Made by a program: the position numbers and the translations under genes. This document shows positions 1 to 64,000 of a stretch of 64,000 bases of DNA, piece after piece. This DNA comes from Raillietiella orientalis. Its lineage: Eukaryota. The first letter of the stretch is position 1; each line of letters starts with the position of its first letter. The notes beneath the pieces are model-generated. The model saw only the letters and a list, made by a program, of their open reading frames with translations, was not told where the DNA came from and made no database searches. The stretch covers positions 248,001 through 312,000 of the forward strand of contig JAYWIR010000072.1 in NCBI GenBank assembly GCA_036172245.1. The letters run 5' to 3'.

Positions 1-1914
1 GCCGCGCAGCCCGTTAACATTCCAACTGGCCGCGCGGATCCGACGCCGACAGGCGAGTCCAGGTGTTATTCCTGGGAACCTGGCGGTGGAGCTCCCTCCA
101 CCTTTTGGGGCGGGTCGCTGGACGGGGTTGGCGACTTGCCCACCAACTCCCCATCCTTCTTTCGTGCCGACGTCTCCGGCTGCCCGTGCGAAGGGGGTGT
201 TGTTCGTACCTGTTGGCCCACATCCATTGGTGCGGGTGGTTCAGGTTCGGCGGTTTCAGAGGGCATTGCTGACCCCTGGTTACCCTTTTCCGTTGGAGTC
301 GCCTCCTCGTCGGCTTCCGCACGTGGGTGATGCCCGACTTGGGCTCCCACGCTGCCATCCACTGGTTCCTCCACCATTGGATCCCCCTCGCGCGGAGGCG
401 CAATGCACCTTCGGGGTTTCTGGGATTTTCGCCCCGCTTTCGTTGGTGGTGCTTCCGCAGAGGAAGATGCACTTCCGGCCTCCCGGTCCGACTCACCTGC
501 GTGGGCCACTTTAGCCGCTGCCGGTCTACGCAACCCCTTTCGCGAAGGGTTCTCGCGTTCGGCAAGCGTTGCCGCAAGCTCCTCGGCGGCCTTCTCGAAG
601 GCTGCGTCCTTGGTTTCGGCGATTTTGTCGTCCGGCTGACCCTCTTCGCAAACGGGGGGTGGGTTTTCGCGCGCATTCGTCGCGGCGGGAAAATCGATCG
701 AAGCCGTATCGCCTCCGGTGGTGTCGGCGGGAACGTCAATGCGCTCCAGCGTAACCGTGCATTCTCGGAGAGTTTTTACGCGCGACACGGATTGAGCTTT
801 TGTTCCGGCCGCCGCCTTCTCTCCTTCCTTCGGGACATGCTTGTCCTTTTTTTCTTTTTTGGCTTTGACTAGCTGCAAGCCCTGTTCACCCTCTGCGGTT
901 TCGGGAAGATTTTTCTCCGATGCTGCGCTTGGAGCTTGGGTTATTGGCAGCTTTTCTCGGCCAGTTTCACGGTTTTCTAATTTTTCTTTCCCCGCGCGTT
1001 TCGCTTGCGCCTTTTTGGCGGCCGAGGAAATTGGGGTGGGGCGTTTAAGGCACACGCGACGGACGTGTCCCTTCTCCCCGCACAAGTAGCATACGATGTT
1101 CGGGCACCTCTGACGGATGTGTCCGACCGCATCGCAGTAGCGGCAATACCGTGGCTTGCCAGCATACCAGAGGTCTACTGGTTCTCCCGCGACCTCAAGT
1201 TTGTGGGGTAGCTTCGCTTCGTTTTTTGGGGTTACGCGTGCCGCAGCGAGGCCCCCGAAGTGGCGTCCGTAGCCCTCGAAGATTGTGGGCTTCGGCCACA
1301 GCGCGTGTACGTCCCCGTACTTACTTAATTCTGCTTTTACGGCAGTGCGCGTCATGCGCTTGGATATTCCTGTCAAGTGGACCACTACCGAGTGGTCCAC
1401 TGACACCGGGAACATCTTACGGCCGTCCATGATCAGCGGGGTATTTATAAAGCGATCGGCTAAGCTGATGCTCTTGCACACCAGCTCAACCCGCTGCGCC
1501 CCGCTGAGCACGCACAGACCGTCCAGATCTTCCTCACGGACATTAGCATTTTGTAGCGCTCTGCTGAAAGAGCGCGCGGTGTTTCCTTCAAACAAAGGGC
1601 CTACCTTGTATACAAGCGATGGCTTGTATTCAGAGGCCCGATAGGCGGCTTCCTCGGCCATGGCCTCCGCACTGGGGGCGGCGACCATTTCACTCCAAGT
1701 CTTCGCCGGCTGCGAAGACGTTCCAGGGACTATTGACCCCATAGATGTAGGTCCTGTGGTAGGACTTGCCTCCCCCACAACCACATCCCTCGCGGTGTCC
1801 TCTGGCACAGCTGCCATCGGACACCGACGACCCACACTTAACACCTGATTACACTAAAAAAAACTCCGGTTGCTTCCCAGACAGGCGCAGGCGGCGCGAC
1901 CAAAAAACACGTCC
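1..1914 (-). mobile_element. Non-LTR retrotransposon family A, 5' part (5' terminus, ORF1, start of ORF2); continues beyond the window edge
   Basis: 5' motif GGACGTGTTTT at 1914-1904 (minus), intact ORF1, then the ORF2 frame TPGLACRRRIRAASWNVNG running off the window start. Confidence 0.9.
66..1817 (-). CDS. LINE ORF1 (gag-like nucleic-acid chaperone), intact, ~583 aa
   Basis: Open frame from ATG (MAAVPED). Two knuckles, CRYCDAVGHIRQRC and CYLCGEKGHVRRVC, follow an RRM-like segment; low-complexity K/E/P tail; directly upstream of an APE N-terminus. Confidence 0.9.
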   Translation of the reverse strand: MAAVPEDTARDVVVGEASPTTGPTSMGSIVPGTSSQPAKTWSEMVAAPSAEAMAEEAAYRASEYKPSLVYKVGPLFEGNTARSFSRALQNANVREEDLDGLCVLSGAQRVELVCKSISLADRFINTPLIMDGRKMFPVSVDHSVVVHLTGISKRMTRTAVKAELSKYGDVHALWPKPTIFEGYGRHFGGLAAARVTPKNEAKLPHKLEVAGEPVDLWYAGKPRYCRYCDAVGHIRQRCPNIVCYLCGEKGHVRRVCLKRPTPISSAAKKAQAKRAGKEKLENRETGREKLPITQAPSAASEKNLPETAEGEQGLQLVKAKKEKKDKHVPKEGEKAAAGTKAQSVSRVKTLRECTVTLERIDVPADTTGGDTASIDFPAATNARENPPPVCEEGQPDDKIAETKDAAFEKAAEELAATLAERENPSRKGLRRPAAAKVAHAGESDREAGSASSSAEAPPTKAGRKSQKPRRCIAPPREGDPMVEEPVDGSVGAQVGHHPRAEADEEATPTEKGNQGSAMPSETAEPEPPAPMDVGQQVRTTPPSHGQPETSARKKDGELVGKSPTPSSDPPQKVEGAPPPGSQE

Positions 1915-4909
1915 ACCCACACCGGCTTTCGGCGAAGGGCTGAGGAACGACCGGGCATACCACCACGCCCGTCTTTACTCTAGGACTCCCGACGTTCGAC
2001 GCCTGGCGGAGTATAAAGCTGGGGCTGAGCGACAGACCTGGCAATCCGGGTCGCCCAGCTTGCTGGACGCTCAAGGCCAAGAATGCTCAGCTCCGGCGAG
2101 AATAAACCGCATCCTGCGGGACTATTACTCCTGCTTGTACGCGCGTAGAACAACAGAGAACGCCGTGGCGCAGCGCCTGCTGCCCCAAGGCGCCCCCCCG
2201 CTGCAGGAGGAGCAGGCACATGAACTCGCGGAGCCTTTCTCGATGGCGGAGATCGTCTCCGCCATCCGAATGCTCCGAAAGAAAAAGAACCAAAGAAAGA
2301 CGGTCTGCCCGCGGAGTTCTACCAAGGCATCGTGGCGGAGCTGGCCCCTTGGCGCATCGGGTATGCATGCTGCTCCGAGAACAAGGGGACGTCCCCAAAT
2401 CGTTCCGGTCAGCGAGAGTACGTCTCCTACCGAAAGGAGGAGACAATCGCAACGTAGGCAGCTGCCGTCCCATCACAGTAGTGAATGCGGATGCGAAGTT
2501 GCTTGCCAAGCTTTGCGCTGAGCGACTGGGACGGGTGGCGGAATCCGTGGTCAGTCCGTAGCAGACATATGCTGTTCCCGGACGAAGCATGGAGGCCAAC
2601 CTGTTCCTCGCCAGTACATGGTGGCAGTTGCAACAAAGCGAAGACCAGAGAGGTCAAGAGCATCCTGGATTCTCCTCTGACCATGGAGGGGACGCCATTC
2701 ATGGAAGAGCCGCGCCCGGTGCCCTTGCGGTCGCAGTCGATCTGCGTAAAGCGTTCGATTGCGCCGACCAGGAACTGCTTCTGGGGCTCCTGGAACGCTT
2801 GAGATTCCCGGCCGTCTTCCGGGCTTACCTGCGCTCCTGCTGGCGCTTCGCTCTGATAAACATCTCTTTTAGCGGCCGGCACGTGTACGGCGTGCCGGTT
2901 CGGCGTGGCATAAGGCAGGGTGACAGTCTGAGCCCCATGCTCTTCAGCATCTACTTCGAGCTGGTGCTGAGGGCATACAGGGAGACTCTGGCAACCCTGC
3001 CAAGCTCGTGTCCCGGCACGCCTGGCGTGTAGGCCTACGCCGACGACCTTCTGCTCCTGCTCCCCGGGTCCACCCCGGCGTCGGCGCTCGAAGATTTCTT
3101 TGAGTTGCTGCGCCGCGGGACGGGCCTCGAGGTGAACAGAGAGAAAACTTCCATCGTTCCAACATCACCACAACTTTTCAACAGTACGGCGTGGGCCGGA
3201 TGGCCGGACTGGATCCGCTTGGGGATCCCCACGGGCAGGTGATTCAAGTACCTTGGCGCTCCGTTGAGGGACTTCTGCGTTGCAGAAGCCTGGTCCGACC
3301 GTCTCCAAAAGGTGGAGTTGGCGATCGGCCCGTTTCGGAACGGCAAGTTTTACTTGCAGGAGCATGCGGCGGTGTGGAACGCATTCGCGGCCCTCCTCCT
3401 CCGCCCCTTACTTTTTGTTTGTCCCGCCCCTCTGACCATACAGGGACGGACCAAAGCCCTCTTGAGGACTGCCCTTTGGGGCACAGCGGGGTCGCGATTC
3501 CGATTGAAAGACTTTTGCGCTCCACGCAAGGATGGTGGCTTGGGCCTCCTTACGTTGGAGCGCATCCAACTTCAAACAACAATTCGAAAGTTAACCCTTG
3601 CGGCTAGCTTATGGATGACGCCATGGTGCCATCCTGCACGGCTCCTCGCCAGAAGAGTGACCGGCTGCGGAGGATTGTCCTCGATCCTCGTGGGCTACCA
3701 GCGCAGCCTCTCCAACTGTGGTTTCGATTTGCGCCAGATGGTCTCCCTGATGAGGGAGAATACCTGGATCTCCTGCATTCCCGCGAACTGCACTTCCTGG
3801 CTTCAGGAGTCAGCTTCCGCGTGGGCTAAGATCAACGGAACGAGCGAGGCGGAATACAACTGCCTACGACGAGGACCGTACGCTCGACAGCCGCTGCAGG
3901 ATTTTATCAACACGCCCCGGAAGTTTCTGTGGGCTTCTTTCAGCCCCCTTGCCCCCGTTCTGTCTTACCTGAAAAACAGTAGGAGCAGCAACGAGCTGGC
4001 ATCGTGGGAAGTGTCCTGCCTCATCCGAGGCAGGAAAAAACCTTTAAAGGCGTGGACGACTCAAGAGCTCACGGACGCTGCCACTCCGAGCGTCCAGCCT
4101 CACGGACTTGCGCGCTGGGGAGAGCTGCTCGCAATATCTCCGTAGGAGGTAAAGTGGCTTCCAGCGTGTTGGGATTGCGGCACACTTCCGTTGAAGTGGC
4201 AGAAGACGGCGTTGCTATTTCTGCACTCGGGACTGTTAAGCAGAGCACCCCTGTCTCACTGGACACTGGGGGATGTGGATGCCCGCTGTGTCGAGTGCGG
4301 AGAAAGAGAAACCTTCCCGCATCTCACCCTCGAGTGTGTCGCCCTGGATGGACTCTAAAGTCGAATCGCCCCAATCCTCCATCTTCCAGTAGGCGACCCT
4401 AAGGAAATTTACCGTCGCCTCTTTCTGCGTGACGGCCTGCGCCCCGCTGCGTCTCTAGCAGTCCTCTGCTGCGTGCGCGGCATTGTGCTAAGGTGGCACG
4501 CCAGAAGAAGAGGCCCAAGATGCAGGGACGCCATCCACTGGACGACGATCTCTTTAGAGAAGGCGACAAGGTGGCGTCTACCTTTCAGAGTTAAAACAGA
4601 ACTTGACTGCATCCTTAACAGGATGCGGAGGACCGACCCAGGCGCCCAGTGATCCCTTCCCTGCCCGCCCTCCTCCCCATACAACTGTTTCCCTCCCCGT
4701 TATCTCTCTTTTTGTTGGTTGTTGTTCTAGTTTTCCCTTCCCATGCGCCTCGGGAATGGACCTAACCGGTCTATGCACAGGTAAACTACACGTCGAGCAA
4801 GGTGGGAGAACCCAGTGTTTCCCCACATAAAACATCTTTCTAAAGACTTCATTATCTAATTTTTGTAAAAAATTAGAATAATAAATGCCCTGGCATATCC
4901 GGGTGGCAA
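1915..4909 (+). pseudogene. LINE family B, 3' part: linker + RT + C-terminal zinc finger + 3'UTR, disrupted
   Basis: RPITVVNADAKL, AVDLRKAFD, GIRQGDSLSP, AYADDL, FKYLG and CVEC...HLTLEC are spread over several frames, with stops near 2559, 3030, 3240 and 4143. Ends in the terminal hairpin at 4880-4909. Confidence 0.9.
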
Positions 4910-5975
4910 ACTTCGGCTGGGGCCGAACATTCCTGGCCCTTGTCGTCTATCAGGCATGCTGCTCCGGACTGCCAGACCTGACGCTCGGCCCTCTCCTTGT
5001 ACTCCGCGAGACGCTCGACATCCGCGCGTCTCGAAAACGTGCGGGCCTGAAGAAAGTCTCTACTGTTGGCCACGCCCTCTCCGAAACCGCGTGGAAGCCG
5101 GTGCAAGGGGAATTGGCAACAGAACTCGCGGACAGATCTTTTGAGATCGTCCCAGTCCGCAAGTTCTTGAATGGCAAAGCCTCGGAGGTATCCACGTAGA
5201 TGCTCCGCAGCCTCCGGTTGGCTAAGCCAATCCGCCTGCATCCTCCAGTTTTGCAACGGAGGCCCCCTGCCTGTCGGAAGGATCTGAAACTCCAAGCTGT
5301 GGTGGTCAGAATGCCTAGTCAACAATCTTCCTCTCCTACCCACACGCGAATGCAGGTTTTCATCGAGGAAAACGTGATCGAGCGATTTTTCTATTCCAGG
5401 TTTGCTGACCATCAAGTTGGCGGCGTGCACGGACGCGCACATCTCGATGGCAAGCGCGCGTTCCCTCGGGCGGCTCCAATCCTCGGAGAGCAGGCGGACG
5501 TTGAAGTCCCCATCGACGAGGTGCGCCACTTGGAAGCCGGAGTTGTTAAGCCAGGGGCTCTTAACCTCACCAAGGAAAGCTACTCTTTCTTCAAGGTAGC
5601 GAGAGCCACTCGGCGCGTAGACGTTCGTAACGACGAGATCGATGGACTCGGTCCACTTAATGACAAGCTGGCCTATCCGCCCGTCGTCATCAAAACGAAC
5701 AGTACGCTCCGCTTACGCTATTTTTCCTCTTACAAGGAACGCGACGACGCACGTGTGTGCGCCGCTGCACCGCCAATGTAGCGTTCCGCCTGCGCGCTCC
5801 TCGATTTTGGCTGCCTCCTCGTCGGAGATTACGTGAATCTCCTGCAGGAGCTCGAGTTCGAAGGGGCGCAGGGCGTTGGCTACTAATCGCCTCTTTTCGT
5901 CGTTCTGTAGTCCGTTCACGTTCCAACACGTTACGGACAGACGACCAGAAGACGCGATTCCTCGCTTTTCTGCTG
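4910..5975 (-). pseudogene. LINE family C ORF2 5' part (APE endonuclease + linker), cut at GQECSAPAEV
   Basis: CWNVNGLQ, LLQEIHV, GDFN, LDHVFLD and SDH motifs in ORFs 5713..5919 and 4873..5529. Confidence 0.88.
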
Positions 5976-7885
5976 GGAAGTTGGCGGCTTTTTGCTCGCT
6001 TTATCCAGCGAGCAGACGGCGAGCAGCACTACTGGCTGGAGGGGACGGTCACCACCGTCCTGCGTCGTGCTGCATGCATGTAATGCCTCCACGCCAGGCT
6101 TAACCCCGTCGGGTTTCGTGGAAACTTCGCGTTGCTTCGGGGCGAGCGTTGCCTGGCTGCATACTTTTCATCGGCGCGCACACGCTTTTGAACGAGTTGT
6201 CCTCGTCTCGGTGATCGGAACGGCATCCATTTCGGAGTACGACCGGCGCTTGTTCGATCGGGTTTCGGCCTTCCGCGAAGTAGAAACAGGTTCTACTGGA
6301 TTGACAGCTGTCCTGTTGTCGTTTTTCGTCACCAGAGCATCGCTTTTGGTGACGGCTGCTTTCCCGGCGCGCGCGTTTTCAACGTGCTCACGCGCAGTTG
6401 CACGAGGGACCTTTGCTGAAGTCTTCTTTACTTCATTACGGTTCCTCACTTCGCGTGGCGCCGTAAATAAAGATTGTGCTCCATTGCCATCTTTGAAGCC
6501 ATTCGCGTCTTTAGACGGGAGCACTTTCAATGACTGCGACACGCTCGTCATGGACGCTGTCTTCGAAAGGGCTATTAATCCCTTCGTTGGCATGGCATTC
6601 GCGTCAGTCGAGAGCTTTTTCTCCGACTGCGACGGCGTAAGATTTTTCTCCGCTTTCGCGGTGTTGGAACGCGACGCGGATTTTTTTTCGCCGACTTCCG
6701 AAGACGACACGGCACAACTCTTCTTACCCGATTTGGGCTTCTCAGCCACTGCACGAGGTGAAGGAAAGGATCTCACGGTACTGGAAGTGTCGTTACCGCC
6801 GTGGTTTATCGGCTTCCCGCCGGTTGCTCGAACTCCGAGAGAGCCGGGCGTGCTTGGGAAGGACAGCTAGTGCGCCTAGGGGGACTTACCATTGCCCGGA
6901 TTCCCCGCACCCTTTCTTTTGCGGCTCCCCTGTCGCGATAGGGGCGCGCAGGGCTTCGCGTGCGAGGTTTCCTGCTGCTTTCGGGCGACATTGCGCCTCG
7001 CGTCTTTACGGAATTTCTGCCGTGAGGTCTCCAGGTTTTTTGCGAATTTTTTCTATTCATCCGCGCTTTGTTTTTGAAGATGGAGCTATGCGGCTGCCTT
7101 TTTTCGCCAAAGATCCTCCAATTTTTCAATTGGTGCCCGGATAGTTTGCAATAACGGCATTTTCCAGAGGGGGATTTATATAAACAATGCCCTTCCTTCC
7201 CGCATTGCTCGCACGTTCTTACTTTGCCCACGAACCACAGGTGAACGACCGTGTCTTTCACCTGTAGTATAATGGGCAGCAGACGGCGTTCCGGCATTGT
7301 AAGCCGGACTCCAGCGACTCTGCTGTGTATGGACGAGAAGTCCTTGAGGCTGCTACGCACCCTCAACAGCGCATGGACCGTGGCGAATTTCGCTAACGCG
7401 TTCCGAATATCAATATCCGAGATTTCCGACCCGATGTCGAAAATCTCCGCCACAAATGAGTCGTCCATGGCGGCCGGGAAGACCTTCTGGGCATGGATCG
7501 AAAAAGGGGTGCGCAGCAAGCGTTGCACAAGTGCAGCCTCTTTGCAACGCACCTTGAAATAGCCCATATCCTTTACGGGCATAATGGGGAGGAGGTTTTC
7601 CTTTCGCACGCCAGCACGGGCCAGTTCATCGTTGGACTGATTCCCGTCGCGCGCAGAAAGAAAACCACTCACCTTATATCGGAGAGCAGGTCTAGAGCCT
7701 TGGGCTACGTATGCCTGCAAATCCGACTCGTCGAGTGGTTTCCCTTTGACGGCTGCTGTGGCAGCAACGTCAGCAAAACTCCTCTCCATTGGCGAGGAAC
7801 ACGAAGTGGAGGCGGCCGTAGCTTCCGCGATTGCATATCCGGATGCTGTTCCTCCAACTTCAGTAGCTTCGGGTTGGGTCGACAT
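5976..7885 (-). pseudogene. LINE family C ORF1, frameshifted
   Basis: ORFs 6806..7909 and 6168..6776. CEQCGKEGH and CRYCKLSGH knuckles; ALRYKVSG motif related to the other ORF1s; 5' motif GGACGTGGTTTT at 7957. Confidence 0.85.
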
Positions 7886-7957
7886 CTTCGTCAAAATGTA
7901 CGACGCCAAGATAAAGCGGATGAAAGCACGGAGACGAGAGCGAAGAAAACCACGTCC

Positions 7958-8432
7958 GCACTCGATTGAAATCTCCGGCTATCAGGTGAGCCTTTCGCAC
8001 GTTAGTATCCGCCAGCCAGTCGCGCTTCAGGGTTTCCAGCAGCCCGGTGCGGCTGCTGTCTCCCTGTTTTCCGTTGGGTGCGTACACATTCGTGACGATC
8101 AGTTCGATGGAGTCGGACCAGCTGAGAATCAGCTGACCGACCCGAACGTCGTCAGCGAAGCGCACGCCCTTCACGGCAGCGTCGGTGGCTGGCTTCAAGA
8201 AGAACGCGACCCCGCAGGTGTTGCGGGCGCCGCATCGCCAATACAGTCGACCCCCCGCGATCGTCTCGATCTTCTGGACGTCTGCCGAGGTGATCACGTG
8301 GATCTCCTGCAGCAGGGCCAGGTCGAACTCACGCAGGGTGTCGGCCGTATCTCGCCTGTTACCGTCGTCGCGCAGCCGGTTTACGTTCCAACAGGCGGCG
8401 CGAATCCGATGGCGACTAGAGAGGCCAGGTGT
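7958..8432 (-). pseudogene. LINE family A APE N-terminal half, cut at AGDFN
   Basis: ORF 7860..8297 is nearly identical to the start of the intact ORF2 (IETIAGGRLYWRCG...HLIAGDFN). Confidence 0.9.
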
Positions 8433-10161
8433 TACTCCTGGAAAGATGGCGATGCGCCGTCCGCCACCTGTAGGGGCTGGACGAAAGATGGAGGAGGAGG
8501 GTAAGGCGCTGACTGCAACTGTTCCCCCCCTTCTATGGGTAACGGCGCCTCGAGCGGGTCATCCTCAGGTGGATTCGCGCCTACCTGTTATCCCTCCTCC
8601 ATGGGAGGTGCTGTTCAGGCTCGGCGACTGCAAGGAGGACTTCGTCCCCCTGCTCACCCTCCTCCATGGGGTGGCCGGCCCGACGGCTTCCGAGGGTGAG
8701 AGTTCCCCCTCCGGGATTCCCACGCTTCCGCTACCTTCCTGCTTCTCCTCCTCGCTGGTAGAGGGGAGGCGCCTCCTGGGTCTCTGGGAATTGCGTCCCG
8801 ACTTCCTGAAGGGTGCCTCCGAGGAGCAGGATGTACTTTCGGTTACCAGATCAAACTCACCTGTGGGGCCTTCTTCGCCGGAGCCGGCCTTCGCACGGCC
8901 TTGCGCGAGGGGTTCTCACTCTCGGCCAGCGTGGCCGCGATCTCTTCCGCCGCCTGCGCAAACGCAGTGTCTTCGGCTTCGACCGTTTGCTCCTGTTTGC
9001 ACAGAGGGTTCGCCGTCGCGAACCTCGGGCACGGCGGAGACGGCGAGGGGTGGTTCGTCGCCCCGGGTGGCAGTCTCGGGAACGGTTACGCGTTCCAGTG
9101 CCACCAAACATTCACGCAGAGTCTTGGTGCGCATCCCAGGTATTTTATTTTGCCGGCTGTCTTTTTTACCGCCTTCGCGGGTTCCGCAAGGGGCACCTTG
9201 TTTTCCTTTCTTGCCTTAACCAGCTGCCAGCCGTCCTGGACTCCCGCGTCTTGGGAAGGTTTTTCTTCCGACGCCTGTGTGGGAGGAACAAGGGCTTGCG
9301 GTTGCTGCCGGCCAGTATCGCTTTTTGGCCTTTCGACCAATTTTCCGCGTCTTACCTGCGCTTTCTTGGCGGCAAACGGCACCGGAGTGGAGAGTTTAGG
9401 GCACACGCGGCGTACGTTGGCCTTCTCCCCGCATTAGTGGCACACAATGTTCGGGCACCTCTTACGAAGGTGTCCTACTGCGTTGCAGTAGCCACAAAAG
9501 CGGGGTTGCCAAACTTACCAGAGTTCTACGACTTCGTCATTAACCTCTAGTTTGTGGGGAAGCCCACTATCCTTCTTAATTGTCACACGCGCGGCGGCCT
9601 GCCCTCCGAAAAGTCTATCGTAGTCATCAAAGATTGTGGCCTTTGGCCATAGCGCGTGTACTTCGCCGTATTTTTTCAGCTGATCACCAACCGCATACCG
9701 CGTGATGTGGCTGGTGATCCCAGTCAGATGGACCACTAGGGAGCGGTCTATCGTGACTGGCAGGATCTTGCGCATGTCCACGTTCAGCGGGGTAGTGATG
9801 AAGCTTTGCGCAAAGTTCATGTCCTTCCAGACAAGCTCGACGCGCTGACCCCCGCTGAGCACGGATAGACCGTCAATAGCCTTCTCTAATACGTTGGCGT
9901 TCTGCAGCGCCTTCAAAAAAGCGCGTGCAGTTCGCCCGTCAAAGAGATTGCCTACCTGGTACATTAAGCTGGGCTTGTACCGAGCTGTCCGGTAGGCTGC
10001 CATCTCGGCCATGGCTTGCGCGCTAGTCGCGGTCACTATGGCGCTCCAGCTCCTCGCCTTGGGCGACGAGAGGGATTCCGGGGCGTACGCCCCTTTTTCT
10101 GTAATCTGTGGGGGTAGGCAAGGCTTCCTACACCTACCTCCATCGTGATTTCTCCAGGCAT
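8432..10161 (-). pseudogene. LINE family A ORF1, disrupted
   Basis: ORFs 9515..10288, 9086..9406 and 8916..9134 align with ORF1 66-1817 (AAYR..YKPSL, HALWPK, LPHKLEV, KTLREC). 5' motif GGACGTGTTTT at 10256. Confidence 0.88.
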
Positions 10162-10256
10162 CGCTGATATCGGAAAACAAAGATGTTCCACACAAAAAAC
10201 TCCACAAAAAACCCGCTTCCTTTCGACTCACTCGGGAGCGACGGAAAAACACGTCC

Positions 10257-11746
10257 GCTCGCCACGGATTTAAGGAGGGGGCTCGCAACCATACGGCCTA
10301 TTTACAGGCCCGACGGTACGAGAGGACCTCCAATGTCCGTCGACTGACCGAATATCAAGCCGGGGCCGAGCGTCAAGCATGGAAATCAACCCAACAGCCA
10401 AAGAACCCATAAACAAAGAGCATCAGCCTGATTCCCTTACCATTGCCAAAATCCTCTTTCTTCATCCATGACATGGAACACGCTCTGGTGCGCTCCAGCC
10501 CGCATCCTCGCCAGCCGTGTATGCACGACGCAAGGACTCGCGACTTTCCTTCTGTGCCCCGGCAGGAAGGTCAGGAGATGCGGCCTCCTCCTTGGACGCA
10601 TCGAAGCCCTGGTGGAAGAAAACGGCTGGACGATATGCAGCCCCGCCAACTCCTCCGCTTGGCTAGAGGAATCCGTTGCGACGTGGGCCAACCTGAACAA
10701 CCCAGGAACCGAAAATTGGAAACGCCTGCGATTCGGCCCCAACGCCTGCTGCACCCTACGGAGCACTCTAGAGTGTCCCGCCAAGAGCACGTAGGCGGAG
10801 ATCACCCCTTTAGATTCGACGCTTTCTTCCTACGCAGGGCGCTAACCAGCGGCTGGACGCCAAAGTGACAAGTTTCCTGCCGAATCGCAGGAAAAGGAAA
10901 AAAGATGAGCGGTTGGACCATGGGAGAACTGGCAGACGCCACGACCCTTAGTGCCCCCCCGCGTGAATTTCTGAGATATGTTGAGCTGCTCGGCATCCCG
11001 AAGGATGACCTGAAGTGGCCTCCAGTTCTCATCGGATCCAGGCTTCTTCCTCTAAAGTGGCAAGAGACGGAGCTGCTACTGTTGCACTGGGGTCTACCCT
11101 GCAACGCGCGCCGCTTCCTCTGGACGCGGGGAAGTGTAAGGCCTGAGTGTGCCAGGTGCGGGGAGGGGAAGTCGCTCCTCTACCTTGTATTGTATTGTGA
11201 TGCCCTCCGACCCCTTTGGGAACGGTTCGGGACGGCCCTCGGTCTCACTACGGGCAGTTAACACAGAGACGTTTTCCGCCTCCTCTTCGTGCGGGACGCC
11301 CTGCAGCCAGCAGCAGCCCTCGCAGTCCTGTGCAGCGTTCAAGGCATCGTGGCGGCATGGAGCGATGCCAGCAGCGAAGATGTAGATTGGAACGAGAGGG
11401 AAGTCATCCAGCACGCAGTACGCTTTTTTCGGAGAGCTGCCCAATGGCCACATCTGGGAAGAATGTGGACAGACCTAGAGGGCTTCCTTCGACGGATGGG
11501 CCCTCTGCATAGCGTCCGGTGATCTCTTCCCTTCCCTGCAAATTTTTTTTTTTTTTTCTGTTTGTTTATGCCTTTGATTTTTCTTTTTGTTTTTTCCTTC
11601 ATCCCCTTTCGCTGTCGGGGAGTGCCACGTCGGGTTGCGTCCTGGTGTCTCGACAAGTGGCGTGTCTCAGGCCGCAGTGGAACCTCATACCACCGAAGGT
11701 AGAGAGTTTTTTTCAAATCAACGCTCCAAGCATACTCGGGTGACAA
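10257..11746 (+). pseudogene. LINE family A 3' part with the RT core deleted (linker fused to C-terminal domain) + 3'UTR
   Basis: GARNHTAYLQAR linker to ~10390, then WCAPARILAS...LPLKWQE...CARC...RRMGPLHS. The 3'UTR matches that of the element at 40476-40680. Confidence 0.88.
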
Positions 11747-12627
11747 CACCAAATCCCTGGGGCAGGCTGTGCACAGGAAACTCCTCGCAGAACTTGCGGA
11801 CCGAAACCATGAGGTCTTAGAATTAGAGATTCCGGAGGATGACGCCTCCCAGTACTTAGCGGAGATGTTCCGCCGCACCCGAGATGCGCGTCTTGTCCCC
11901 GAGGGACACGCGACTCCCTGGATGGTGGTCCTTTGTCGCGAGGCATAACCTCGAATATCAACCGGAAATGGTCCGATAGCGTCGACGGAAGTTTCCCTGG
12001 TCTGCCGACCCGTGGGCACAGGTTGGCGTCAAGCAAGACGTGGTCTACGCTTTGGACAATTTCCGGTAGGTCCCCCAACAAGTTGCGCGTGCGCATAGCA
12101 GTGCACAGCTCGTTGGCTGAGTCTTTTTGTCCGCAAGGCACACCTGAGAGCAGGCGGATGTTGAAATCCCCATCGATCAGATGCACTTTGCATACGTTTG
12201 TATCCGCCAGCCAGTCCCGCATCAGGGTTTCGAGGAACCGGAAACGTTCCCCGTACCCGCATCCTCAGCTCGAAGCGTAGACATTGGTCACTACATGGTC
12301 GATCGATTCGGATCACCTAAGGATGAGCTGGCCATCCCGACTGTCGTTGTCGAAGCGTACGTCCTTGACGAAGGCGGCAACTGCTGGCTTCATAAAAAAG
12401 GCGACGCCACAGGTGTTGCGAGCGCCGCATTGCAAAAACAGACGACCCTCTGCGATCCTTTCGATCTCCTGGGCTTTCTCCGCGGTGATCACGTGGATCT
12501 CCTGCAGGAGCGCCAGGTCGAATTCGCGCAGGGTGTCGGCCGAATCCCGCCTGTTGCCGTCGTCGCGCAGCCCGTTAACGTTCCAGCAAGCTACGCGGAT
12601 CCCACGGCGACAGGCGAGTCCAGATGT
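11747..12627 (-). pseudogene. LINE family A-like APE domain, cut at SLPQGFG
   Basis: CWNVNG, LLQEIHV, GDFN, VDHVLLD and SDH; ORF 11713..12222. Confidence 0.88.
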
Positions 12628-14306
12628 TAATCCTGGGAAAGTAACAATAGGGCTCCCGCCACCTATTGGGGCGGGACGCTAGGAGGAGGGGGTGCGTTGC
12701 GCACCGCTTATCCCTCCTTCATGGAGGCCGAGCCTTCTTCAGGGCCGTGCAGAGGAAGAAGGGTTTTACCCACCTGTACTTCCTCCTCCATGGGGGTCGC
12801 CAGCTGCACGGTGTCTGGGAATGAGAGATTCCCACCCTCGCGTCTCACGTTGCCGGCTTCCCCCTCGGTTGCCATTTCATCCTCCTCCTTCTTGATTTGT
12901 ACGGACCTCCTGGGATTCTAAGACTTGCGTCCCGTCATCTTTGGTGGCGCCTCCGTTGAGGACGCAGTTCCTGCATCCGGAGCATTCCTCGCGGCCGGTC
13001 TTGGTAAGCTCATCCGCGACTTCTTCTCACGGCCTTGCAGTTCTGCCTCGAGTTCTCCCACCGCCTGCTGGAAGGCGGCCTCGTCGATCGCGTTGAGCGC
13101 GGCGCCTGGTTCCCCATCTGTTTCTCCAGAGTGTTCGTCATCGACCGTCGCAGCTTCGGCGGACGAAAGGGGGGAATTGCTCGCCCGGTGGCGGCATCGA
13201 GTGCCCTTACACGCTCTAATGTTATTGAAGAGCGGAGTTTTTCGCGACACGGTTTTTTGCGCTGCGTTTTTGTTTTCCCCGCGCATCGTTTGGAACTCCC
13301 AGGCTTCCAACTGGGCTGTACCATCTGCCAGCCTTCGCCGTCGCCAGCGTCGTCGGGAGTGCTCTGAACCGACGTTTGCTGGGATGGCTTAGGGACTGGC
13401 ATCTGGCTCCTCACAGCCTGCTTCATGGTATTTGTCTCTCTCGACCGTTTCCCCTTTGCCTTTTTGGCAACTAAAGGGACCGGGATTTCTCTTTTTGGGC
13501 ACACCTTGCGGATGTAGCCCTTTTTTCCACATAAGTGGCATTGGATGTTATGGCACAGCTTTTTTAAGTGCCCTGTAGCATTGCAGTTGCTACAATACTG
13601 GGGCTTTCCCACGCACGTAGCATCGACTTTTTCTTCGCCGATATTTAGTTTGTGGGGAAACCCATTATTCTCCGGTATTGCGACGCAAGCAGCGGCCATT
13701 TCACTGAATAACCTTTCGTACGCTCCGACCACATTGGATTTGGCTTAATACGCGTGCACACTGCTGTGTTTTGACAACTTCTTATGAATGCTGGTTTTGT
13801 CCATTTGGAGTGATACGCCCGTGAGGTGGACCACGACGGACCGGTCCTCTGTCACAGGGAAGATCCTGCGGCGATTACCGTAATGGGGTTGTTTAGCAGG
13901 CGCTGTTCCAGACTTGCCTCTGTGCAAGTCAGCTCAAGTCGTGCCCCCCACTAAGGACGGAGAGGCCTTCGATGTCTTCCTCCCTCACGTTCAGTCTTTG
14001 CTACTCCATTTGAAATTAGCGTGCAATTTTCATGTCGAACACGCTGCCTACCTTGTGGTTCAGCGACGGTTTGTAGCCGCTGTCCTTGTAGGCAATCTGC
14101 TCCGCTATTGCAGCCGGGGATATTGCAGGAACGACGGCACTCCAACTCCTCGTCGCTGCCGAAGAGGGTCGCGAAGGGACGGTTTCCCCCGAATCCGATG
14201 GGGCAAGTGCCCCGGATTCCTTGTGGGCGGACACCCTCACTTTCATGCGTGGTGGCGAGGAAGTCACCTCTCCTCTCCTGATTTCCATCGCGGTGTCCTC
14301 AGGCAT
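12627..14306 (-). pseudogene. LINE family A-like ORF1, disrupted
   Basis: ORFs 14016..14306, 13010..13732 (CSNCNATGHLKKLC, CHLCGKKGY) and 12918..13310. Confidence 0.85.
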
Positions 14307-14364
14307 TTTTTTCGTGGGGCACCGGCGCTCCTACACCAGACAAAAGCACCGAAAACCTTCGCAC

Positions 14365-15015
14365 TAACTAGACCGCTGAGCAATGCCAAACCACCTCCGC
14401 TCTCTAGAAGGACACAGGTTTGAAGCGCAACTGTGCCCGGTGTGGAGAGCGGTAAGGCTTCTGCACCCTTTAGTTGACTGTGATGCCCTTCGGCCCCTGT
14501 GATGACGCTTCGGTTCCACCTTAGGAATCCTGGAAGGTAACTTTCCCAGAGACGTTTTTCGGCTTCTCATCGTGCGAGACGCCCTGCAGCCAGCCGTTGT
14601 AATGGCATTTCTGTGCTGCGTACCCGGCATTGTGGCAGCTTGTACTGCATTCGACGAAGCAGAGGATGTTAACGGAGAGAACGTCATGGAGTATTCTGCT
14701 CGCTTTCTGTGAATAGCATCCCGACGGCCCCAACTAAGAAATCTCTACCAAAACCTCGTCGGCATACTGCAAATAATGCAGCCTCCCCACAACGGAGGGT
14801 GATCTCTTCTTGACCCTCCAAATGACTAGTGTTTTTAATTTTTCTTTTTTCTTATTTATATTTTTTTCTGCAATGTCCATCCTTTGACGTGGAGTGTCAA
14901 GTCGGTATGTGCAACGTCCACGCGACAGCTTCTTAGATTTATTGGCCGCAGCGGGTCCTTCCACCGCAAATTCTGTAAGGTTTTTTAATAAACGTCTCTG
15001 TTTGACCGGGTAAAA
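14365..15015 (+). pseudogene. LINE ORF2 C-terminal zinc-finger fragment + 3'UTR
   Basis: CARCGE...HPLVDC and RDALQPA remnants; degenerate terminal motif AATAAAcgtctctgtttgaccgggtaaaaa at 14987-15015. Confidence 0.75.
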
Positions 15016-15980
15016 ACATCAAAGTGTACAGTGCGCACCGCATTTGCGACGTCTGGCTTCAGCAGAAAGACCACTCCTCGGGAATGGTCTCCACCGGAAC
15101 GCGAATGTAGCCTCACCCCTGTGAGCCTCTCGATTTCCTGTACGTTATCTCCCCTAAGAGGGTGAACCTCTTGGAGGAGAGCCAGACGGAAAGGTCGCAG
15201 GGTGTCGGCCACGATACGCCTTTTGCTTTCGATACGCAGCCCGTTGACATTCCAACAGGCTATACGCAGCTACCGGTAAGAAGCGTTTCCACGAATCATG
15301 CTAATGATGGTGGTGGCGATTGTGTTGCGGGCTCCTGTTCGGGAGTCGGCTGGTCGATGTCCACCTGCATAGTCGGTGTTTGCGCAACGACCTGAACGTC
15401 AGCATCCTGAATTAGGTCGAACGGAAGATCGGACCGGACGGTTTTTACGGAGGGATCACGCGGCCTCGCGGACATCGCCTCCTCGCTACCAGAGCGCGTT
15501 TCCTCCTCCTCAGCCTGCGGGGCAGCAACGCGCATAGGTTTGCGGGACTAACGGCCCGCCTTCCTCTTCGGGAGGGCGACGGTGGGAGCGTTTCCGGCTT
15601 TCGCCTCGGACTCGGAAGTTTCCGCTCCTTTGGCTTCCGCCGGACGTCTCACGGGCTTCTATACAGACTTAGGAAGCTGCATTAAAGTGGCCGCGAGTTC
15701 CTCCGCCGCCTGCTTAAAACCTCGTAGGAGCCTCTCGACCTCGTGCGCTTCCACAGTACAGACGTGTTTCTTAGTCTCACCGCGTCCGCGATTGAGCATC
15801 TTTGTGCGGTCGTGTTCGCACGTACTTGTGTGTTTCTGTTAAGTCGGCCAAGCAGTTTTGTGCTACATGGCCAATTCTCAGAATAGTGTTGTGGAGCAAG
15901 CCGATAAATCCACGTCCACTGGAATGGAAATGGCCGCATACTTCGTGACGGTTTCCTCGCTTTCGGTAAGGAGCTAAGCC
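15016..15980 (-). pseudogene. LINE 5' part: APE N-terminus and ORF1 C-terminal half, degraded
   Basis: CWNVNG and LRPFRLALLQEVH (ORF 14985..15212); AAEELAA motif and a degenerate knuckle upstream. Confidence 0.75.
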
Positions 15981-15983
15981 TCT

Positions 15984-16280
15984 GTGACCTCTCAAATATC
16001 AGGACCCTGCGATGCGGATTTGCAGTCCTGTGTGGTATCCAGCTACATGCCCGCGCTTCGTTATAAGGTCAGTGGGCCCCTTAACGAGGGTACCGGGCGT
16101 GAGCACAGCGATGAGTACGTCCAAATCGGCTTTCGAGAAGAGAAAATCCTTGCCATCATGCCTGCAGGCATCATGGAATACACGAAGATACGGTGCAAAA
16201 GCGCTACACTTGTGAAGTGCCTTCTTCGTTCTCGGTTCTCCATCGGTGGCAAGAAAGTCCTGCCTTCCGTGATGGACGTC
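15984..16280 (+). pseudogene. LINE family C ORF1 fragment
   Basis: PALRYKVSG...RCKSATLV...FSIGGKKVLPSVMD aligns with ORF1 at 6806..7909. Confidence 0.75.
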
Positions 16281-16289
16281 GCACGTACG

Positions 16290-19200
16290 TGCTTCGTCGC
16301 TTTCCTCGTACATTTCACCCGGTGAAGCCGAGGCGTTCGCTTTCCTCGTAAGGGGAACTTTGGCGGGAGCGGTGCCAGCGTTCGGTTAGACACGGAAGGC
16401 CGAGTGGGACAGCTTGTACTCAAGTGGTCACGTTCGCTACGAAAAGGTCGATCGAGTCGACCTTTTCGTAGCGAACGTGTGCGCGTCGAGCGCTGCTGGG
16501 CGATGAGCCCAAAGGATTGAGTTCTTCGGTAACGTTCGGAGCCACTGACTCACTCGTTGTCACTCTACTGTGTAGCATCTCATTGCGGGGGATTTTAACG
16601 TCCACCTGCTAAACAAGAACAGAGCGCACAAAAGGGAAAAGTTGCTAGTGGAAAAGATGTGCGCGTCCGTGTACGCGTGCAACTTGTTGGCTAACGACCC
16701 TGTAATGGCGGCATTGCCTTACCATGTATTCCTTGATGAATACTTGTTTTCTCGAGTGAATCAGGGAGGTTAAATGCCGTCCATGCTTTCAGACCACATC
16801 AGGTTTGAGATCGAGTTGCTCTTGCCCGTCAAGGGCCTCCAAACTGTGTTTGGAGGATGCCGGCATACTGGCTAAGTCACCCGGAGGTGGTAGCATCTTC
16901 GCCAGTACCTCCGCGGCTTTGCGATAAGTTAGCTATCGGATTGGGACAATCTGAAAAGATCGATCCGCGAGTTTTGCTGCCGGTTTGCATTGCAATAGCT
17001 TCAGCGCGGCTTCGGAGAGGGTGTAGCCAACCGCAGAGTCTTTCTGCAGGCCCGCTCCTTCTCCAGGCGCGCGGACGTTGGTCGATTATCCGAGTACAAG
17101 GCAAAGGCCGAGCGTCAGGTATGGCAGTCTGTAGCGACAGATCTGCTCGACGACCAGGACCGGTAATGCTCGGCTCGAACAGACATGCGACGGATAGTCA
17201 GGAGCTATTACTCTTTTCTGTATGCAGAGGCACCGACGGAACGCAGTCTCTTCGAGCTACTTCTGCCGATTGATGCAACTGTTGTAGACGAGGAGGAACG
17301 CGCGCGTCTTGATTAGCCCTTCACGGCAGAGTAAATTCCTAAGGCCATCTCATGGCTAAAGAGTCGAAAAGCGCCAGGCGAGGATGGATTCCCCGCGGAA
17401 TTCTTCCAGTGCTTTGCGGAGCTCATTCCTCTGATGCTCCAACTCTCGTCGCTAACGCGAGACGAGTCCGATGTCCCCGCCTCGTTTCACTCAGGGAAGG
17501 TGCGTCACCTGCCGAAAGGCAGACATTTTCGCTAACTGAACAATTGGCGTCCAATCACATTAGTGAATTCGGACGTCAAGTTGTTCTCGAAACTTTGGGT
17601 GGCGCGGATGGGTAGGATCGCGGAATCCTTGGTAAGTCCGGAGCAGACGTACGCTGTTCCTGGGCGGTCCATGGACGCGAATCTCTTGTTCATCCGCAAA
17701 TGGCTGCAATTGCAGCATCGTGTGGCGGTGGATCGTCGTGCGGAAGCGACGCCTTCGATCTCTCACCGACGGAGGCGCGGGACGCAAAGGGAGACACCGG
17801 GAGCCTTGGCGGTTGCAGTCGATCTGCACAAAGCTTTCGATTGCGTGAACCAAAAGCTTCTTCTTGAGCTTTTGGAACGTCTGGGTCTTCCGGCATCCTT
17901 GTTGGCGTACTTGCGCTCCTGCTGGCGCCACGCGATTACATCCATTGTTTTCAGTGGCTGTCGCGTGTACGGCGTGCCGGTACGACGAGGAATTAGGCAG
18001 GGTGACAGCTTAAGCCCGCTGCTCTTCAGCATCTATTTTGAATTGGTGCTGGAGGATTACAGGCTGACGCTAGCCAACCTGCCGAGCTCCTGTCCAGGTA
18101 CGCCCGCCGTGGCAGCCTATGCCGACGACCTGCTTCTCCTGTTGCCCATGTCCACCCGGACAGCGTCGCTTGAAGATTTCTTTGAGTTGATCCGTCGTGG
18201 TGCGGGCGTGAGCGTTAACAGGAGTAAGTGTATGGTTGTTCCGGTTGGTGCGACGTGGGAGGGGCAGTCCGACTGGATCGACCTGCAGATCCCCACGGGC
18301 AGGTACCTCAGGTACCTTGGCGTGCCGTTGGGCGACTTCTGCGTCTCAGAAGCGTGGTCGGACTGCCTTCGGAAGGCAGAGCGTGCACTTAGCCCGTTTT
18401 CAGGAGGCGAGTTCGTCTTGCCGGAACGGGCCTGCATCTGGAACACCTTCGTTGCCCCCCTCCTCCGCCCCCTGTTTTTTGTTTGTCCACCCCCCCAGGA
18501 AGTCAAAGTCTGGGCGCAGCGCCTCTTACGCAAAGCGTTGTGGGGCGCTGCAAGATCCCGTGTTAGACTTAAAGACTTGGTGGCGCCGCGTCAGGATGCA
18601 GGCTTGGGCATCCTCGACTTAAAAAGCATCGAACTGCAGGTGCAGTTTCGCATGCTGCGGCTCTGTGCCAAGCTGTGGTGTACGCCGTGGTGCTTACCCG
18701 CACGCCTTATACTGAGGCGCTGCACGGGAAGCGAGGGACTGCTTTCGTTGCTACCCCACTTTCGGCACACCAGAATAGGGTTTGGCTTCCCGCTGAGGCA
18801 GCTGTCCTCACTGCTGGAAGCCCACAGCTGGATCTCCTGCCGCCCCATGAACATTAATGCATGGCGGCAGGAATCTTTTTCATCGTGGGCAGCTTCCGAA
18901 GGAACGCGCCCGGAAGATCTTCGACGCCTGCGACTTCTCCTCAGTCATCAAATGGACGAAGTCATGCAGGACAAGAAGTTGTCGGATCGTCTGGCCGCCA
19001 CACCACTCGCCGTAGCGCTGTCTGCCCTCAGGGCAAGCAACGACGGTTGCCTACCGGCGGAATGGGAGTTCTCCTTCAAAATAGCGGGAGTCAGTAAGCT
19101 CCTCGGCAGCTGGACGACAAAGGAGCTGGTGCAAGCCGCCACACCTCGGAATCGGGCGAAGGGACTGCTTCGGTGGAGCGAACATTCAAGTGTGCCCCCC

Positions 19201-20054
19201 GGAGAGATAGTGGTTCCCCCCGTTTGTTTGGACAGCTCCGTGTTCCCCCTTAAGTGGAAACAAGATGTGCTCCTCTTTTTACATTGTGCATTTCACTGTA
19301 ATAGGCAGCGAAGCATCGTTTCCGGGGGAGCTGCTTTGCCAAACTGTTTAAGGTGCGGAGAGATCGAGTCTTTTTCGCACCTTTTGCTGGACTGCGGTGA
19401 CCTCCGGGAACTGTGGCGAAGGCTCACTTCGGCCATCATGCCACAAGGAGGCACTGCCATTGATGTGCTGCGGCGCTTCTTCAGCAGAAATGGACTTTCG
19501 GTTGGCGCGATTGTCGCAACCATGTGTTGCGTTCGCGCCATCGTGAAGGCCCGCTACGCCCTGGAGTTGTCATCGCAGCGAAGGGAGGCTCACCTGCTTG
19601 CAGCTCAATTCATGGAGAAGGCTTCAAGGTGGTCTCATCTTCGTGACAAGGTGAATGAGGACATCACCGGCATACATCGCCGGTTTACACACCTTTGAGA
19701 ACGGCGTAATCCGGTGACCCCTGCGACCTCTTGCCCACCCATACCCCGTCCCCGTTCGCTCGGTAAAATTTCCGGTGCCCATGCTTTTATCCCCGTGTCT
19801 TCCAGAGTGATCCCAAAGACCCTTATCCCGTCCTCCTTATTCATTGTTTTTATTTTATTTTGGTTTCTTTGTGTTTCCCGCCCCCCCACACCGTTCACAA
19901 AACTGTTACTCTGGCCTGCGTGCCAGCAATATTCTCTTCATTCTTGTTCAGTCGTCGGTTGGGAGTTTGGTTCCCAACTGGTTTATTTTGTATAATTGCT
20001 ATTTTTTTTGGTTATGTTATATGGAATAAACGCCCCGGCGTGACCGGGTGAGAA
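16290..20054 (+). mobile_element. LINE family C ORF2 + 3'UTR; APE and linker disrupted, RT to C-terminus open (17563-19698, 711 aa)
   Basis: AVDLHKAFD, GIRQGDSLSPLLF, AYADDL, YLGVPL and CLRCGE...HLLLDC are in one frame. GDFN and SDH remnants upstream carry stops. Terminal hairpin at 20025-20054. Confidence 0.92.
20025..20054 (+). terminator. LINE 3' terminal signal: AATAAA + GC hairpin + TGRSAA (representative copy)
   Basis: aataaacgccccggcgtgaccgggtgagaa. Homologues at 4880, 11716, 14987, 24002, 35836(-), 40476(-), 45570, 49613, 53408 and 61744(-). Confidence 0.75.
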
Positions 20055-22150
20055 ATCTCTAACCGACGGAGGCACGGGTCGCAAAGGGAAACCCCGGTAG
20101 CCTTGGCAGTTGCAGTCGATTTGTACAAATCTTTCGATTGCGTGAACCAAAAGCTTCTTCTTGAGCTCTTTGAACGTCTGGGTCTCCCGGCATCCCTGTT
20201 GGCGTACCTGCGCTCCTGCTGGCGCCACGCGATTACATCCATTGTTTTCAGTGGCTATCGCGTGTACGGCGTGCAGGTTAGGCGAGGAATTAGGCAGGGC
20301 GATAGCCTAAGCCCGCTGCTCCTTAGCATCTATTTTGAAATGGTGCTAGAGGCTTACAGGCTGACGCTAGCCAACCTGCTGAGCTCCTGTCCAGATACGC
20401 CGGCCGTGGCAGCCTATGCTGACGACGTGCTTCTCCTGTTGCCCCGGCGGCATCGATCGAAGATTTCTTTTAGTTGATCCGTCACGGTGCGGGCGTGAGC
20501 GTCAGCAGGAGAAAGAGCATGGTTGTTCCGGTTGGAGCGACGTGGGAGGGGCAGTCCGACTGGATCCACCTAGGGATCTACACGTGCAGGTACCTGAGGT
20601 ACCTTGGCGTGCGGTTGGGCGACTTCTGCACCTCAGAAGCGTGGTCGGACGGCCTTCATAAGGCAGAGCGTGCACTTGGCCCGTTCTCAGGAGGCGAGTT
20701 CGTCTTGACGCAAAAGGCCACAATCTAAAACACCTTCGTTACTTCCTCCTCCTACCCCTGTTTTTTGTTTGCTTACCCCTCCAGGAAGTCAAAGTTTGAG
20801 CGCATCGCCTTCTACGCAAAGCGTCGTGGGGGCTGCAAGGTCCCGCGTATGACTGGAAGACTTGGTGGCGCCGCCTCAGGATGCAGGTTTGGGCATCCTG
20901 GACTGAAAAAGCTTCGAGCTGCAGGTGCAGCTTCGTATGCTGCGGCTCTGTCTTGAGCTGTGGTGTACGCCGTGATGCTTACCCGCATGCCTTATACTGA
21001 GGCGCTGCACGGGAAGCGAGGGACTGCTTTCGTTGCTGCTTTACTTTCTGCACACCAGAATAGGGTTTGGTTTTTCGCTGAGGCAGCTGTACTCACTGCT
21101 AAAATCCCAATGTTGGATCTCCTGCCGCCCTATGAACATTAATTTATGGCGGCAGGAATCTTTTTTATCATGAGCAGCTTCGCTAGGAACGCGCCCGGAA
21201 GATTTTTGAAGCCTGCGACTCCTCCTCAGTCATCCAATGGACGAAGTCATGCAGGACAAGAAGAAGAAGGATCGTCGGGCCGACACACCACTCGCTGCAG
21301 CGCTGTCTGCCCTTCAAGTTAAGCAACGACAGTTGCCTACAGGTGAAATGGGAGTTCTACTGTATAATAGCGGGAATCAGTATGCTCCTCGGCGGCTGGA
21401 CGGCAAAGAAGCTGGTGGAAACTGCAACTCCTCGTAATCGGGCCAAGGGCCTGCTTCGGTGGAGTGAGCATTTAAGTGTAACCCCGAAGAGTGGTTCTCC
21501 CCGTTTGTTTGGACAGCTCTGTGTTCCTCTCAAAGTGGAAACAAGATTTTCTACTCTTTTTACACTTTAATCTGCAGCGTAGCAGCGTTTCCGTGGGAGC
21601 TGCTTTGCAAAACTGTTCGAGGTGCGGAGAGATCGAGTCTTTTCCGCAGCTCTTTTTGGACTGCGGTAACCTCCGTGAACTGTGGCGAAGGCCATCCTGC
21701 CGCAGGAAGGCACTGCCATTGATGTGCCGCGAAGCTTCTTTAGCAGAAATGTATTTTCGGTAGTCGCGATTGTCACAGCCATGTGTTGGATTCGTGTTAT
21801 CGTGAACACCCACTACGCCCTGTGGTTGCCAGCGCTGCGAAGAAAAGCTCACCGGTTTGCAGCATAATTTATGGAAAAGGCTGCTAGGTGGCTTTATCTT
21901 CGTTACGAGGTGAAAGAGGACATCGTCGGCATCCATTGCTGGTTATCAGACTTTCAAGAACGGCGTAATCCGGTGACCACTTTGATCTGTTGCCCACCCA
22001 TACCCATTCCCCTATCGCTCTGCTAAAATGTCGGCGTATTACTTTTATCCCGATACGCACCAGAGCGATCCCAAAGACCCTTGTCCCAGCGTCCTCATTA
22101 TTTTCTTTTTCTTTTGTTTTTGTTTGCTTGTATTCCTTGTCCCCAGATTT
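20055..22150 (+). pseudogene. Second, more degraded family C 3' part in direct orientation
   Basis: Direct paralogue of ~17757-19880 (AVDLYKSFD, AYADDV, CSRCGE) with many frameshifts. Confidence 0.9.
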
Positions 22151-24031
22151 GCGCACATTCCGCTCAAGTGCGCCGGTACGCAGGCGGTTTCAGCGTACGT
22201 GGACGATTGACTGCTGCTGCTTCCTATGTCCATCCCGTCATTTGAGGTCTAGGAGCTCCTCGATCTGCAAAGTCAAGGAACCGGGCTTAAGGTGAACAGG
22301 GCGAAGTCGTCTGTCATGCCACTCGGTGCGGCGTGGGCAGGGCAGCCGGACTGGGTTTGTTTGATGATCCACAAGGTACGGTACTCCAAGTACCTTGATT
22401 TACCTATGATGTATTATCTTCCTTCGGATGAGTGGTCCAGCTGCCTTGAGAAGGTAGAGACGGCAATCGGCCCGTTCCAAGGCCGCAGGTTTTTCCTGAC
22501 GGAATGGGACGCGGTGTGGAACACGTTCGCGAACCCCTTCTCCGTTCCCTACTTTTTGTTGGCCCTCCCATTGCAGAGACAATAAAGCAGGCGAAGGGCC
22601 AACTAAGGATTGCCCCGTGTGGTAGGGGAGAGCCCGAGTCCCGCTTGCGAACTTGAGCGCTCCGCGTGCGGATGGCTGTCTCGGTCACCTGACGCTGGAG
22701 AGCCTGCAGCTCCAGCTCCATTTACTTTTAGTCTCCCTAGTGGCAAAGTATTGGAGTAGTAGCTGATGCGATCCTGCACGTCTCCTCGTCAAACTCTAGG
22801 AGAGCAACGTGGGAGTCTCATCCTTCCTATCGCTCCGTTGTCGCCGCCAAGTCGGTCGCTGCGGTTTAAAGTTGCGTAGAGGGGCTGATCCGAAGAGGTT
22901 GAACGCGGAAAGGCTCTTCTGTTGCCCACTTAACGGAACTGGCTGGCTCCAGGAAACCGTTTCCACGTGGGCGAGGAGCAACGAGCGACTCGCCGAGCAA
23001 TATCGCACACAACTGTTTGCGCTCAACTACCACCTCACGGTGCGGGAGATCGTGGAGAACCCCCACAAACAAGCATATAAAAGAAAAACTCCCCTCGCTT
23101 CAATGCTGTTTTACCTCGTGGACCATCTGAACAGCAATACTGCGGCGACATGGGAAGTGGTTGCTTAAATCTCCGGTACAGAGAAAAAGATCGGGGAATG
23201 GAAAACTGGGATTCTTGGCGATACTGCAGTTCACATTATCAACCCTTTTGGACTTTTACGCTGTGGTGAGCTGCTAAAAGTTCCGCCGGAACAACTGAAG
23301 TGGCCCCGGATCTGATAAACACCTTCATCCTCTCCTTCAAATAGCAGGATTCGGCGCTACTGCTGCTGTTTTGGGGACTCCCCTGCAACCTCCGCCGACA
23401 CCATTGGACCTAGGGAGCAATATACCCTAATTGTGTAAGGTGTCAAGAACAACATTCCCCTCTCCACTTCCTTATGGATTGTAAGGCTCTTCGGACCCAT
23501 TCCAACCGCTTCGCCGCAGCAATCGAAATCCCCTGTGGCAACAGCAGAAACGCAATTAGATCCCTCTTTGTTTCCGACTTCGTTCGGCCCTCGTTCTCGT
23601 TAGCAGCCCTGTGCTGCATCCGCAGGATCGTCGCTCCTTGTAGCAAGGCAACGTTTGGACCACGCGATGAGGGTGCCGTCCAATGCGCAGTCGAATTTAT
23701 GAGGACAGCGACTGAATGCACCCATCAGGATTCATCCATCAAGGAACAGCTTGCCGGCATCCTAGAAAGGATGTAATGGCCCCACAGCAGACTGCGATCC
23801 CTTCCCGTGCCTTTTAGATCTTGTTATAATATATACAAATTCTTGATATTTGTTATATCTTTTTGTTTTCTCCCTGTTCCCTCTGCTGTCGTGGTGGACC
23901 ATACCCCGGACTGCGAACCTGTGACCCTGCAGATTTATTGTTGTTCATTAGTGCGTGGCTGGACCACCAGTTAAGCCACAAACTGTCGTTTACTTCGGAA
24001 AAATAAGCGCCCAGTCGCAACCGGGTGAGAA
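22151..24031 (+). pseudogene. LINE family D 3' part (RT from the YxDD region to the 3' end), degraded
   Basis: AYVDD, VNRAKSSV, KVETAIGPF and LHFLMDC; terminal motif at 24002-24031. Confidence 0.85.
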
Positions 24032-24850
24032 CGAAGGTCGCAAACGTCAAAGCCCCGCAGATTCTTGCAGAGATTCTCTGCAGCAGCCCGAATGCTAAAC
24101 CACTCGTACGGCTTCCTCCAGACGTACGTCAGAAAACCCTTGCAAAGTTTTACGAGCTCAACCTCCAGCCTGCACGGTCGGAAAGCACGGACGGGATTGG
24201 ACTTCTTCGATTCAACCGACAGAGCAAGTGTTCGTCAAGGAACCCATGGTCAGGCAACCGGCGTAGCCCGGGATCTTGGGCTAGCAAATTCGGAGCGTGC
24301 ACAGAAGCTCAGACACCCATTCACAGATGGCGTCTCCTCTCAAATAGCATGTGGTCGTTTAAGTCCCCGGCTACGAGGTGAGCCACCTCTAGGACAGAGT
24401 TGCTGAGCCAGTGGCTACGAAGACTTCCGAGAAACCGTAGTCTTTCCGAACGACGCACCGCTCCACTCGATGCATGCACATTCGTGACGACAAGATTAAT
24501 TAAATCGAACCAGTTGAGCTTCCCCGTCGAAACCTATGTTCCACACCGCCTTCGCCACCCTGCTCCGAAGAAGGAATGCGACTCCACAAGAATTTTGGGT
24601 GCCTTTCTGTTAATGGAGCATCTTGCCTGCTCGGACTTTAACATCGTCCAATTTTTGTTCGGAGATGTCCTGTGTCTCCTGCAGCAGGACCAGATCAATG
24701 TCGCTCAAGTATTTGGCTACCAACAGCCACTTCTTTGCGTCCAGCAGCCGGTTGACGTTCCAACAGGACACGCCTACGCAGAGGGAAGATGCGAGTCCGC
24801 TCTTTACGGCGTCGAGCATGGCGGAGCGTTCGTCGCTCCGTGCGGCGACG
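24032..24850 (-). pseudogene. Divergent LINE APE 5' part, degraded
   Basis: GVSCWNVN...VLLQETQ (ORF 24610..24819); GD(L)N and SDH-like remnants. Confidence 0.78.
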
Positions 24851-26160
24851 CATCAACCTGTAGCACGGCAGATTGAGGAGCAGAACCGTCCCCTGCATCA
24901 GTCACGCTGCACTCAGCTTGCTCTTTGGAGTCGAGGAGCATTGCCTCGGGCTCCAAGCATCGGAAAGCGTTCCAGCCATCACGCTAAAGCCTGGAGAACT
25001 GTATTTGCTAAACATCGATTGGAGTCGAGCATTTCCGGTCCCAGTCCTCTGGCATGCAATTTGAACCAGACTAGTAGATTTGGTACTCGGTTCTCGCCTT
25101 TTACGGTGCGAGATGCTGGACGTCCTCAATTCTACAAAAGGTGAGAGCCTACCGAAATTCTCTGCTGTTGACCACCCCTTTCCCGGAATCGCACGGAAGG
25201 CGATTGAAAGGAAATCGGCTGCAGAGCTCGCAGACAAATCGTTTGAGATGGTCACAGTCCAAGAGTTTCCTGAAGACGAAGTCGCAAAGGTGCTGACAAA
25301 ATGACTCGACGCCTCCGAATAGCTAATCCATTTCCTTGGCAACCTCCTGTTGTTGAACAGAGGTCCGTTTCTTAAGATGAGAAGGTCGAACTCCAATCTG
25401 TGGTGATCCGACAGCTCAGATGGCATTCTCCTTCTCCTTCCTACGCGGGAATACAGTTTATCATCGATGAAAAAATGATCCAGCGATGTTATCATCCCAG
25501 GTTTGCTGTCCATGAAGTTGGTTGGGTGCACATACACGCATATTTCGATTGCTAGCAAGCACTTTCTCGGGCAGATCCAGTCGTCCGAAAGCAGGAGGAA
25601 TTTGAAACGACTTGCGAAAATGTGCGGCTATGATGGGCTGTTCAGCCAGTGGAACTGCATTTTGTAAAAGAATGCGATTCTTTTGGCAAGGCAGCTGGAG
25701 CCACACGGCTCTTACACGTTTGTAGCTACGAAATCGATGGACTCGGACCATTTGACGATAACTTGTTCTAATCGTCTACACTTGTAACGAAAGCACGCAT
25801 TGCTTTCTCGAATTTATCTCTAGCAAACGCCGTTGCGACACAAAGGTGGCGTTCCCTCAGCGCGTTTCTCGATTTTGGTAGCTCGCTCTTCGTAGACTAC
25901 GTTCACCTCCTACAGGAGCACAAGCTGGAACAACTTCAGGGCATTGCATAACAGTCGCCTCTTCTAGCCGTTCTGCAGTTCGTTGACGTTTCAGAATGCA
26001 AATACATATGGCGATCAGATTCGATTCCTCTCACTACTGCTGAGGGGATGCCAGCTTTTTGCTTGTTTTATCCGGTAAGAGGACAGTGTGTAGCACAACT
26101 GTTTGGTCGACACGTTCTCCACCGGCCTCCATCGTGCTGCGTGCCTCCGTGTTTGCCATA
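24851..26160 (-). pseudogene. Old family C-like APE/linker and ORF1 tail, heavily degraded
   Basis: LAIEIC...SKPGM..SLDHFFID...LSDH (ORF 24902..25558) aligns with 4873..5529; NVNELQNG remnant at ~25990. Confidence 0.75.
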
Positions 26161-26989
26161 CAAGCTATCACCTCCACGAGTCTCGGTTCATATGTCGCGG
26201 TAAAAAAACTTCAGCCGCGAATCTCATGACTTTGAATAAATAATAACCACACCTGTTATATAATATATACAAGTTAACTGCATAGCTGAATAAAGCACTT
26301 CGTAAAATACCGAATGGTTATAAAATGTTGTGGGCACATCTCTGAGAACTGTTAGTTTCTAATGCAATTTGTAATTTTCAAGGGTTCAGTTTACAAATAG
26401 CATGTTAAAGTGTTTTGTGAGTACATCATTCCAAGTTGTCATCGCCAAACTAGGAATTATAAGCTGTGCGACTCTTCTGTAACTGCAATTTGCATTCTTT
26501 GAAAACACAAAATCGAAATCTACAGTGACTTTATTCTACGCGGCTGCTCAACTGCTGCGACTTTAATCAGTTTGTCCCTTCAACTTCACCGTCACACCTG
26601 TTCTTGAGGGCCAACTGCATCTTAGGCTGGTCGGAACTGCCTGGATATTACGGCCTGTGCTCAATCTGAAAAATTTTTGAGAATCACTTTTTTCAGGGAA
26701 TTCGATACTCTACATCGATATCCGAAAACACATTCAATAAAGACAGCTCACAAGCAATTCTAATAGGGGTTGGATCAATAGAATTCAGAAAGACTGCAAC
26801 AAAAAGAAGTCGAGACAAACACGAATCACCACAACCCCATACAAGAGAAATTATGGATGATCTGAGAAGGAACTTGCGAAGAAATGGAGTGCTTTCTTAC
26901 GGAGACAAATGCTTTCTTTCCTCACACATTCCTCAAATTCAACATGTGTAAGTACGATATTTGGTACGTACTGTCACACACCATGCGTC

Positions 26990-29900
26990 ATTGCGCAGAC
27001 TGCAAACCAATCACAACCGCGGTCAACACTTGCAAAGACATGATTCAAACATATGCATTACACGTGAAACCAAGATCCGAAGATCCCAGCTGTAGAAGAG
27101 TATGCTGCGAAACGGAGGAGCAAAGAGAGTGCAGAGCAGAGACGACAAGCTGCATACAGCACATCAATAGAGAACACTAACAACGATTTACCACTCCATG
27201 TAACCACACGGCGAAGATCTTGACGCAGCTTGTCCAAACGTCTTAAAAGTTAACTTCTTGCAACAGTTTCCAGTCACGAGACGTGCAAAAAGAAATCAAC
27301 TTGCTCGGAAAATCATCTCCATCTGAAAAAAAGAAAGGTGTTGCAGCATGATAAATCCGAAACGTTCGGTCCACAGCAAGAGGAGGACGTGAAGAAAGAA
27401 TAGAAAGCCATCGGAAATCGTTGAAGTTTCTTTGCTGCAATCACATGCAACTCGATGCAATATACGGGAGAGTGAGAAGCAAGACGGCAGAAGATCAAAC
27501 ATCACGACAAAGTCATCTAAAAATTTAAACACTTATTTACCTTACGTGCTTCGCTTTGTGTTTCGAACGCTGCTCACCCAATATTACTCAGATGGGCTAC
27601 GATGACGTTTACTTTCTTATATGATAGGTAACAAGCGTACTGTTTTGTTCGCAGAATCTCTGAAGCTGTTCCCACTGCAAGCACCTACTGCGTGGTTACA
27701 CTCGCCATATACATGGCCTGAGAGAAGCACGAGAAGGTCAAGATAAACTTTGGATCGCCTGCCGGCTATCCAATGCCACTTTGAGAAATTTTTTGTGCTG
27801 GTAAAGCAGTCATGCGCGAAACGGTTGTCCTCCGAAGATGATCACGGAAACACCAGCAAGATTCGCCAAGACCCGGCGCTCATTCTCCTCGCCACCAATC
27901 ACTGTGTAGTTCTTCAAACCGTAATGAAAAGCTATCCGCCGATAGAAGAGCGTGGTCACTTAAGTTGAGACATGGTTGCAGGCTGTTTAGAACTCAGCCT
28001 TCACATTTTCAGTTCTTACAGCATCATTTAAGCCCACACATTGAAAGTCTCCAGCATCAACCGAGGATTCAGGAACCACCGTTTCAGGCGGACAAACCGG
28101 AAGAGAAGCCAATGCAAATTTAGAGAGAGCGTTAGCTCACAGCGTCAAAGTACAAAACAAGAAGCAAGAAGCAACTATAATTACCTTCGTCCATTACGAT
28201 CCAACAGCAAAGAGTTTGAGTTACAGCAAAGCGTGTTCATAAGGAGTTCGTCAAGTAAAATCGAGTTGTCATGGTCGCTTGGAGAATGGTTGCAATAAAA
28301 TTCCTGACGCTAAAAATACTCAGCGCCACTCATGATGGAGAAGCATCCATAGTGTGGCTCCTCGAAGGGACAGTGGCGTGGCGCCTCCATCCTTGCCCCC
28401 CTCAGTAAACAAATTTCTCCCTTGATAAATAGCCTGGGAGTCTAGTAGGATAAATTAGAGATTTCTGCCGATCTGAATGAGATGAGAGTCGCAGTTCTTG
28501 TCAAATGTAAGCATACAATAGAGCAAAGCCGCGCTATAGCATCTGGTTTTACTCCCGCCAGCAGGAAAGGTGCAGAAAAAAAGGGAATTTAGATCGTCCC
28601 ATGTAAAAACAAAAAGTTCGACTGCAGCAAAATCTCGTGATCATTTAGAGTTTCTTCATTTTAGAATCCTTATTTTTACCAGCGTATCGCATTGAATGGG
28701 CACGTCGCAACCGAGAAGGGTCTGCAACGCTCGGCTGTCATGCAGAAATCAACATTCTGAGCAGCCTCACGTCTCAGAGGTTTCCCTCGCATTCGCGGCA
28801 CACAACTCAAAGGCGCTGCCCAGTGCTGCCTGGAGGAAAGATGGTGCAAGCTTGAGTAATTTTCTGATTCGACTGCATGTTTTCATGGCGTCGTTAAAAT
28901 TGTCTTCTTAAACTTTCCTACCTTTTGCGTCCATGATGGTACCGTACAATCCACGTGAACGGTGTTGCTTCGTTCCGTTTTCTCCTCCTGCTTGTTGTTT
29001 CTCATTTGCCCACCCGCACTGCCCTAATGCTTCCTCCCTAAGGTATTGAGAATTAAGAGCTTTCTATCCTTTCCGTCCGCCTTCTCCTCTGTTTCTTTGT
29101 TTGGATTCGAAAAGCAGCATGGAACTCACCCATTCCAAGCATTCGCAGCATAGGTCGAGAGGGCTCTCCGGAGCATCCCGTCAGGCGTGCCTCTTCCTAT
29201 TGAATTGTATGCAGCACACGAAAGATGCGTGCGCGCGTCGGACCGCCTCGCAACGCACGAGGCGCTCTTCTTAGAAGGGAGAGCAGAACGGTAATGATCC
29301 AATGCTCCACACGGATCGCTGTCATCGAGGAAAAGCAGTGCGCTCATGTTTTGTGTTATATTCGAATGATTCCTGGGTAACTCCTGTGCATATCAAGTGA
29401 TGGATGCTAAGAATCGAATACTGGGAATTTTCTGAGCAACTGTTTTCTACTGATAAAAAGCAATCTGTACTCTGGCGCTCTCAGGAAAGGTTTTCTGCAG
29501 GTGGTACACTGGTAACGCTTGATCTTTCAAAAGCAAACCATAAGATAGCAATGCATCCTACTGCCTTTATGTAAATAACATTTCCTTAAATTAACTCTGT
29601 GCCAGGAGTCAACATTCACCTTTATGTAAATGTTGACTCCTGGCACAGAGTTAAACATGAAGGAATTCACCTCCGAAAAGAGGAGTTGACAGCATTGCGG
29701 CAGCATGAGCTTCATCTCCTGTTCGGATTAAAATCACGTACTGTGCTGGAAAAAGTGTAAACTTCTGCATGCTCTAGTCCACACGCCTCTCCACATCTGT
29801 GTTTGCACTCTCAGGGTGCATTCCAAACAACCTTCGATTTTTCACAGGTGCGGTGGCACTGAAAGAGGCAAGAAAAAAATGAGTTCGTGATTTCAGCATT

Positions 29901-32670
29901 AGCTGGTTTTCTAATCTTTTCCACCACTCCCCCTAAATCTCAGCTGGAGGTGAGTGCATCTGTCATATGTGAGTTGTTCCGTCCTCTGAGGAATTGCCAA
30001 ATGACTTCCTGCGCGCAGAATGCAATTTGGCTAGACACTCCTCTGTAAGCAGCGTGTTCCGCATCTCGCAAAGTCAATTGATCTCTAAGAATATCATATG
30101 GAATTTAAGCATAAGAACTCTCTATTAAAAGGTCGAATAGGCCTTGATTGCTTCGCAATGGAAATATATTCATCATGATGGATCGGGGAGACTTTTCTCC
30201 AAAATGCATATTCTTACTTGGTCAGGTCAGAGAAGTTGTTGCGGAAACGGAAGCTAAATCGTAAAGGAAAAACAATCAACAGGAAAATCAAAAGTTCTTT
30301 TCCCGCCTGCAGAATTCAATTCTGCTGATTGAGCGTTTGTGCAAGACAATTTTAGCGACGCCATGCAGACATGCAGTCGAATGATAAAATTTCTAAAGCT
30401 CGCACCATCTCCCCTCCTGGCAGCACTGGGCAACGCCTTTGAGTTGTGCCGCGAATGCGAGGCAAGACTGAGACGTGAGGCTGCTCAGAATGTTGATTTC
30501 TGCATGGCAGCCGAGCGTTGCGGACCCTTCTCGTTTGCGACGTGCCTATTCAATGCGATACGCTGGGAAAAATAAAGAAAGATTCCAAAATAAAGAAACT
30601 CTAAATAATCATGAGATTTTGTTGCAGTCGAACTCTTTGTTTTTACATGGCACGATCTAAATTCCCTTTTTTTCTACACCTTTCCTGCTGACGGGAGTAA
30701 AACCGAGTGCTTCAGCACGGCTTTGCTCTGCTGTATGGTTACACTTGACGAAAACTGCGAATCCAATCTAAATAAGATCGCCAGAAATCACTGCTCCATC
30801 TTACTAGACTCCAAGGCTATTTATTAGTCTATTGAGGAATTTGTTCATTGAAAGCGTTGAGAATGGAATAGTCACTCTGCTGTCCCTTCGAGCAAGCATC
30901 CTATGGATCCGTCTCCGTCATGGGAAACCCTGTGTATTTTTAGCGTCAGGAGTTTTATTACAACGTTTCACCAAGCGACTATCACATCTAAGTTTTAAGA
31001 GATTAACCTCTTATGACCACGCTTTGCTGAAATGCAAACTCTTTGCTGGTGGATCGTCATCGACGAAACTTGCTCGTCTCTCCTCGTTCAGCAGAAATCT
31101 CGTTTGCAATCATTTCCTTTTCACTTGAATCTTTAGTTTCCCTTAACAGAAAGAACCAGCGTTCCACTTATGAGCGACTGTCGTCGGCCTAGAAGACTTC
31201 AGCTGTAGAAGAGTTGCTAGCCTATGCAGGGAAGCCTTTCGGATCATGATCCGTTCCCTTTAAAGATTGGTGCATTTTTAGTTTTTCGCTGCATGTATGA
31301 GTCGATGTATGTGCAGTAGCATCTTCAGGCACTTTCGACTCTACATTCAGGTGGTCTGCTTCGTAGCTAAAGCATCTCGTTTATTTGCGTGTTAAGGAGT
31401 ACTTTGCTTTCCTCTGTTTATTCATTTACGATAAATCCCCCGTTGTTTTGGATCTTCATTTGCTTTTCTTTTAGTACTGTTCTTGCTTCTTGTTTTCTAC
31501 TTGAACGCTGTGAGCTAACTCTCGCTGGTAAGTTGCATTGGGTTCTATTCCGGTTTGTCCGCCGGAAACGGTCGTTCCTGATTCTTCGGATGATGCAGGA
31601 GACTTTCAATTTATGAGCTCCAATGAAGCTGTAAGAACTGAAACTGTGAAGGCTGAATACTGAACTGAATCCAACCTTCTAACAGCTTAATGCACGATGC
31701 TCTTCTATCGGCTCTTCTATCGCTCCTTTACTGCTTGGGAAACTACAAAGAGATTGGAAGCAAGGAGAACAAGGGCACGGTTTATGGCGAATGTTACTGA
31801 TGTTTCCATTACCTTCTTTGGAGGACAACCGCTTAGCGAATGACGGCTTCAACAACGCAAAATTTCCGCAAAGTGGTGCTGGATGACCGGGTAGAGATGT
31901 GTAGGGTATCTTGGCTATCTCGTGCATCTATCGGGACATGTATATGGTGAGAGCGTACACGCAGCAGCTGCTGAGATTCTGGGAGCAAAACGGTACGCTT
32001 GTTACCTATCTTATAAAAAATTAAGCGTCATCGTAGACACCTAAGTGATATTGGGTGAGTAGAGTTTGAAACACAAAACGAATAACGTAAGGCAGATAAG
32101 TGTTTAGATAGGAGTTTTAGATAACTTTTTCGTGATGTTTAAGCAGAAGAACAACTTCCGGCGTCTTGCTTCGTACTGTCCAGTATGTTGCATCCAGCTG
32201 CATGTGATTCAATTAGAGAAACTTCATCGAATTCCGGTTGCTTTCCATTCCGTTTTCACATCCTTTTCTAGCTGTGGACCGGATGTTTCGGATTTATCGC
32301 GCTGCCATGGATATCATTTTCGAAGCAACCTGATTTCTTCTTGCACGTCTCGTGAGTGGAAACCGTTGCACAGACTCAGCGTTTAATACGTTCGGAGAAG
32401 CTCCATGTAGTTCTTTGCCGTGTGGCCTCATGGAGCGATAAATTGCTGTTACAGTTTTTTTATGTGCTGTAGGCAGCTTGTCGTTTCCTGTCTGCACCCG
32501 CTTTGCTTCTCCGTCTGGCAGCAAACTTTCCTACAGCTGGGATTCCTGGATGTTTGAATCACATGTGTTGAAGTGAAATGATTTCATAAGCTGTGGGCGC
32601 TGGACTTGTTTGACTCATGTCGTTGCAAGTGTTGACCACGGTTCTTATTGGTTTGAAGTCTGCGCAATTT
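26990..32670. repeat. Older, diverged AT-rich inverted repeat (arms ~26990-28906 and ~30343-32670)
   Basis: Examples: ggcgtcgttaaaattgtctt (28887) vs aagacaattttagcgacgcc (30343); CADCKPITTAVNTCKDM (~27000,+) vs CADFKPIRTVVNTCNDM (~32650,-). Confidence 0.88.
29591..29654. repeat. Perfect hairpin, 26-bp stem and 12-nt loop
   Basis: ttaactctgtgccaggagtcaacatt-cacctttatgta-aatgttgactcctggcacagagttaa. Confidence 0.97.
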
Positions 32671-35600
32671 TGCATTTCTGTAGAAACAGAGGTTAATTCC
32701 GTTAGAACGCGGCATTCCTTATTAGGACTCATCCCGTGTGAAGTTTTGGAAGGCATGATGCTGTGGCGACTATTCTTCATAGTCGTAAGGAAATTCATTT
32801 GTATTTCGGCATATCGCTTCCTCAATCTTTCTTCCCTCTGTTTGGAGTTGCCCTATGTGGCGCACTCTTAATCTTGTAGGCGCAAGTTAGGGAAAGGTGT
32901 AGTTTTTTTTTGCTCTGAATTTATTTCTTGAGAGTGCTTAGGACGTCAATTGGATCTTTGTTATAGCAGTGCGTTTGCCCTATTTCAATTTGTGTATGGT
33001 AGTCGAGATTCTTTGCAGCGTGTTTCGTTTGTTCCTTCACTCAGTTTGCTTCAAGGATACAGCTTTGGTGCTGAACGAAAGAGTTTTCTTAAGAGGCACC
33101 ATGAATTTTGTTGCATGTTCCCTAGAACGGCTCGTTTTTCTGTTAGCGTTTCTAGTCTATTGATTGGTGCAATGTATTTCGTCAAGTTGATTTCGCTCAC
33201 TGTTCAGTCCTTCATATGTTCAATTTAGCATTTTACGCAATGTTTGATGCGTATTTCCATCTCTCTGCCGTATGCAAGCAGTTCATTGTATATGGAAGGA
33301 ACGTCTGTGAGGCAAGTGGTGCTTGATTTTGTCTTTGGAGAAACACGCTCGGTCTCTCGAGCGTGCAATTTGCAAAAGCACTTCGCTTAGCGTGAAGGTG
33401 CATTTCTGTTGTAATGGGATGATTCCTTTACTCTTGCCCTTTTCTTCATACTGTGTTTCTGATTTTGCCTTGGTTCTTGTAACACTTACGCGCACTTTGT
33501 TGTTGCTGATGCTAGTGTTTTTATTTTCTGGAAATGTTCATAGGATATTTAAAGTCTTTTATTGTGGAAAAGGATTCTAAGAGAGCTTACTGTTTGACGA
33601 CAGTGTCGAAAAAAAGCAACTTTTCTATGAGGACAGATGGTGCTCAACCGAATCGAAGAGTTTACTGTTTAAAAATCCGTGATTGGCGTGCGGAAACCTT
33701 TTTGTTCTAGCTGTGTATACAGCTCAACACACTTCTTTTGTGTAAATTTTTTTCCCAAGCTTTCCTTTGACTGTAAGGAAATTGTTTGCAGCCATTTTTC
33801 GTAACTGGGAAGTTTAGTACTCTATGTGTCCTTTCGGGTGATAAAGTGTCACCGAATCCTTTTTCTTTGTAGGCTGTGCTGTTCAGCTATGCTGCCCTTT
33901 CTGCAGAATGTTCTGATACGGAAAACACTACAATTCCATTGTTCAGATCGCTCGCACACGTCATTGGCCTAGCGAACAAGCGAGGGCCATGTATTTCTGC
34001 TTTCGCCAACGATTTTGGAACGTGTGAACTGTCGTTCAATAACTTGCGAGTTCAATTGCAACGTGGCTCGTGTTCCCTGTCTTTTTTTGTAAGCCCACGT
34101 TTGCAATATAATAGGACTTAGCAAGGTTTCAGTTGCCAGAATTCCAAGGAAGTATGATGGTTGAGTTCCTTGTAAATGATTTCAATGGGGATTGCTACCT
34201 ACAACTTTCAGCAACTGTATCTCGAAGGTACGTTACAGTTCAGTTTTTGCTATGTGTTTGAATGTGCTGTGCTTCAAGCATCAGTGTCCGTTTTGACCTT
34301 TCTTGATGAGAACTATCTCAAAACCGTGGAAAAGGGTGGTTATGTTACAACTTATTAGAATCCTTTGAAATATGAAGGATATGCAAACGTGAATTTTTTC
34401 AAAACTTTTCTTTCAATGTTTTTCTTCTCTCAAAGTAGGAAAAGTGTCTTAAAAATATTTCACATTGATAAGGGAACGAAGGCTGATGCACTTTGTTTGT
34501 GGGTACTTTGGCTGTTGGGTTGTTTTGAGTTCTGGATGTCCTCAGGATAAAAAATGACATTTATTTTTGACATTTATTTCACCACTATATGCTCTTGTTA
34601 CACAAGAAAAAAAAACTCGTCCATCGCTAGATTTTTTTTAGGGAAATACGCATTGAAAGTTCAAATACACGTGTCTTTCTTGTGTGTTGCATCTCTTGAT
34701 AACGTATTGTACTTTCAATATGCTTCAGGCTTGTCCCTGGAAGAAATCTGGGATATGTTCCGAGCACACTGAAGTGCAGATGGAAACCTCCCCCAAATAA
34801 AAATTTTGTAGTTCTATTGAGGAGTCCAACTCAGTGAGCAAAGTGTTTCCTCATTTATATTAAAGGATCCGATCACATCATTCATTGATAATAAAAAGTT
34901 ATTGCACTCTATTTAGAAAATTCTTAAGTGAATTTATCTTGTTCTAGGATAAAAAACACACTAAAGTTCTTAAGTACTCCACGTAATCAGAAAAGAAGAC
35001 ACTAATAATTGGAATTGAAACATTTTCAGAGATTAATTCAAGGCATAACGAGTGTGCTATTCTGAGTTATGGATTCCAGATGACATATCACCAACAGTGT
35101 TTTTTCATTTTCTGATCAGAGTCGAATGCTCATACGTCATACGTGACCCTCTTACCATTGCAATTCACAAAGAGAATAAGGGATGGATTCTGTTAACATA
35201 ACAAAGCATTTGCGCGCTCTGATGATGAAATCATCAATCACATTAGGAAGCACTACACGATGACTGTCGGTATTTTTATACAATACTTCGCTGAGAATGA
35301 GAACTATTTGCAGGAATCTACAGGTAAGTTAAAACGCTCATAGTCCCTCAATTGATACTTACATTTGTCAAGAATATTAAGAACAAGTGGCTTGCTTAAG
35401 TTATTCGCAGATACATATTGATATTCATTTGCAACCACATCTAAATCACCAGCAGAATACATTTTCTTAATTATCGTATTGCTATACAGAGAAACGGATG
35501 CGAACTTCATCACTTAATGAATAAATGAAGTGATTTGACGGAACTTCATTTCTTTCATTAGCTTACTTGCAACTCGGGAATTCTGTTTTTCATGATTAAG

Positions 35601-35835
35601 TTTTCATTTCATTTGTCCGTTGAACGATGTTTGCACGATTTTCTCAAACGTGGTGGTTCTCGTGGAGTCACTGCTATAGTCATTACTCATCTTTCTGCGT
35701 TTACCTTCGAATAAATAAAAAGTATTTACTGAGAGTGACATATAAAGTCCTGGTACAGGCTTTAGACAGAAACTTTGTAGACAAGTTAGTCAATTTTCTG
35801 TTAGAGAGCGCTAAAGAATACATGACATTTGATTT

Positions 35836-37940
35836 TTCAACCAGGTGAGCCGAAGCTTTCATCATTAAAATTCCTTACATAGAAAAATTCAATAATAAAT
35901 TCTTTTTTGTGAACTGAATTTTTCTTTTTGGGTCAGCACAGAAGTTTCGTTGTCTGGACGCACTTGTTCTTATCAACCAACAGGCCGATAAGGTCCTGCA
36001 CACTCGCGCAGGGGCAGCAAAAACAAAAACCAAAAAAAAAAAAACGCCTGGGGATTGCAATGTTTTTGGAAGGGGAGAAAAGGTAAGGCACCACGGTACG
36101 CCGTGTGAAGGTCTTTACATGCTGTTTCGGATGCGAAAAAGTGTCTGTAAAGGTTTTCGAAGTCGGCGCCAACGGAAGGCCATCCCCAAAGAGATGGCGG
36201 CCCAGTGGATGGCATTCCGACAGGTGCGGACTCTTCTTAACGCGGTCCACTTATCCAGGATTCCGTGCATGCAAAAGAGTACTGCTACACCTCCAGAGGC
36301 TGACATGGAGTCCTGCAACAAGAGGCGTCCAAAAATTTTCTCTGGGTTTTCCCCCGGAATAGTTAGGGCTCACCAGAGTAAATCCAAAAACATCTGACCA
36401 AGGACAACAGACTCTAGAATTAGGTTAAGGAAGGTCTCCCTTTTTCCGCACTCTCCGTAGTTGGCATCCACACACCCCGATGTCCACTGAGACAGGTGCG
36501 TTCTGCTTAAAAGTCCGCAATGCCATCTCCTGCCACTGCAGAAGAAAAGTGCCGTTATCGCAAGACGCTGAGGGCCACTTCGCCTTTTCCATGTCGAGCA
36601 GGTTGCCCCAGCGTACAAGTCCATTCGGTTGGACATTCGGAGTACTAGCTTCCGCTAGTTCCCGAGAAGTCCACGCCTTCATCCGTTTTTTGCTGCCTGC
36701 GATGAGGAGGGACACTTCCAACGATGCCTCCTAATGGATGACACTGACTTTCCTGAAGAAGAACAACAAGGGAGCAAGGAGATTGGAGGAAGCCCACAAA
36801 AGTTTCCGTGGGTTGCATATGATCTCCAACAGTGGCTGACCAGCGTACCTGTCTCGACGGAGGCAGGAGAAGTCCACAACGCTGGAGCCGTTGAATTTTG
36901 CCCACGCGGAAACAGACTCTTGTACCCAAATAATGCACTCCGCGGGGATACAGGAGATCCACGGATTCTCTCTCAGCAGGGTGACCAGATCGCGTAGTTT
37001 GAACCCACAATGGTTCAGACTACGGTCGTTAGTTACCAGGATTAAGGTCAAACCGCAGCAGCGGGTTGCCCTGAGGGCGAGAGGCTTTGCGGCAATATAC
37101 CAAAGTGCTTGCCTATTCTTTGCCACAAAGGAAAGTTTACTAAATTGGAGCTGTCGTTCCAAGCGCTCTAACGCGAGAAGATCAAGTCCATCGTCCCAGC
37201 ATACAGCGCAAAAGTCTTGAAGCAGAAAATGAAGACTCCGGTTGCAACAAAAAGATTTCCGTATGGGGCCCCTTGTCCGTGTCCCAATTTAAGAAGGGGC
37301 GGCACACACAAGAAGTAGGGGGCGACAGGAGGGGGCCGCAAAGGCGTTCTACACCATGGCCCGCTCCTGCAACTAAAACTTGCATCCAGGAACGGGCATA
37401 CCGCCAATTCAAACTTTTGGTGACCGCCAGACCATGTCCCAGCTGCGCAGAAGTTTCCCAATGGAACGCCAAGGTACTCAAAGAACCTCGCCATGGGGTT
37501 CACCAAACGGACCCAGTCCTGCTTCCCTGCCCACACCGCACCAACTGGCACCACCGACGACTTCGCTCTGCTCACATGTAATCCGGTCCCGCAGCTAAAC
37601 AGATCATACAAATCCCCGACAGCCGTTGCCGGGGTGGACGTCGGGAAAAAGAGCAGAAGATAATCGGTATAGGCTGCTACGGCGGACGTGCCGGGCCACG
37701 AGTTGGGCAAGGGGGCAAACGTCACCCTATAAGCTCTTAGCACCAACTCAAAGTAGGTGCTAATGAGCAGGGGACTGAGGCTATCTCCCTGCCGTATGCC
37801 TCGCCGTGCCGGCACGCCGTACGCCATTTGACCTTTGAAAGGGATGTTCAATAGCGCACTGCTCCAGCAAGAGCGCGGGAAGGTCAGTAGGGAGGGAGGG
37901 AAGCCCTTGCGACCCAGGGGCTCCAAGAGGAGATCCTAAT
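35836..37940 (-). pseudogene. LINE family F 3' part (RT to 3' end), degraded
   Basis: GIRQGDSLSPLL and AYTDY (ORF 37168..37926), ENPWISCIP, LLQWQE; degenerate terminal hairpin at 35836-35870. Confidence 0.85.
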
Positions 37941-37974
37941 TTACGCAGTACAACACTTTGTGCACTCTAGGGCA

Positions 37975-39313
37975 GACGTCTTTTCTCGGTGCTCCTCGTG
38001 CCAGAAAGTCTCCCTTAGTGCAAGCGTAGTGTGGTTCGGTAGTCGACCAGGCAGCGATGCCTGAAACGACCACCAGGGAAGGCCAGGTGGCAGTGACAGC
38101 GCCTCCTCCAGAAGCGATGGAGAGCCAGGAAGCGGCGGCAACATCGTCCTTAGAGACGATGGAAGTGGGGGCATCCGCCCCCAAAGAATCGATCCCCGCT
38201 GCAGCGCGAACGTGGAGCACCGTTGTGGAGGCGACAGAGCCTGCAGCCACTGCGGAATGGTCAGCCTACCTGGAGGAGGGGTGTAAACCCTCATTGCTCT
38301 ACAAGGTAGGCAATCTATACTGTTCAGAGAGTGCGCGAATTTTTTCGAAAAGGATTCGGGCTCTGGTTGTTAAAGAGGAGGTGCTCATCGCTATGACCAT
38401 CCGCAGCGGGGGTCAGTACGTTGAGGTCATCTGCAAACAAGCAAAGTTGGCCCAACGACAGCTAAAAACTCTCGTGGTGATGGGGACGCGCAGGCTTCTC
38501 CCCACTACGGTGGACCGCAGCATGGTGGTCCACCTATAAGGCGTCACCGCGCGGATGCGCAAGGAACAGGTTCGCGCCGCGTTGGAGCAATACGATACGG
38601 TTCACGCGCTGTGGAAGAAAGTTAGTCCCTTTGAGGACTACACAGGGATGCAGCACGGCTTCACGGCTGCACGCGTGACCGTTCAAGAGGGCTGCACTCT
38701 TCCCCACAAACTGGTGGTCGATGGCGAAACCGTCGTCCTCTGGTATATGGGAAATCCGAAATACTGCGGATTCTGCAATACGTCGGGCCACCTCAAAAAG
38801 TGGTGTCTAAACGTGCAGTGCCAAGCATGCGGCACAATGGGTCACACGAGAGAGGTGTGCCCCAAAGCAGGTGTGTGGGTGGTTTCAAAGAGAAAACTTG
38901 AATAACGCGCCCGGTTGCTGCAGAAAAGGCTGGCGGTGAAAGCTGCCGCGAAGGCCGTGCCACCCGCGCCCTAGGCCCAGGTTGCACCCGAGACCACGGC
39001 AATCAAGGCCGATAAAGTCGAGGGAACCAGCCAAGAGCCTAGGTGGCAGGTAGCAACGGCAAGAAAAAGCAAAAAGGAGAGAAGATTGGAGTAAAAAATT
39101 ACCAGCAGAAGAAAAAAGAGCAGGGTAGCTCGATAATTTAAGAGTGCAGCGTCGTCGTGGAACGCATTCCCGATGTTATTTAACGCTGCCAGAAAGAACT
39201 CGCTGCTACCGACGACCACCCCTCTGTTGACTCTGTCAACAGCGAGGGGAGCGAGCCGGCGGCGGCGTCCGTCATCGACACCAACATCGATGACGCAGCT
39301 TTCGCGCGTGCGG
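37975..39313 (+). pseudogene. LINE family E 5' end + ORF1 (stops at ~38537 and ~38903), truncated by a chimeric junction
   Basis: ORFs 38057..38539 and 38555..38905 (CGFCNTSGHLKKWC, CQACGTMGHTREVC); 5' motif AGACGTCTTTT at ~37974. Confidence 0.87.
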
Positions 39314-40475
39314 AGCCCAAGTCGGGCATCACCCACGTGCGGAAGCCGACGAGGAGGCGACTCCAACGGAAAAGGGTAACCAGGGGTCAGCAATGCCCTC
39401 TGAAACCGCCGAACCTGAACCACCCGCACCAATGGATGTGGGCCAACAGGTACGAACAACACCCCCTTCGCACGGGCAGCCGGAGACGTCGGCACGAAAG
39501 AAGGATGGGGAGTTGGTGGGCAAGTCGCCAACCCCGTCCAGCGACCCGCCCCAAAAGGTGGAGGGAGCTCCACCGCCAGGTTCCCAGGAATAACACCTGG
39601 ACTCGCCTGTCGGCGTCGGATCCGCGCGGCCAGTTGGAATGTTAACGGGCTGCGCGGCGACGGAAAAAGACGAGATACAGCCGCCACCTTGCGAGATTTC
39701 GACCTGGTACATTTGCAGGAGATCCACGTGATCACCGCAAAAGACGCCCAGGAGATCGAAACGATTGCGGGAGGCTGGTTGTACTGGCGATGCGGCGCCC
39801 GCAACACTTGTGGGGTCGCGTTCTTCCTAAAGCCAGCCATTAACGCGGCCGTGAAGGGCGTGCGCTTTGGGGACGACGGACGGATCGGCCAACTGATTCT
39901 CAGATGGTCCGATTCGATCGACCTCATCGTCACCAATGTGTACGCTCCTAGCGGTAAACAGGGATACCAGCAGCGCAACGCGTTACTGGAAACCTTGAAG
40001 CGCGAATGGCTGGTGGACGCGGACGTGCGAAAGGCGCATCTCATAGCAGGGGATTTCAACGTCCGTCTGCTCTCAGATCAGCCCGGAGCACAGGGTAACG
40101 CGATCAACGAGTTGTGCGCCGCCATGCGCGCGCGCAACTTGTTGACAGAAATAAGTGGGATGGTCAGCAGCGTGGACCACGTCTTCCTCGACGAAGACCT
40201 GTGCACACGGGTCGGAAAACGAGGGACACTTGGATCGACGCTGTCGGAGCATTCCCGGTTAGTTTTCGAGATGCGCCCGCGCGACAAGGGACCGCCATTC
40301 AGGAATTGGCGTATTCCAGGGGACTGGACGCGCCTGTCAGGAGCGAAAGAACATCTGCGCGAATTCCTGTGAGGCGTCAGCCTCCAGAGTCTCGCCGATT
40401 GGGACCTATTTAAGGACTCGGTCCTGGAGTTCTGCGAACAGTTCCCTGTGCAACGTCTGCCCCGGGGATTCGGCG
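39313..40475 (+). pseudogene. LINE family A ORF1 tail + complete APE, cut at RLPRGFG
   Basis: 39313-39658 is an inverted copy of 1-346 with identical ORF translations. ORF 39689..40372 carries QEIH, GDFN and VDHVFLD. Confidence 0.92.
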
Positions 40476-43400
40476 TTGCCACCCGGGTACGCCCGGGGCG
40501 TTTATTGATAAACTTTACATGCGTGGTACAAGGCCCCACCACGGCCGTAAACACAGGACCTGTCGGGACACCGGGACGCAGCCCGGTGTGGCACTCCCCG
40601 ACAGCGAAGGGGGATGGGGATGAGACAAAAAGTAAAATAAAAAGAAACAAACAAAAAGAAGTTGGAGGGCAGGGAAGGGATCACTGGTCGCTGTGGGGAG
40701 GGCCCATCCGTCGAACGACGCCCTCGAGGTCAGCCTGCATATTCCCCAGTTGGGGCCATCCGGCAGCTCTTCGCAAGAAGCGTTTGGCATACGGGATGAC
40801 ATCCCTCGCCTGTGGACCCACTCCTTCGTTGTTGGCGTCGCTCCATGCCGCCACGATGCCACGGACGCAGCACACGGCTGCGATGGCTGCGGCTGGCTGC
40901 AGTGCGTCCTTCACGAAGAGGGGCCGAAGAACGTCTCTGGGGGTGCTGCCCGTAGGGAGCCCGAGGGTCGTCCCGAACCGTTCCCAAAGAAGTCGGAGGG
41001 CAGCACAATCCACAATAAGGTGGGGAAGCGAATCCCGCTCCCCGCACCTGGCACACGCAGGATCCACAGCTCCCCTCGTCCAGTGGAAGCGGCGCGCGTT
41101 GCAGGGTAGACCCCAGTGCAACAAAAGCAACGCCGACTCTTGCCACTTGAGGGGCAGGATCCTGGATTCCTTCATCACCGGGGGCCACTTCAGCTCATCC
41201 CTGGGGATGGCGAGCAGCTCGCCCCATCTTAACAATCCTCGCGGCTGGACGCTCGGGGTCGAGGCGTCGGCCAGTTCTCCTGTTGTCCAGCCGCTGATCA
41301 ACTTCTCCCGTCCCTCGATGCAGCAGGAGACTTGCCACCTTGGCGTCCGGGTGCTGTGAAGTGCCCTCCTTAGGAAGGGTAGCGCCGTAGCTAGGCAGGT
41401 CGTCTCTGCCCACGTGCATCTTGATGGACTCTCCAGGAGATTCCGCAGCGTGCAGCGGGCGTAGGGGCTGCATCGGAGACGATTCCACGTCTCGTGGCTT
41501 CTCTGGTTGACTACTGCCCACGTTCCAATATTCTCCTCCAGCCAGGCGGGGGAGTTGGCGGGGCAGCAAACCATCCAGCTGGTCTCCTTGGCCAATGTTG
41601 CCATGCGCCCGAGCAGTAGGCCGCATCTTCGCATCTTCCGGCCACGGCTCAGAAGAAATGACGCGAGTCCATCGCACCGGGACACACGGCTGGCCAGGAG
41701 GCGGGCCGGAGTGCACCAAGGGGTGCTCCACATCTTCGCTGCGATGGCGAGGGTTCGCCACCGCAGCTGCTTCTCCTCGCGCTCCAGCGTCAGGAGGCCA
41801 AGACTGCCGTCCCGACGCGGAGCGCACAAGTCCTTCAGTGGGACTCGGGGCCTCCCCTTGCCCCAAAGGGCGATACGAAGGAGGTCCTTCGTCCTCTTCT
41901 TGGATTCCACGGTGGGGGGGCAAACAAAAAGCAAGGGGCGGAGGATGGGGGCCGCGAAGGCGTTCCAAACCGCGGCCCGTTCCGGCAAGTGAAACTTGCC
42001 CTCCAGGAACGGGCCGATCGCCGTCTCGACTTTTTGGAGGCAGCTGGACCACGCTTCCGCAGGGGAGTAGTCCCCCAACGGCACACCAAGGTACTTGAAG
42101 CACCTCGCCGTGGGGATCCCCAGACGGACCAAGTCCTGCTGCCCTGCCCACGCCGCACCTATTGGCACAACCGACGACTTCGCCCTGTTAACCTGCAGTC
42201 CGGTCCCGCGGCTGAGCAGATCGAAGAAGTCTCCGACCGACTTTGCCGGGGTGGACATTGGCAACAAAAGCAGAAGATCGTCGGCGTACGCTGCTACGGC
42301 GGGCGTGCCGGGGCACGAGCTCGGCAATGGGGCCAAAGTCACCCTGTACGCTCTCAGCACCAACTCAAAGTAGGTGCTGAAGAGCAGGGGGCTGAGGCTA
42401 TCTCCCTGCCTTAGGCCCCGCCGCACCGGCACGCCATACACCTTTTGACCGCTGAAAGAGACGGTAATTATCGCATTCCGCCAGCAAGAGCGCAGGTAGG
42501 AGATCAGGGAGGGTGGAAAGCCCATGCGACCCAGGAGCTCCAAGAGAAGTTCCTGGTCTACACAGTCGAACGCCTTGTGGAGATCGACTGCGAGCGCTAG
42601 GGCCCCCTTGCCCGCCCGGGGTTCCCTTCCCAGCCCGGCTGGCGTCCCCGAAGTGGGGTTGCTGACTTTCCCTATCCCTTTCTTCTCTCTTCTCTGCAGG
42701 TGCACCCATGTGCTCGCGAAGAAGAGGTTGGCATCCATACTTCGCCCGGGAACAGCATAAGTCTGCTCCGGGATAATTACGGATTCTGCCACCTGCCCCA
42801 GACGCGAAGCCCATAGCCCTGCGATCAACTTGGCGTCCGTATTCACGATCGTGATCGGACGCCAGTTCTTTAAATTCCTGAGGTCTCCCCCTTTCGGCAG
42901 GAGCCTCACTCTGGCTGACCGAAACGAGGCGGGAACATCGCCTTCGTCTCGGATCAGCCTGATCAACTTTAGCAGCAGGGGTGCCAGCTCTTCCGCGAAG
43001 CTCTGAAAGAACTCCGCGGGCAAGCCGTCTTCCCCTGGAGCTTTACGCCTCTTGAGCCTTTTGATACCGACGAGAATTTCGCCGGTGGTAAAAGGCTCGT
43101 CGAGGCTTTCCATCTCCTCCTCCCCTATTGCCGGGGCGTCATCCGGAAGCAAGCGCCGAGAGGCGTTTCGATCCGGGGGCTCCCTGGCGTAAAGTGAGGA
43201 ATGAAAACTCCGCACGAGATGCCGTACCGACGCCGGGGACGAGCATTCCCGGCCCTGGTCGTCCAGCAAGCTGGCCGACCCGGATTGCCAGGCTTGGCGT
43301 TCGGCCCCGGCGCGGTACTCGGCCAGGCGACGGACATTAGGGGTTCTCTCGTAACTACGAGCCTGTAAATAGGCCCGATGGTTGCGAGCACCCTCGCCGA

Positions 43401-44475
43401 ATCCGGGGGGCAGGCGATCCAGGGGGAACTGCTCACAGAACTCGCGGACCGATTCCTTAAAAAGGTCCCAGTCCTGGAGATTCCGGAGCGTGACGCCTCT
43501 CAGGTATTCGCGAAGGTGTTCCTTCGCACCTGAGAGTCGCGTCCAGTCCCCTGGCAGACGCCAGTCCCTGGATGGCGGTCCTTTGTCGCGAGGCCGCATC
43601 TCGAAAATTAACCGGGAATGGTCCGACAACGTTGACGCAACCCTCCCCCGTTTGCCGACCCGTGAACACAGGTCAGCGTCGAGGAAGACGTGGTCGATGC
43701 TGCGGACCATTCCCCTCTCACCCGCGAACAAGTTGCGCGCACGCACGGCGGCGCACAACTCGTTCATCGCGTTCTCTTGTGTGTCTGGCTCACCTGTTAG
43801 CAGACGGAGATTGAAATCTCCCGCTATCAGGTGAGCCTTCCGCACGTTCGTGTCCGCCAGCCAGTCGCGCTTCAGGGAATCCAGCAGCCTGGTACGGTCG
43901 CTGTATCCCTGTTTACCGCTGGGGGCGTACACAGTCGTGACGATCAATTCGATCGAGTCGGACCAGCTGAGAATCAGCTGACCGACCCGACCGTCGTCAT
44001 CGAAGCGCACGCCCTTCACGGCCGCGTCGATGGCCGGCTTCACGAAGAACGCGACCCCGTAGGTGTTGCGGAGGCCGCACCGCCAATACAGCCGACCCCC
44101 CGCGATCGTCTCGATCTCCTGGGCGTCTGCCGCGGTGATCACGTGGATCTCCTGCAGCAGGGCCAGGTCGAGCTCACGCAGGGTGTCGGCCGTATCTCGC
44201 CTGTTACCATCGTCGCGCAGCCCGTTGACGTTCCAACAGGCGGCGCGAATCCGACGGCGACTGGCGAGCCCAGGTGTTATTCCTGGGAAGATGGCGATGC
44301 GGCGTCCGCCACCTGTTGGGGCGGGACGCTAGGTGGAGGAGGAGGGTCAGGCGCAGCTTGCACCTGGTCCCCCTCCTCCATGGGTAACGGCGCGTCGAGG
44401 GGGTCACCCTTAAGTGGGGTGGCGCCTACCTGTTGGCCCTCCTCCATGGGTTCGCGCTGCTCAAGTTGCGGTACG
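40476..44475 (-). mobile_element. 5'-truncated family A LINE with intact ORF2, ORF1 tail and complete 3' terminus
   Basis: ORF1 tail ...AASPSSQE* (stop 44277-44279), uninterrupted ORF2, ~200-nt 3'UTR and AATAAA+hairpin at 40506-40476. Confidence 0.93.
40681..44277 (-). CDS. LINE ORF2: APE endonuclease + reverse transcriptase + C-terminal CCHC finger (L1/Tx1 type), ~1198 aa, no AUG at the N-terminus
   Basis: The 1153-aa ORF extends 45 codons upstream in frame (TPGLASRRRIRAACWNVNG...LLQEIH). Motifs: GDFN, IDH, SDH, KAPGEDG, NWRPI, DLHKAFD, GLRQGDSLSP, YADD, KYLG, CARC..H....C. Confidence 0.95.
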   Translation of the reverse strand, partial: TPGLASRRRIRAACWNVNGLRDDGNRRDTADTLRELDLALLQEIHVITAADAQEIETIAGGRLYWRCGLRNTYGVAFFVKPAIDAAVKGVRFDDDGRVGQLILSWSDSIELIVTTVYAPSGKQGYSDRTRLLDSLKRDWLADTNVRKAHLIAGDFNLRLLTGEPDTQENAMNELCAAVRARNLFAGERGMVRSIDHVFLDADLCSRVGKRGRVASTLSDHSRLIFEMRPRDKGPPSRDWRLPGDWTRLSGAKEHLREYLRGVTLRNLQDWDLFKESVREFCEQFPLDRLPPGFGEGARNHRAYLQARSYERTPNVRRLAEYRAGAERQAWQSGSASLLDDQGRECSSPASVRHLVRSFHSSLYAREPPDRNASRRLLPDDAPAIGEEEMESLDEPFTTGEILVGIKRLKRRKAPGEDGLPAEFFQSFAEELAPLLLKLIRLIRDEGDVPASFRSARVRLLPKGGDLRNLKNWRPITIVNTDAKLIAGLWASRLGQVAESVIIPEQTYAVPGRSMDANLFFASTWVHLQRREKKGIGKVSNPTSGTPAGLGREPRAGKGALALAVDLHKAFDCVDQELLLELLGRMGFPPSLISYLRSCWRNAIITVSFSGQKVYGVPVRRGLRQGDSLSPLLFSTYFELVLRAYRVTLAPLPSSCPGTPAVAAYADDLLLLLPMSTPAKSVGDFFDLLSRGTGLQVNRAKSSVVPIGAAWAGQQDLVRLGIPTARCFKYLGVPLGDYSPAEAWSSCLQKVETAIGPFLEGKFHLPERAAVWNAFAAPILRPLLFVCPPTVESKKRTKDLLRIALWGKGRPRVPLKDLCAPRRDGSLGLLTLEREEKQLRWRTLAIAAKMWSTPWCTPARLLASRVSRCDGLASFLLSRGRKMRRCGLLLGRMATLAKETSWMVCCPANSPAWLEENIGTWAVVNQRSHETWNRLRCSPYARCTLRNLLESPSRCTWAETTCLATALPFLRRALHSTRTPRWQVSCCIEGREKLISGWTTGELADASTPSVQPRGLLRWGELLAIPRDELKWPPVMKESRILPLKWQESALLLLHWGLPCNARRFHWTRGAVDPACARCGERDSLPHLIVDCAALRLLWERFGTTLGLPTGSTPRDVLRPLFVKDALQPAAAIAAVCCVRGIVAAWSDANNEGVGPQARDVIPYAKRFLRRAAGWPQLGNMQADLEGVVRRMGPPHSDQ

Positions 44476-45598
44476 GGAGAACGCCTGGATCTCCTGCCTC
44501 CCAGGGAACTACTCCGCCTGGTTGCACGAGTCAGTCTCCACCTGTGTAAAGATCCACGTTCCGTCGGGCACAAGAAACACTTGCCTAAAAGGGCACGCCC
44601 GCTGGACGCTGCAGGAGATCGTGCAGTCCCACGACAAGCTTCTGTGGGCCTTGATAACCCCCCTCGCCCCAGTGCTGCCCTTCCTTGTGAATGCCAGGGA
44701 CAGTAGCGAGCAGGGGAAATGGACCGTGTCCTGCACTATATGCGGCAGGACACAATCGATAAAGGCGTGGACATCTCGGCAGCTAGCTGACGCTGCGACG
44801 CCCAGTGTCCCGCCCAACGGAATTCGACGCTGGGGTGAGCTACTCGGACTATCTCCGGAGGAGATAAAGTGGCTCCCAGCGTCCTGGAACAGTGGATCCC
44901 TCCCCCTTAAATGGCAGGAGGTGGCGTTGCTTGTAATGCACTGGGGTTTACCCTGTAAAGCACGCCTGTATCAAACCACCCGGGGGCCGTGGATCCCCAG
45001 TGCGACCGGTATGTGGAAAAAGAGACCTTTCCCCACCTTCTTCGGGAGTGGGGTGCCATCCGCCCTTCATGGGATCGCCTTGCGGCGATCCTGGATTTCC
45101 GCGTATGTGGCCCTAAGGACGTTCTCAGGTGCCTCTTCTGCAGTGAAGCCTTGTCCCCCCCCGCTTCTGTAGCAGTCCGCTGCTGCATTCGAGGGATCGT
45201 GGCGGCTTGGAGCGCCACCAGAAGAAGACGTCAGCCAACTGGCAACGCCTTACTTTTCACTCGCCTATTCGTGCTAGCTGTTTGCAAGTGGCGCCACTTA
45301 GGCGCAGAGAGGACTAAGCTTTTCCGGATCCTGAATAGGATCTAGAGGACCTATCCCGGCGCACAGTGATGCCATCCCTGTCCTCCCACTTCTGAATCAT
45401 TTGTTCCCTCCCACATTCCAACTTTTTGTTTGTTTTTGTTTTTTCTTTCCCAACCTCCGCGCATTGGAAGGACCTCGCCGGCATAGTGCCGGCAGCCAGC
45501 AAGCTGTTTTGGTGTGGTGAACCCTTGGGTTCTCCACTCGATAATGTTTTGCGCTTTTTTTCGTTTTAGATGAATTCCCCGGCATATCCGGGCGAAAA
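44476..45598 (+). pseudogene. LINE family B-like ORF2 C-terminal part + 3'UTR
   Basis: ENAWISCLPGN...LPLKWQE...WGLPC (ORF 44414..45172); terminal ccccggcatatccgggcgaaaa at 45577-45598. Confidence 0.85.
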
Positions 45599-48500
45599 CT
45601 CACCCCGGAACCCACAGGTTCTGCACCCGGGAAGAACACTCCATTACGCGCAGCACGGTGGAGGCCGGTGGCGACCGCGCCCTCCAGCCCGTCGTGCTAC
45701 TTACTGCCCGCTCGCTGGGTAAGGCGAGCACCACGGCCTCGCTTTCCCAGCCTTGATAAGGGCGATCGCGTCTTCTCGTCGTGACGTGCTGAAACGTCAA
45801 CGGTCTCCAACAGGACGAGAAGAGGCGCTTGTGGCTAACGCTCTGCGCCCCTTCGACTTGACGCTCCTGCAGGAGATTCACTGCATCTCAGAAGAGCAGG
45901 CTGCCGAAATCGAACGGCACGCGGGTGGAAGGCTACATTATAGTTGCGACGTCGCTTTTTTCCTAAGAGGAACTTTGGAAGGAGTGGTGCGCAGCGTTCA
46001 TTTCGACACGGAAGGTCGAGTGGGACAGCTTGTACTCAAGTGGTTCGACTCGATCGACCTTGTCGTAACCAACGTGTACGCGCCGAACGGTGCTTGACGA
46101 TGGGCCGAATGGATTGAGTTCTTTGGTACCCTTGAAAGGCAGTGGCTCACTCGATCTCACCTCACTGTGGCCCATGTCATTGCGGGGGACTTTAACGTCC
46201 ACCTGCTGACCGAGAATAGCGCACACAAAAGGGAAAAGTTGCTAGCGGAAGAGATGTGCGCGTCCGTGCACGCGTGCAACTTGTTCGCTAGCGACCCTGT
46301 TATGACAGCAGCGCCGGACCACGTATACCTTGATGAACACTTGCCCTGTCGAGTGGGTCGGAGAGGTTTCGTGCCGTCCGTGCTTTCAGACCACAACACG
46401 CTCGAGTTCGAGTTGCTGCCGCCAGGCAAGGGGCCTCCAAACTGTTTTTGGAGGATGCCGGCAGACTAGATAAGGCACCCGGAGGCGGCTGAGCATCTTC
46501 GCCAGTACCTCCTCGGCTTTGCCATAAGTGAGCTTGAGGACTGGGACGATATGAAAAGATCGGTCCGCAAGTTTTGCTGCCGGTTTCCCTTGCACTAGCT
46601 TTCGCGCGGCTTCGGAAAGGGTGTAGCCAAAAGCAGAGATGTTTTGCAGGCCCGCTCCTACTTTAGGCGCGTGAACGTTGGTCGATTATCTGTGTACAAG
46701 GCCAAGGCCGAGCGCCATGTCTAATAGTCAGGGGCGACAGTTCTGCTCGACGACTAGGACCGGCAATGCTCGGCTCCAGCCGACGTGCGACAAATAGTCA
46801 AGCGCTATTACTCTTCTCTGTATGCAGAGGCACCGACGGAACGCAGCCTCTCCCGGCTGCTTCTGCCGATTGATGCACCTGTTGTAGACGAGGAGGAACG
46901 CGCGCGTCTCGATGAGCCCTTCACGGAAGTGGAAATTTCTTCTTCCATCTCGGGGCTCAAGAGACGAAAAGCGGCAGGCGAAGATGGGCTCCCCGCGGAA
47001 TTCTTTCAGTGTTTTGCGGCGGAGCTCATCTCCCTGGTGCTCGAACTCTCGTCGCTGATGCGAGACGCGGGCGATGTCCCCGCCTCGTTGCGCTTAGCGA
47101 AGGTGCGTCTCCTGCCGAAAGGCATAGATTTGCGCCAACTGAACAATTGGCGTCCGATCAGATTAGTGAATTCGGACGTCAAGTTGTTCTGGAAACTTTG
47201 GGTGGCGCGGATGGGAAGGATCGCGGAGTCTTTGGTGAGTCCGGAGCAGACCTTCGCTGTTCCTGGGCGGTCCATAAACGCGAATTTGTTGTTCATCCGC
47301 ACATGGCTGCAATAGCAGCATCGCATGGCGACGGATCGTCGTGCGGAAGCGACGCCTTTGATCTCTCACCGACGGAGGCGCGTGTCACAATGGGAAACCC
47401 CGGGAGCCTTGGCGGTTGCAGTCGATTTGCACAAAGCTTTCGATTGCGTGAACCAAAAGCTTCTTCTTGAGCTCTTTGAACGTCTGTGCCTCCCTGCATC
47501 TTTATTGGCATACTTGCGCTCCTGCTGGCGCCACGCGATTACATTCATTGTTTTCTGTGGCTGTCGCGTGTACGGCGTGCCAGTACGGCGAGGAATTAGG
47601 CAGGGCGATAGCTTAAGCCCGCTGCACTTTACCATCTATTTTGAATTGGTGCCGGAGGCTTACAGGCTAACGCTAGCAACCCTGCCGAGCTCCTGTCCAG
47701 GTACGCCGTCCGTGGCAGCCTATGCAGACGACCTGCTTCTTCTGTTGCCCATGTCCACCCCGGCAGCGTCACTTGAAGATTTCTTTGAGTTGATCCGTCG
47801 CGGTGCAGGCGTGAGCGTCAACAGAAGCAAATGCATGGTTGTTCCGGTGCGAGCGACGTGGGAGGGGCATTCCGAATAAATCTGCCTAGGGATCACCACA
47901 GGCAGGTACCTGTGGTATCTTGGCGTGCCGTTGGGAGACTTTTGCACCTCAGAAGCGTGGTCGCACTGCCTTCGGAAGGTAGAGCGTGCACTTCGCATGT
48001 TCTCAGGAGGCGAGTTCGTCTTGCCGGAACATGCCAGCATCTAGAACGCCTTCGTTGGCACCCTTTTCCGCTCCCTGTATTTTGTTTGTCCACACCCCCA
48101 GGAATTCAAATTCTGGGCGCAACGCCTTCTACGCAAAGCGTTGTGGGGCCCTGCAAGATCCCGCGTAAGACTTAAAGACTTGGTGGCGCCGCGTCACGAT
48201 GTAGGCTTGGGCATCCTAGACTTGCAAAGCATCTATCTGCAGGTGCAGTTTCGAATGCTGGGGCTCTGTGCCAAGCTGTGGTGTACGCCGTGGTGCTTAC
48301 CCGCACGCCTTATACTTTGGCGCTGCACGGGAAGCGAGGGACTGCTTACGTTGCTGCCCCAATTTCGGCACACCAGAATAGGGTTTGGCTTCCCGCTGAG
48401 GCAGATGTCCTCACTGCTGGAAGCCCAATGTTGGATCTCCTGCCGCCCCATGAACATTAATGCGTGGCGGCAGGAACCTTTTCCATCGTGGGTTGCTTGT

Positions 48501-49641
48501 CAAGGAACGCGATTGGAAGATCTTCGACGCCTGCGACTTCTCCTGAGTCATCCAATGGACGAAATCATGCAGGACAAGAAGAATACGGATCGTCTGTAGC
48601 TACATTACTCGCCGCAGCGCTGTCTGCCCTCAGGGCAAGCAACGACAGTTGCCTACTGGCGAAATGCGAGTTCTGCACAATAGCGGGAGTCAGTAAGCTT
48701 CTCGACTGCTGGACGACAAAGGAGCTGGTGGAAACACCACTCCTCGCAATCGGGCGAAGAGCCTGCTTCGATGAAGTGAGCATTTAATTGTAACCCTTGA
48801 AGAGATAGTGCTTTCCTTCGTTGGTTTGGACAACTCCGTGTTCCCCTTAAAGTGGAAACAAGATGTGCTGCACTTTTTACACTGGGGCTTCCACTTTAAC
48901 CGGCAGCGAAGCATAGTTTCCGGGGAAGCCGCTTTGCCAAACTGTTTGAGGTGCGGGGAGACCGAGTCTTTTCCGCACCTCTTGCTGGACTGCGGTGATC
49001 TCCGTGAACTGTGGTGAAGGCTGATTCCAGCCATCCTGCCGCAGGGAGGCACTGCCATTGATGTGTTGCAGCGATTCTTCAGCAGGAATAAATTTTCAGT
49101 AGGCGTGATTTTTGCAACCATGTGTTGTGTTCGCGCCATCGTGAAGGCCCGCTACGCCCTGGAGTTGTCAGCACAGCGAAGTGAGGCCCAACGGTTTGCA
49201 GCAGAATCCATGGAAAAGGCTGCTAGGTGACCTCATCTCCGTGACGAGGTTAAAGAGGACATCGCCGGCATCCATCGCCGGTTTACAGACTTTTAAGAAC
49301 AGCTTAATCCGGTGATCACTACGTCCTGAAGCCCACATATACCACTTCCCTCTCGCCCTGCTAAAATGCCGGTGACATTACTTTTATCCCTGTGCGAACC
49401 AAAGCGATCTTAAAGACCCTTGTTCCGGCGTCCCCCATTGATTTCTTTTTCTTTTGTTTTTGCTTGTTTGTGTTCCTAAATCCCACACTCTGTTCTGTGT
49501 TATTCTGGCCTGCGTGCCAGCAATTTTCTTATGAACCTTGTTCAGTTGTCGATTGGGAGCATGGTTCCTAGCTGGTTTATTTTATATAAGTGTCTTCATT
49601 TATATTATATGAAATAAACGCCCGGCGTGATCGGGTGAGAA
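45599..49641 (+). pseudogene. LINE family C: ORF1 tail + full-length ORF2 with nonsense mutations + 3'UTR
   Basis: Collinear ORFs 45753..46097, 46167..46469, 46785..47315, 47325..47879, 48141..48599 and 48808..49017; paralogous to 16290-20054; terminal hairpin at 49613-49641. Confidence 0.92.
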
Positions 49642-51571
49642 ATCTCTTGCGCTTGCTCTGCAGAGATCACGTGGACCTCCTGCAGAAGCGCAAGGTCGTA
49701 GGGTTCCAGAAGAGCGACCATGTCTCGTCTACTGCCAGCGTCTGTTTTGTTCACGTTCCAAATGGCGATGCGCAGACGACGGCGGAAGGAGATTCCCGGC
49801 ATTACAGCTGGCTAGATGAAGGTGTGAGGGAGCCCGCCTCTTGCGAGGGGGGCGTGATGTCCATGGGGGTTTTGGCCTTCTCATGCACCTGAAACACCTG
49901 TTCGACCTCTACATCCTCCATCCCTTTTCGTCCGAACATCAGAGTCTCTCGAGAGACGGGTCCCAGGAATTTCTCACGCTCATGGCACACTCGCTTCCGG
50001 AAACAACTCTTCCTCTTCGTCGGAGGAGACGATCTTTCCTAGCTTTGTTGAATTTCGTCCAGCCTTTTTGCCCGGTGCGGTGGAAACGGAGGCTGCGTTT
50101 CCAGCCTCCACCTTGGGTTCGGAAGTAGGAGACTCCTGAGGGGACGACGGACACCTTACGTGCTTCCTACTTGCTTCAGAGGGGGCTGGCTGCGACGAGG
50201 CAGCCAGCTCCTCCGCCGCACGCGCGAAAGCTGCGTCATCGATGTTGGTGTCCATGACGGACGCTGCCGCCGGCTCGCTCCCCTCGCTGTTGACAGAGTC
50301 AACAGAGGGGTGGTCGTCGGTAGCGGCAAGTTCTTTCTGGCAGCGTTGGGTAACATCGGGAATGCGTTCCACGACGACGCTGCACTCTTTAATTATCGAG
50401 CTCAACAGAAGAAGAAAGAGCAGGCTCTTTCTTCTTCTGTTGGTAATTTTTTATTCCAATCTTCTCTCCTTTTTGCTTTTTCTTGCCTTTGCCACCTGCC
50501 ACCTAGGCACTTGGCTGGTTCCCTCGACTTTATCGGCCTTGATTGCCGTGGTCTCGGGTGCGCCCTGGGCCTTGGGCGCGGGTGGCACGGCCTTCGCGGC
50601 AGCTTTTACCGCCAGTCTTTTCTGCAGCAACCGGGCGCGTTATTCAAGTTTTCTCTTTGAAACCACCCACACAGCTGCTTTGTGGAACACCTCCCTCGTG
50701 TGTTTCATTGTGCCGCATACTTGGCACTGCACGTTTGGACACCACTTTTTGAGGTGGCCCGACATATTGCAGAATCCGCAGTATTTCGGCTTCCCCATAT
50801 ACCAGAGGTCGACGGTTTCGCCATCGACCACCAGTTTGTGGGGAAGAGTGCAGCCCTCTTGAACGGTCACGCGTGCAGCCGTGAAGCCGTGCTGCATCCC
50901 TGTGTAGTCCTCAAAGGGACTAACTTTCTTCCACAGCGCGTGAACCGTATCGTATTGCTCCAACGCGGCGCGAACCTGTTCCTTGCGCATCCGCGCGGTG
51001 ACGCCTTATAGGTGGACCACCATGCTGCGGTCCACCGTAGTGGGGAGAAGCATGCGCGTCCCCATCACCACGAGAGTTTTTAGCTGTGGTTGGGCCAACT
51101 TTGCTTGTTTGCAGATGACCTCAACGTACTGACCCCCGCTGCGGATGGTCATAGCGATGAGCTCCTCCTCTTTAACAACCAGAGCCCGAATCCTTTTCGA
51201 AAAAATTCGCGCACTCTCTGAACAGTATAGATTGCCTACCTTGTAGAGCAATGAGGGTTTACACCCCTCCTCCAGGTAGGCTGACCATTCCGCAGTGGCT
51301 GCAGGCTCTGTCGCCTCCACAACGGTGCTCCACGTTCGCGCTGCAGCGGGGATCGATTCTTTGGGGGCGGATGCCCCCACTTCCATCGTCTCTAAGGACG
51401 ATGTTGCCGCCGCTTCCTGGCTCTCCATCGCTTCTGGAGGAGGCGCTGTCACTGCCACCTGGCCTTCCCTGGTGGTCGTTTCAGGCATCGCTGCCTGGTC
51501 GACTACCGAACCACACTACGCTTGCACTAAGGGAGACTTTCTGGCACGAGGAGCACCGAGAAAAGACGTCT
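49642..51571 (-). pseudogene. LINE family E 5' part: ORF1 (disrupted) + APE N-terminus joined by TAATG
   Basis: ORFs 51006..51488, 50640..50990, 49980..50405, 49802..49990 and 49605..49802 (MPGISFRRRLRIAIWNVN...LLQEVHV). Confidence 0.88.
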
Positions 51572-51604
51572 GCCCTAGAGTGCACAAAGTGTTGTACTGC
51601 GTAA

Positions 51605-53437
51605 ATTAGGATCTCCTCTTGGAGCTCCTGGGTCGCAAGGGCTTCCCTCCCTCCCTACTGACCTTCCCGCGCTCTTGCTGGAGCAGTGCGCTATTGAACA
51701 TCCCTTTCAAAGGTCAAATGGCGTACGGCGTGCCGGCACGGCGAGGCATACGGCAGAGAGATAGCCTTCAAGAACCTCGCCATAGCGAGGTTCTTGAAGT
51801 ACCTTGGCGTTTTGTTGGGAAACTTCTGCGCAGCTGGAACATGGTCTGGCGGTCACCAAAAGTTGGAATTGGCGGTAAGCCCGTTCCTGGATGGCAAGTT
51901 TTAGTTGCAGGAGCGGGCCATGGTGTAGAATGCCTTTGCGGCCCCCTCCTGTCGCCCCCTACTTCTTGTGTGTGCCGCCCCTTTTCAAATCAGGACACGG
52001 ACAAGGTGCCCCATACGGAAATCTTTTTGTTGCAACCGGAGTCTTCATGTCCTGCTTCAAGACTTTTGCGCTCTATGCTGGGACGATGGACTTGATCTTC
52101 TCGGGTTGGAGCGCTTGGAACGACAGCTCCAATTTAGTAAACTTTCCTTTGTGGCAAAAACAGGCAAGCACTTTGGTATATTGCCGCAAAGCCTTTCGCC
52201 CACAGGGCAACCCGCTGCTGCGGTTTGACCTCAATCCTGGTAACTAACGACCGTAGTCTGAACCATTGTGGGTTTAAACTACGCGATCTGGTCACCCTGG
52301 TGGGAGAGAATCCGTGGATCTCCTGTATCCCCGCGGAGTGCATTATTTGGGTACAAGAGTCCGTTTCCGCGTGGGCAAAATTCAACGGCTCCAGCGTTGT
52401 GGACTTCTCCTGCCTCCGTCGAGAAAGGTATGCTGGTCAACCACTTCAAGAGATCGTTTCCAGCCCACTAAAACTTCTGTGGGCTTCCTTCACCCCCTTT
52501 GCTCCCTAGCTGCTTTTCCTCAGGGAAGTCAGTGTCATCCAATAGGAGGCATCATTGGAAGTGTCTTGCCTCATCGCAGGCAGCAAAAAACGGATGAAGG
52601 CGTGGACTTCTCAAGAACTAGCGGACGCTAGTACCCCGAATGTCCAACCGAATGGACTTGTACGCTGGGGCAACCTGCTCGACATGGAAAAGGCGAAGTG
52701 GCCCTCAGCGTCTTGCGATAACGGCACTTTTCTTCTGCAGTGGCAGGAGATGGCATTGCGGACTTTTAAGCAGAAGGCACCTGTCTTACTGGACATCGGG
52801 GTGGATGCCAACTAAGGAGAGTGCAAGAAAAGGGAGATCTTCCTTAACCTAATTCTAGAGTCTGTTGTCCTTGGTGAGATGTTTTTGGATTTACTCTGGT
52901 GAGCCCTAACTATTCCGGGGGAAAACCCGAATAAAATTTTTGGACGTTTGCCGTTGCGGGACTCCATGTCAGACTCTGGAGGTGTAGCAGTACTCTTCTG
53001 CATGCACGAAATCCTGGATAAGTGGACCGCGTTAAGAAGAGTCCGCACTTGTCGGAATGCCATCCACTGGGCCGCCATCTCTTTGGGGATGGCCTTCCGT
53101 TGGCGCCGACTTCGAAAACCTTTACAGACACTTTTTCGCATCCGAAACAGCATGTAAAGACCTTCACACGGCGTACCGTGGTGCCCTACCTTTTCTCCCC
53201 TCCCAAAAAGATTGCAATCCCCAGGCGTTTTTTTTTTGTTGGTTTTGTTTTTGCTGCCCCTGCGCCAGTGTGGAGGACCCTATCGGCCTGCTGGTCCATA
53301 AGGACAAGTGCGTCCAGACAACGAAACTTCTGTGCTGACCCCCAAAAAAAAATTCATTTAACAAAAAAGAATTTATTATGGAATTTTTCTATATAAGAAA
53401 TTTTAATGATAAAAGCTTCGGCTCACCCGGTTGAAAA
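51605..53437 (+). pseudogene. LINE family F 3' part (mirror of 35836-37940, with an extra ~290-bp RT deletion)
   Basis: Mirrored ORFs; degenerate terminal motif gataaaagcttcggctcacccggttgaaaaa at 53408-53438. Confidence 0.85.
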
Positions 53438-56400
53438 ATCAAATGTCATGTATTCTTTAGCGCTCTCTCACAGAAAATTAACTAACTTGTCTACAGAGGT
53501 TCTGTCTAAAGCCTGTTCCAGGACTTTATATGTCACTCTCAGTAAATACTTTTCATTTATTCGAAGGTAAACGCAGAAAGATGAGTAATGACTATTGCAG
53601 TGACTCCACGAGAACCACCACGTTTGAGAAAATCGTGCAAACATCGTTCAACGGACAAATGAAATGAACACTTAATCATGAAAAACAGAATTCCCGAGTT
53701 GCAAGTGAGCTAATGAAAGAAATGAAGTTCCGTCAAATCACTTCAGTTAGTCATTTAGTGATGAAGTTCGCATTCGTTTCTCTGTATAGCAATACGATAA
53801 TTAAGAAAATGTATTCTTTTGGTGATTTATATGTGGTTGCAAATGAATATCAATATGTATCTGCGAATAACTCAAGCAAGCCACTTGTTCTTAATGTTCT
53901 TGAAAAATGTAAAAATCAATTGAGGGACTATGAGCGTTTTAACTTACCTGTAGATTCCTGCAAATAGTTCCCATTCTCAGCGAAGTATTGTATGAAAATA
54001 CTGACAGTCATCGTGTAGTGCTTCCTTATGTGATTGATGATTTCATCATCAGAGCGCGCAAATGCTTTGTTATGTTAACAGAATCCATCCCTCATTCTCT
54101 TTGTGAATTGCAATGGTAAGAGGGTCACGTATGACGTATGAGCATTCTGCTCTGATCAGAAAATCAAAAAATCACTGTTGGTGATAAGTCATCTGGAATC
54201 CATAACTCAGAATAGCACACTCGTTATGCCTTGAATTAATCTCTGAAAATGTTTCAATTCCAATTATTAGTGTCTTCTCTTCTGATTACGTGGAGTACTT
54301 AAGAACTTTAGTGTGTTTTTTATCCAAGAACAAGATAAATTCACTTAAGAATTTTCTAAATAGAGTGCAATAACTTTTTATTATCAATGAATGATGTGAT
54401 CGGATCCTTTAATATAAATGAGGAAACACTTTGCTCACTGAGTTGGACTCCTCAATAGAACTACAAAATTTTTATTTGGGGGAGGTTTCCATCTGCACTT
54501 CAGTGTGCTCGGAACATATCCCAGATTTCTTCCAGGGACAAGCCTGAAGCATATTGAAAGTACAATACGTTATCAAGAGATGCAACACACAAGAAAGACA
54601 CGTGTATTTGAACTTTCAATGCGTATTTCCCTAAAAAAAAAGTTAGCGATGGACGAGATTTTTTTTCGTGAGTTTTTTTTTCTTGTGTAACAAGAGCATA
54701 TAGTAGTGAAATAAATTTAAAAAAATGTGGAATATTTTAAAGACACTTTTCCTACTTTGAGAGAACAAAAATATTGAAAGAAAAGTTCCGAAAAAATTCA
54801 CGTTTGCATATCCTTCATATTTCAAACGATTCTAATAAGTTGTAACAAAACCAGCCTTTTCCACGGTTTTGAGATAGTTCTCATCAAGAAAGGTCAAAAG
54901 AGACACTGATGCTTGAAGCACAGCACATTCAAACACATAGCAAAAACTGAACTGTAACGTACCTTCGAGATACAGTTGCTGAAAGTTGTAGGTAGCAATC
55001 CCCATTGAAATCATTTAAAAGGAACTCAACCATCATACTTCCATGGAATTTTGGCAACTGAAACCTTTCTAAGTCCTATTATATTGCAAAAATATAATAT
55101 TATATTGGTCGAGAGGGCTCTCCGGATGCTCCGGAGAGCCCTCTCGACCAATGCTGCGAATGCATGGAACGGATGAGTTCCATGCTGCTTTTCGAATCCA
55201 AACAAAGAAACTGAGAAGAAGACAGACCGAAAGGATAGAAAGCTCTTAATTCACGGTGCCTTATGGAGAAAGCATTAGGGTGGTGCAGGTGGACAAATGA
55301 GAACTCACAAGCAGGAGGAGAAAATGGAACGAGGCAACACCGTTCACGTGGATTGTACGGTACCATCGTGGACGCAAAAGGTAGGAAAGTTCGGGAAGAC
55401 AATTTTAACGACGCCATAAAAACATGCAGTCGAATCATAAAATTTCTCAAGCTTGCACCATCTTTCCTCCAGGCAGCACTAAGCAACGCCTTTGAGTTGT
55501 GCCGCGAATGCGAGGCAAAACTGAGACGTGAGGCTGCTCGGAATGTTATTTCTGCATGACAGCCGAGCGTTGCGGACCCTTCTCGGTTGCGACGTGCCTA
55601 TTCAACGCGATACGCTAAGAAAAATAAACAAAGATTCCAAAATGAAGAAACTCTAAATAATCACGAGATTTTGTTGCAGTCGAACTTTTTGTTTTTACAT
55701 TGCACGATCTAAATTCCCTTTTTTTCTGCACCTTTCCTGCTGGCGGGAGTAAAACCAGATGCTATAGCACGGCTTTGCTCTATTGTATGGTTACATTTGA
55801 CAAGAACTGCGACTCTCATCTCATTCAGATCGGCAGAAATCTCTAATTTATCCTACTAGACTCCCAGGCTATTTATCAAGGGAGAAATTTGTTTACTGAG
55901 GGGGGCAAGGATGGAAGCGCCACGCCACTGTCCCTTCGAGCAGCCACACTATGGATGCTTCTCCATCATGAGTGACGCTGAGTATTTTTAGCGTCAGGAA
56001 TTTTATTGCAACCATTCTCCAAGCGACCATGACAACTCGATTTTACTTGACGAACTCCTTATGAACACGCTTCGGTGTAACTCAAACTCTTTGCTGTTGG
56101 ATCGTTATGGACGAAGGTAATTTTAGTTGCTTCTTGCTTCTTGTTTCGTACTTTGACGCTATGAGCTAACGCTCTCTCTAAATTTGCATTGGCTTCTCTT
56201 CCGGTTTGTCCGCCTGAAACGGTGGTTCCTGAATCCTCGGTTGATGCTGGAGAGTTTCAATGTGTGGGCTTAAATGATGCTGTAAGAACTGAGAATGTGA
56301 AGGCTGAGTTCTAAACAGCCTGCAACCATGTCTCAACTTGAGTGACCACGCTCTTCTATCGGCGCATAGCTTTTCATTACGGCTTGAAGAACTACACAGG

Positions 56401-59400
56401 GATTGGTGGCGAGGAGAATGAGCGCCGGGTCTTGGCGAATCTTGCTGGTGTTTCCGTGATCATCTTCGGAGGACAACCGTTTCGCGCATGACTGCTTTAC
56501 CAGCACAAAAAATTTCTCAAAGTGGCATTGGATAGCCGGCAGGCGATCCAAAGTTTATCTGGACTTTCTCGTGCTTCTCTCAGGCCATGTATATGGCGAG
56601 GGTAACCACGCAGTAGGTTCTTGCAGTGGGAACAGCTTCAGAGATTCTGCGAGCAAAACGCTACGCTTGTTACCTATCATATAAGAAAGTAAGCGTCATC
56701 GTAGCCCATCTGAGTAATATTGGGTGAGCAGCGTTCGAAACACAAAGCGAAGCACGTAAGGTAAATAAGTGTTTAAATTTTTAGATGACTTTGTCGTGAT
56801 GTTTGATCTTCTGCCGTCTTGCTTCTCACTCTCCCGTATATTGCATCGAGTTGCATGTGATTGCAGCAGAGAAACTTCAACGATTTCCGATGGCTTTCTA
56901 TTCTTTCTTCACGTCCTCCTCTTGCTGTGGACCGAACGTTTCGGATTTATCATGCTGCAACACCTTTCTTTTTTTCAGATGGAGATGATTTTCCGAGCAA
57001 GTTGATTTCTTTTGGCACGTCTCGTGACTGGAAACTGTTCCAAGAAGTTAGCTTTTAATACGTTTGGACAAGCTGCTTCAAGTTCTTCGCCGTGTGGTTA
57101 CATGGAGTGGTACATCGTTGTTAGTGTTCTCTATTGATGTGCTGTATGCAGCTTGTCGTCTCTGCTCTGCACTCTCTTTGCTCCTCCGTTTCGCAGCATT
57201 CTCTTCTACAGCTGGGATTCCCGGATCTTGGTTTCACGTGTAATGCATATGTTTGAATCATGTCTTTGCAAGTGTTGACCGTGGTTGTGATTGGTTTGCA
57301 GTCTGCGCAATTTCCTATTTGTGCGGAAGCTTGGGAACATCTCGGTAGATTCCGGCATTTGTTAATAGTACTAATTATATGTGCACTTATTGGAGGCAAG
57401 ATGCATTGGAGAATCTGGTTTTTTTCAGTAAGGATGATTGCCGAAGCAGGAGATGTGATCTATTACTCTCTTCAGCAGGCTTTCCACATTTTGTATTCTA
57501 GTGCTCTTTTTGTTGCTTAAGGAGGGATTTTCTAGCTGTTTTTTCCTTTCTGAAGTAAACATTTCTTCGTAGTATGGCGACTGTCGTTCGGTCTTTGTGA
57601 AACAATTTTGTTTTTCTTATTTTCCTTTAGTATAATGTGTTGTCACTGTTGTGCATGCTTTTTTGCGTATTTGTTGTATTTCAAGTGAATTTTTTACTAC
57701 AGAGAAATTTCTTGCACCAGTTATGCATGTCGGTGTTTTGCTTTCTTTTCCAATGTTTTTTAGCCTTTTATAATGTCACTGAATTTTTTTTTTAATTTTA
57801 GATTATCACTGTTGGTATGTACGGTAATACACCAAGTGACTGTGCTTGTCTCAGTAAGAACGTAACTCTGAATACGGAAAGATTGATAGTGGATCTACTG
57901 TTGTTTACACGTGAGGATGGACCTTGTGTTCTCCTTTTCGACAACACTCTTACAAACTGCCAAATGATATATACTAATCGATTTGCTCGAACAGTTGCAG
58001 CTGCTGTAGCTTCTGAGACCATACTGAGAAATGATTGAAGATAGCCGAAGCAATGGATAGTGGATTAAAGGTGGCTATTAGGATGATTTGTGGCTCGAAG
58101 AGGAGTCACGAGAAATAAGAACATCGTGTATTAAATAAATGATTAAAGAAATAAAAAGGATCAAGGGATGAAGCATACATTACTCGACATCACGCCCGGA
58201 AGCGGAAATCTGGATACGGTTTTCAGATGGAAAAGCCGAAAAAGAAAAAGCCACAGAAGGAGCATTATCAGCAGGAATGCGGAAACTTATGGAAGGCGGA
58301 ACCACAAATGGTTATTAAAGTGTTTGGCTGCTTTAATCAGTTTCCCTCTGCCAAGAACACGGAACGCAGCCAGCGATGCACCGCGTGGTGCATATGCTGC
58401 GAACATGTCGGGCTGCAAGCAGATGCACGCTCCGAACGAAAATTAAATTCTGGACACAACGTGTGAGTCTGTGGGATGCTCTCCCGTGCGAGATTTGCGC
58501 GCGGGGTGCAGGCACCCCTCCCCCCGTTCGGAGGAATGGGGTGGGGGAATGGGCGCTCCTGTAGAAGTGGGGAGGCCTCGCGCTTCCGCGCCTCCTCGAG
58601 GAAGGCACCTCCTCTCTCATCAGGGAAGCTCCCATCCGGACTTCCGTGGTCCAGTTGATCGGAGCCATTCGATCGGTGCCACCCGTTCGAAAACCGCAGT
58701 GTGCATTTCAGCAGCACACCCACTTTTCCCCGCTGCTGAGGCTGGAAGAGACAGCAGGCATATATTTCATGTTTCCATTCATTATGACGCATGGTGTGTG
58801 ACAGTACGTACCAAATATCGTACTTGCACATGTTGAATTTGAGGAATGTGTGAGGGAAGAAAGCATTTTTCTCCATAATAAAGCACTCGATTTCTTTGCA
58901 AGTTCCTTCTCAGATCATCCATAATTTCTCTTGTATGGGGTTGTGGTGATTCGTGTTTGTCTCGACTTCTTTTTGTTGCAGTCTTTCTCAATTCTATTGA
59001 TACAACCCCTATCAGAATTGCTTGTGAGCTGTCTTTATTGAATGTGTTTTCGGATATCGATGTAGAGTATCGAATTCCCTGAAAAAAGTGATTCTGAAAA
59101 ATTTTTCAGATTGAGCACAGGCCGTAATATTTAGGCAGTTCCGACCAGCCTAAGAAGCAGTTGGCCCTTAGGAACAGGTGTGACGGTGAAGTTGAAGGGA
59201 CAAATTGATTAAAGTCGCAGCAGTTGAGTAGCTGCGTAGAATAAAGTCGCTGTAGATTTCGATTTTGTGTTTTCAAAAAATGCAAATTTCAGCTACAGAA
59301 GAGTCGCACAGCTTATAATTCCTAGTTTGGCGATGACAACTTGGAATGATGTACTGACAAAACACTTTAACATGCTATTTGTAAACTGAAACCTTGAAAA

Positions 59401-59619
59401 TTACAAATTGCATTGGAAACTAACAGTTCCCACAGATGTGCCCACAACATTTTACAACCATTCGGTATTTCACGAAGTGCTTTATTCAGCTACGCAGTTT
59501 ACTTGTATATATTATATAACAGGTGTGGTTATTATTTATTCGAAGTCATGAGATTCGCGGCTGAAGGTTTTTTACCGCGACATATGAACCGGGACTCGTG
59601 GAGGTGATACCTTGAATGA

Positions 59620-61743
59620 CAAACACGGAGGCACGCAGCACGATGGAGGCCGGTGGAGAACGTGTCGACCAAACAGTTGTACTACACACTGTCCTCTTAC
59701 CGGATAAAACTAGCAAAAAGCTGGCATCCTCTTAGCAGTAGTGAGAGGAATCGAATCTGATCGCCATATTTATTTGCATTCTGGAACGTGAACGAACTGC
59801 AGAACGGCTAGAAGAGGCGACTGTTATGCAATGCCCTGCAGTTGTTCCAGCTTGTGCTCCTGTAGGAGGTGCACGTAGTCTACGAAGAGCGAGCTGCCAA
59901 AATCGAGAAACGCGCTGAGGGAACGCCACCTTTGTGTCGCAACGGCGTTCGCTAGAGATAAATTCGAGAAAGCAATGCGTGCTTTCGTTACAAGTCCAGA
60001 CGATTAGAACAAGTTATCGTCAAATGGTCCAAGTTCATCGATTCCGTAGCTACAAACTTCTAAGGGCCGTGTGGCTCTAGCTGCCTTGCCAAAAGAATCG
60101 CATTCTTTTACAAAATGCAGTTTCACTGGCTGAACAGCCTATAATAGCCGCACATTTTCGCAAGTCATTTCAAATTCCTCCTGCTTTCGGACGACTGGAT
60201 CTGCCCGAGAAAGTGCTTGCTAGCAATCGAAATATGCGCGTATGTGCACCCAGCCAACTTCATGGACAGCAAACCTGGGATGAAAACATCGCTATATCAT
60301 TTTTTCACCGATGATAAACTGTATTCCCGCGTAGGAAGGAGAAGGAGAATGCCATCTGAGCTGTCGGATCACCCTAGATTGGAGTTCGACCTTCTCATCT
60401 TAAGAAAGGAACCTCTGTTCAACAACAGGAGGTTGCCAAGGAAATGGATTAGCTATTCGGAGGCGTCGGGTCATTTTGTCAGCACCTTTGCGACTTCGTC
60501 TTCAGGAAACTCTTGGACTGTGACCATCTCAAACGATTTGTCTGCGAGCTCTGCAGCCGATTTCCTTTCCATCGCCTTCCGTGCGATTCCGGGAAAGGGG
60601 TGGTCAACAGCAGAGAATTTCGGTAGGCTTTCACCTTTTCTAGAATTGAGGAAGTCCAGCATCTCCCACCGTAAAAGGCGAGAACCAAGTACCAAATCTA
60701 CTAGTCTGGTTCAAATTGCAGGCCCGACGACTGGGACCGGAAATGCTCGACTCCAATCGATGTTTAACAAATACAGTTTTCCAGGCTTTAGCTTGATGGC
60801 GGGAACGCTTTCCGATGCTTGGAGCCCGAGGCAATGCTCCTCGACTCCAAAGAACAAGCTGAGTGCAGCGTGGCTGATGCAGGGAACGGTTCTGCACCTC
60901 AATCTGCCGTGCTACTGGTTGATGCCTCGCCGGACGGAGCGAGGAACGCTCCGCCGTGCTCGACGCCGTAAAGAGCGGACTCGCATCTTCCTTCTGCGTA
61001 GGCGTGTCCTGTTGGAACGTCAACCGGCTGCAGGACGCAAAGAAGTGGCTGTTGGTAGCCAAATACTTGAGCGACATTGATCTGGTCCTGCTGCAGGAGA
61101 CACAGGACATCTCCGAACAAAAATTGGACGATGTTAAAGTCCGAGCAGGCAAGATGCTCCATTAACAGAAAGGCACCCAAAATTCTTGTGGAGTCGCATT
61201 CCTTGTCTTGAGCAGGGTGGCGAAGGCGATGTGGAACATAGGTTTCCACGGGTAAGCTCAACTGGTTCGATTCAATTAATCTTGTCGTCACGAATGTGCA
61301 TGCGCCGAGCGGAGCGATGCGTCGTTCGGAAAGACTACAATTTCTCGGAAGTCTTCGTAGCCACTGGCTCAGCAACTCTGTCCTAGACGTGGCTCACCTC
61401 GTAGCCGGGGACTTAAGCGTCCACATGCTATTTGAGAGGAGACGCCATCTGTGAACGGGTGTCTGAGCTTCTGTGCACGCTCCGAATTTGCTATCTCAAG
61501 ATCCCGGGCTCCGCCGGTTGCCTGACCATGGGTTCCTCGACGAACACTTGCTCTGTCGGTTGAATCGAAGAAGTCCAATCCCGTCCGTGCTTTCCGAATG
61601 TGCAGGCTGGAGGTTGAGCTCGTAAAACTTTGCAAGGGTTTTCTGACGTACGTCTGGAGGAAGCCGTACGAGTGGTTTAGCATTCCGGCTGCTGCAGAGA
61701 ATCTCTGCAAGAATCTGCGGGGCTTTGAAGTTTGCGACCTTCG
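59620..61743 (+). pseudogene. Two degraded LINE APE 5' parts (mirror of 24032-26160)
   Basis: ORFs 60217..61080 and 60956..61165 match 24902..25558 and 24610..24819. Confidence 0.8.
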
Positions 61744-64000
61744 TTCTCATCTGGTTGCGACTGAGCGTTTATTTTTCCGAATTAAACGACAGTCTGTGGC
61801 TTAACTGGTGGTCCAGCCACGCACTAATGAACAATAATAAATCTGCAGGGTCACAGGTTCGCAGTCCGGTATGGTCCACCACGACAACAGAGGGAACAGG
61901 GAGAAAACAAAAAGATATAACAAATATAAAGAATTTGTTTATATAAAAACAAGATCTAAAAGGCACGGGAAAAGATCGCAGTCTGCTGTGGGGCCATTAC
62001 ATCCTTTCTAGGATGCCGGCAAGCTGTTCCTTGATTGATGAATCCAGATGGGTGCATTCAGTCGCTGTCCTCATAAATTCGACTGCGCATTGGACGGCAC
62101 CCTTATCGCGTGGTCCAAACGTTGCCTTGCTACAAGGAGCGACGATCCTGCGGATGCAGCACAGGGCTGCTAACGAGAACGAGGGCCGAACGAAGTCGGA
62201 AACAAAGAGGGATCTAATTGCGTTTCTGCTGTTGCCACAGGGGATTTCGATTGCTGCGGCGAAGCGGTTGGAATGGGGCCGAAGAGCCTCACAATCCATA
62301 AGGAAGTGAAGAAGGAAATGCCGTTCTCGACACCTTACACAATTAGGGTATACCGCTCCCTAGGTCCAATGGTGTCGGCGGAGGTTGCAGGGGAGTCCCC
62401 AAAACAGCAGCAGTAGCGCCGAATCCTGCTATTTGAAGGAGAAGATGGAGGTGTTTATCAGAACCGGGGGCCACTTCAGTTGTTCTGGCGAAACTTTTAG
62501 CAGCTCACCACAGCGCAAAAGTCCAATAGGGGTGATTATCTGGACTGCAGTATCGCCAAGTATCCCAGTTTTCCATTCCCCGATCTTTTTCTCTGTATCG
62601 GAGATTTTAGCAACCACTTCCCATGTCGCCGCAGTATTGCTGTTCAGATGGTCCACGAGGTGAAACAGCATTGGTGCGAGGGGAGTTTTTCTTTTATATG
62701 TTCGTTTTTGGGGGTTCTCCACGATCTCTTGCAGCGTGAGGTGGTAGTTGAGCGCAAACAGTTGTGTGCGATATTGATCGGCGCGTCGCTCGTTGCTCCT
62801 CGCTCACGTGAAAGCAGTTTCCTGGAGCCAGCCATTTCCATTAAGTGGGCAACAGAAGAGCCTTTCCGCGTTCATTTTCTTTGGATCAGCCACTTTAAGC
62901 AACTTTAAACCGCAGCGACCGACTTGGTGGCGACAACGGAGCGATAGGAAGGATGAGACTCCCACCTTGCTCTCCTACAGTTTCACGAGGAGACGTGCAG
63001 GATCGCATCAGCTACTACTCCAATACTTTGCCACTAGGGAGACTAACCGAAACTGGAGCTGGAGCTGCAGCCTCTCCAGCGTCAGGTGACCGAGACAGCC
63101 ATCCGCACGCGGAGCGCTCAAGTTCGCGAGCGGGACTCGGGCTCTCCCCCTACCACACGGGGCAATCCTTAGGTGGTCCTTCGTCTGCTTTATGGTCTCT
63201 GCAATAAGAGGGCCAACAAAAAGTAGGGAACGGAGAAGGGGTTCGCGAACGTGTTCCACACCGCGTCCCATTCCGTCAGGAAAAACCTGCGGCCTTGGAA
63301 CGGGCCGATTGCCGTCTCTACCTTCTCAAGGCAGCTGGACCACTCATCCGATGGGAGATGATACCCCATAGGTAAACCGAGGTACTTGAAGTACCGTACC
63401 TTGTGGATCATCAAACAAACCCAGTCCGGCTGCCCTGCCCACGCCGCACCGAGTGGCATGACAGACAACTTCGCCCTGTTCACCTTAAGCCCGGTTCCTT
63501 GACTTTGCAGGTCGAGGAACTCCTAGACCTCAAATGCCAGGATGGACATAGGAAGCAGCAGCAGTCAATCGTCCGCGTACGCTGAAATCGCCTGCGTACC
63601 GGCGCACTTGAGCGGAATGTGCGCTAGAGTTTGCCTATACCCTCTCAATAACAGCACAAACTGGTAGTGAATAACAAGCGGCTCAGCCTGTCACCCTGCT
63701 GAATCCGACGCCGCACCTGCACGCCGTGCACAGTAAGCCCGTTGAAAGCAAAATTGAATATCGCGTCGCCCCAGCTGTAGCGTAGATTGGCCAATAATGA
63801 TTCCGAAAAGCCCATGCATTCCAGAAGCTCCAGCACGTGATTCTGGTCCACGCAATGGAATGCTTTCCGCAGGTCGACTGTGCCCGCAAGAGCTCTTACC
63901 CAACCGACAATCCGGTCCGTTGCCTGCGAACTTACCTGAATTTCGGTTGCGAATCATGCTCCTTCAATGTACGAGCTCTAGACAGGTAAAGGCGTGTAAC
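61744..64000 (-). pseudogene. LINE family D 3' part (mirror of 22151-24031, extending further 5' into the RT)
   Basis: VDLRKAFH, RRIQQGDRLS, AYADD and VNRAKLSV; terminal motif at 61744-61773. Confidence 0.85.

What the first reader, a model, noticed from the sequence alone, without database searches (positions are those of the whole stretch)
1..16000. Russian-doll architecture: 3' halves (+) alternate with 5' halves (-)
Seen: the order is 5'(-), 3'(+), 5'(-), 5'(-), 3'(+), 5'(-), 3'(+), 5'(-). Where the terminus is still recognisable, each junction puts a natural element terminus against a cut internal ORF2 sequence; the 5' end near 14360 is eroded. Inference: this is one flank of a deep nest built by repeated, mostly antisense, insertion of LINEs into LINEs. 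Established: the L1-clade Zepp elements of green algae form self-nested clusters. A dominant antisense polarity is the unusual part.
Basis: partly seen in the sequence, partly recalled or inferred. Interest (0 to 1): 0.8.

Follow-up and report, generated by a model that had tools for sequence, protein, structure and literature searches.

The report
Nested LINE stack with antisense hot spot
The first 16 kb are a stack of L1-like retrotransposons inserted one inside another, mostly backwards, and several of them hit the very same spot in the previous copy's reverse-transcriptase gene, which hints at a self-targeting mobile element.

Summary
In 7 of 7 junctions between these pieces a conserved natural terminus abuts a cut ORF2. 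The 5' terminus is GCGGACGTGTTTT. The 3' terminus is AATAAACGCCCCGG..CCGGGTGAnAA, with no poly(A).

The copies differ from one another with dN/dS of 0.2-0.45, so they are independent insertions from different active lineages and not decayed duplicates. Adjacent halves belong to different lineages, which argues against twin priming. Disabling mutations increase outward (rho 0.8-0.9), as a nest predicts.

New here: four independent junctions use one site in ORF2, always antisense. Two 3' junctions lie after TTCGGCG (the GFG codons, aa 309-311). Two 5' junctions lie 17-18 nt upstream. This implies a 17-18 bp target duplication.

The decisive test, complementary halves upstream, could not be run because no genome is held. 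The region also carries segmental duplications and one irregular insertion. Zepp membership is not shown, because Zepp ends in poly(A) and this element does not.

Verdict: a real nested LINE cluster, a new variant of a known kind, of moderate interest.

The parts
1..1916 (-). Seg1: 5' part of a LINE. It has the natural 5' terminus (GTGGACGTGTTTTT, 1903-1916), an intact ORF1 (69-1853, 595 aa, two CCHC knuckles) and ORF2 aa 1-39, which runs off the window's left edge.
   Evidence: Bases 1-352 are 99.7% identical to the reverse complement of 39306-39658.
1917..4909 (+). Seg2: 3' part, ORF2 aa ~306 to the end plus the 3' UTR. Its left end lies at the hot spot (it starts 18 nt before the nick point). 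The natural 3' terminus is at 4899-4909.
   Evidence: dN against R is 0.40-0.55.
4910..7959 (-). Seg3: 5' part. It is cut at ORF2 aa ~367, has ORF1 at 6809-7978, and its natural 5' terminus is at 7946-7959.
   Evidence: A contig of run X1 covers 7993-4910 and continues past the cut.
7960..10258 (-). Seg4: 5' part. It is cut at the GDFN motif (ORF2 aa ~173), carries a broken ORF1, and has its natural 5' terminus at 10245-10258.
   Evidence: dN against R is 0.06.
10259..11746 (+). Seg5: 3' part. Its left end lies at the hot spot (17 nt before the nick point). It has an internal deletion (aa ~349 to ~863) and its natural 3' terminus is at 11736-11746.
11747..14400 (-). Seg6: 5' part. It is cut exactly at the hot-spot nick (it ends ...GGATTTGGTG). 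Its 5' terminus at 14387-14400 is somewhat eroded.
   Evidence: dN/dS against S is 0.32.
14401..15016 (+). Seg7: 3' piece from ORF2 aa ~1082 to the natural 3' terminus (15006-15016).
15017..15757 (-). Seg8: middle piece from ORF1 aa ~405 to ORF2 aa ~110. It is cut at both ends.
15758..20054 (+). Seg9: an element with both natural termini (5' ACAGACGTGTTTCT at 15758; 3' terminus at 20044-20054). An internal deletion near 16320 runs from ORF1 aa ~177 to ORF2 aa ~91. Its two flanks are unrelated to each other and show no TSD.
20055..22147 (+). Seg10: 3' piece from ORF2 aa ~560-576. Its 3' UTR is cut short at 22147, which is where the ~95% inverted duplication begins.
40476..44450 (-). R: a copy with an intact 1215-aa ORF2, used as the reference. 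Its natural 3' terminus (40476-40486) abuts copy S (37972-40475, +), which is cut at the hot spot. R holds the uninterrupted hot-spot site TGCCCCCCGGATTCGGCG at 43395-43412.

Best explanation
Window 1-15757 is the right-hand flank of a stack of L1-like LINE copies that inserted one into another. Each inner, younger copy ends with a natural terminus against a cut in the next outer, older copy.

The element has these features:
- a 5' UTR of about 75-100 nt that starts GCGGACGTGTTTT;
- an ORF1 with two CCHC knuckles;
- an ORF2 with an APE endonuclease and a reverse transcriptase;
- a 3' end with a short conserved hairpin motif and a GAnAA tail, without poly(A).

Inferred mechanism: target-primed reverse transcription in which the endonuclease prefers to nick the sense strand of a resident copy. 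The favoured position is after TTCGGCG (codons G-F-G, ORF2 aa 309-311, plus one base). A nick on the sense strand forces the new copy to lie antisense. Second-strand cleavage 17-18 nt upstream would give a 17-18 bp target-site duplication. Repeated hits on the most recent copy give the alternating (-)/(+) Russian-doll order.

Shown: the order of pieces, the natural termini, the shared cut positions, the independence of the copies, and the outward increase in damage.

Inferred: that the complementary halves lie to the left of the window, that the 17-18 nt offset is a true TSD, and that the endonuclease is the agent of the site preference.
For: 1. In 7 of 7 junctions among the eight pieces, a conserved terminus abuts a cut ORF2.

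2. Four junctions share one site.
- The 3' junctions Seg5|Seg6 (11746/7) and R|S (40476/5) both end the host at ...TTYGGYG.
- The 5' junctions Seg1|Seg2 (1916/7) and Seg4|Seg5 (10258/9) both start the host 18 and 17 nt upstream of that point.
- All four are antisense.
- A copy of a distant family (Seg12, 24032) is cut 13 nt downstream of the site, also antisense.

3. The events are independent. Of the 23 segment-versus-reference comparisons, 21 gave a dN/dS value, all between 0.20 and 0.45. The other 2 gave none: one was the reference against itself and one had saturated dS. S against Seg6 gives 0.32 with dS 0.77. A copy already cut could not have kept evolving under that kind of selection.

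4. Neighbouring halves belong to different lineages. dN against R is 0.06 for Seg4 but 0.21-0.25 for Seg5, and about 0.13 for the S/Seg1 type but 0.40-0.55 for Seg2.

5. Stops plus frame changes per aligned codon increase from Seg1 (0 of 634) outward. Spearman rho is 0.90 (p 0.002) for Seg1-8 and 0.80 (p 0.003) for Seg1-11.

6. In run X1, a relative mostly 90-95% alike, one contig holds the Seg3|Seg4 junction and then continues past the point where Seg2 interrupts Seg3 in this window.

7. Antisense orientation holds for 11 of 14 natural-terminus junctions in the window (one-sided binomial p 0.029). Inverted-duplicate copies of two junctions, and the two W ends that abut non-LINE DNA, were left out of the count.
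Against: - The complementary halves were not seen, and nothing left of base 1 can be read.
- In the whole window every 3'-deleted piece is of the same 'right-flank' type or is an inverted duplicate of one, so no true partner half was found anywhere.
- The only two insertions with both flanks visible do not sit between matching halves. Seg9 lies between a Seg8 ORF1 cut and a Seg10 ORF2 cut, with no TSD. R lies between S (cut at aa ~312, dN 0.13 against R) and T (cut at aa ~913, dN 0.54-0.59).
- The region carries a ~17 kb inverted duplication (~95%) and a 99.7% inverted repeat of the window's first 352 bases. Rearrangement other than insertion is therefore at work.
- The site is preferred, not exclusive. 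Other cuts lie at ORF2 aa ~72, 110, 173, 367, ~560, 583, 913 and 1082. Five distinct copies (R, Seg3, Seg9, U and the 25107-25271 copy) keep the site intact.
- The damage counts are crude: they count stops inside tblastn HSPs and frame changes between HSPs.
- The X1 contig may be a paralogue, not the empty orthologous site.
Confidence: 0.62

Rival explanations
1. One-sided build-up. Insertions start by target-primed reverse transcription at nicks in resident copies, but their 5' ends are often joined with large target deletions. Segmental duplications and deletions then reshape the array. Many of the 'missing halves' therefore never existed or are gone, and no mirror flank lies upstream.
For: - Seg9 and R, the only insertions with both flanks in view, have unrelated flanks and no TSD.
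- The cut-to-cut junction Seg10|Seg11 (22147/8) coincides with the edge of the ~95% inverted duplication of 22151-39313 against 63624-50216.
- S is a chimera of a V-like part and a Seg1-like part, joined at 39306-39313.
- No true partner half is present anywhere in the 64 kb.
Against: The 5' junctions Seg1|Seg2 and Seg4|Seg5 lie 17-18 nt from the point used by the 3' junctions. That is what an ordinary staggered cut without deletion gives, so for at least these two events the other host half must have existed. The irregular flanks of Seg9 and R can be blamed on the duplication breakpoints.
Confidence: 0.22
2. Twin-priming inversions. Each (-) 5' piece and the (+) 3' piece to its right would be one element, inverted during its own insertion.
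For: The topology [(-) 5' piece][(+) 3' piece] matches twin priming. For Seg1/Seg2 the breakpoints could be nearly contiguous, if Seg1 ends where its 99.7% look-alike S ends (aa ~312, against aa ~306 for Seg2).
Against: - The breakpoints are far apart for Seg4/Seg5 (aa ~173 against ~306) and for Seg6/Seg7 (aa ~312 against ~1082).
- The paired pieces belong to different lineages.
- In 4 of 4 (-) pieces that are followed by a (+) piece and have a terminus, the inner end of the (-) piece is the full natural 5' terminus, not a random stop.
- In S the outer breakpoint abuts the natural 3' terminus of another element (R), not target DNA.
- The same breakpoints recur without a partner in twin-priming topology.
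Confidence: 0.04
3. Assembly artefact. The alternating order would be a chimeric path through a collapsed repeat cluster.
For: - The cluster is highly repetitive.
- There is a 99.7% inverted repeat at the window edge and a ~95% inverted duplication.
- Only one public run holds part of the stretch (13% of sampled words), and it is a relative.
Against: - The copies differ by 15-30% in DNA, so they are easy to tell apart in assembly.
- The junctions fall precisely at natural termini, which an assembler would not produce.
- A contig of an independent run bridges Seg3|Seg4.
Confidence: 0.05

Closest known systems
Zepp (Chlorella vulgaris C-169 / Coccomyxa subellipsoidea) and Zepp-like ZeppL-1_cRei (Chlamydomonas)
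   Same: - These are L1-type LINEs that insert into their own copies and build gene-free nested clusters (PMC3446292, abstract and passages; PMC8226300, passages).
- The clusters are richer in G+C than their surroundings. In this window the LINE stretches are 55-62% G+C and the low-GC blocks are 36-46%.
   Different: - Zepp and L1-1_CR end in (A)n (PMC3472496, Table 1 passage). Here 9 of 9 distinct 3' termini end in a hairpin motif plus GAnAA and have no A run.
- Zepp arrays are described as tandem arrays made mostly of 5'-truncated 3' ends (PMC8226300, citing Higashiyama 1997, which is not held). Here 5 of the 8 pieces are 5' parts, four of them with full-length 5' termini, and most lie antisense.
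- No recurrent ORF2 target site came up in the two literature searches or in the passages read.
- Phylogenetic membership was not tested, because no Zepp sequence is available to the tools.
Target-specific LINEs (R1/R2 in rDNA; Tx1-group elements of the L1 superfamily that target other repeats). Recalled, not from a call.
   Same: Independent copies insert at the same nucleotide position in one orientation, as expected of a sequence-selective endonuclease.
   Different: - The target here lies inside the element's own ORF2, on its sense strand, so each hit disables a copy of the same family.
- The site is preferred, not exclusive. Of the 14 natural-terminus junctions, 4 use the exact site and 1 more lies 13 nt away.
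Twin-priming 5' inversions of mammalian L1 (recalled)
   Same: A (-) 5' piece is followed by a (+) 3' piece.
   Different: The breakpoints are not contiguous, the pieces come from different lineages, and the termini are natural.
Nested LTR-retrotransposon blocks of grass genomes (recalled)
   Same: Younger elements sit inside older ones, with age increasing outward.
   Different: Here the elements are non-LTR, there is a shared insertion point, and there is an orientation rule.

Membership tests
L1-like (APE-type) non-LTR retrotransposon | ORF2 has an N-terminal APE endonuclease followed by a reverse transcriptase. | tested here: met
   Pfam hits Exo_endo_phos (E 3e-13, aa 32-237) and RVT_1 (E 2e-22, aa 478-750).
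L1-like (APE-type) non-LTR retrotransposon | The closest characterised relative is L1 ORF2p rather than another LINE clade. | tested here: met
   In the PDB sequence search, human LINE-1 ORF2p scores E 7e-50, while R2-type proteins score 2e-15 to 1e-11. This is a similarity ranking, not a phylogeny.
L1-like (APE-type) non-LTR retrotransposon | An upstream ORF1 encodes a nucleic-acid-binding protein. | tested here: met
   The 595-aa ORF1 has two zf-CCHC stretches (E 7e-5).
Zepp / Zepp-like | The element groups with Zepp in an EN+RT phylogeny (PMC8226300). | not testable with these tools
   No Zepp or ZeppL sequence is available to the tools. The best protein-database hit is only 30% identical over 42% of the query and is unnamed.
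Zepp / Zepp-like | The 3' end is a poly(A) tail (PMC3472496, Table 1). | tested here: not met
   9 of 9 distinct 3' termini end ...CCGGGTGAnAA with no A run.
Zepp / Zepp-like | The element forms self-nested clusters. | tested here: met
   14 junctions in the window put a natural terminus against a cut LINE.
Zepp / Zepp-like | There is one cluster per chromosome (a putative centromere). | not testable with these tools
   No genome is held.
Twin-priming inversion | The inverted 5' piece and the direct 3' piece come from one RNA and have near-contiguous breakpoints. | tested here: not met
   Seg4/Seg5 break at aa ~173 against ~306, and Seg6/Seg7 at aa ~312 against ~1082. The lineages also differ. 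For Seg1/Seg2 the result is inconclusive on breakpoints (window edge) and not met on lineage.
Target-specific LINE | Independent copies insert at the same nucleotide position in one orientation. | tested here: met
   Two 3' junctions lie at the same base and two 5' junctions lie within 1 nt of each other. All four are antisense, and the copies diverged under selection (dN/dS 0.2-0.45).
Target-specific LINE | Insertions are confined to that one site. | tested here: not met
   9 of the 14 natural-terminus junctions lie elsewhere, and 1 more lies 13 nt from the site.
Target-specific LINE | A single insertion has the target-site duplication on both of its sides. | not testable with these tools
   No hot-spot insertion has both flanks inside the window.

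The most novel reading that the evidence does not exclude
This would be a self-homing LINE. Its endonuclease would recognise a short sequence in the sense strand of its own ORF2 (TTCGGCG^AGGG, the G-F-G codons between the endonuclease and the reverse transcriptase). Each new copy would then land backwards inside a resident copy at that point, with a 17-18 bp duplication. That would disable the host copy and build Russian-doll arrays that could serve as a gene-free, centromere-like safe harbour.
Probability: 0.45. Interest if true: 0.7.

Novelty: new variant of a known kind. Interest (0 to 1): 0.55.

Why it matters
Self-nested LINE clusters are the proposed centromeric repeats of several green algae, but how the elements find their own copies is not explained in the papers read here. 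A defined nick site inside the element's own coding sequence, with a fixed antisense outcome, would give a concrete and testable mechanism for self-targeting and for how such clusters grow. It would also show a LINE whose spread automatically inactivates its predecessors. If instead the site preference does not hold genome-wide, the region is an ordinary, though unusually tidy, nested repeat cluster.

Tried and rejected
- **Six-frame Pfam scan of long stretches.** I used ORFs instead.
- **Protein database search with ORF2.** It returned 15 hits, the best 30% identical over 42% of the query, and none was named as Zepp. There are no close relatives, and the organism was not identified.
- **Protein Atlas.** Only generic APE+RT clusters came back.
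- **Metagenome contig scans.** Scans for the hot-spot junction pattern and for the 3'-terminus motif each gave 0 matches.
- **Earlier findings of this scan.** Nothing turned up by place, by words or by sequence.
- **Rfam, tandem repeats and Pfam on the low-GC blocks.** Nothing was found.
- **3' hairpin.** It is conserved (5 pairs) but shows no compensatory change, so the structure is not proven.
- **A supposed natural 5' terminus of Seg8 at 15906-15919.** I rejected it. It lies inside Seg9's ORF1 on the other strand.
- **Run X1.** It holds only 13% of the sampled words and is mostly 90-95% alike. It cannot validate most junctions, and parts of the stretch without cover mean nothing.
- **Papers by Higashiyama 1997 and Yamamoto 2003.** Not held. 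What Zepp arrays look like is therefore taken second-hand from PMC8226300.
- **Reading S-R-T-U-V-W (37972-53440) as a mirror copy of the unseen left flank.** Rejected, because its pieces do not have the predicted breakpoints.
Full report
**What the window is.** The 64-kb window has no recognisable cellular gene, no Rfam family and no tandem repeat. It is packed with copies of one kind of LINE.

The best copies define the element. ORF1 is 595 aa with two CCHC zinc knuckles (69-1853, minus strand). ORF2 is 1215 aa with an APE endonuclease (aa 32-237), a reverse transcriptase (aa 478-750) and a weak zf-RVT-like C-terminus (40684-44328, minus strand, copy 'R').

By sequence, ORF2 is closest to human LINE-1 ORF2p among solved structures (E 7e-50, against 2e-15 or weaker for R2-type proteins). 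The large protein database holds no close relative: the best hit is 30% identical over 42% of the query.

**Natural termini.** I aligned the stretches after the ORF2 stop of all copies that have one. They share a 3' end of the form AATAAACGCCCCGG-(5-6 nt)-CCGGGTGAnAA, with no poly(A) tail. This is seen in 9 distinct copies.

The short hairpin in that 3' end is conserved but shows no compensatory changes.

The 5' ends share G(C)GGACGTG(T/G)TTTT, about 75-100 nt before the ORF1 start codon. One apparent 5' motif, at 15906-15919, turned out to be a chance match inside another copy's ORF1.

**The observation.** With these landmarks the first 16 kb read as follows:
- Seg1, 1-1916 (-): 5' part.
- Seg2, 1917-4909 (+): 3' part.
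- Seg3, 4910-7959 (-): 5' part.
- Seg4, 7960-10258 (-): 5' part.
- Seg5, 10259-11746 (+): 3' part.
- Seg6, 11747-14400 (-): 5' part.
- Seg7, 14401-15016 (+): 3' part.
- Seg8, 15017-15757 (-): 5' piece.

In 7 of 7 junctions between these pieces a natural terminus of the left piece abuts a cut ORF2 of the right piece.

There is one correction. Seg8 has no natural 5' end. Its right end is a cut in ORF1 that meets the natural 5' terminus of Seg9 (15758-20054, +), an element with both termini and an internal deletion.

**Independent insertions, not decayed duplicates.** The copies differ by 15-30% in DNA. The coding differences are mostly synonymous. Of the 23 segment-versus-reference comparisons, 21 gave a dN/dS value, all between 0.20 and 0.45. 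The remaining 2 gave none: one was the reference against itself and one had saturated dS.

The copies therefore diverged as active lineages before they inserted. Neighbouring halves come from different lineages. dN against R is 0.06 for Seg4 but 0.21-0.25 for Seg5. It is about 0.13 for the S/Seg1 type but 0.40-0.55 for Seg2.

This, the widely separated breakpoints of Seg4/Seg5 and Seg6/Seg7, and the natural 5' termini together argue against twin-priming inversions.

**A shared insertion site.** Four junctions use one place in ORF2. In host sense orientation the intact site in R reads TGCCCCCCGGATTCGGCG^AGGG (43395-43412; codons L-P-P-G-F-G-E, aa 306-312).
- Copies S (37972-40475) and Seg6 both end exactly at ...TTCGGCG / ...TTTGGTG, and each is followed by the natural 3' terminus of an antisense element (R and Seg5).
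- Copies Seg2 and Seg5 both begin 18 and 17 nt upstream of that point, and each is preceded by the natural 5' terminus of an antisense element (Seg1 and Seg4).

S and Seg6 differ with dN/dS 0.32 at dS 0.77. They were therefore still under selection after they parted, and were cut separately.

The offset has the polarity of a duplication, not a deletion. It implies a 17-18 bp target-site duplication, give or take 1-2 nt of terminal ambiguity.

A copy of a distant family (Seg12, from 24032) is cut 13 nt downstream of the site, again antisense.

By my own rough estimate, which is inference and not a tool result, two 3' junctions at the same base of a ~6-kb element, two 5' junctions within 1 nt, and the right offset between the two pairs would together happen by chance well below once in a million.

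A nick on the sense strand makes the newcomer antisense, so the site preference explains part of the polarity. Antisense orientation holds for 6 of 7 junctions among the eight pieces. It holds for 11 of 14 natural-terminus junctions in the window (p 0.029). Two inverted-duplicate junctions and two ends that abut non-LINE DNA were left out of that count.

**Age order.** Stops plus frame changes per aligned codon rise from Seg1 outward. The counts, for Seg1 to Seg11 in order, are 0 of 634, 6 of 876, 1 of 584, 7 of 680, 5 of 391, 15 of 844, 3 of 112, 3 of 177, 13 of 1096, 16 of 664 and 10 of 528. Spearman rho is 0.90 for Seg1-8 and 0.80 for Seg1-11. The measure is crude, but it fits a nest whose inner layers are younger.

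**Outside evidence.** One public run (coded X1) holds 13% of the sampled words and is mostly 90-95% alike, so it is a relative.

One of its contigs (3755 nt) covers 7993 down to 4910. That is 34 nt of Seg4's cut end and all of Seg3. The contig then continues into ORF2 sequence where, in this window, Seg2's 3' terminus interrupts Seg3. This is either the empty site or an uninterrupted paralogue.

A second, short contig joins a Seg4-like 5' end to a Seg2-like host at the hot spot (62 nt on the shorter side). I treat that as weak.

**What speaks against a clean nest.**
- The complementary halves were not seen.
- Within the window every 3'-deleted piece is of the same flank type, or is an inverted duplicate of one.
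- The two insertions with both flanks visible have flanks that do not match. Seg9 lies between an ORF1 cut of Seg8 and an ORF2 cut of Seg10, with no TSD. R lies between S (cut at aa ~312) and T (cut at aa ~913, a different lineage).
- The window also holds a ~17-kb inverted duplication at ~95% (22151-39313 against 63624-50216). One edge of it coincides with the cut-to-cut junction Seg10|Seg11.
- The window's first 352 bases are a 99.7% inverted copy of 39306-39658.

Duplication and deletion therefore act here as well. A check of the upstream sequence must look for complementary halves, not mirrored copies of the same halves.

**Comparison with what is known.** Zepp and Zepp-like L1 elements of green algae form nested, gene-free clusters thought to mark centromeres (PMC3446292, abstract and passages; PMC8226300 and PMC9940879, passages).

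This window works like that, but membership is not shown. No Zepp sequence was available for a tree. Zepp and L1-1_CR are listed as ending in (A)n (PMC3472496, Table 1 passage), which this element does not. Zepp arrays are described as tandem runs of 5'-truncated 3' ends (PMC8226300, citing a paper that is not held). Here full-length 5' parts in antisense orientation dominate the first 16 kb, and tandem 3' pieces occur only further right (Seg9-Seg11, T-U).

Neither of my two literature searches, nor the passages I read, mention a recurrent ORF2 target or an antisense rule. The primary Zepp papers could not be read, so I do not claim it is unpublished.

**Verdict.** The nest reading is the best-supported explanation (about 0.6), and it gains a mechanistic addition: a preferred antisense insertion site in ORF2 with an implied 17-18 bp duplication. 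This is a new variant of a known kind and is moderately interesting. The upstream sequence and a genome-wide junction census would settle it.

Noticed in passing
window 22151-39313 and 50216-63624: These two stretches form a large inverted duplication at about 95% identity, around an 11-kb centre (39313-50216). The left edge coincides with the cut-to-cut junction Seg10|Seg11 at 22147/8.
   Followed up: partly
window 1-352 and 39306-39658: The window's first 352 bases are a 99.7% inverted copy of 39306-39658. Copy S switches at 39306-39313 from a V-like sequence (96% to 50216-51767) to this Seg1-like sequence. That looks like a recombinant copy or a recent segmental duplication.
   Followed up: partly
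window 26000-36000 and 52000-60000: Low-GC blocks (36-46%) lie between the LINE stretches. None of their ORFs of 90 aa or more hits Pfam. They contain an internal inverted repeat, 27083-28906 against 32543-30343, at 76-83% identity. Their nature is unknown.
   Followed up: partly
window 1-117 and 44210-44450: ORF2 has no ATG near its start, and its frame opens about 48 nt before the ORF1 stop in a different frame. This suggests frameshifting or coupled translation.
   Followed up: no
window 44330-44450 (R) and 45599-45744 (U): Two 5'-truncated copies both begin about 105-122 nt upstream of the ORF2 start. This could be a favoured truncation point or an internal start.
   Followed up: no
window 23980-25774 (and its duplicate 60001-61747): Pieces of a distant L1-like family lie here, 33-40% identical to R in the endonuclease region. 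One of them is cut 13 nt downstream of the hot spot, by an antisense insertion.
   Followed up: partly
window 15758-20054: Seg9 has both natural termini but an internal deletion from ORF1 aa ~177 to ORF2 aa ~91. It still carries a 720-aa open frame (17536-19695). Its two flanks are unrelated to each other and show no target duplication.
   Followed up: partly

What the first reader, a model, noticed from the sequence alone, without database searches (positions are those of the whole stretch)
40457..40506. Self-targeting LINE: family A termini repeatedly hit the LPxGFG codons of ORF2, in antisense
Seen: two 3' termini abut ORF2 cut after ggattcggcg (40475) and ggatttggtg (11747). Two 5' termini abut ORF2 resuming at the same motif: 1915 acccacaccggctttcggcgaaggg and 10257 gctcgccacggatttaaggagggg. 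The uninterrupted site is at ~43390-43420 (RLPPGFGEG). Left and right pieces overlap by roughly 15-20 nt, like a TSD. The four copies are diverged from each other, so they look like independent events. Established: Tx1-clade elements are often sequence-specific for multicopy targets. Inference: this family uses the APE-RT linker of its own or sister ORF2 as its specific target, inactivating the older copy and creating a self-renewing safe haven.
Basis: partly seen in the sequence, partly recalled or inferred. Interest (0 to 1): 0.9.

Follow-up and report, generated by a model that had tools for sequence, protein, structure and literature searches.

The report
LINE that inserts into its own ORF2
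A family of L1-like jumping genes in this window has repeatedly landed, backwards, at one exact 19-base spot inside the protein-coding region of older copies of itself, stacking copies inside one another like Russian dolls.

Summary
Two 3' termini (40475/40476, 11746/11747) abut ORF2 cut after the same nucleotide (GGATTCGGCG / GGATTTGGTG). Two full-length 5' termini (1914/1915, 10256/10257) abut ORF2 resuming at the Leu codon of LPxGFG. All four are antisense. The geometry implies a target-site duplication of about 19 bp (17-20).

The junctions are not copies of one ancestral junction. Interrupted targets and inserts differ about twice as much at third codon positions as at positions 1+2, whereas true segmental duplicates in the window do not. 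Partner pieces differ in age, which argues against twin-priming inversion. E4 carries an intact 1215-aa ORF2 with its own unbroken site. The pieces form nests: T3>T2>E2, and T1>E1 (E1 = T4 type), which E4 then hit.

The specificity is not absolute: 4 of 7 family-A termini in the window use the site. The other three lie at ORF2 aa 372, about aa 171 (sense) and about aa 1083.

No genome was held and public scans gave nothing useful, so genome-wide specificity is untested.

The closest known kinds are Tx1-type LINEs that target other transposons and Zepp nested clusters. Verdict: new variant of a known kind, interest about 0.65.

The parts
40457..40475 (+). Copy of the 19-nt target (CTGCCCCGGGGATTCGGCG, codons L-P-R-G-F-G) at the end of interrupted ORF2 piece T4. 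It is the 3' junction J1 side.
40476..40506 (-). 3' terminus of element E4: AATAAA, a 5-bp hairpin, then CCGGGTGGCAA. There is no poly(A), and it is joined directly to the target.
   Evidence: For the hairpin, 3 of 5 pairs show compensatory changes among 8 termini.
40476..44447 (-). Element E4. It is 5'-truncated in the ORF1 C-terminus. ORF2 is open from stop to stop at 44328-40684 (1215 aa: APE, RT with YADD, C-terminal CCHC).
43395..43413 (-). Intact, unoccupied target site in E4's own ORF2 (CTGCCCCCCGGATTCGGCG; LPPGFG = aa 306-311).
39306..40475 (+). T4: ORF1 C-terminus plus ORF2 aa 1-311 of the copy hit by E4. Positions 39306-39658 are 99.7% identical to E1 (1-352).
11747..14398 (-). T3: full 5' end (GGAGGTGGTTT), ORF1 and ORF2 aa 1-311, cut after GGATTTGGTG (junction J2). 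It has 5 in-frame stops in 309 codons.
10257..11746 (+). T2: ORF2 from the LPxGFG site to its 3' end, with an internal deletion of about aa 350-862. It is both an insert (into T3) and a target (of E2).
7958..10256 (-). E2: full 5' end (GGACGTGTTTT), ORF1 and ORF2 aa 1 to about 171. Its 5' end abuts T2 at the site (junction J4).
1915..4909 (+). T1: ORF2 from the LPxGFG site to its 3' end (…CCGGGTGGCAA at 4909). It has 5 stops and 7 frameshifting indels in 909 codons.
1..1914 (-). E1: full 5' end, intact 592-aa ORF1 (zf-CCHC) and the start of ORF2; it runs off the window. Its 5' end abuts T1 at the site (junction J3).
4910..7957 (-). E3: a diverged relative (57% nt identity to E4 over codons 1-173). 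Its LPxGFG site is unbroken but differs at 5 of 19 positions. T1's 3' end cuts it at aa 372, and its own 5' end lies in E2 at about aa 171 in sense. These are the exceptions.

Best explanation
Family A is an L1-superfamily LINE. It has a CCHC ORF1, an APE-RT-CCHC ORF2, a fixed GGACGTG(T/G)TTT 5' end and a hairpin-CCGGGTGGCAA 3' end without poly(A). It integrates by target-primed reverse transcription at one defined site in the LPxGFG codons of related ORF2 copies.

Shown by the sequence:
- The ORF2 sense strand is joined to the reverse complement of the element's 3' end directly after TTCGGCG, so the insert lies antisense.
- Full-length 5' ends are joined 19 nt upstream, at the Leu codon.

Inferred from these junctions:
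- A first nick after ...TTCGGCG on the ORF2 sense strand.
- A second nick after ...GGGGCAG on the other strand.
- A TSD of about 19 bp.

Also inferred: by analogy with Tx1, R1 and TRAS endonucleases, the element's own APE and/or DNA-binding parts read this sequence.

Because the motif is conserved at the protein level across subfamilies, each new copy carries a fresh target. Insertions therefore stack recursively and each one splits an older copy.
For: Junctions:
- Same-nucleotide 3' junctions and same-codon 5' junctions; 4 of 4 are antisense.

Independence of the events:
- Interrupted targets T4 vs T3 differ at 124/620 first and second codon positions but 123/310 third positions (chi-square p 2.5e-10).
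- E4 vs T2: 0.214 vs 0.339. T1 vs T2: 0.408 vs 0.602. E1 vs E2 ORF1: 0.288 vs 0.509.
- So the copies diverged as active lineages before they were broken.
- Control: true 95% segmental duplicates in the window give 80/1636 vs 54/817.

Different elements on the two sides of the 5' junctions:
- Third-position distance to E4 is E2 21/173 vs T2 136/395 (p 1.4e-8), and T4/E1-type 101/311 vs T1 457/900 (p 2.6e-8).
- T1 has 12 disabling changes in 909 codons, while E1's 592-codon ORF1 is intact.

Other points:
- E4 runs unbroken through its own site with an intact 1215-aa ORF2, so J1 cannot be an inversion of one element.
- Of 5 family-A ORF2 copies (70% or more nt identity to E4) that reach the site, 4 are broken there. 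The unbroken one is the youngest.
- ORF2 is L1-like: the best solved-structure match is human L1 ORF2p, E 7e-50, against R2 at 2e-15.
Against: - Specificity is incomplete in the window. T1's canonical 3' end sits at aa 372 of E3, T3's 5' end abuts ORF2 at about aa 1083, and E3's 5' end lies in E2 at about aa 171 in sense. That is 4 of 7 termini at the site.
- No event shows both junctions, so the TSD is inferred.
- T2 and T3 are equally distant from E4 (third positions 0.344 vs 0.387). J2 alone could therefore be one element with an inverted 3' part.
- The window is almost wholly LINE, so flanks are biased towards LINE sequence.
- No genome-wide data, and no biochemical evidence that the endonuclease is sequence-specific.
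Confidence: 0.7

Rival explanations
1. The LPxGFG site is one preferred hotspot among several, or a fortuitous mimic of another primary target elsewhere in the genome. The family would then be a LINE-island or heterochromatin dweller with a loose preference, not a dedicated self-targeter.
For: - 3 of 7 family-A termini lie at other ORF2 positions.
- Other LINE families here also sit inside LINEs at varied positions and in both orientations: B3 3' end at aa about 70 antisense, D 3' end at aa about 285 antisense, B1|B2 in tandem sense.
- A second break is shared at aa 372.
- M's 3' end lies in AT-rich non-LINE DNA.
Against: - Four junctions at one nucleotide position in fixed orientation are far beyond chance.
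- Both young canonical 3' ends with a visible flank (E4, T2) and both exact GGACGTGTTTT 5' ends (E1, E2) use the site.
- No RNA gene or other repeat resembling the 19-mer is present in the window.
Confidence: 0.17
2. The four junctions descend from one or two ancestral junctions that were spread by segmental duplication or gene conversion.
For: - The window holds large duplications: 22151-39313 vs 63624-50216 at about 95%, and 1-352 vs 39658-39306 at 99.7%.
- J1 and J2 align colinearly across the junction at 74% (10474-12705 vs 41730-39515).
Against: - Third-codon-position excess between the broken copies, which is absent in real duplicates.
- E4's ORF2 and E1's ORF1 are intact, while their counterparts T2 and E2 carry stops.
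- T2 is both an insert and a target, which needs at least two events.
Confidence: 0.05
3. Twin-priming or in-place inversion. Each 'insert plus target' pair would be one element whose 5' or 3' part was inverted at a fixed internal point, with a small duplication at the inversion joint.
For: - The layout [inverted full 5' part][direct 3' part] at E1|T1 and E2|T2 is the classical twin-priming layout (recalled: Ostertag and Kazazian 2001).
- T3 and G do not differ significantly in distance to E4 (p 0.17), and T2 and T3 are about equally distant from it (third positions 0.344 vs 0.387; not tested).
Against: - E2 vs T2 and E1-type vs T1 differ strongly in third-position distance to E4 (p about 1e-8) and in decay, so they are different elements.
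- E4 contains its own aa 1-311 as well as abutting T4's.
- The inner ends do not pair up: E2 aa 171 with T2 aa 306; T3 aa 311 with G aa 1083.
Confidence: 0.05
4. Assembly artefact: false joins between repeat copies.
For: The region is highly repetitive. The only run that holds the stretch may be the assembly's own source.
Against: - The same junction type occurs four times in versions 20-45% diverged from each other, which mis-joins would not produce.
- Contigs of run X1 give similar depth in the bin spanning 40475/40476 (9.8) and the next bin (10.3).
Confidence: 0.02

Closest known systems
Tx1-clade target-specific LINEs that insert into other transposons: Tx1 into the piggyBac element Tx1D; Tx1-Mar into Mariner-N4_AMi; Tx1-8_Crp and Tx1-4_AMi into LTR retrotransposons; Tx1-9_AMi into Harbinger (PMC4494074, passages read)
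   Same: APE-type L1-superfamily LINE. It has a precise site and fixed orientation within a multicopy mobile element, and sequential insertions at one site occur.
   Different: The target here is the coding sequence of the family's own or a sister ORF2, not a different class of transposon. Clade membership was not tested; that paper describes the Tx1 clade as found in animals.
Zepp / ZeppL L1 elements of green algae (PMC8226300, PMC3446292, passages read; the original 1997 paper is not held)
   Same: An L1-type LINE that targets existing copies of itself and builds GC-rich, LINE-only nested clusters.
   Different: - Zepp is described as giving tandem arrays of 5'-truncated 3' ends and has a poly(A) tail (PMC3747384, table).
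- Here the inserts are antisense, often full-length, lack poly(A), and land at one exact coding site with a TSD of about 19 bp.
R1/R2 in 28S rDNA, and homing endonucleases (recalled)
   Same: The target is a sequence held constant by selection on its product, so the target cannot easily mutate away.
   Different: The conserved target is the parasite's own gene, so each insertion destroys a copy of the family itself.

Membership tests
Target-specific non-LTR retrotransposon | Independent copies inserted at the same nucleotide of a repeated target | tested here: met
   Two 3' junctions lie at the same nucleotide and two 5' junctions at the same codon. Independence rests on the codon-position and age tests.
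Target-specific non-LTR retrotransposon | Fixed orientation relative to the target | tested here: met
   4 of 4 junctions at the site are antisense.
Target-specific non-LTR retrotransposon | A set share of the family's flanks is the target (more than 20% in PMC4494074's criterion) | tested here: inconclusive
   4 of 7 family-A termini in this one LINE-rich window. No genome was held.
Target-specific non-LTR retrotransposon | Constant TSD seen on both sides of single events | tested here: inconclusive
   A 19-nt overlap is inferred across different events. No event has both junctions inside the window.
Target-specific non-LTR retrotransposon | Endonuclease cleaves the site specifically in vitro | not testable with these tools
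   Needs a nicking assay.
L1 superfamily (L1/Tx1) | N-terminal APE, an RT most similar to L1 ORF2p, and a C-terminal CCHC | tested here: met
   Pfam Exo_endo_phos and RVT_1. Human L1 ORF2p matches at E 7e-50 against R2 at 2e-15. The motif CARCGERDSLPHLIVDC is in the translation.
Tx1 clade | RT phylogeny groups it with Tx1, Keno, Kibi | not tested
The closest named relative is an unnamed turtle protein at 34% identity by phmmer (29% in the best BLASTP segment), named.
Zepp/ZeppL | Poly(A) 3' end | tested here: not met
   The 3' end is hairpin-CCGGGTGGCAA joined directly to the target. That Zepp has (A)n comes from the PMC3747384 table.
Zepp/ZeppL | Nested insertion into existing copies of itself | tested here: met
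   Nests T3>T2>E2 and T1>E1, with the E1-type copy T4 then hit by E4.
Zepp/ZeppL | One cluster per chromosome, or centromeric location | not testable with these tools
   No genome is held.

The most novel reading that the evidence does not exclude
An obligately self-homing LINE. Its integration machinery recognises a 19-bp stretch of the conserved LPxGFG codons of its own ORF2. Every new copy is therefore the next target, and insertions recurse into Russian-doll LINE-only islands, possibly centromere-like as with Zepp. Each antisense insertion also creates kilobase inverted repeats of ORF2 (for example 39540-40475 vs 44330-43395, 81% identity), which could feed double-stranded-RNA silencing. 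The family would thus limit itself while sparing host genes.
Probability: 0.3. Interest if true: 0.85.

Novelty: new variant of a known kind. Interest (0 to 1): 0.65.

Why it matters
Target-specific LINEs are known for rDNA, small RNA genes, microsatellites, telomeres and other transposons. Zepp is known to pile into itself. I found no description of a LINE whose exact target is a conserved coding motif of its own ORF2 in antisense. This rests on search listings, and on passages read in PMC4494074, PMC8226300, PMC3446292 and PMC3747384.

If the pattern holds genome-wide, it would:
- give a clean natural case of a parasite using its own constrained gene as a safe haven;
- explain how LINE-only islands grow without harming host genes;
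- offer a compact 19-bp target plus an APE for studying how L1-type endonucleases acquire sequence specificity.

Tried and rejected
- Sequencing runs: one run (X1) holds 39% of the words and two others hold none.
- Laying its Logan contigs on 40376-44330: 345 short contigs from X1 and 0 from X2 and X3. The six loose ends shown are not at the site and 211 more were not shown, so this says nothing either way.
- Metagenome scan for the 3' junction pattern: 0 matches.
- Protein-guided metagenome scan: 7 loci, all distant (25-37% identity), with no junctions to compare.
- Protein searches: the nearest relative is a 619-aa fragment at 67% from an unnamed 2.9-kb contig whose DNA I could not fetch. 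The others are 34% identical or less.
- Atlas: generic APE-RT clusters only.
- The D-to-C2 junction first looked like a fifth hit at the site. The protein alignment places it about 20 codons upstream, at about aa 285, so I dropped it.
- The idea that an existing 3' end (CCGGGTGGCAA, 9 of 11 matching the antisense of E4's site) primes on the RNA: rejected. The junctions keep both the full terminus and the full site, and the T4 and T3 sites match poorly.
- RNAalifold's own fold of the termini had no covariation; the local hairpin did.
- Papers not held: PMC1169995, PMC169880, PMC147790. What the original Zepp papers say about insertion sites therefore remains unseen.
Full report
**What the window is**

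No whole genome is held for this window. Blocks of 55-62% G+C made almost wholly of LINE pieces alternate with AT-rich patches. No tRNA or Rfam family is present.

A tblastn map with the one intact ORF2 (44328-40684, minus strand, 1215 aa from stop to stop) and with the intact 592-aa ORF1 (1844-66, minus strand) shows dozens of LINE fragments on both strands.

The intact ORF2 carries Exo_endo_phos and RVT_1. Its translation shows the GDFN and SDH endonuclease motifs, a YADD box and a C-terminal CCHC (the motif names are recalled). Its best solved-structure match is human LINE-1 ORF2p (E 7e-50), far ahead of R2 (2e-15). It is therefore an L1-superfamily element. LPPGFG is aa 306-311, between the endonuclease and the part that aligns with the L1 RT (aa 353-750 here against 392-772 in L1 ORF2p).

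**The observation**

All cited sequences are as described.

In target-sense orientation:
- E4, intact: ...CGC CTGCCCCCCGGATTCGGCG AGGGTGCTCGC...
- T4: ...CGT CTGCCCCGGGGATTCGGCG | reverse complement of the E4 3' end.
- T3: ...AGC CTGCCCCAGGGATTTGGTG | reverse complement of the T2 3' end.
- Reverse complement of the E1 5' end | ACCCACACCGGCTTTCGGCGAAGGG...
- Reverse complement of the E2 5' end | GCTCGCCACGGATTTAAGGAGGGG...

Both 3' junctions fall after the same nucleotide. Both 5' junctions fall at the Leu codon (+-1). The implied overlap is 19 nt (17-20). All four are antisense.

The termini are real element ends:
- GGACGTG(T/G)TTT occurs without mismatch at three full-length 5' ends.
- Eight 3' termini of several families share AATAAA, a 5-bp hairpin and CCGGGTG(G/A)(C/G)AA. 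In the hairpin, 87.5% of cells are paired against 21-45% when the partner is slid, and 3 of 5 pairs show compensatory changes.

**Layout**

Left part of the window:
- E1(-) 1-1914
- T1(+) 1915-4909
- E3(-) 4910-7957
- E2(-) 7958-10256
- T2(+) 10257-11746
- T3(-) 11747-14398
- G(+) 14399 to about 15017

Right part:
- T4(+) 39306-40475
- E4(-) 40476-44447
- K(+) 44448-45598

T2 is both an insert (its 3' end lies in T3's site) and a target (E2's 5' end lies at its own site). E1 positions 1-352 are 99.7% identical to T4 39658-39306. The E1-type copy that entered T1 at the site was therefore itself entered by E4 at the site.

The simplest reading is recursive nesting. The missing halves would lie left of the window.

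**Are the events independent?**

*Test 1: codon positions.* A broken ORF2 cannot be under selection. If two junctions descended from one junction, their copies should differ equally at all codon positions. They do not:

| Pair | Positions 1+2 | Position 3 | p |
|---|---|---|---|
| T4 vs T3 | 0.200 | 0.397 | 2.5e-10 |
| E4 vs T2 | 0.214 | 0.339 | 1.8e-5 |
| T1 vs T2 | 0.408 | 0.602 | 5.5e-9 |
| E1 vs E2 (ORF1) | 0.288 | 0.509 | 6.5e-19 |

True segmental duplicates in the same window (about 95% identical) give 80/1636 against 54/817, a ratio of 1.35. In these controls 1 of 4 blocks was nominally significant (p 0.017).

*Test 2: decay follows nesting.*
- T3: 5 stops in 309 codons.
- T2: 3 stops in 351 codons, plus a large deletion.
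- E2 ORF1: 3 stops in 564 codons.
- T1: 5 stops and 7 frameshifting indels in 909 codons.
- T4: 1 stop in 311 codons.
- E1 ORF1 and E4 ORF2: none.

*Test 3: twin priming.* The layout [inverted 5' part][direct 3' part] could be twin priming of a single RNA. The partners differ too much for that:
- Third-position distance to E4 is 21/173 for E2 against 136/395 for T2 (p 1.4e-8).
- It is 101/311 for the E1/T4 type against 457/900 for T1 (p 2.6e-8).
- E4 holds its own aa 1-311 in addition to abutting T4's.
- Only T3 with G (p 0.17), and T2 with T3 (0.344 vs 0.387), cannot be told apart in age. J2 taken alone is therefore less secure.

I count at least three secure separate events (J1, J3, J4) and a probable fourth (J2).

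**Limits of the specificity**

Family-A termini with a visible flank number seven, and four of them are at the site. The exceptions are:
- T1's canonical 3' end joined to E3 after ...CSAPAEV (aa 372), antisense.
- T3's 5' end joined to G at about aa 1083, antisense. This could also be a 5'-side target deletion.
- E3's 5' end in E2 after GDFN (about aa 171), in sense.

E3's own site is unbroken but differs from the canonical 19-mer at 5 of 19 positions.

Of the family-A ORF2 copies (70% or more nt identity to E4) that reach the site, 4 of 5 are broken there. The exception is the youngest, E4, which holds the only canonical site left in the window.

Other families here also sit in LINEs, but at varied places and in both orientations.

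**Mechanism**

Shown:
- The ORF2 sense strand is joined, after TTCGGCG, to the reverse complement of the element's 3' end.
- Full-length 5' ends are joined 19 nt upstream.

Inferred:
- Target-primed reverse transcription from a nick after TTCGGCG on the sense strand.
- A second nick after GGGGCAG on the other strand.
- Recognition by the element's APE or DNA-binding parts, as PMC4494074 states for target-specific LINEs generally.

There is no complementarity between the RNA 3' end (…GGCAA) and the primer (…GGCG), so priming by annealing is unlikely.

The motif LPxGFGEG is conserved in families A, B and E3. The target is therefore held by selection on the protein.

**Comparison with what is known**

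- Tx1-clade LINEs target other transposons: piggyBac Tx1D, Mariner-N4_AMi, some LTR elements and Harbinger (PMC4494074, passages read).
[quoted passage not shown] Zepp occurs as one GC-rich cluster per chromosome (PMC3446292, passages) and has (A)n tails (PMC3747384, table).
- The present family differs in four ways: an exact coding-sequence site of its own ORF2, antisense orientation, frequent full-length copies, and no poly(A).
- Six literature searches (listings only) turned up no description of such a case.
- The original Zepp papers are not held. They may contain site detail that I could not see.

**External data**

- Runs and contigs were uninformative.
- Metagenome scans gave no junctions.
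- The nearest protein relative is a 67%-identical fragment from an unnamed short contig.

**Verdict**

Exclusivity, clade membership and the 'safe haven' role remain untested.

Noticed in passing
window 22151-39313 vs 63624-50216: Large inverted segmental duplication in several blocks, 94-96% identical. It carries LINE pieces and AT-rich repeats, so several junctions in the right half of the window are present twice and count once.
   Followed up: partly
window 1-352 vs 39658-39306; switch point 39306-39313: E1 and T4 are 99.7% identical over 353 nt up to the window edge. Upstream of 39306, T4's ORF1 is replaced by a different element (F, whose duplicate is at 50216-51767). T4 is therefore a chimera or sits at a duplication boundary.
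   Followed up: partly
window 4909/4910, and 25011 (duplicate at 60764): A second shared break lies at the same nucleotide of ORF2 (after ...CSxPxxV, aa 372). At E3 it meets T1's 3' end in antisense. At C1 it is followed by C2 in sense. With only two cases, it may be a second hotspot or coincidence.
   Followed up: partly
window 20054/20055, 45598/45599, 49642/49643: Family B/K elements lie head to tail in sense: the B1 3' end is followed by a 5'-truncated B2 starting near aa 566, and the K 3' end is followed by B3. B3's 3' end cuts another ORF2 at about aa 70 in antisense.
   Followed up: no
window 44280-44328: The E4 ORF2 frame opens 48 nt before the stop of the ORF1 frame, and it has no ATG before the endonuclease domain. 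This suggests translational coupling or frameshifting between ORF1 and ORF2.
   Followed up: no
window 39540-40475 vs 44330-43395: Each antisense insertion creates a long inverted repeat of ORF2. Here it is 937 nt at 81% identity, with arms 2.9 kb apart. It is a potential hairpin-RNA source.
   Followed up: no
window 26990-29178 vs 57311-55124; 26990-28170 vs 32668-31480: AT-rich, non-LINE repeats with no Pfam-sized ORFs. One pair is 95.6% identical (part of the large duplication). An older inverted pair is 73% identical.
   Followed up: no
window 43403-43413 (+): The antisense of E4's target site (CCGGGGGGCAG) matches the family's 3'-terminal motif CCGGGTGGCAA at 9 of 11 positions. The T4 and T3 sites match less well, so I treat it as probably coincidental.
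   Followed up: partly
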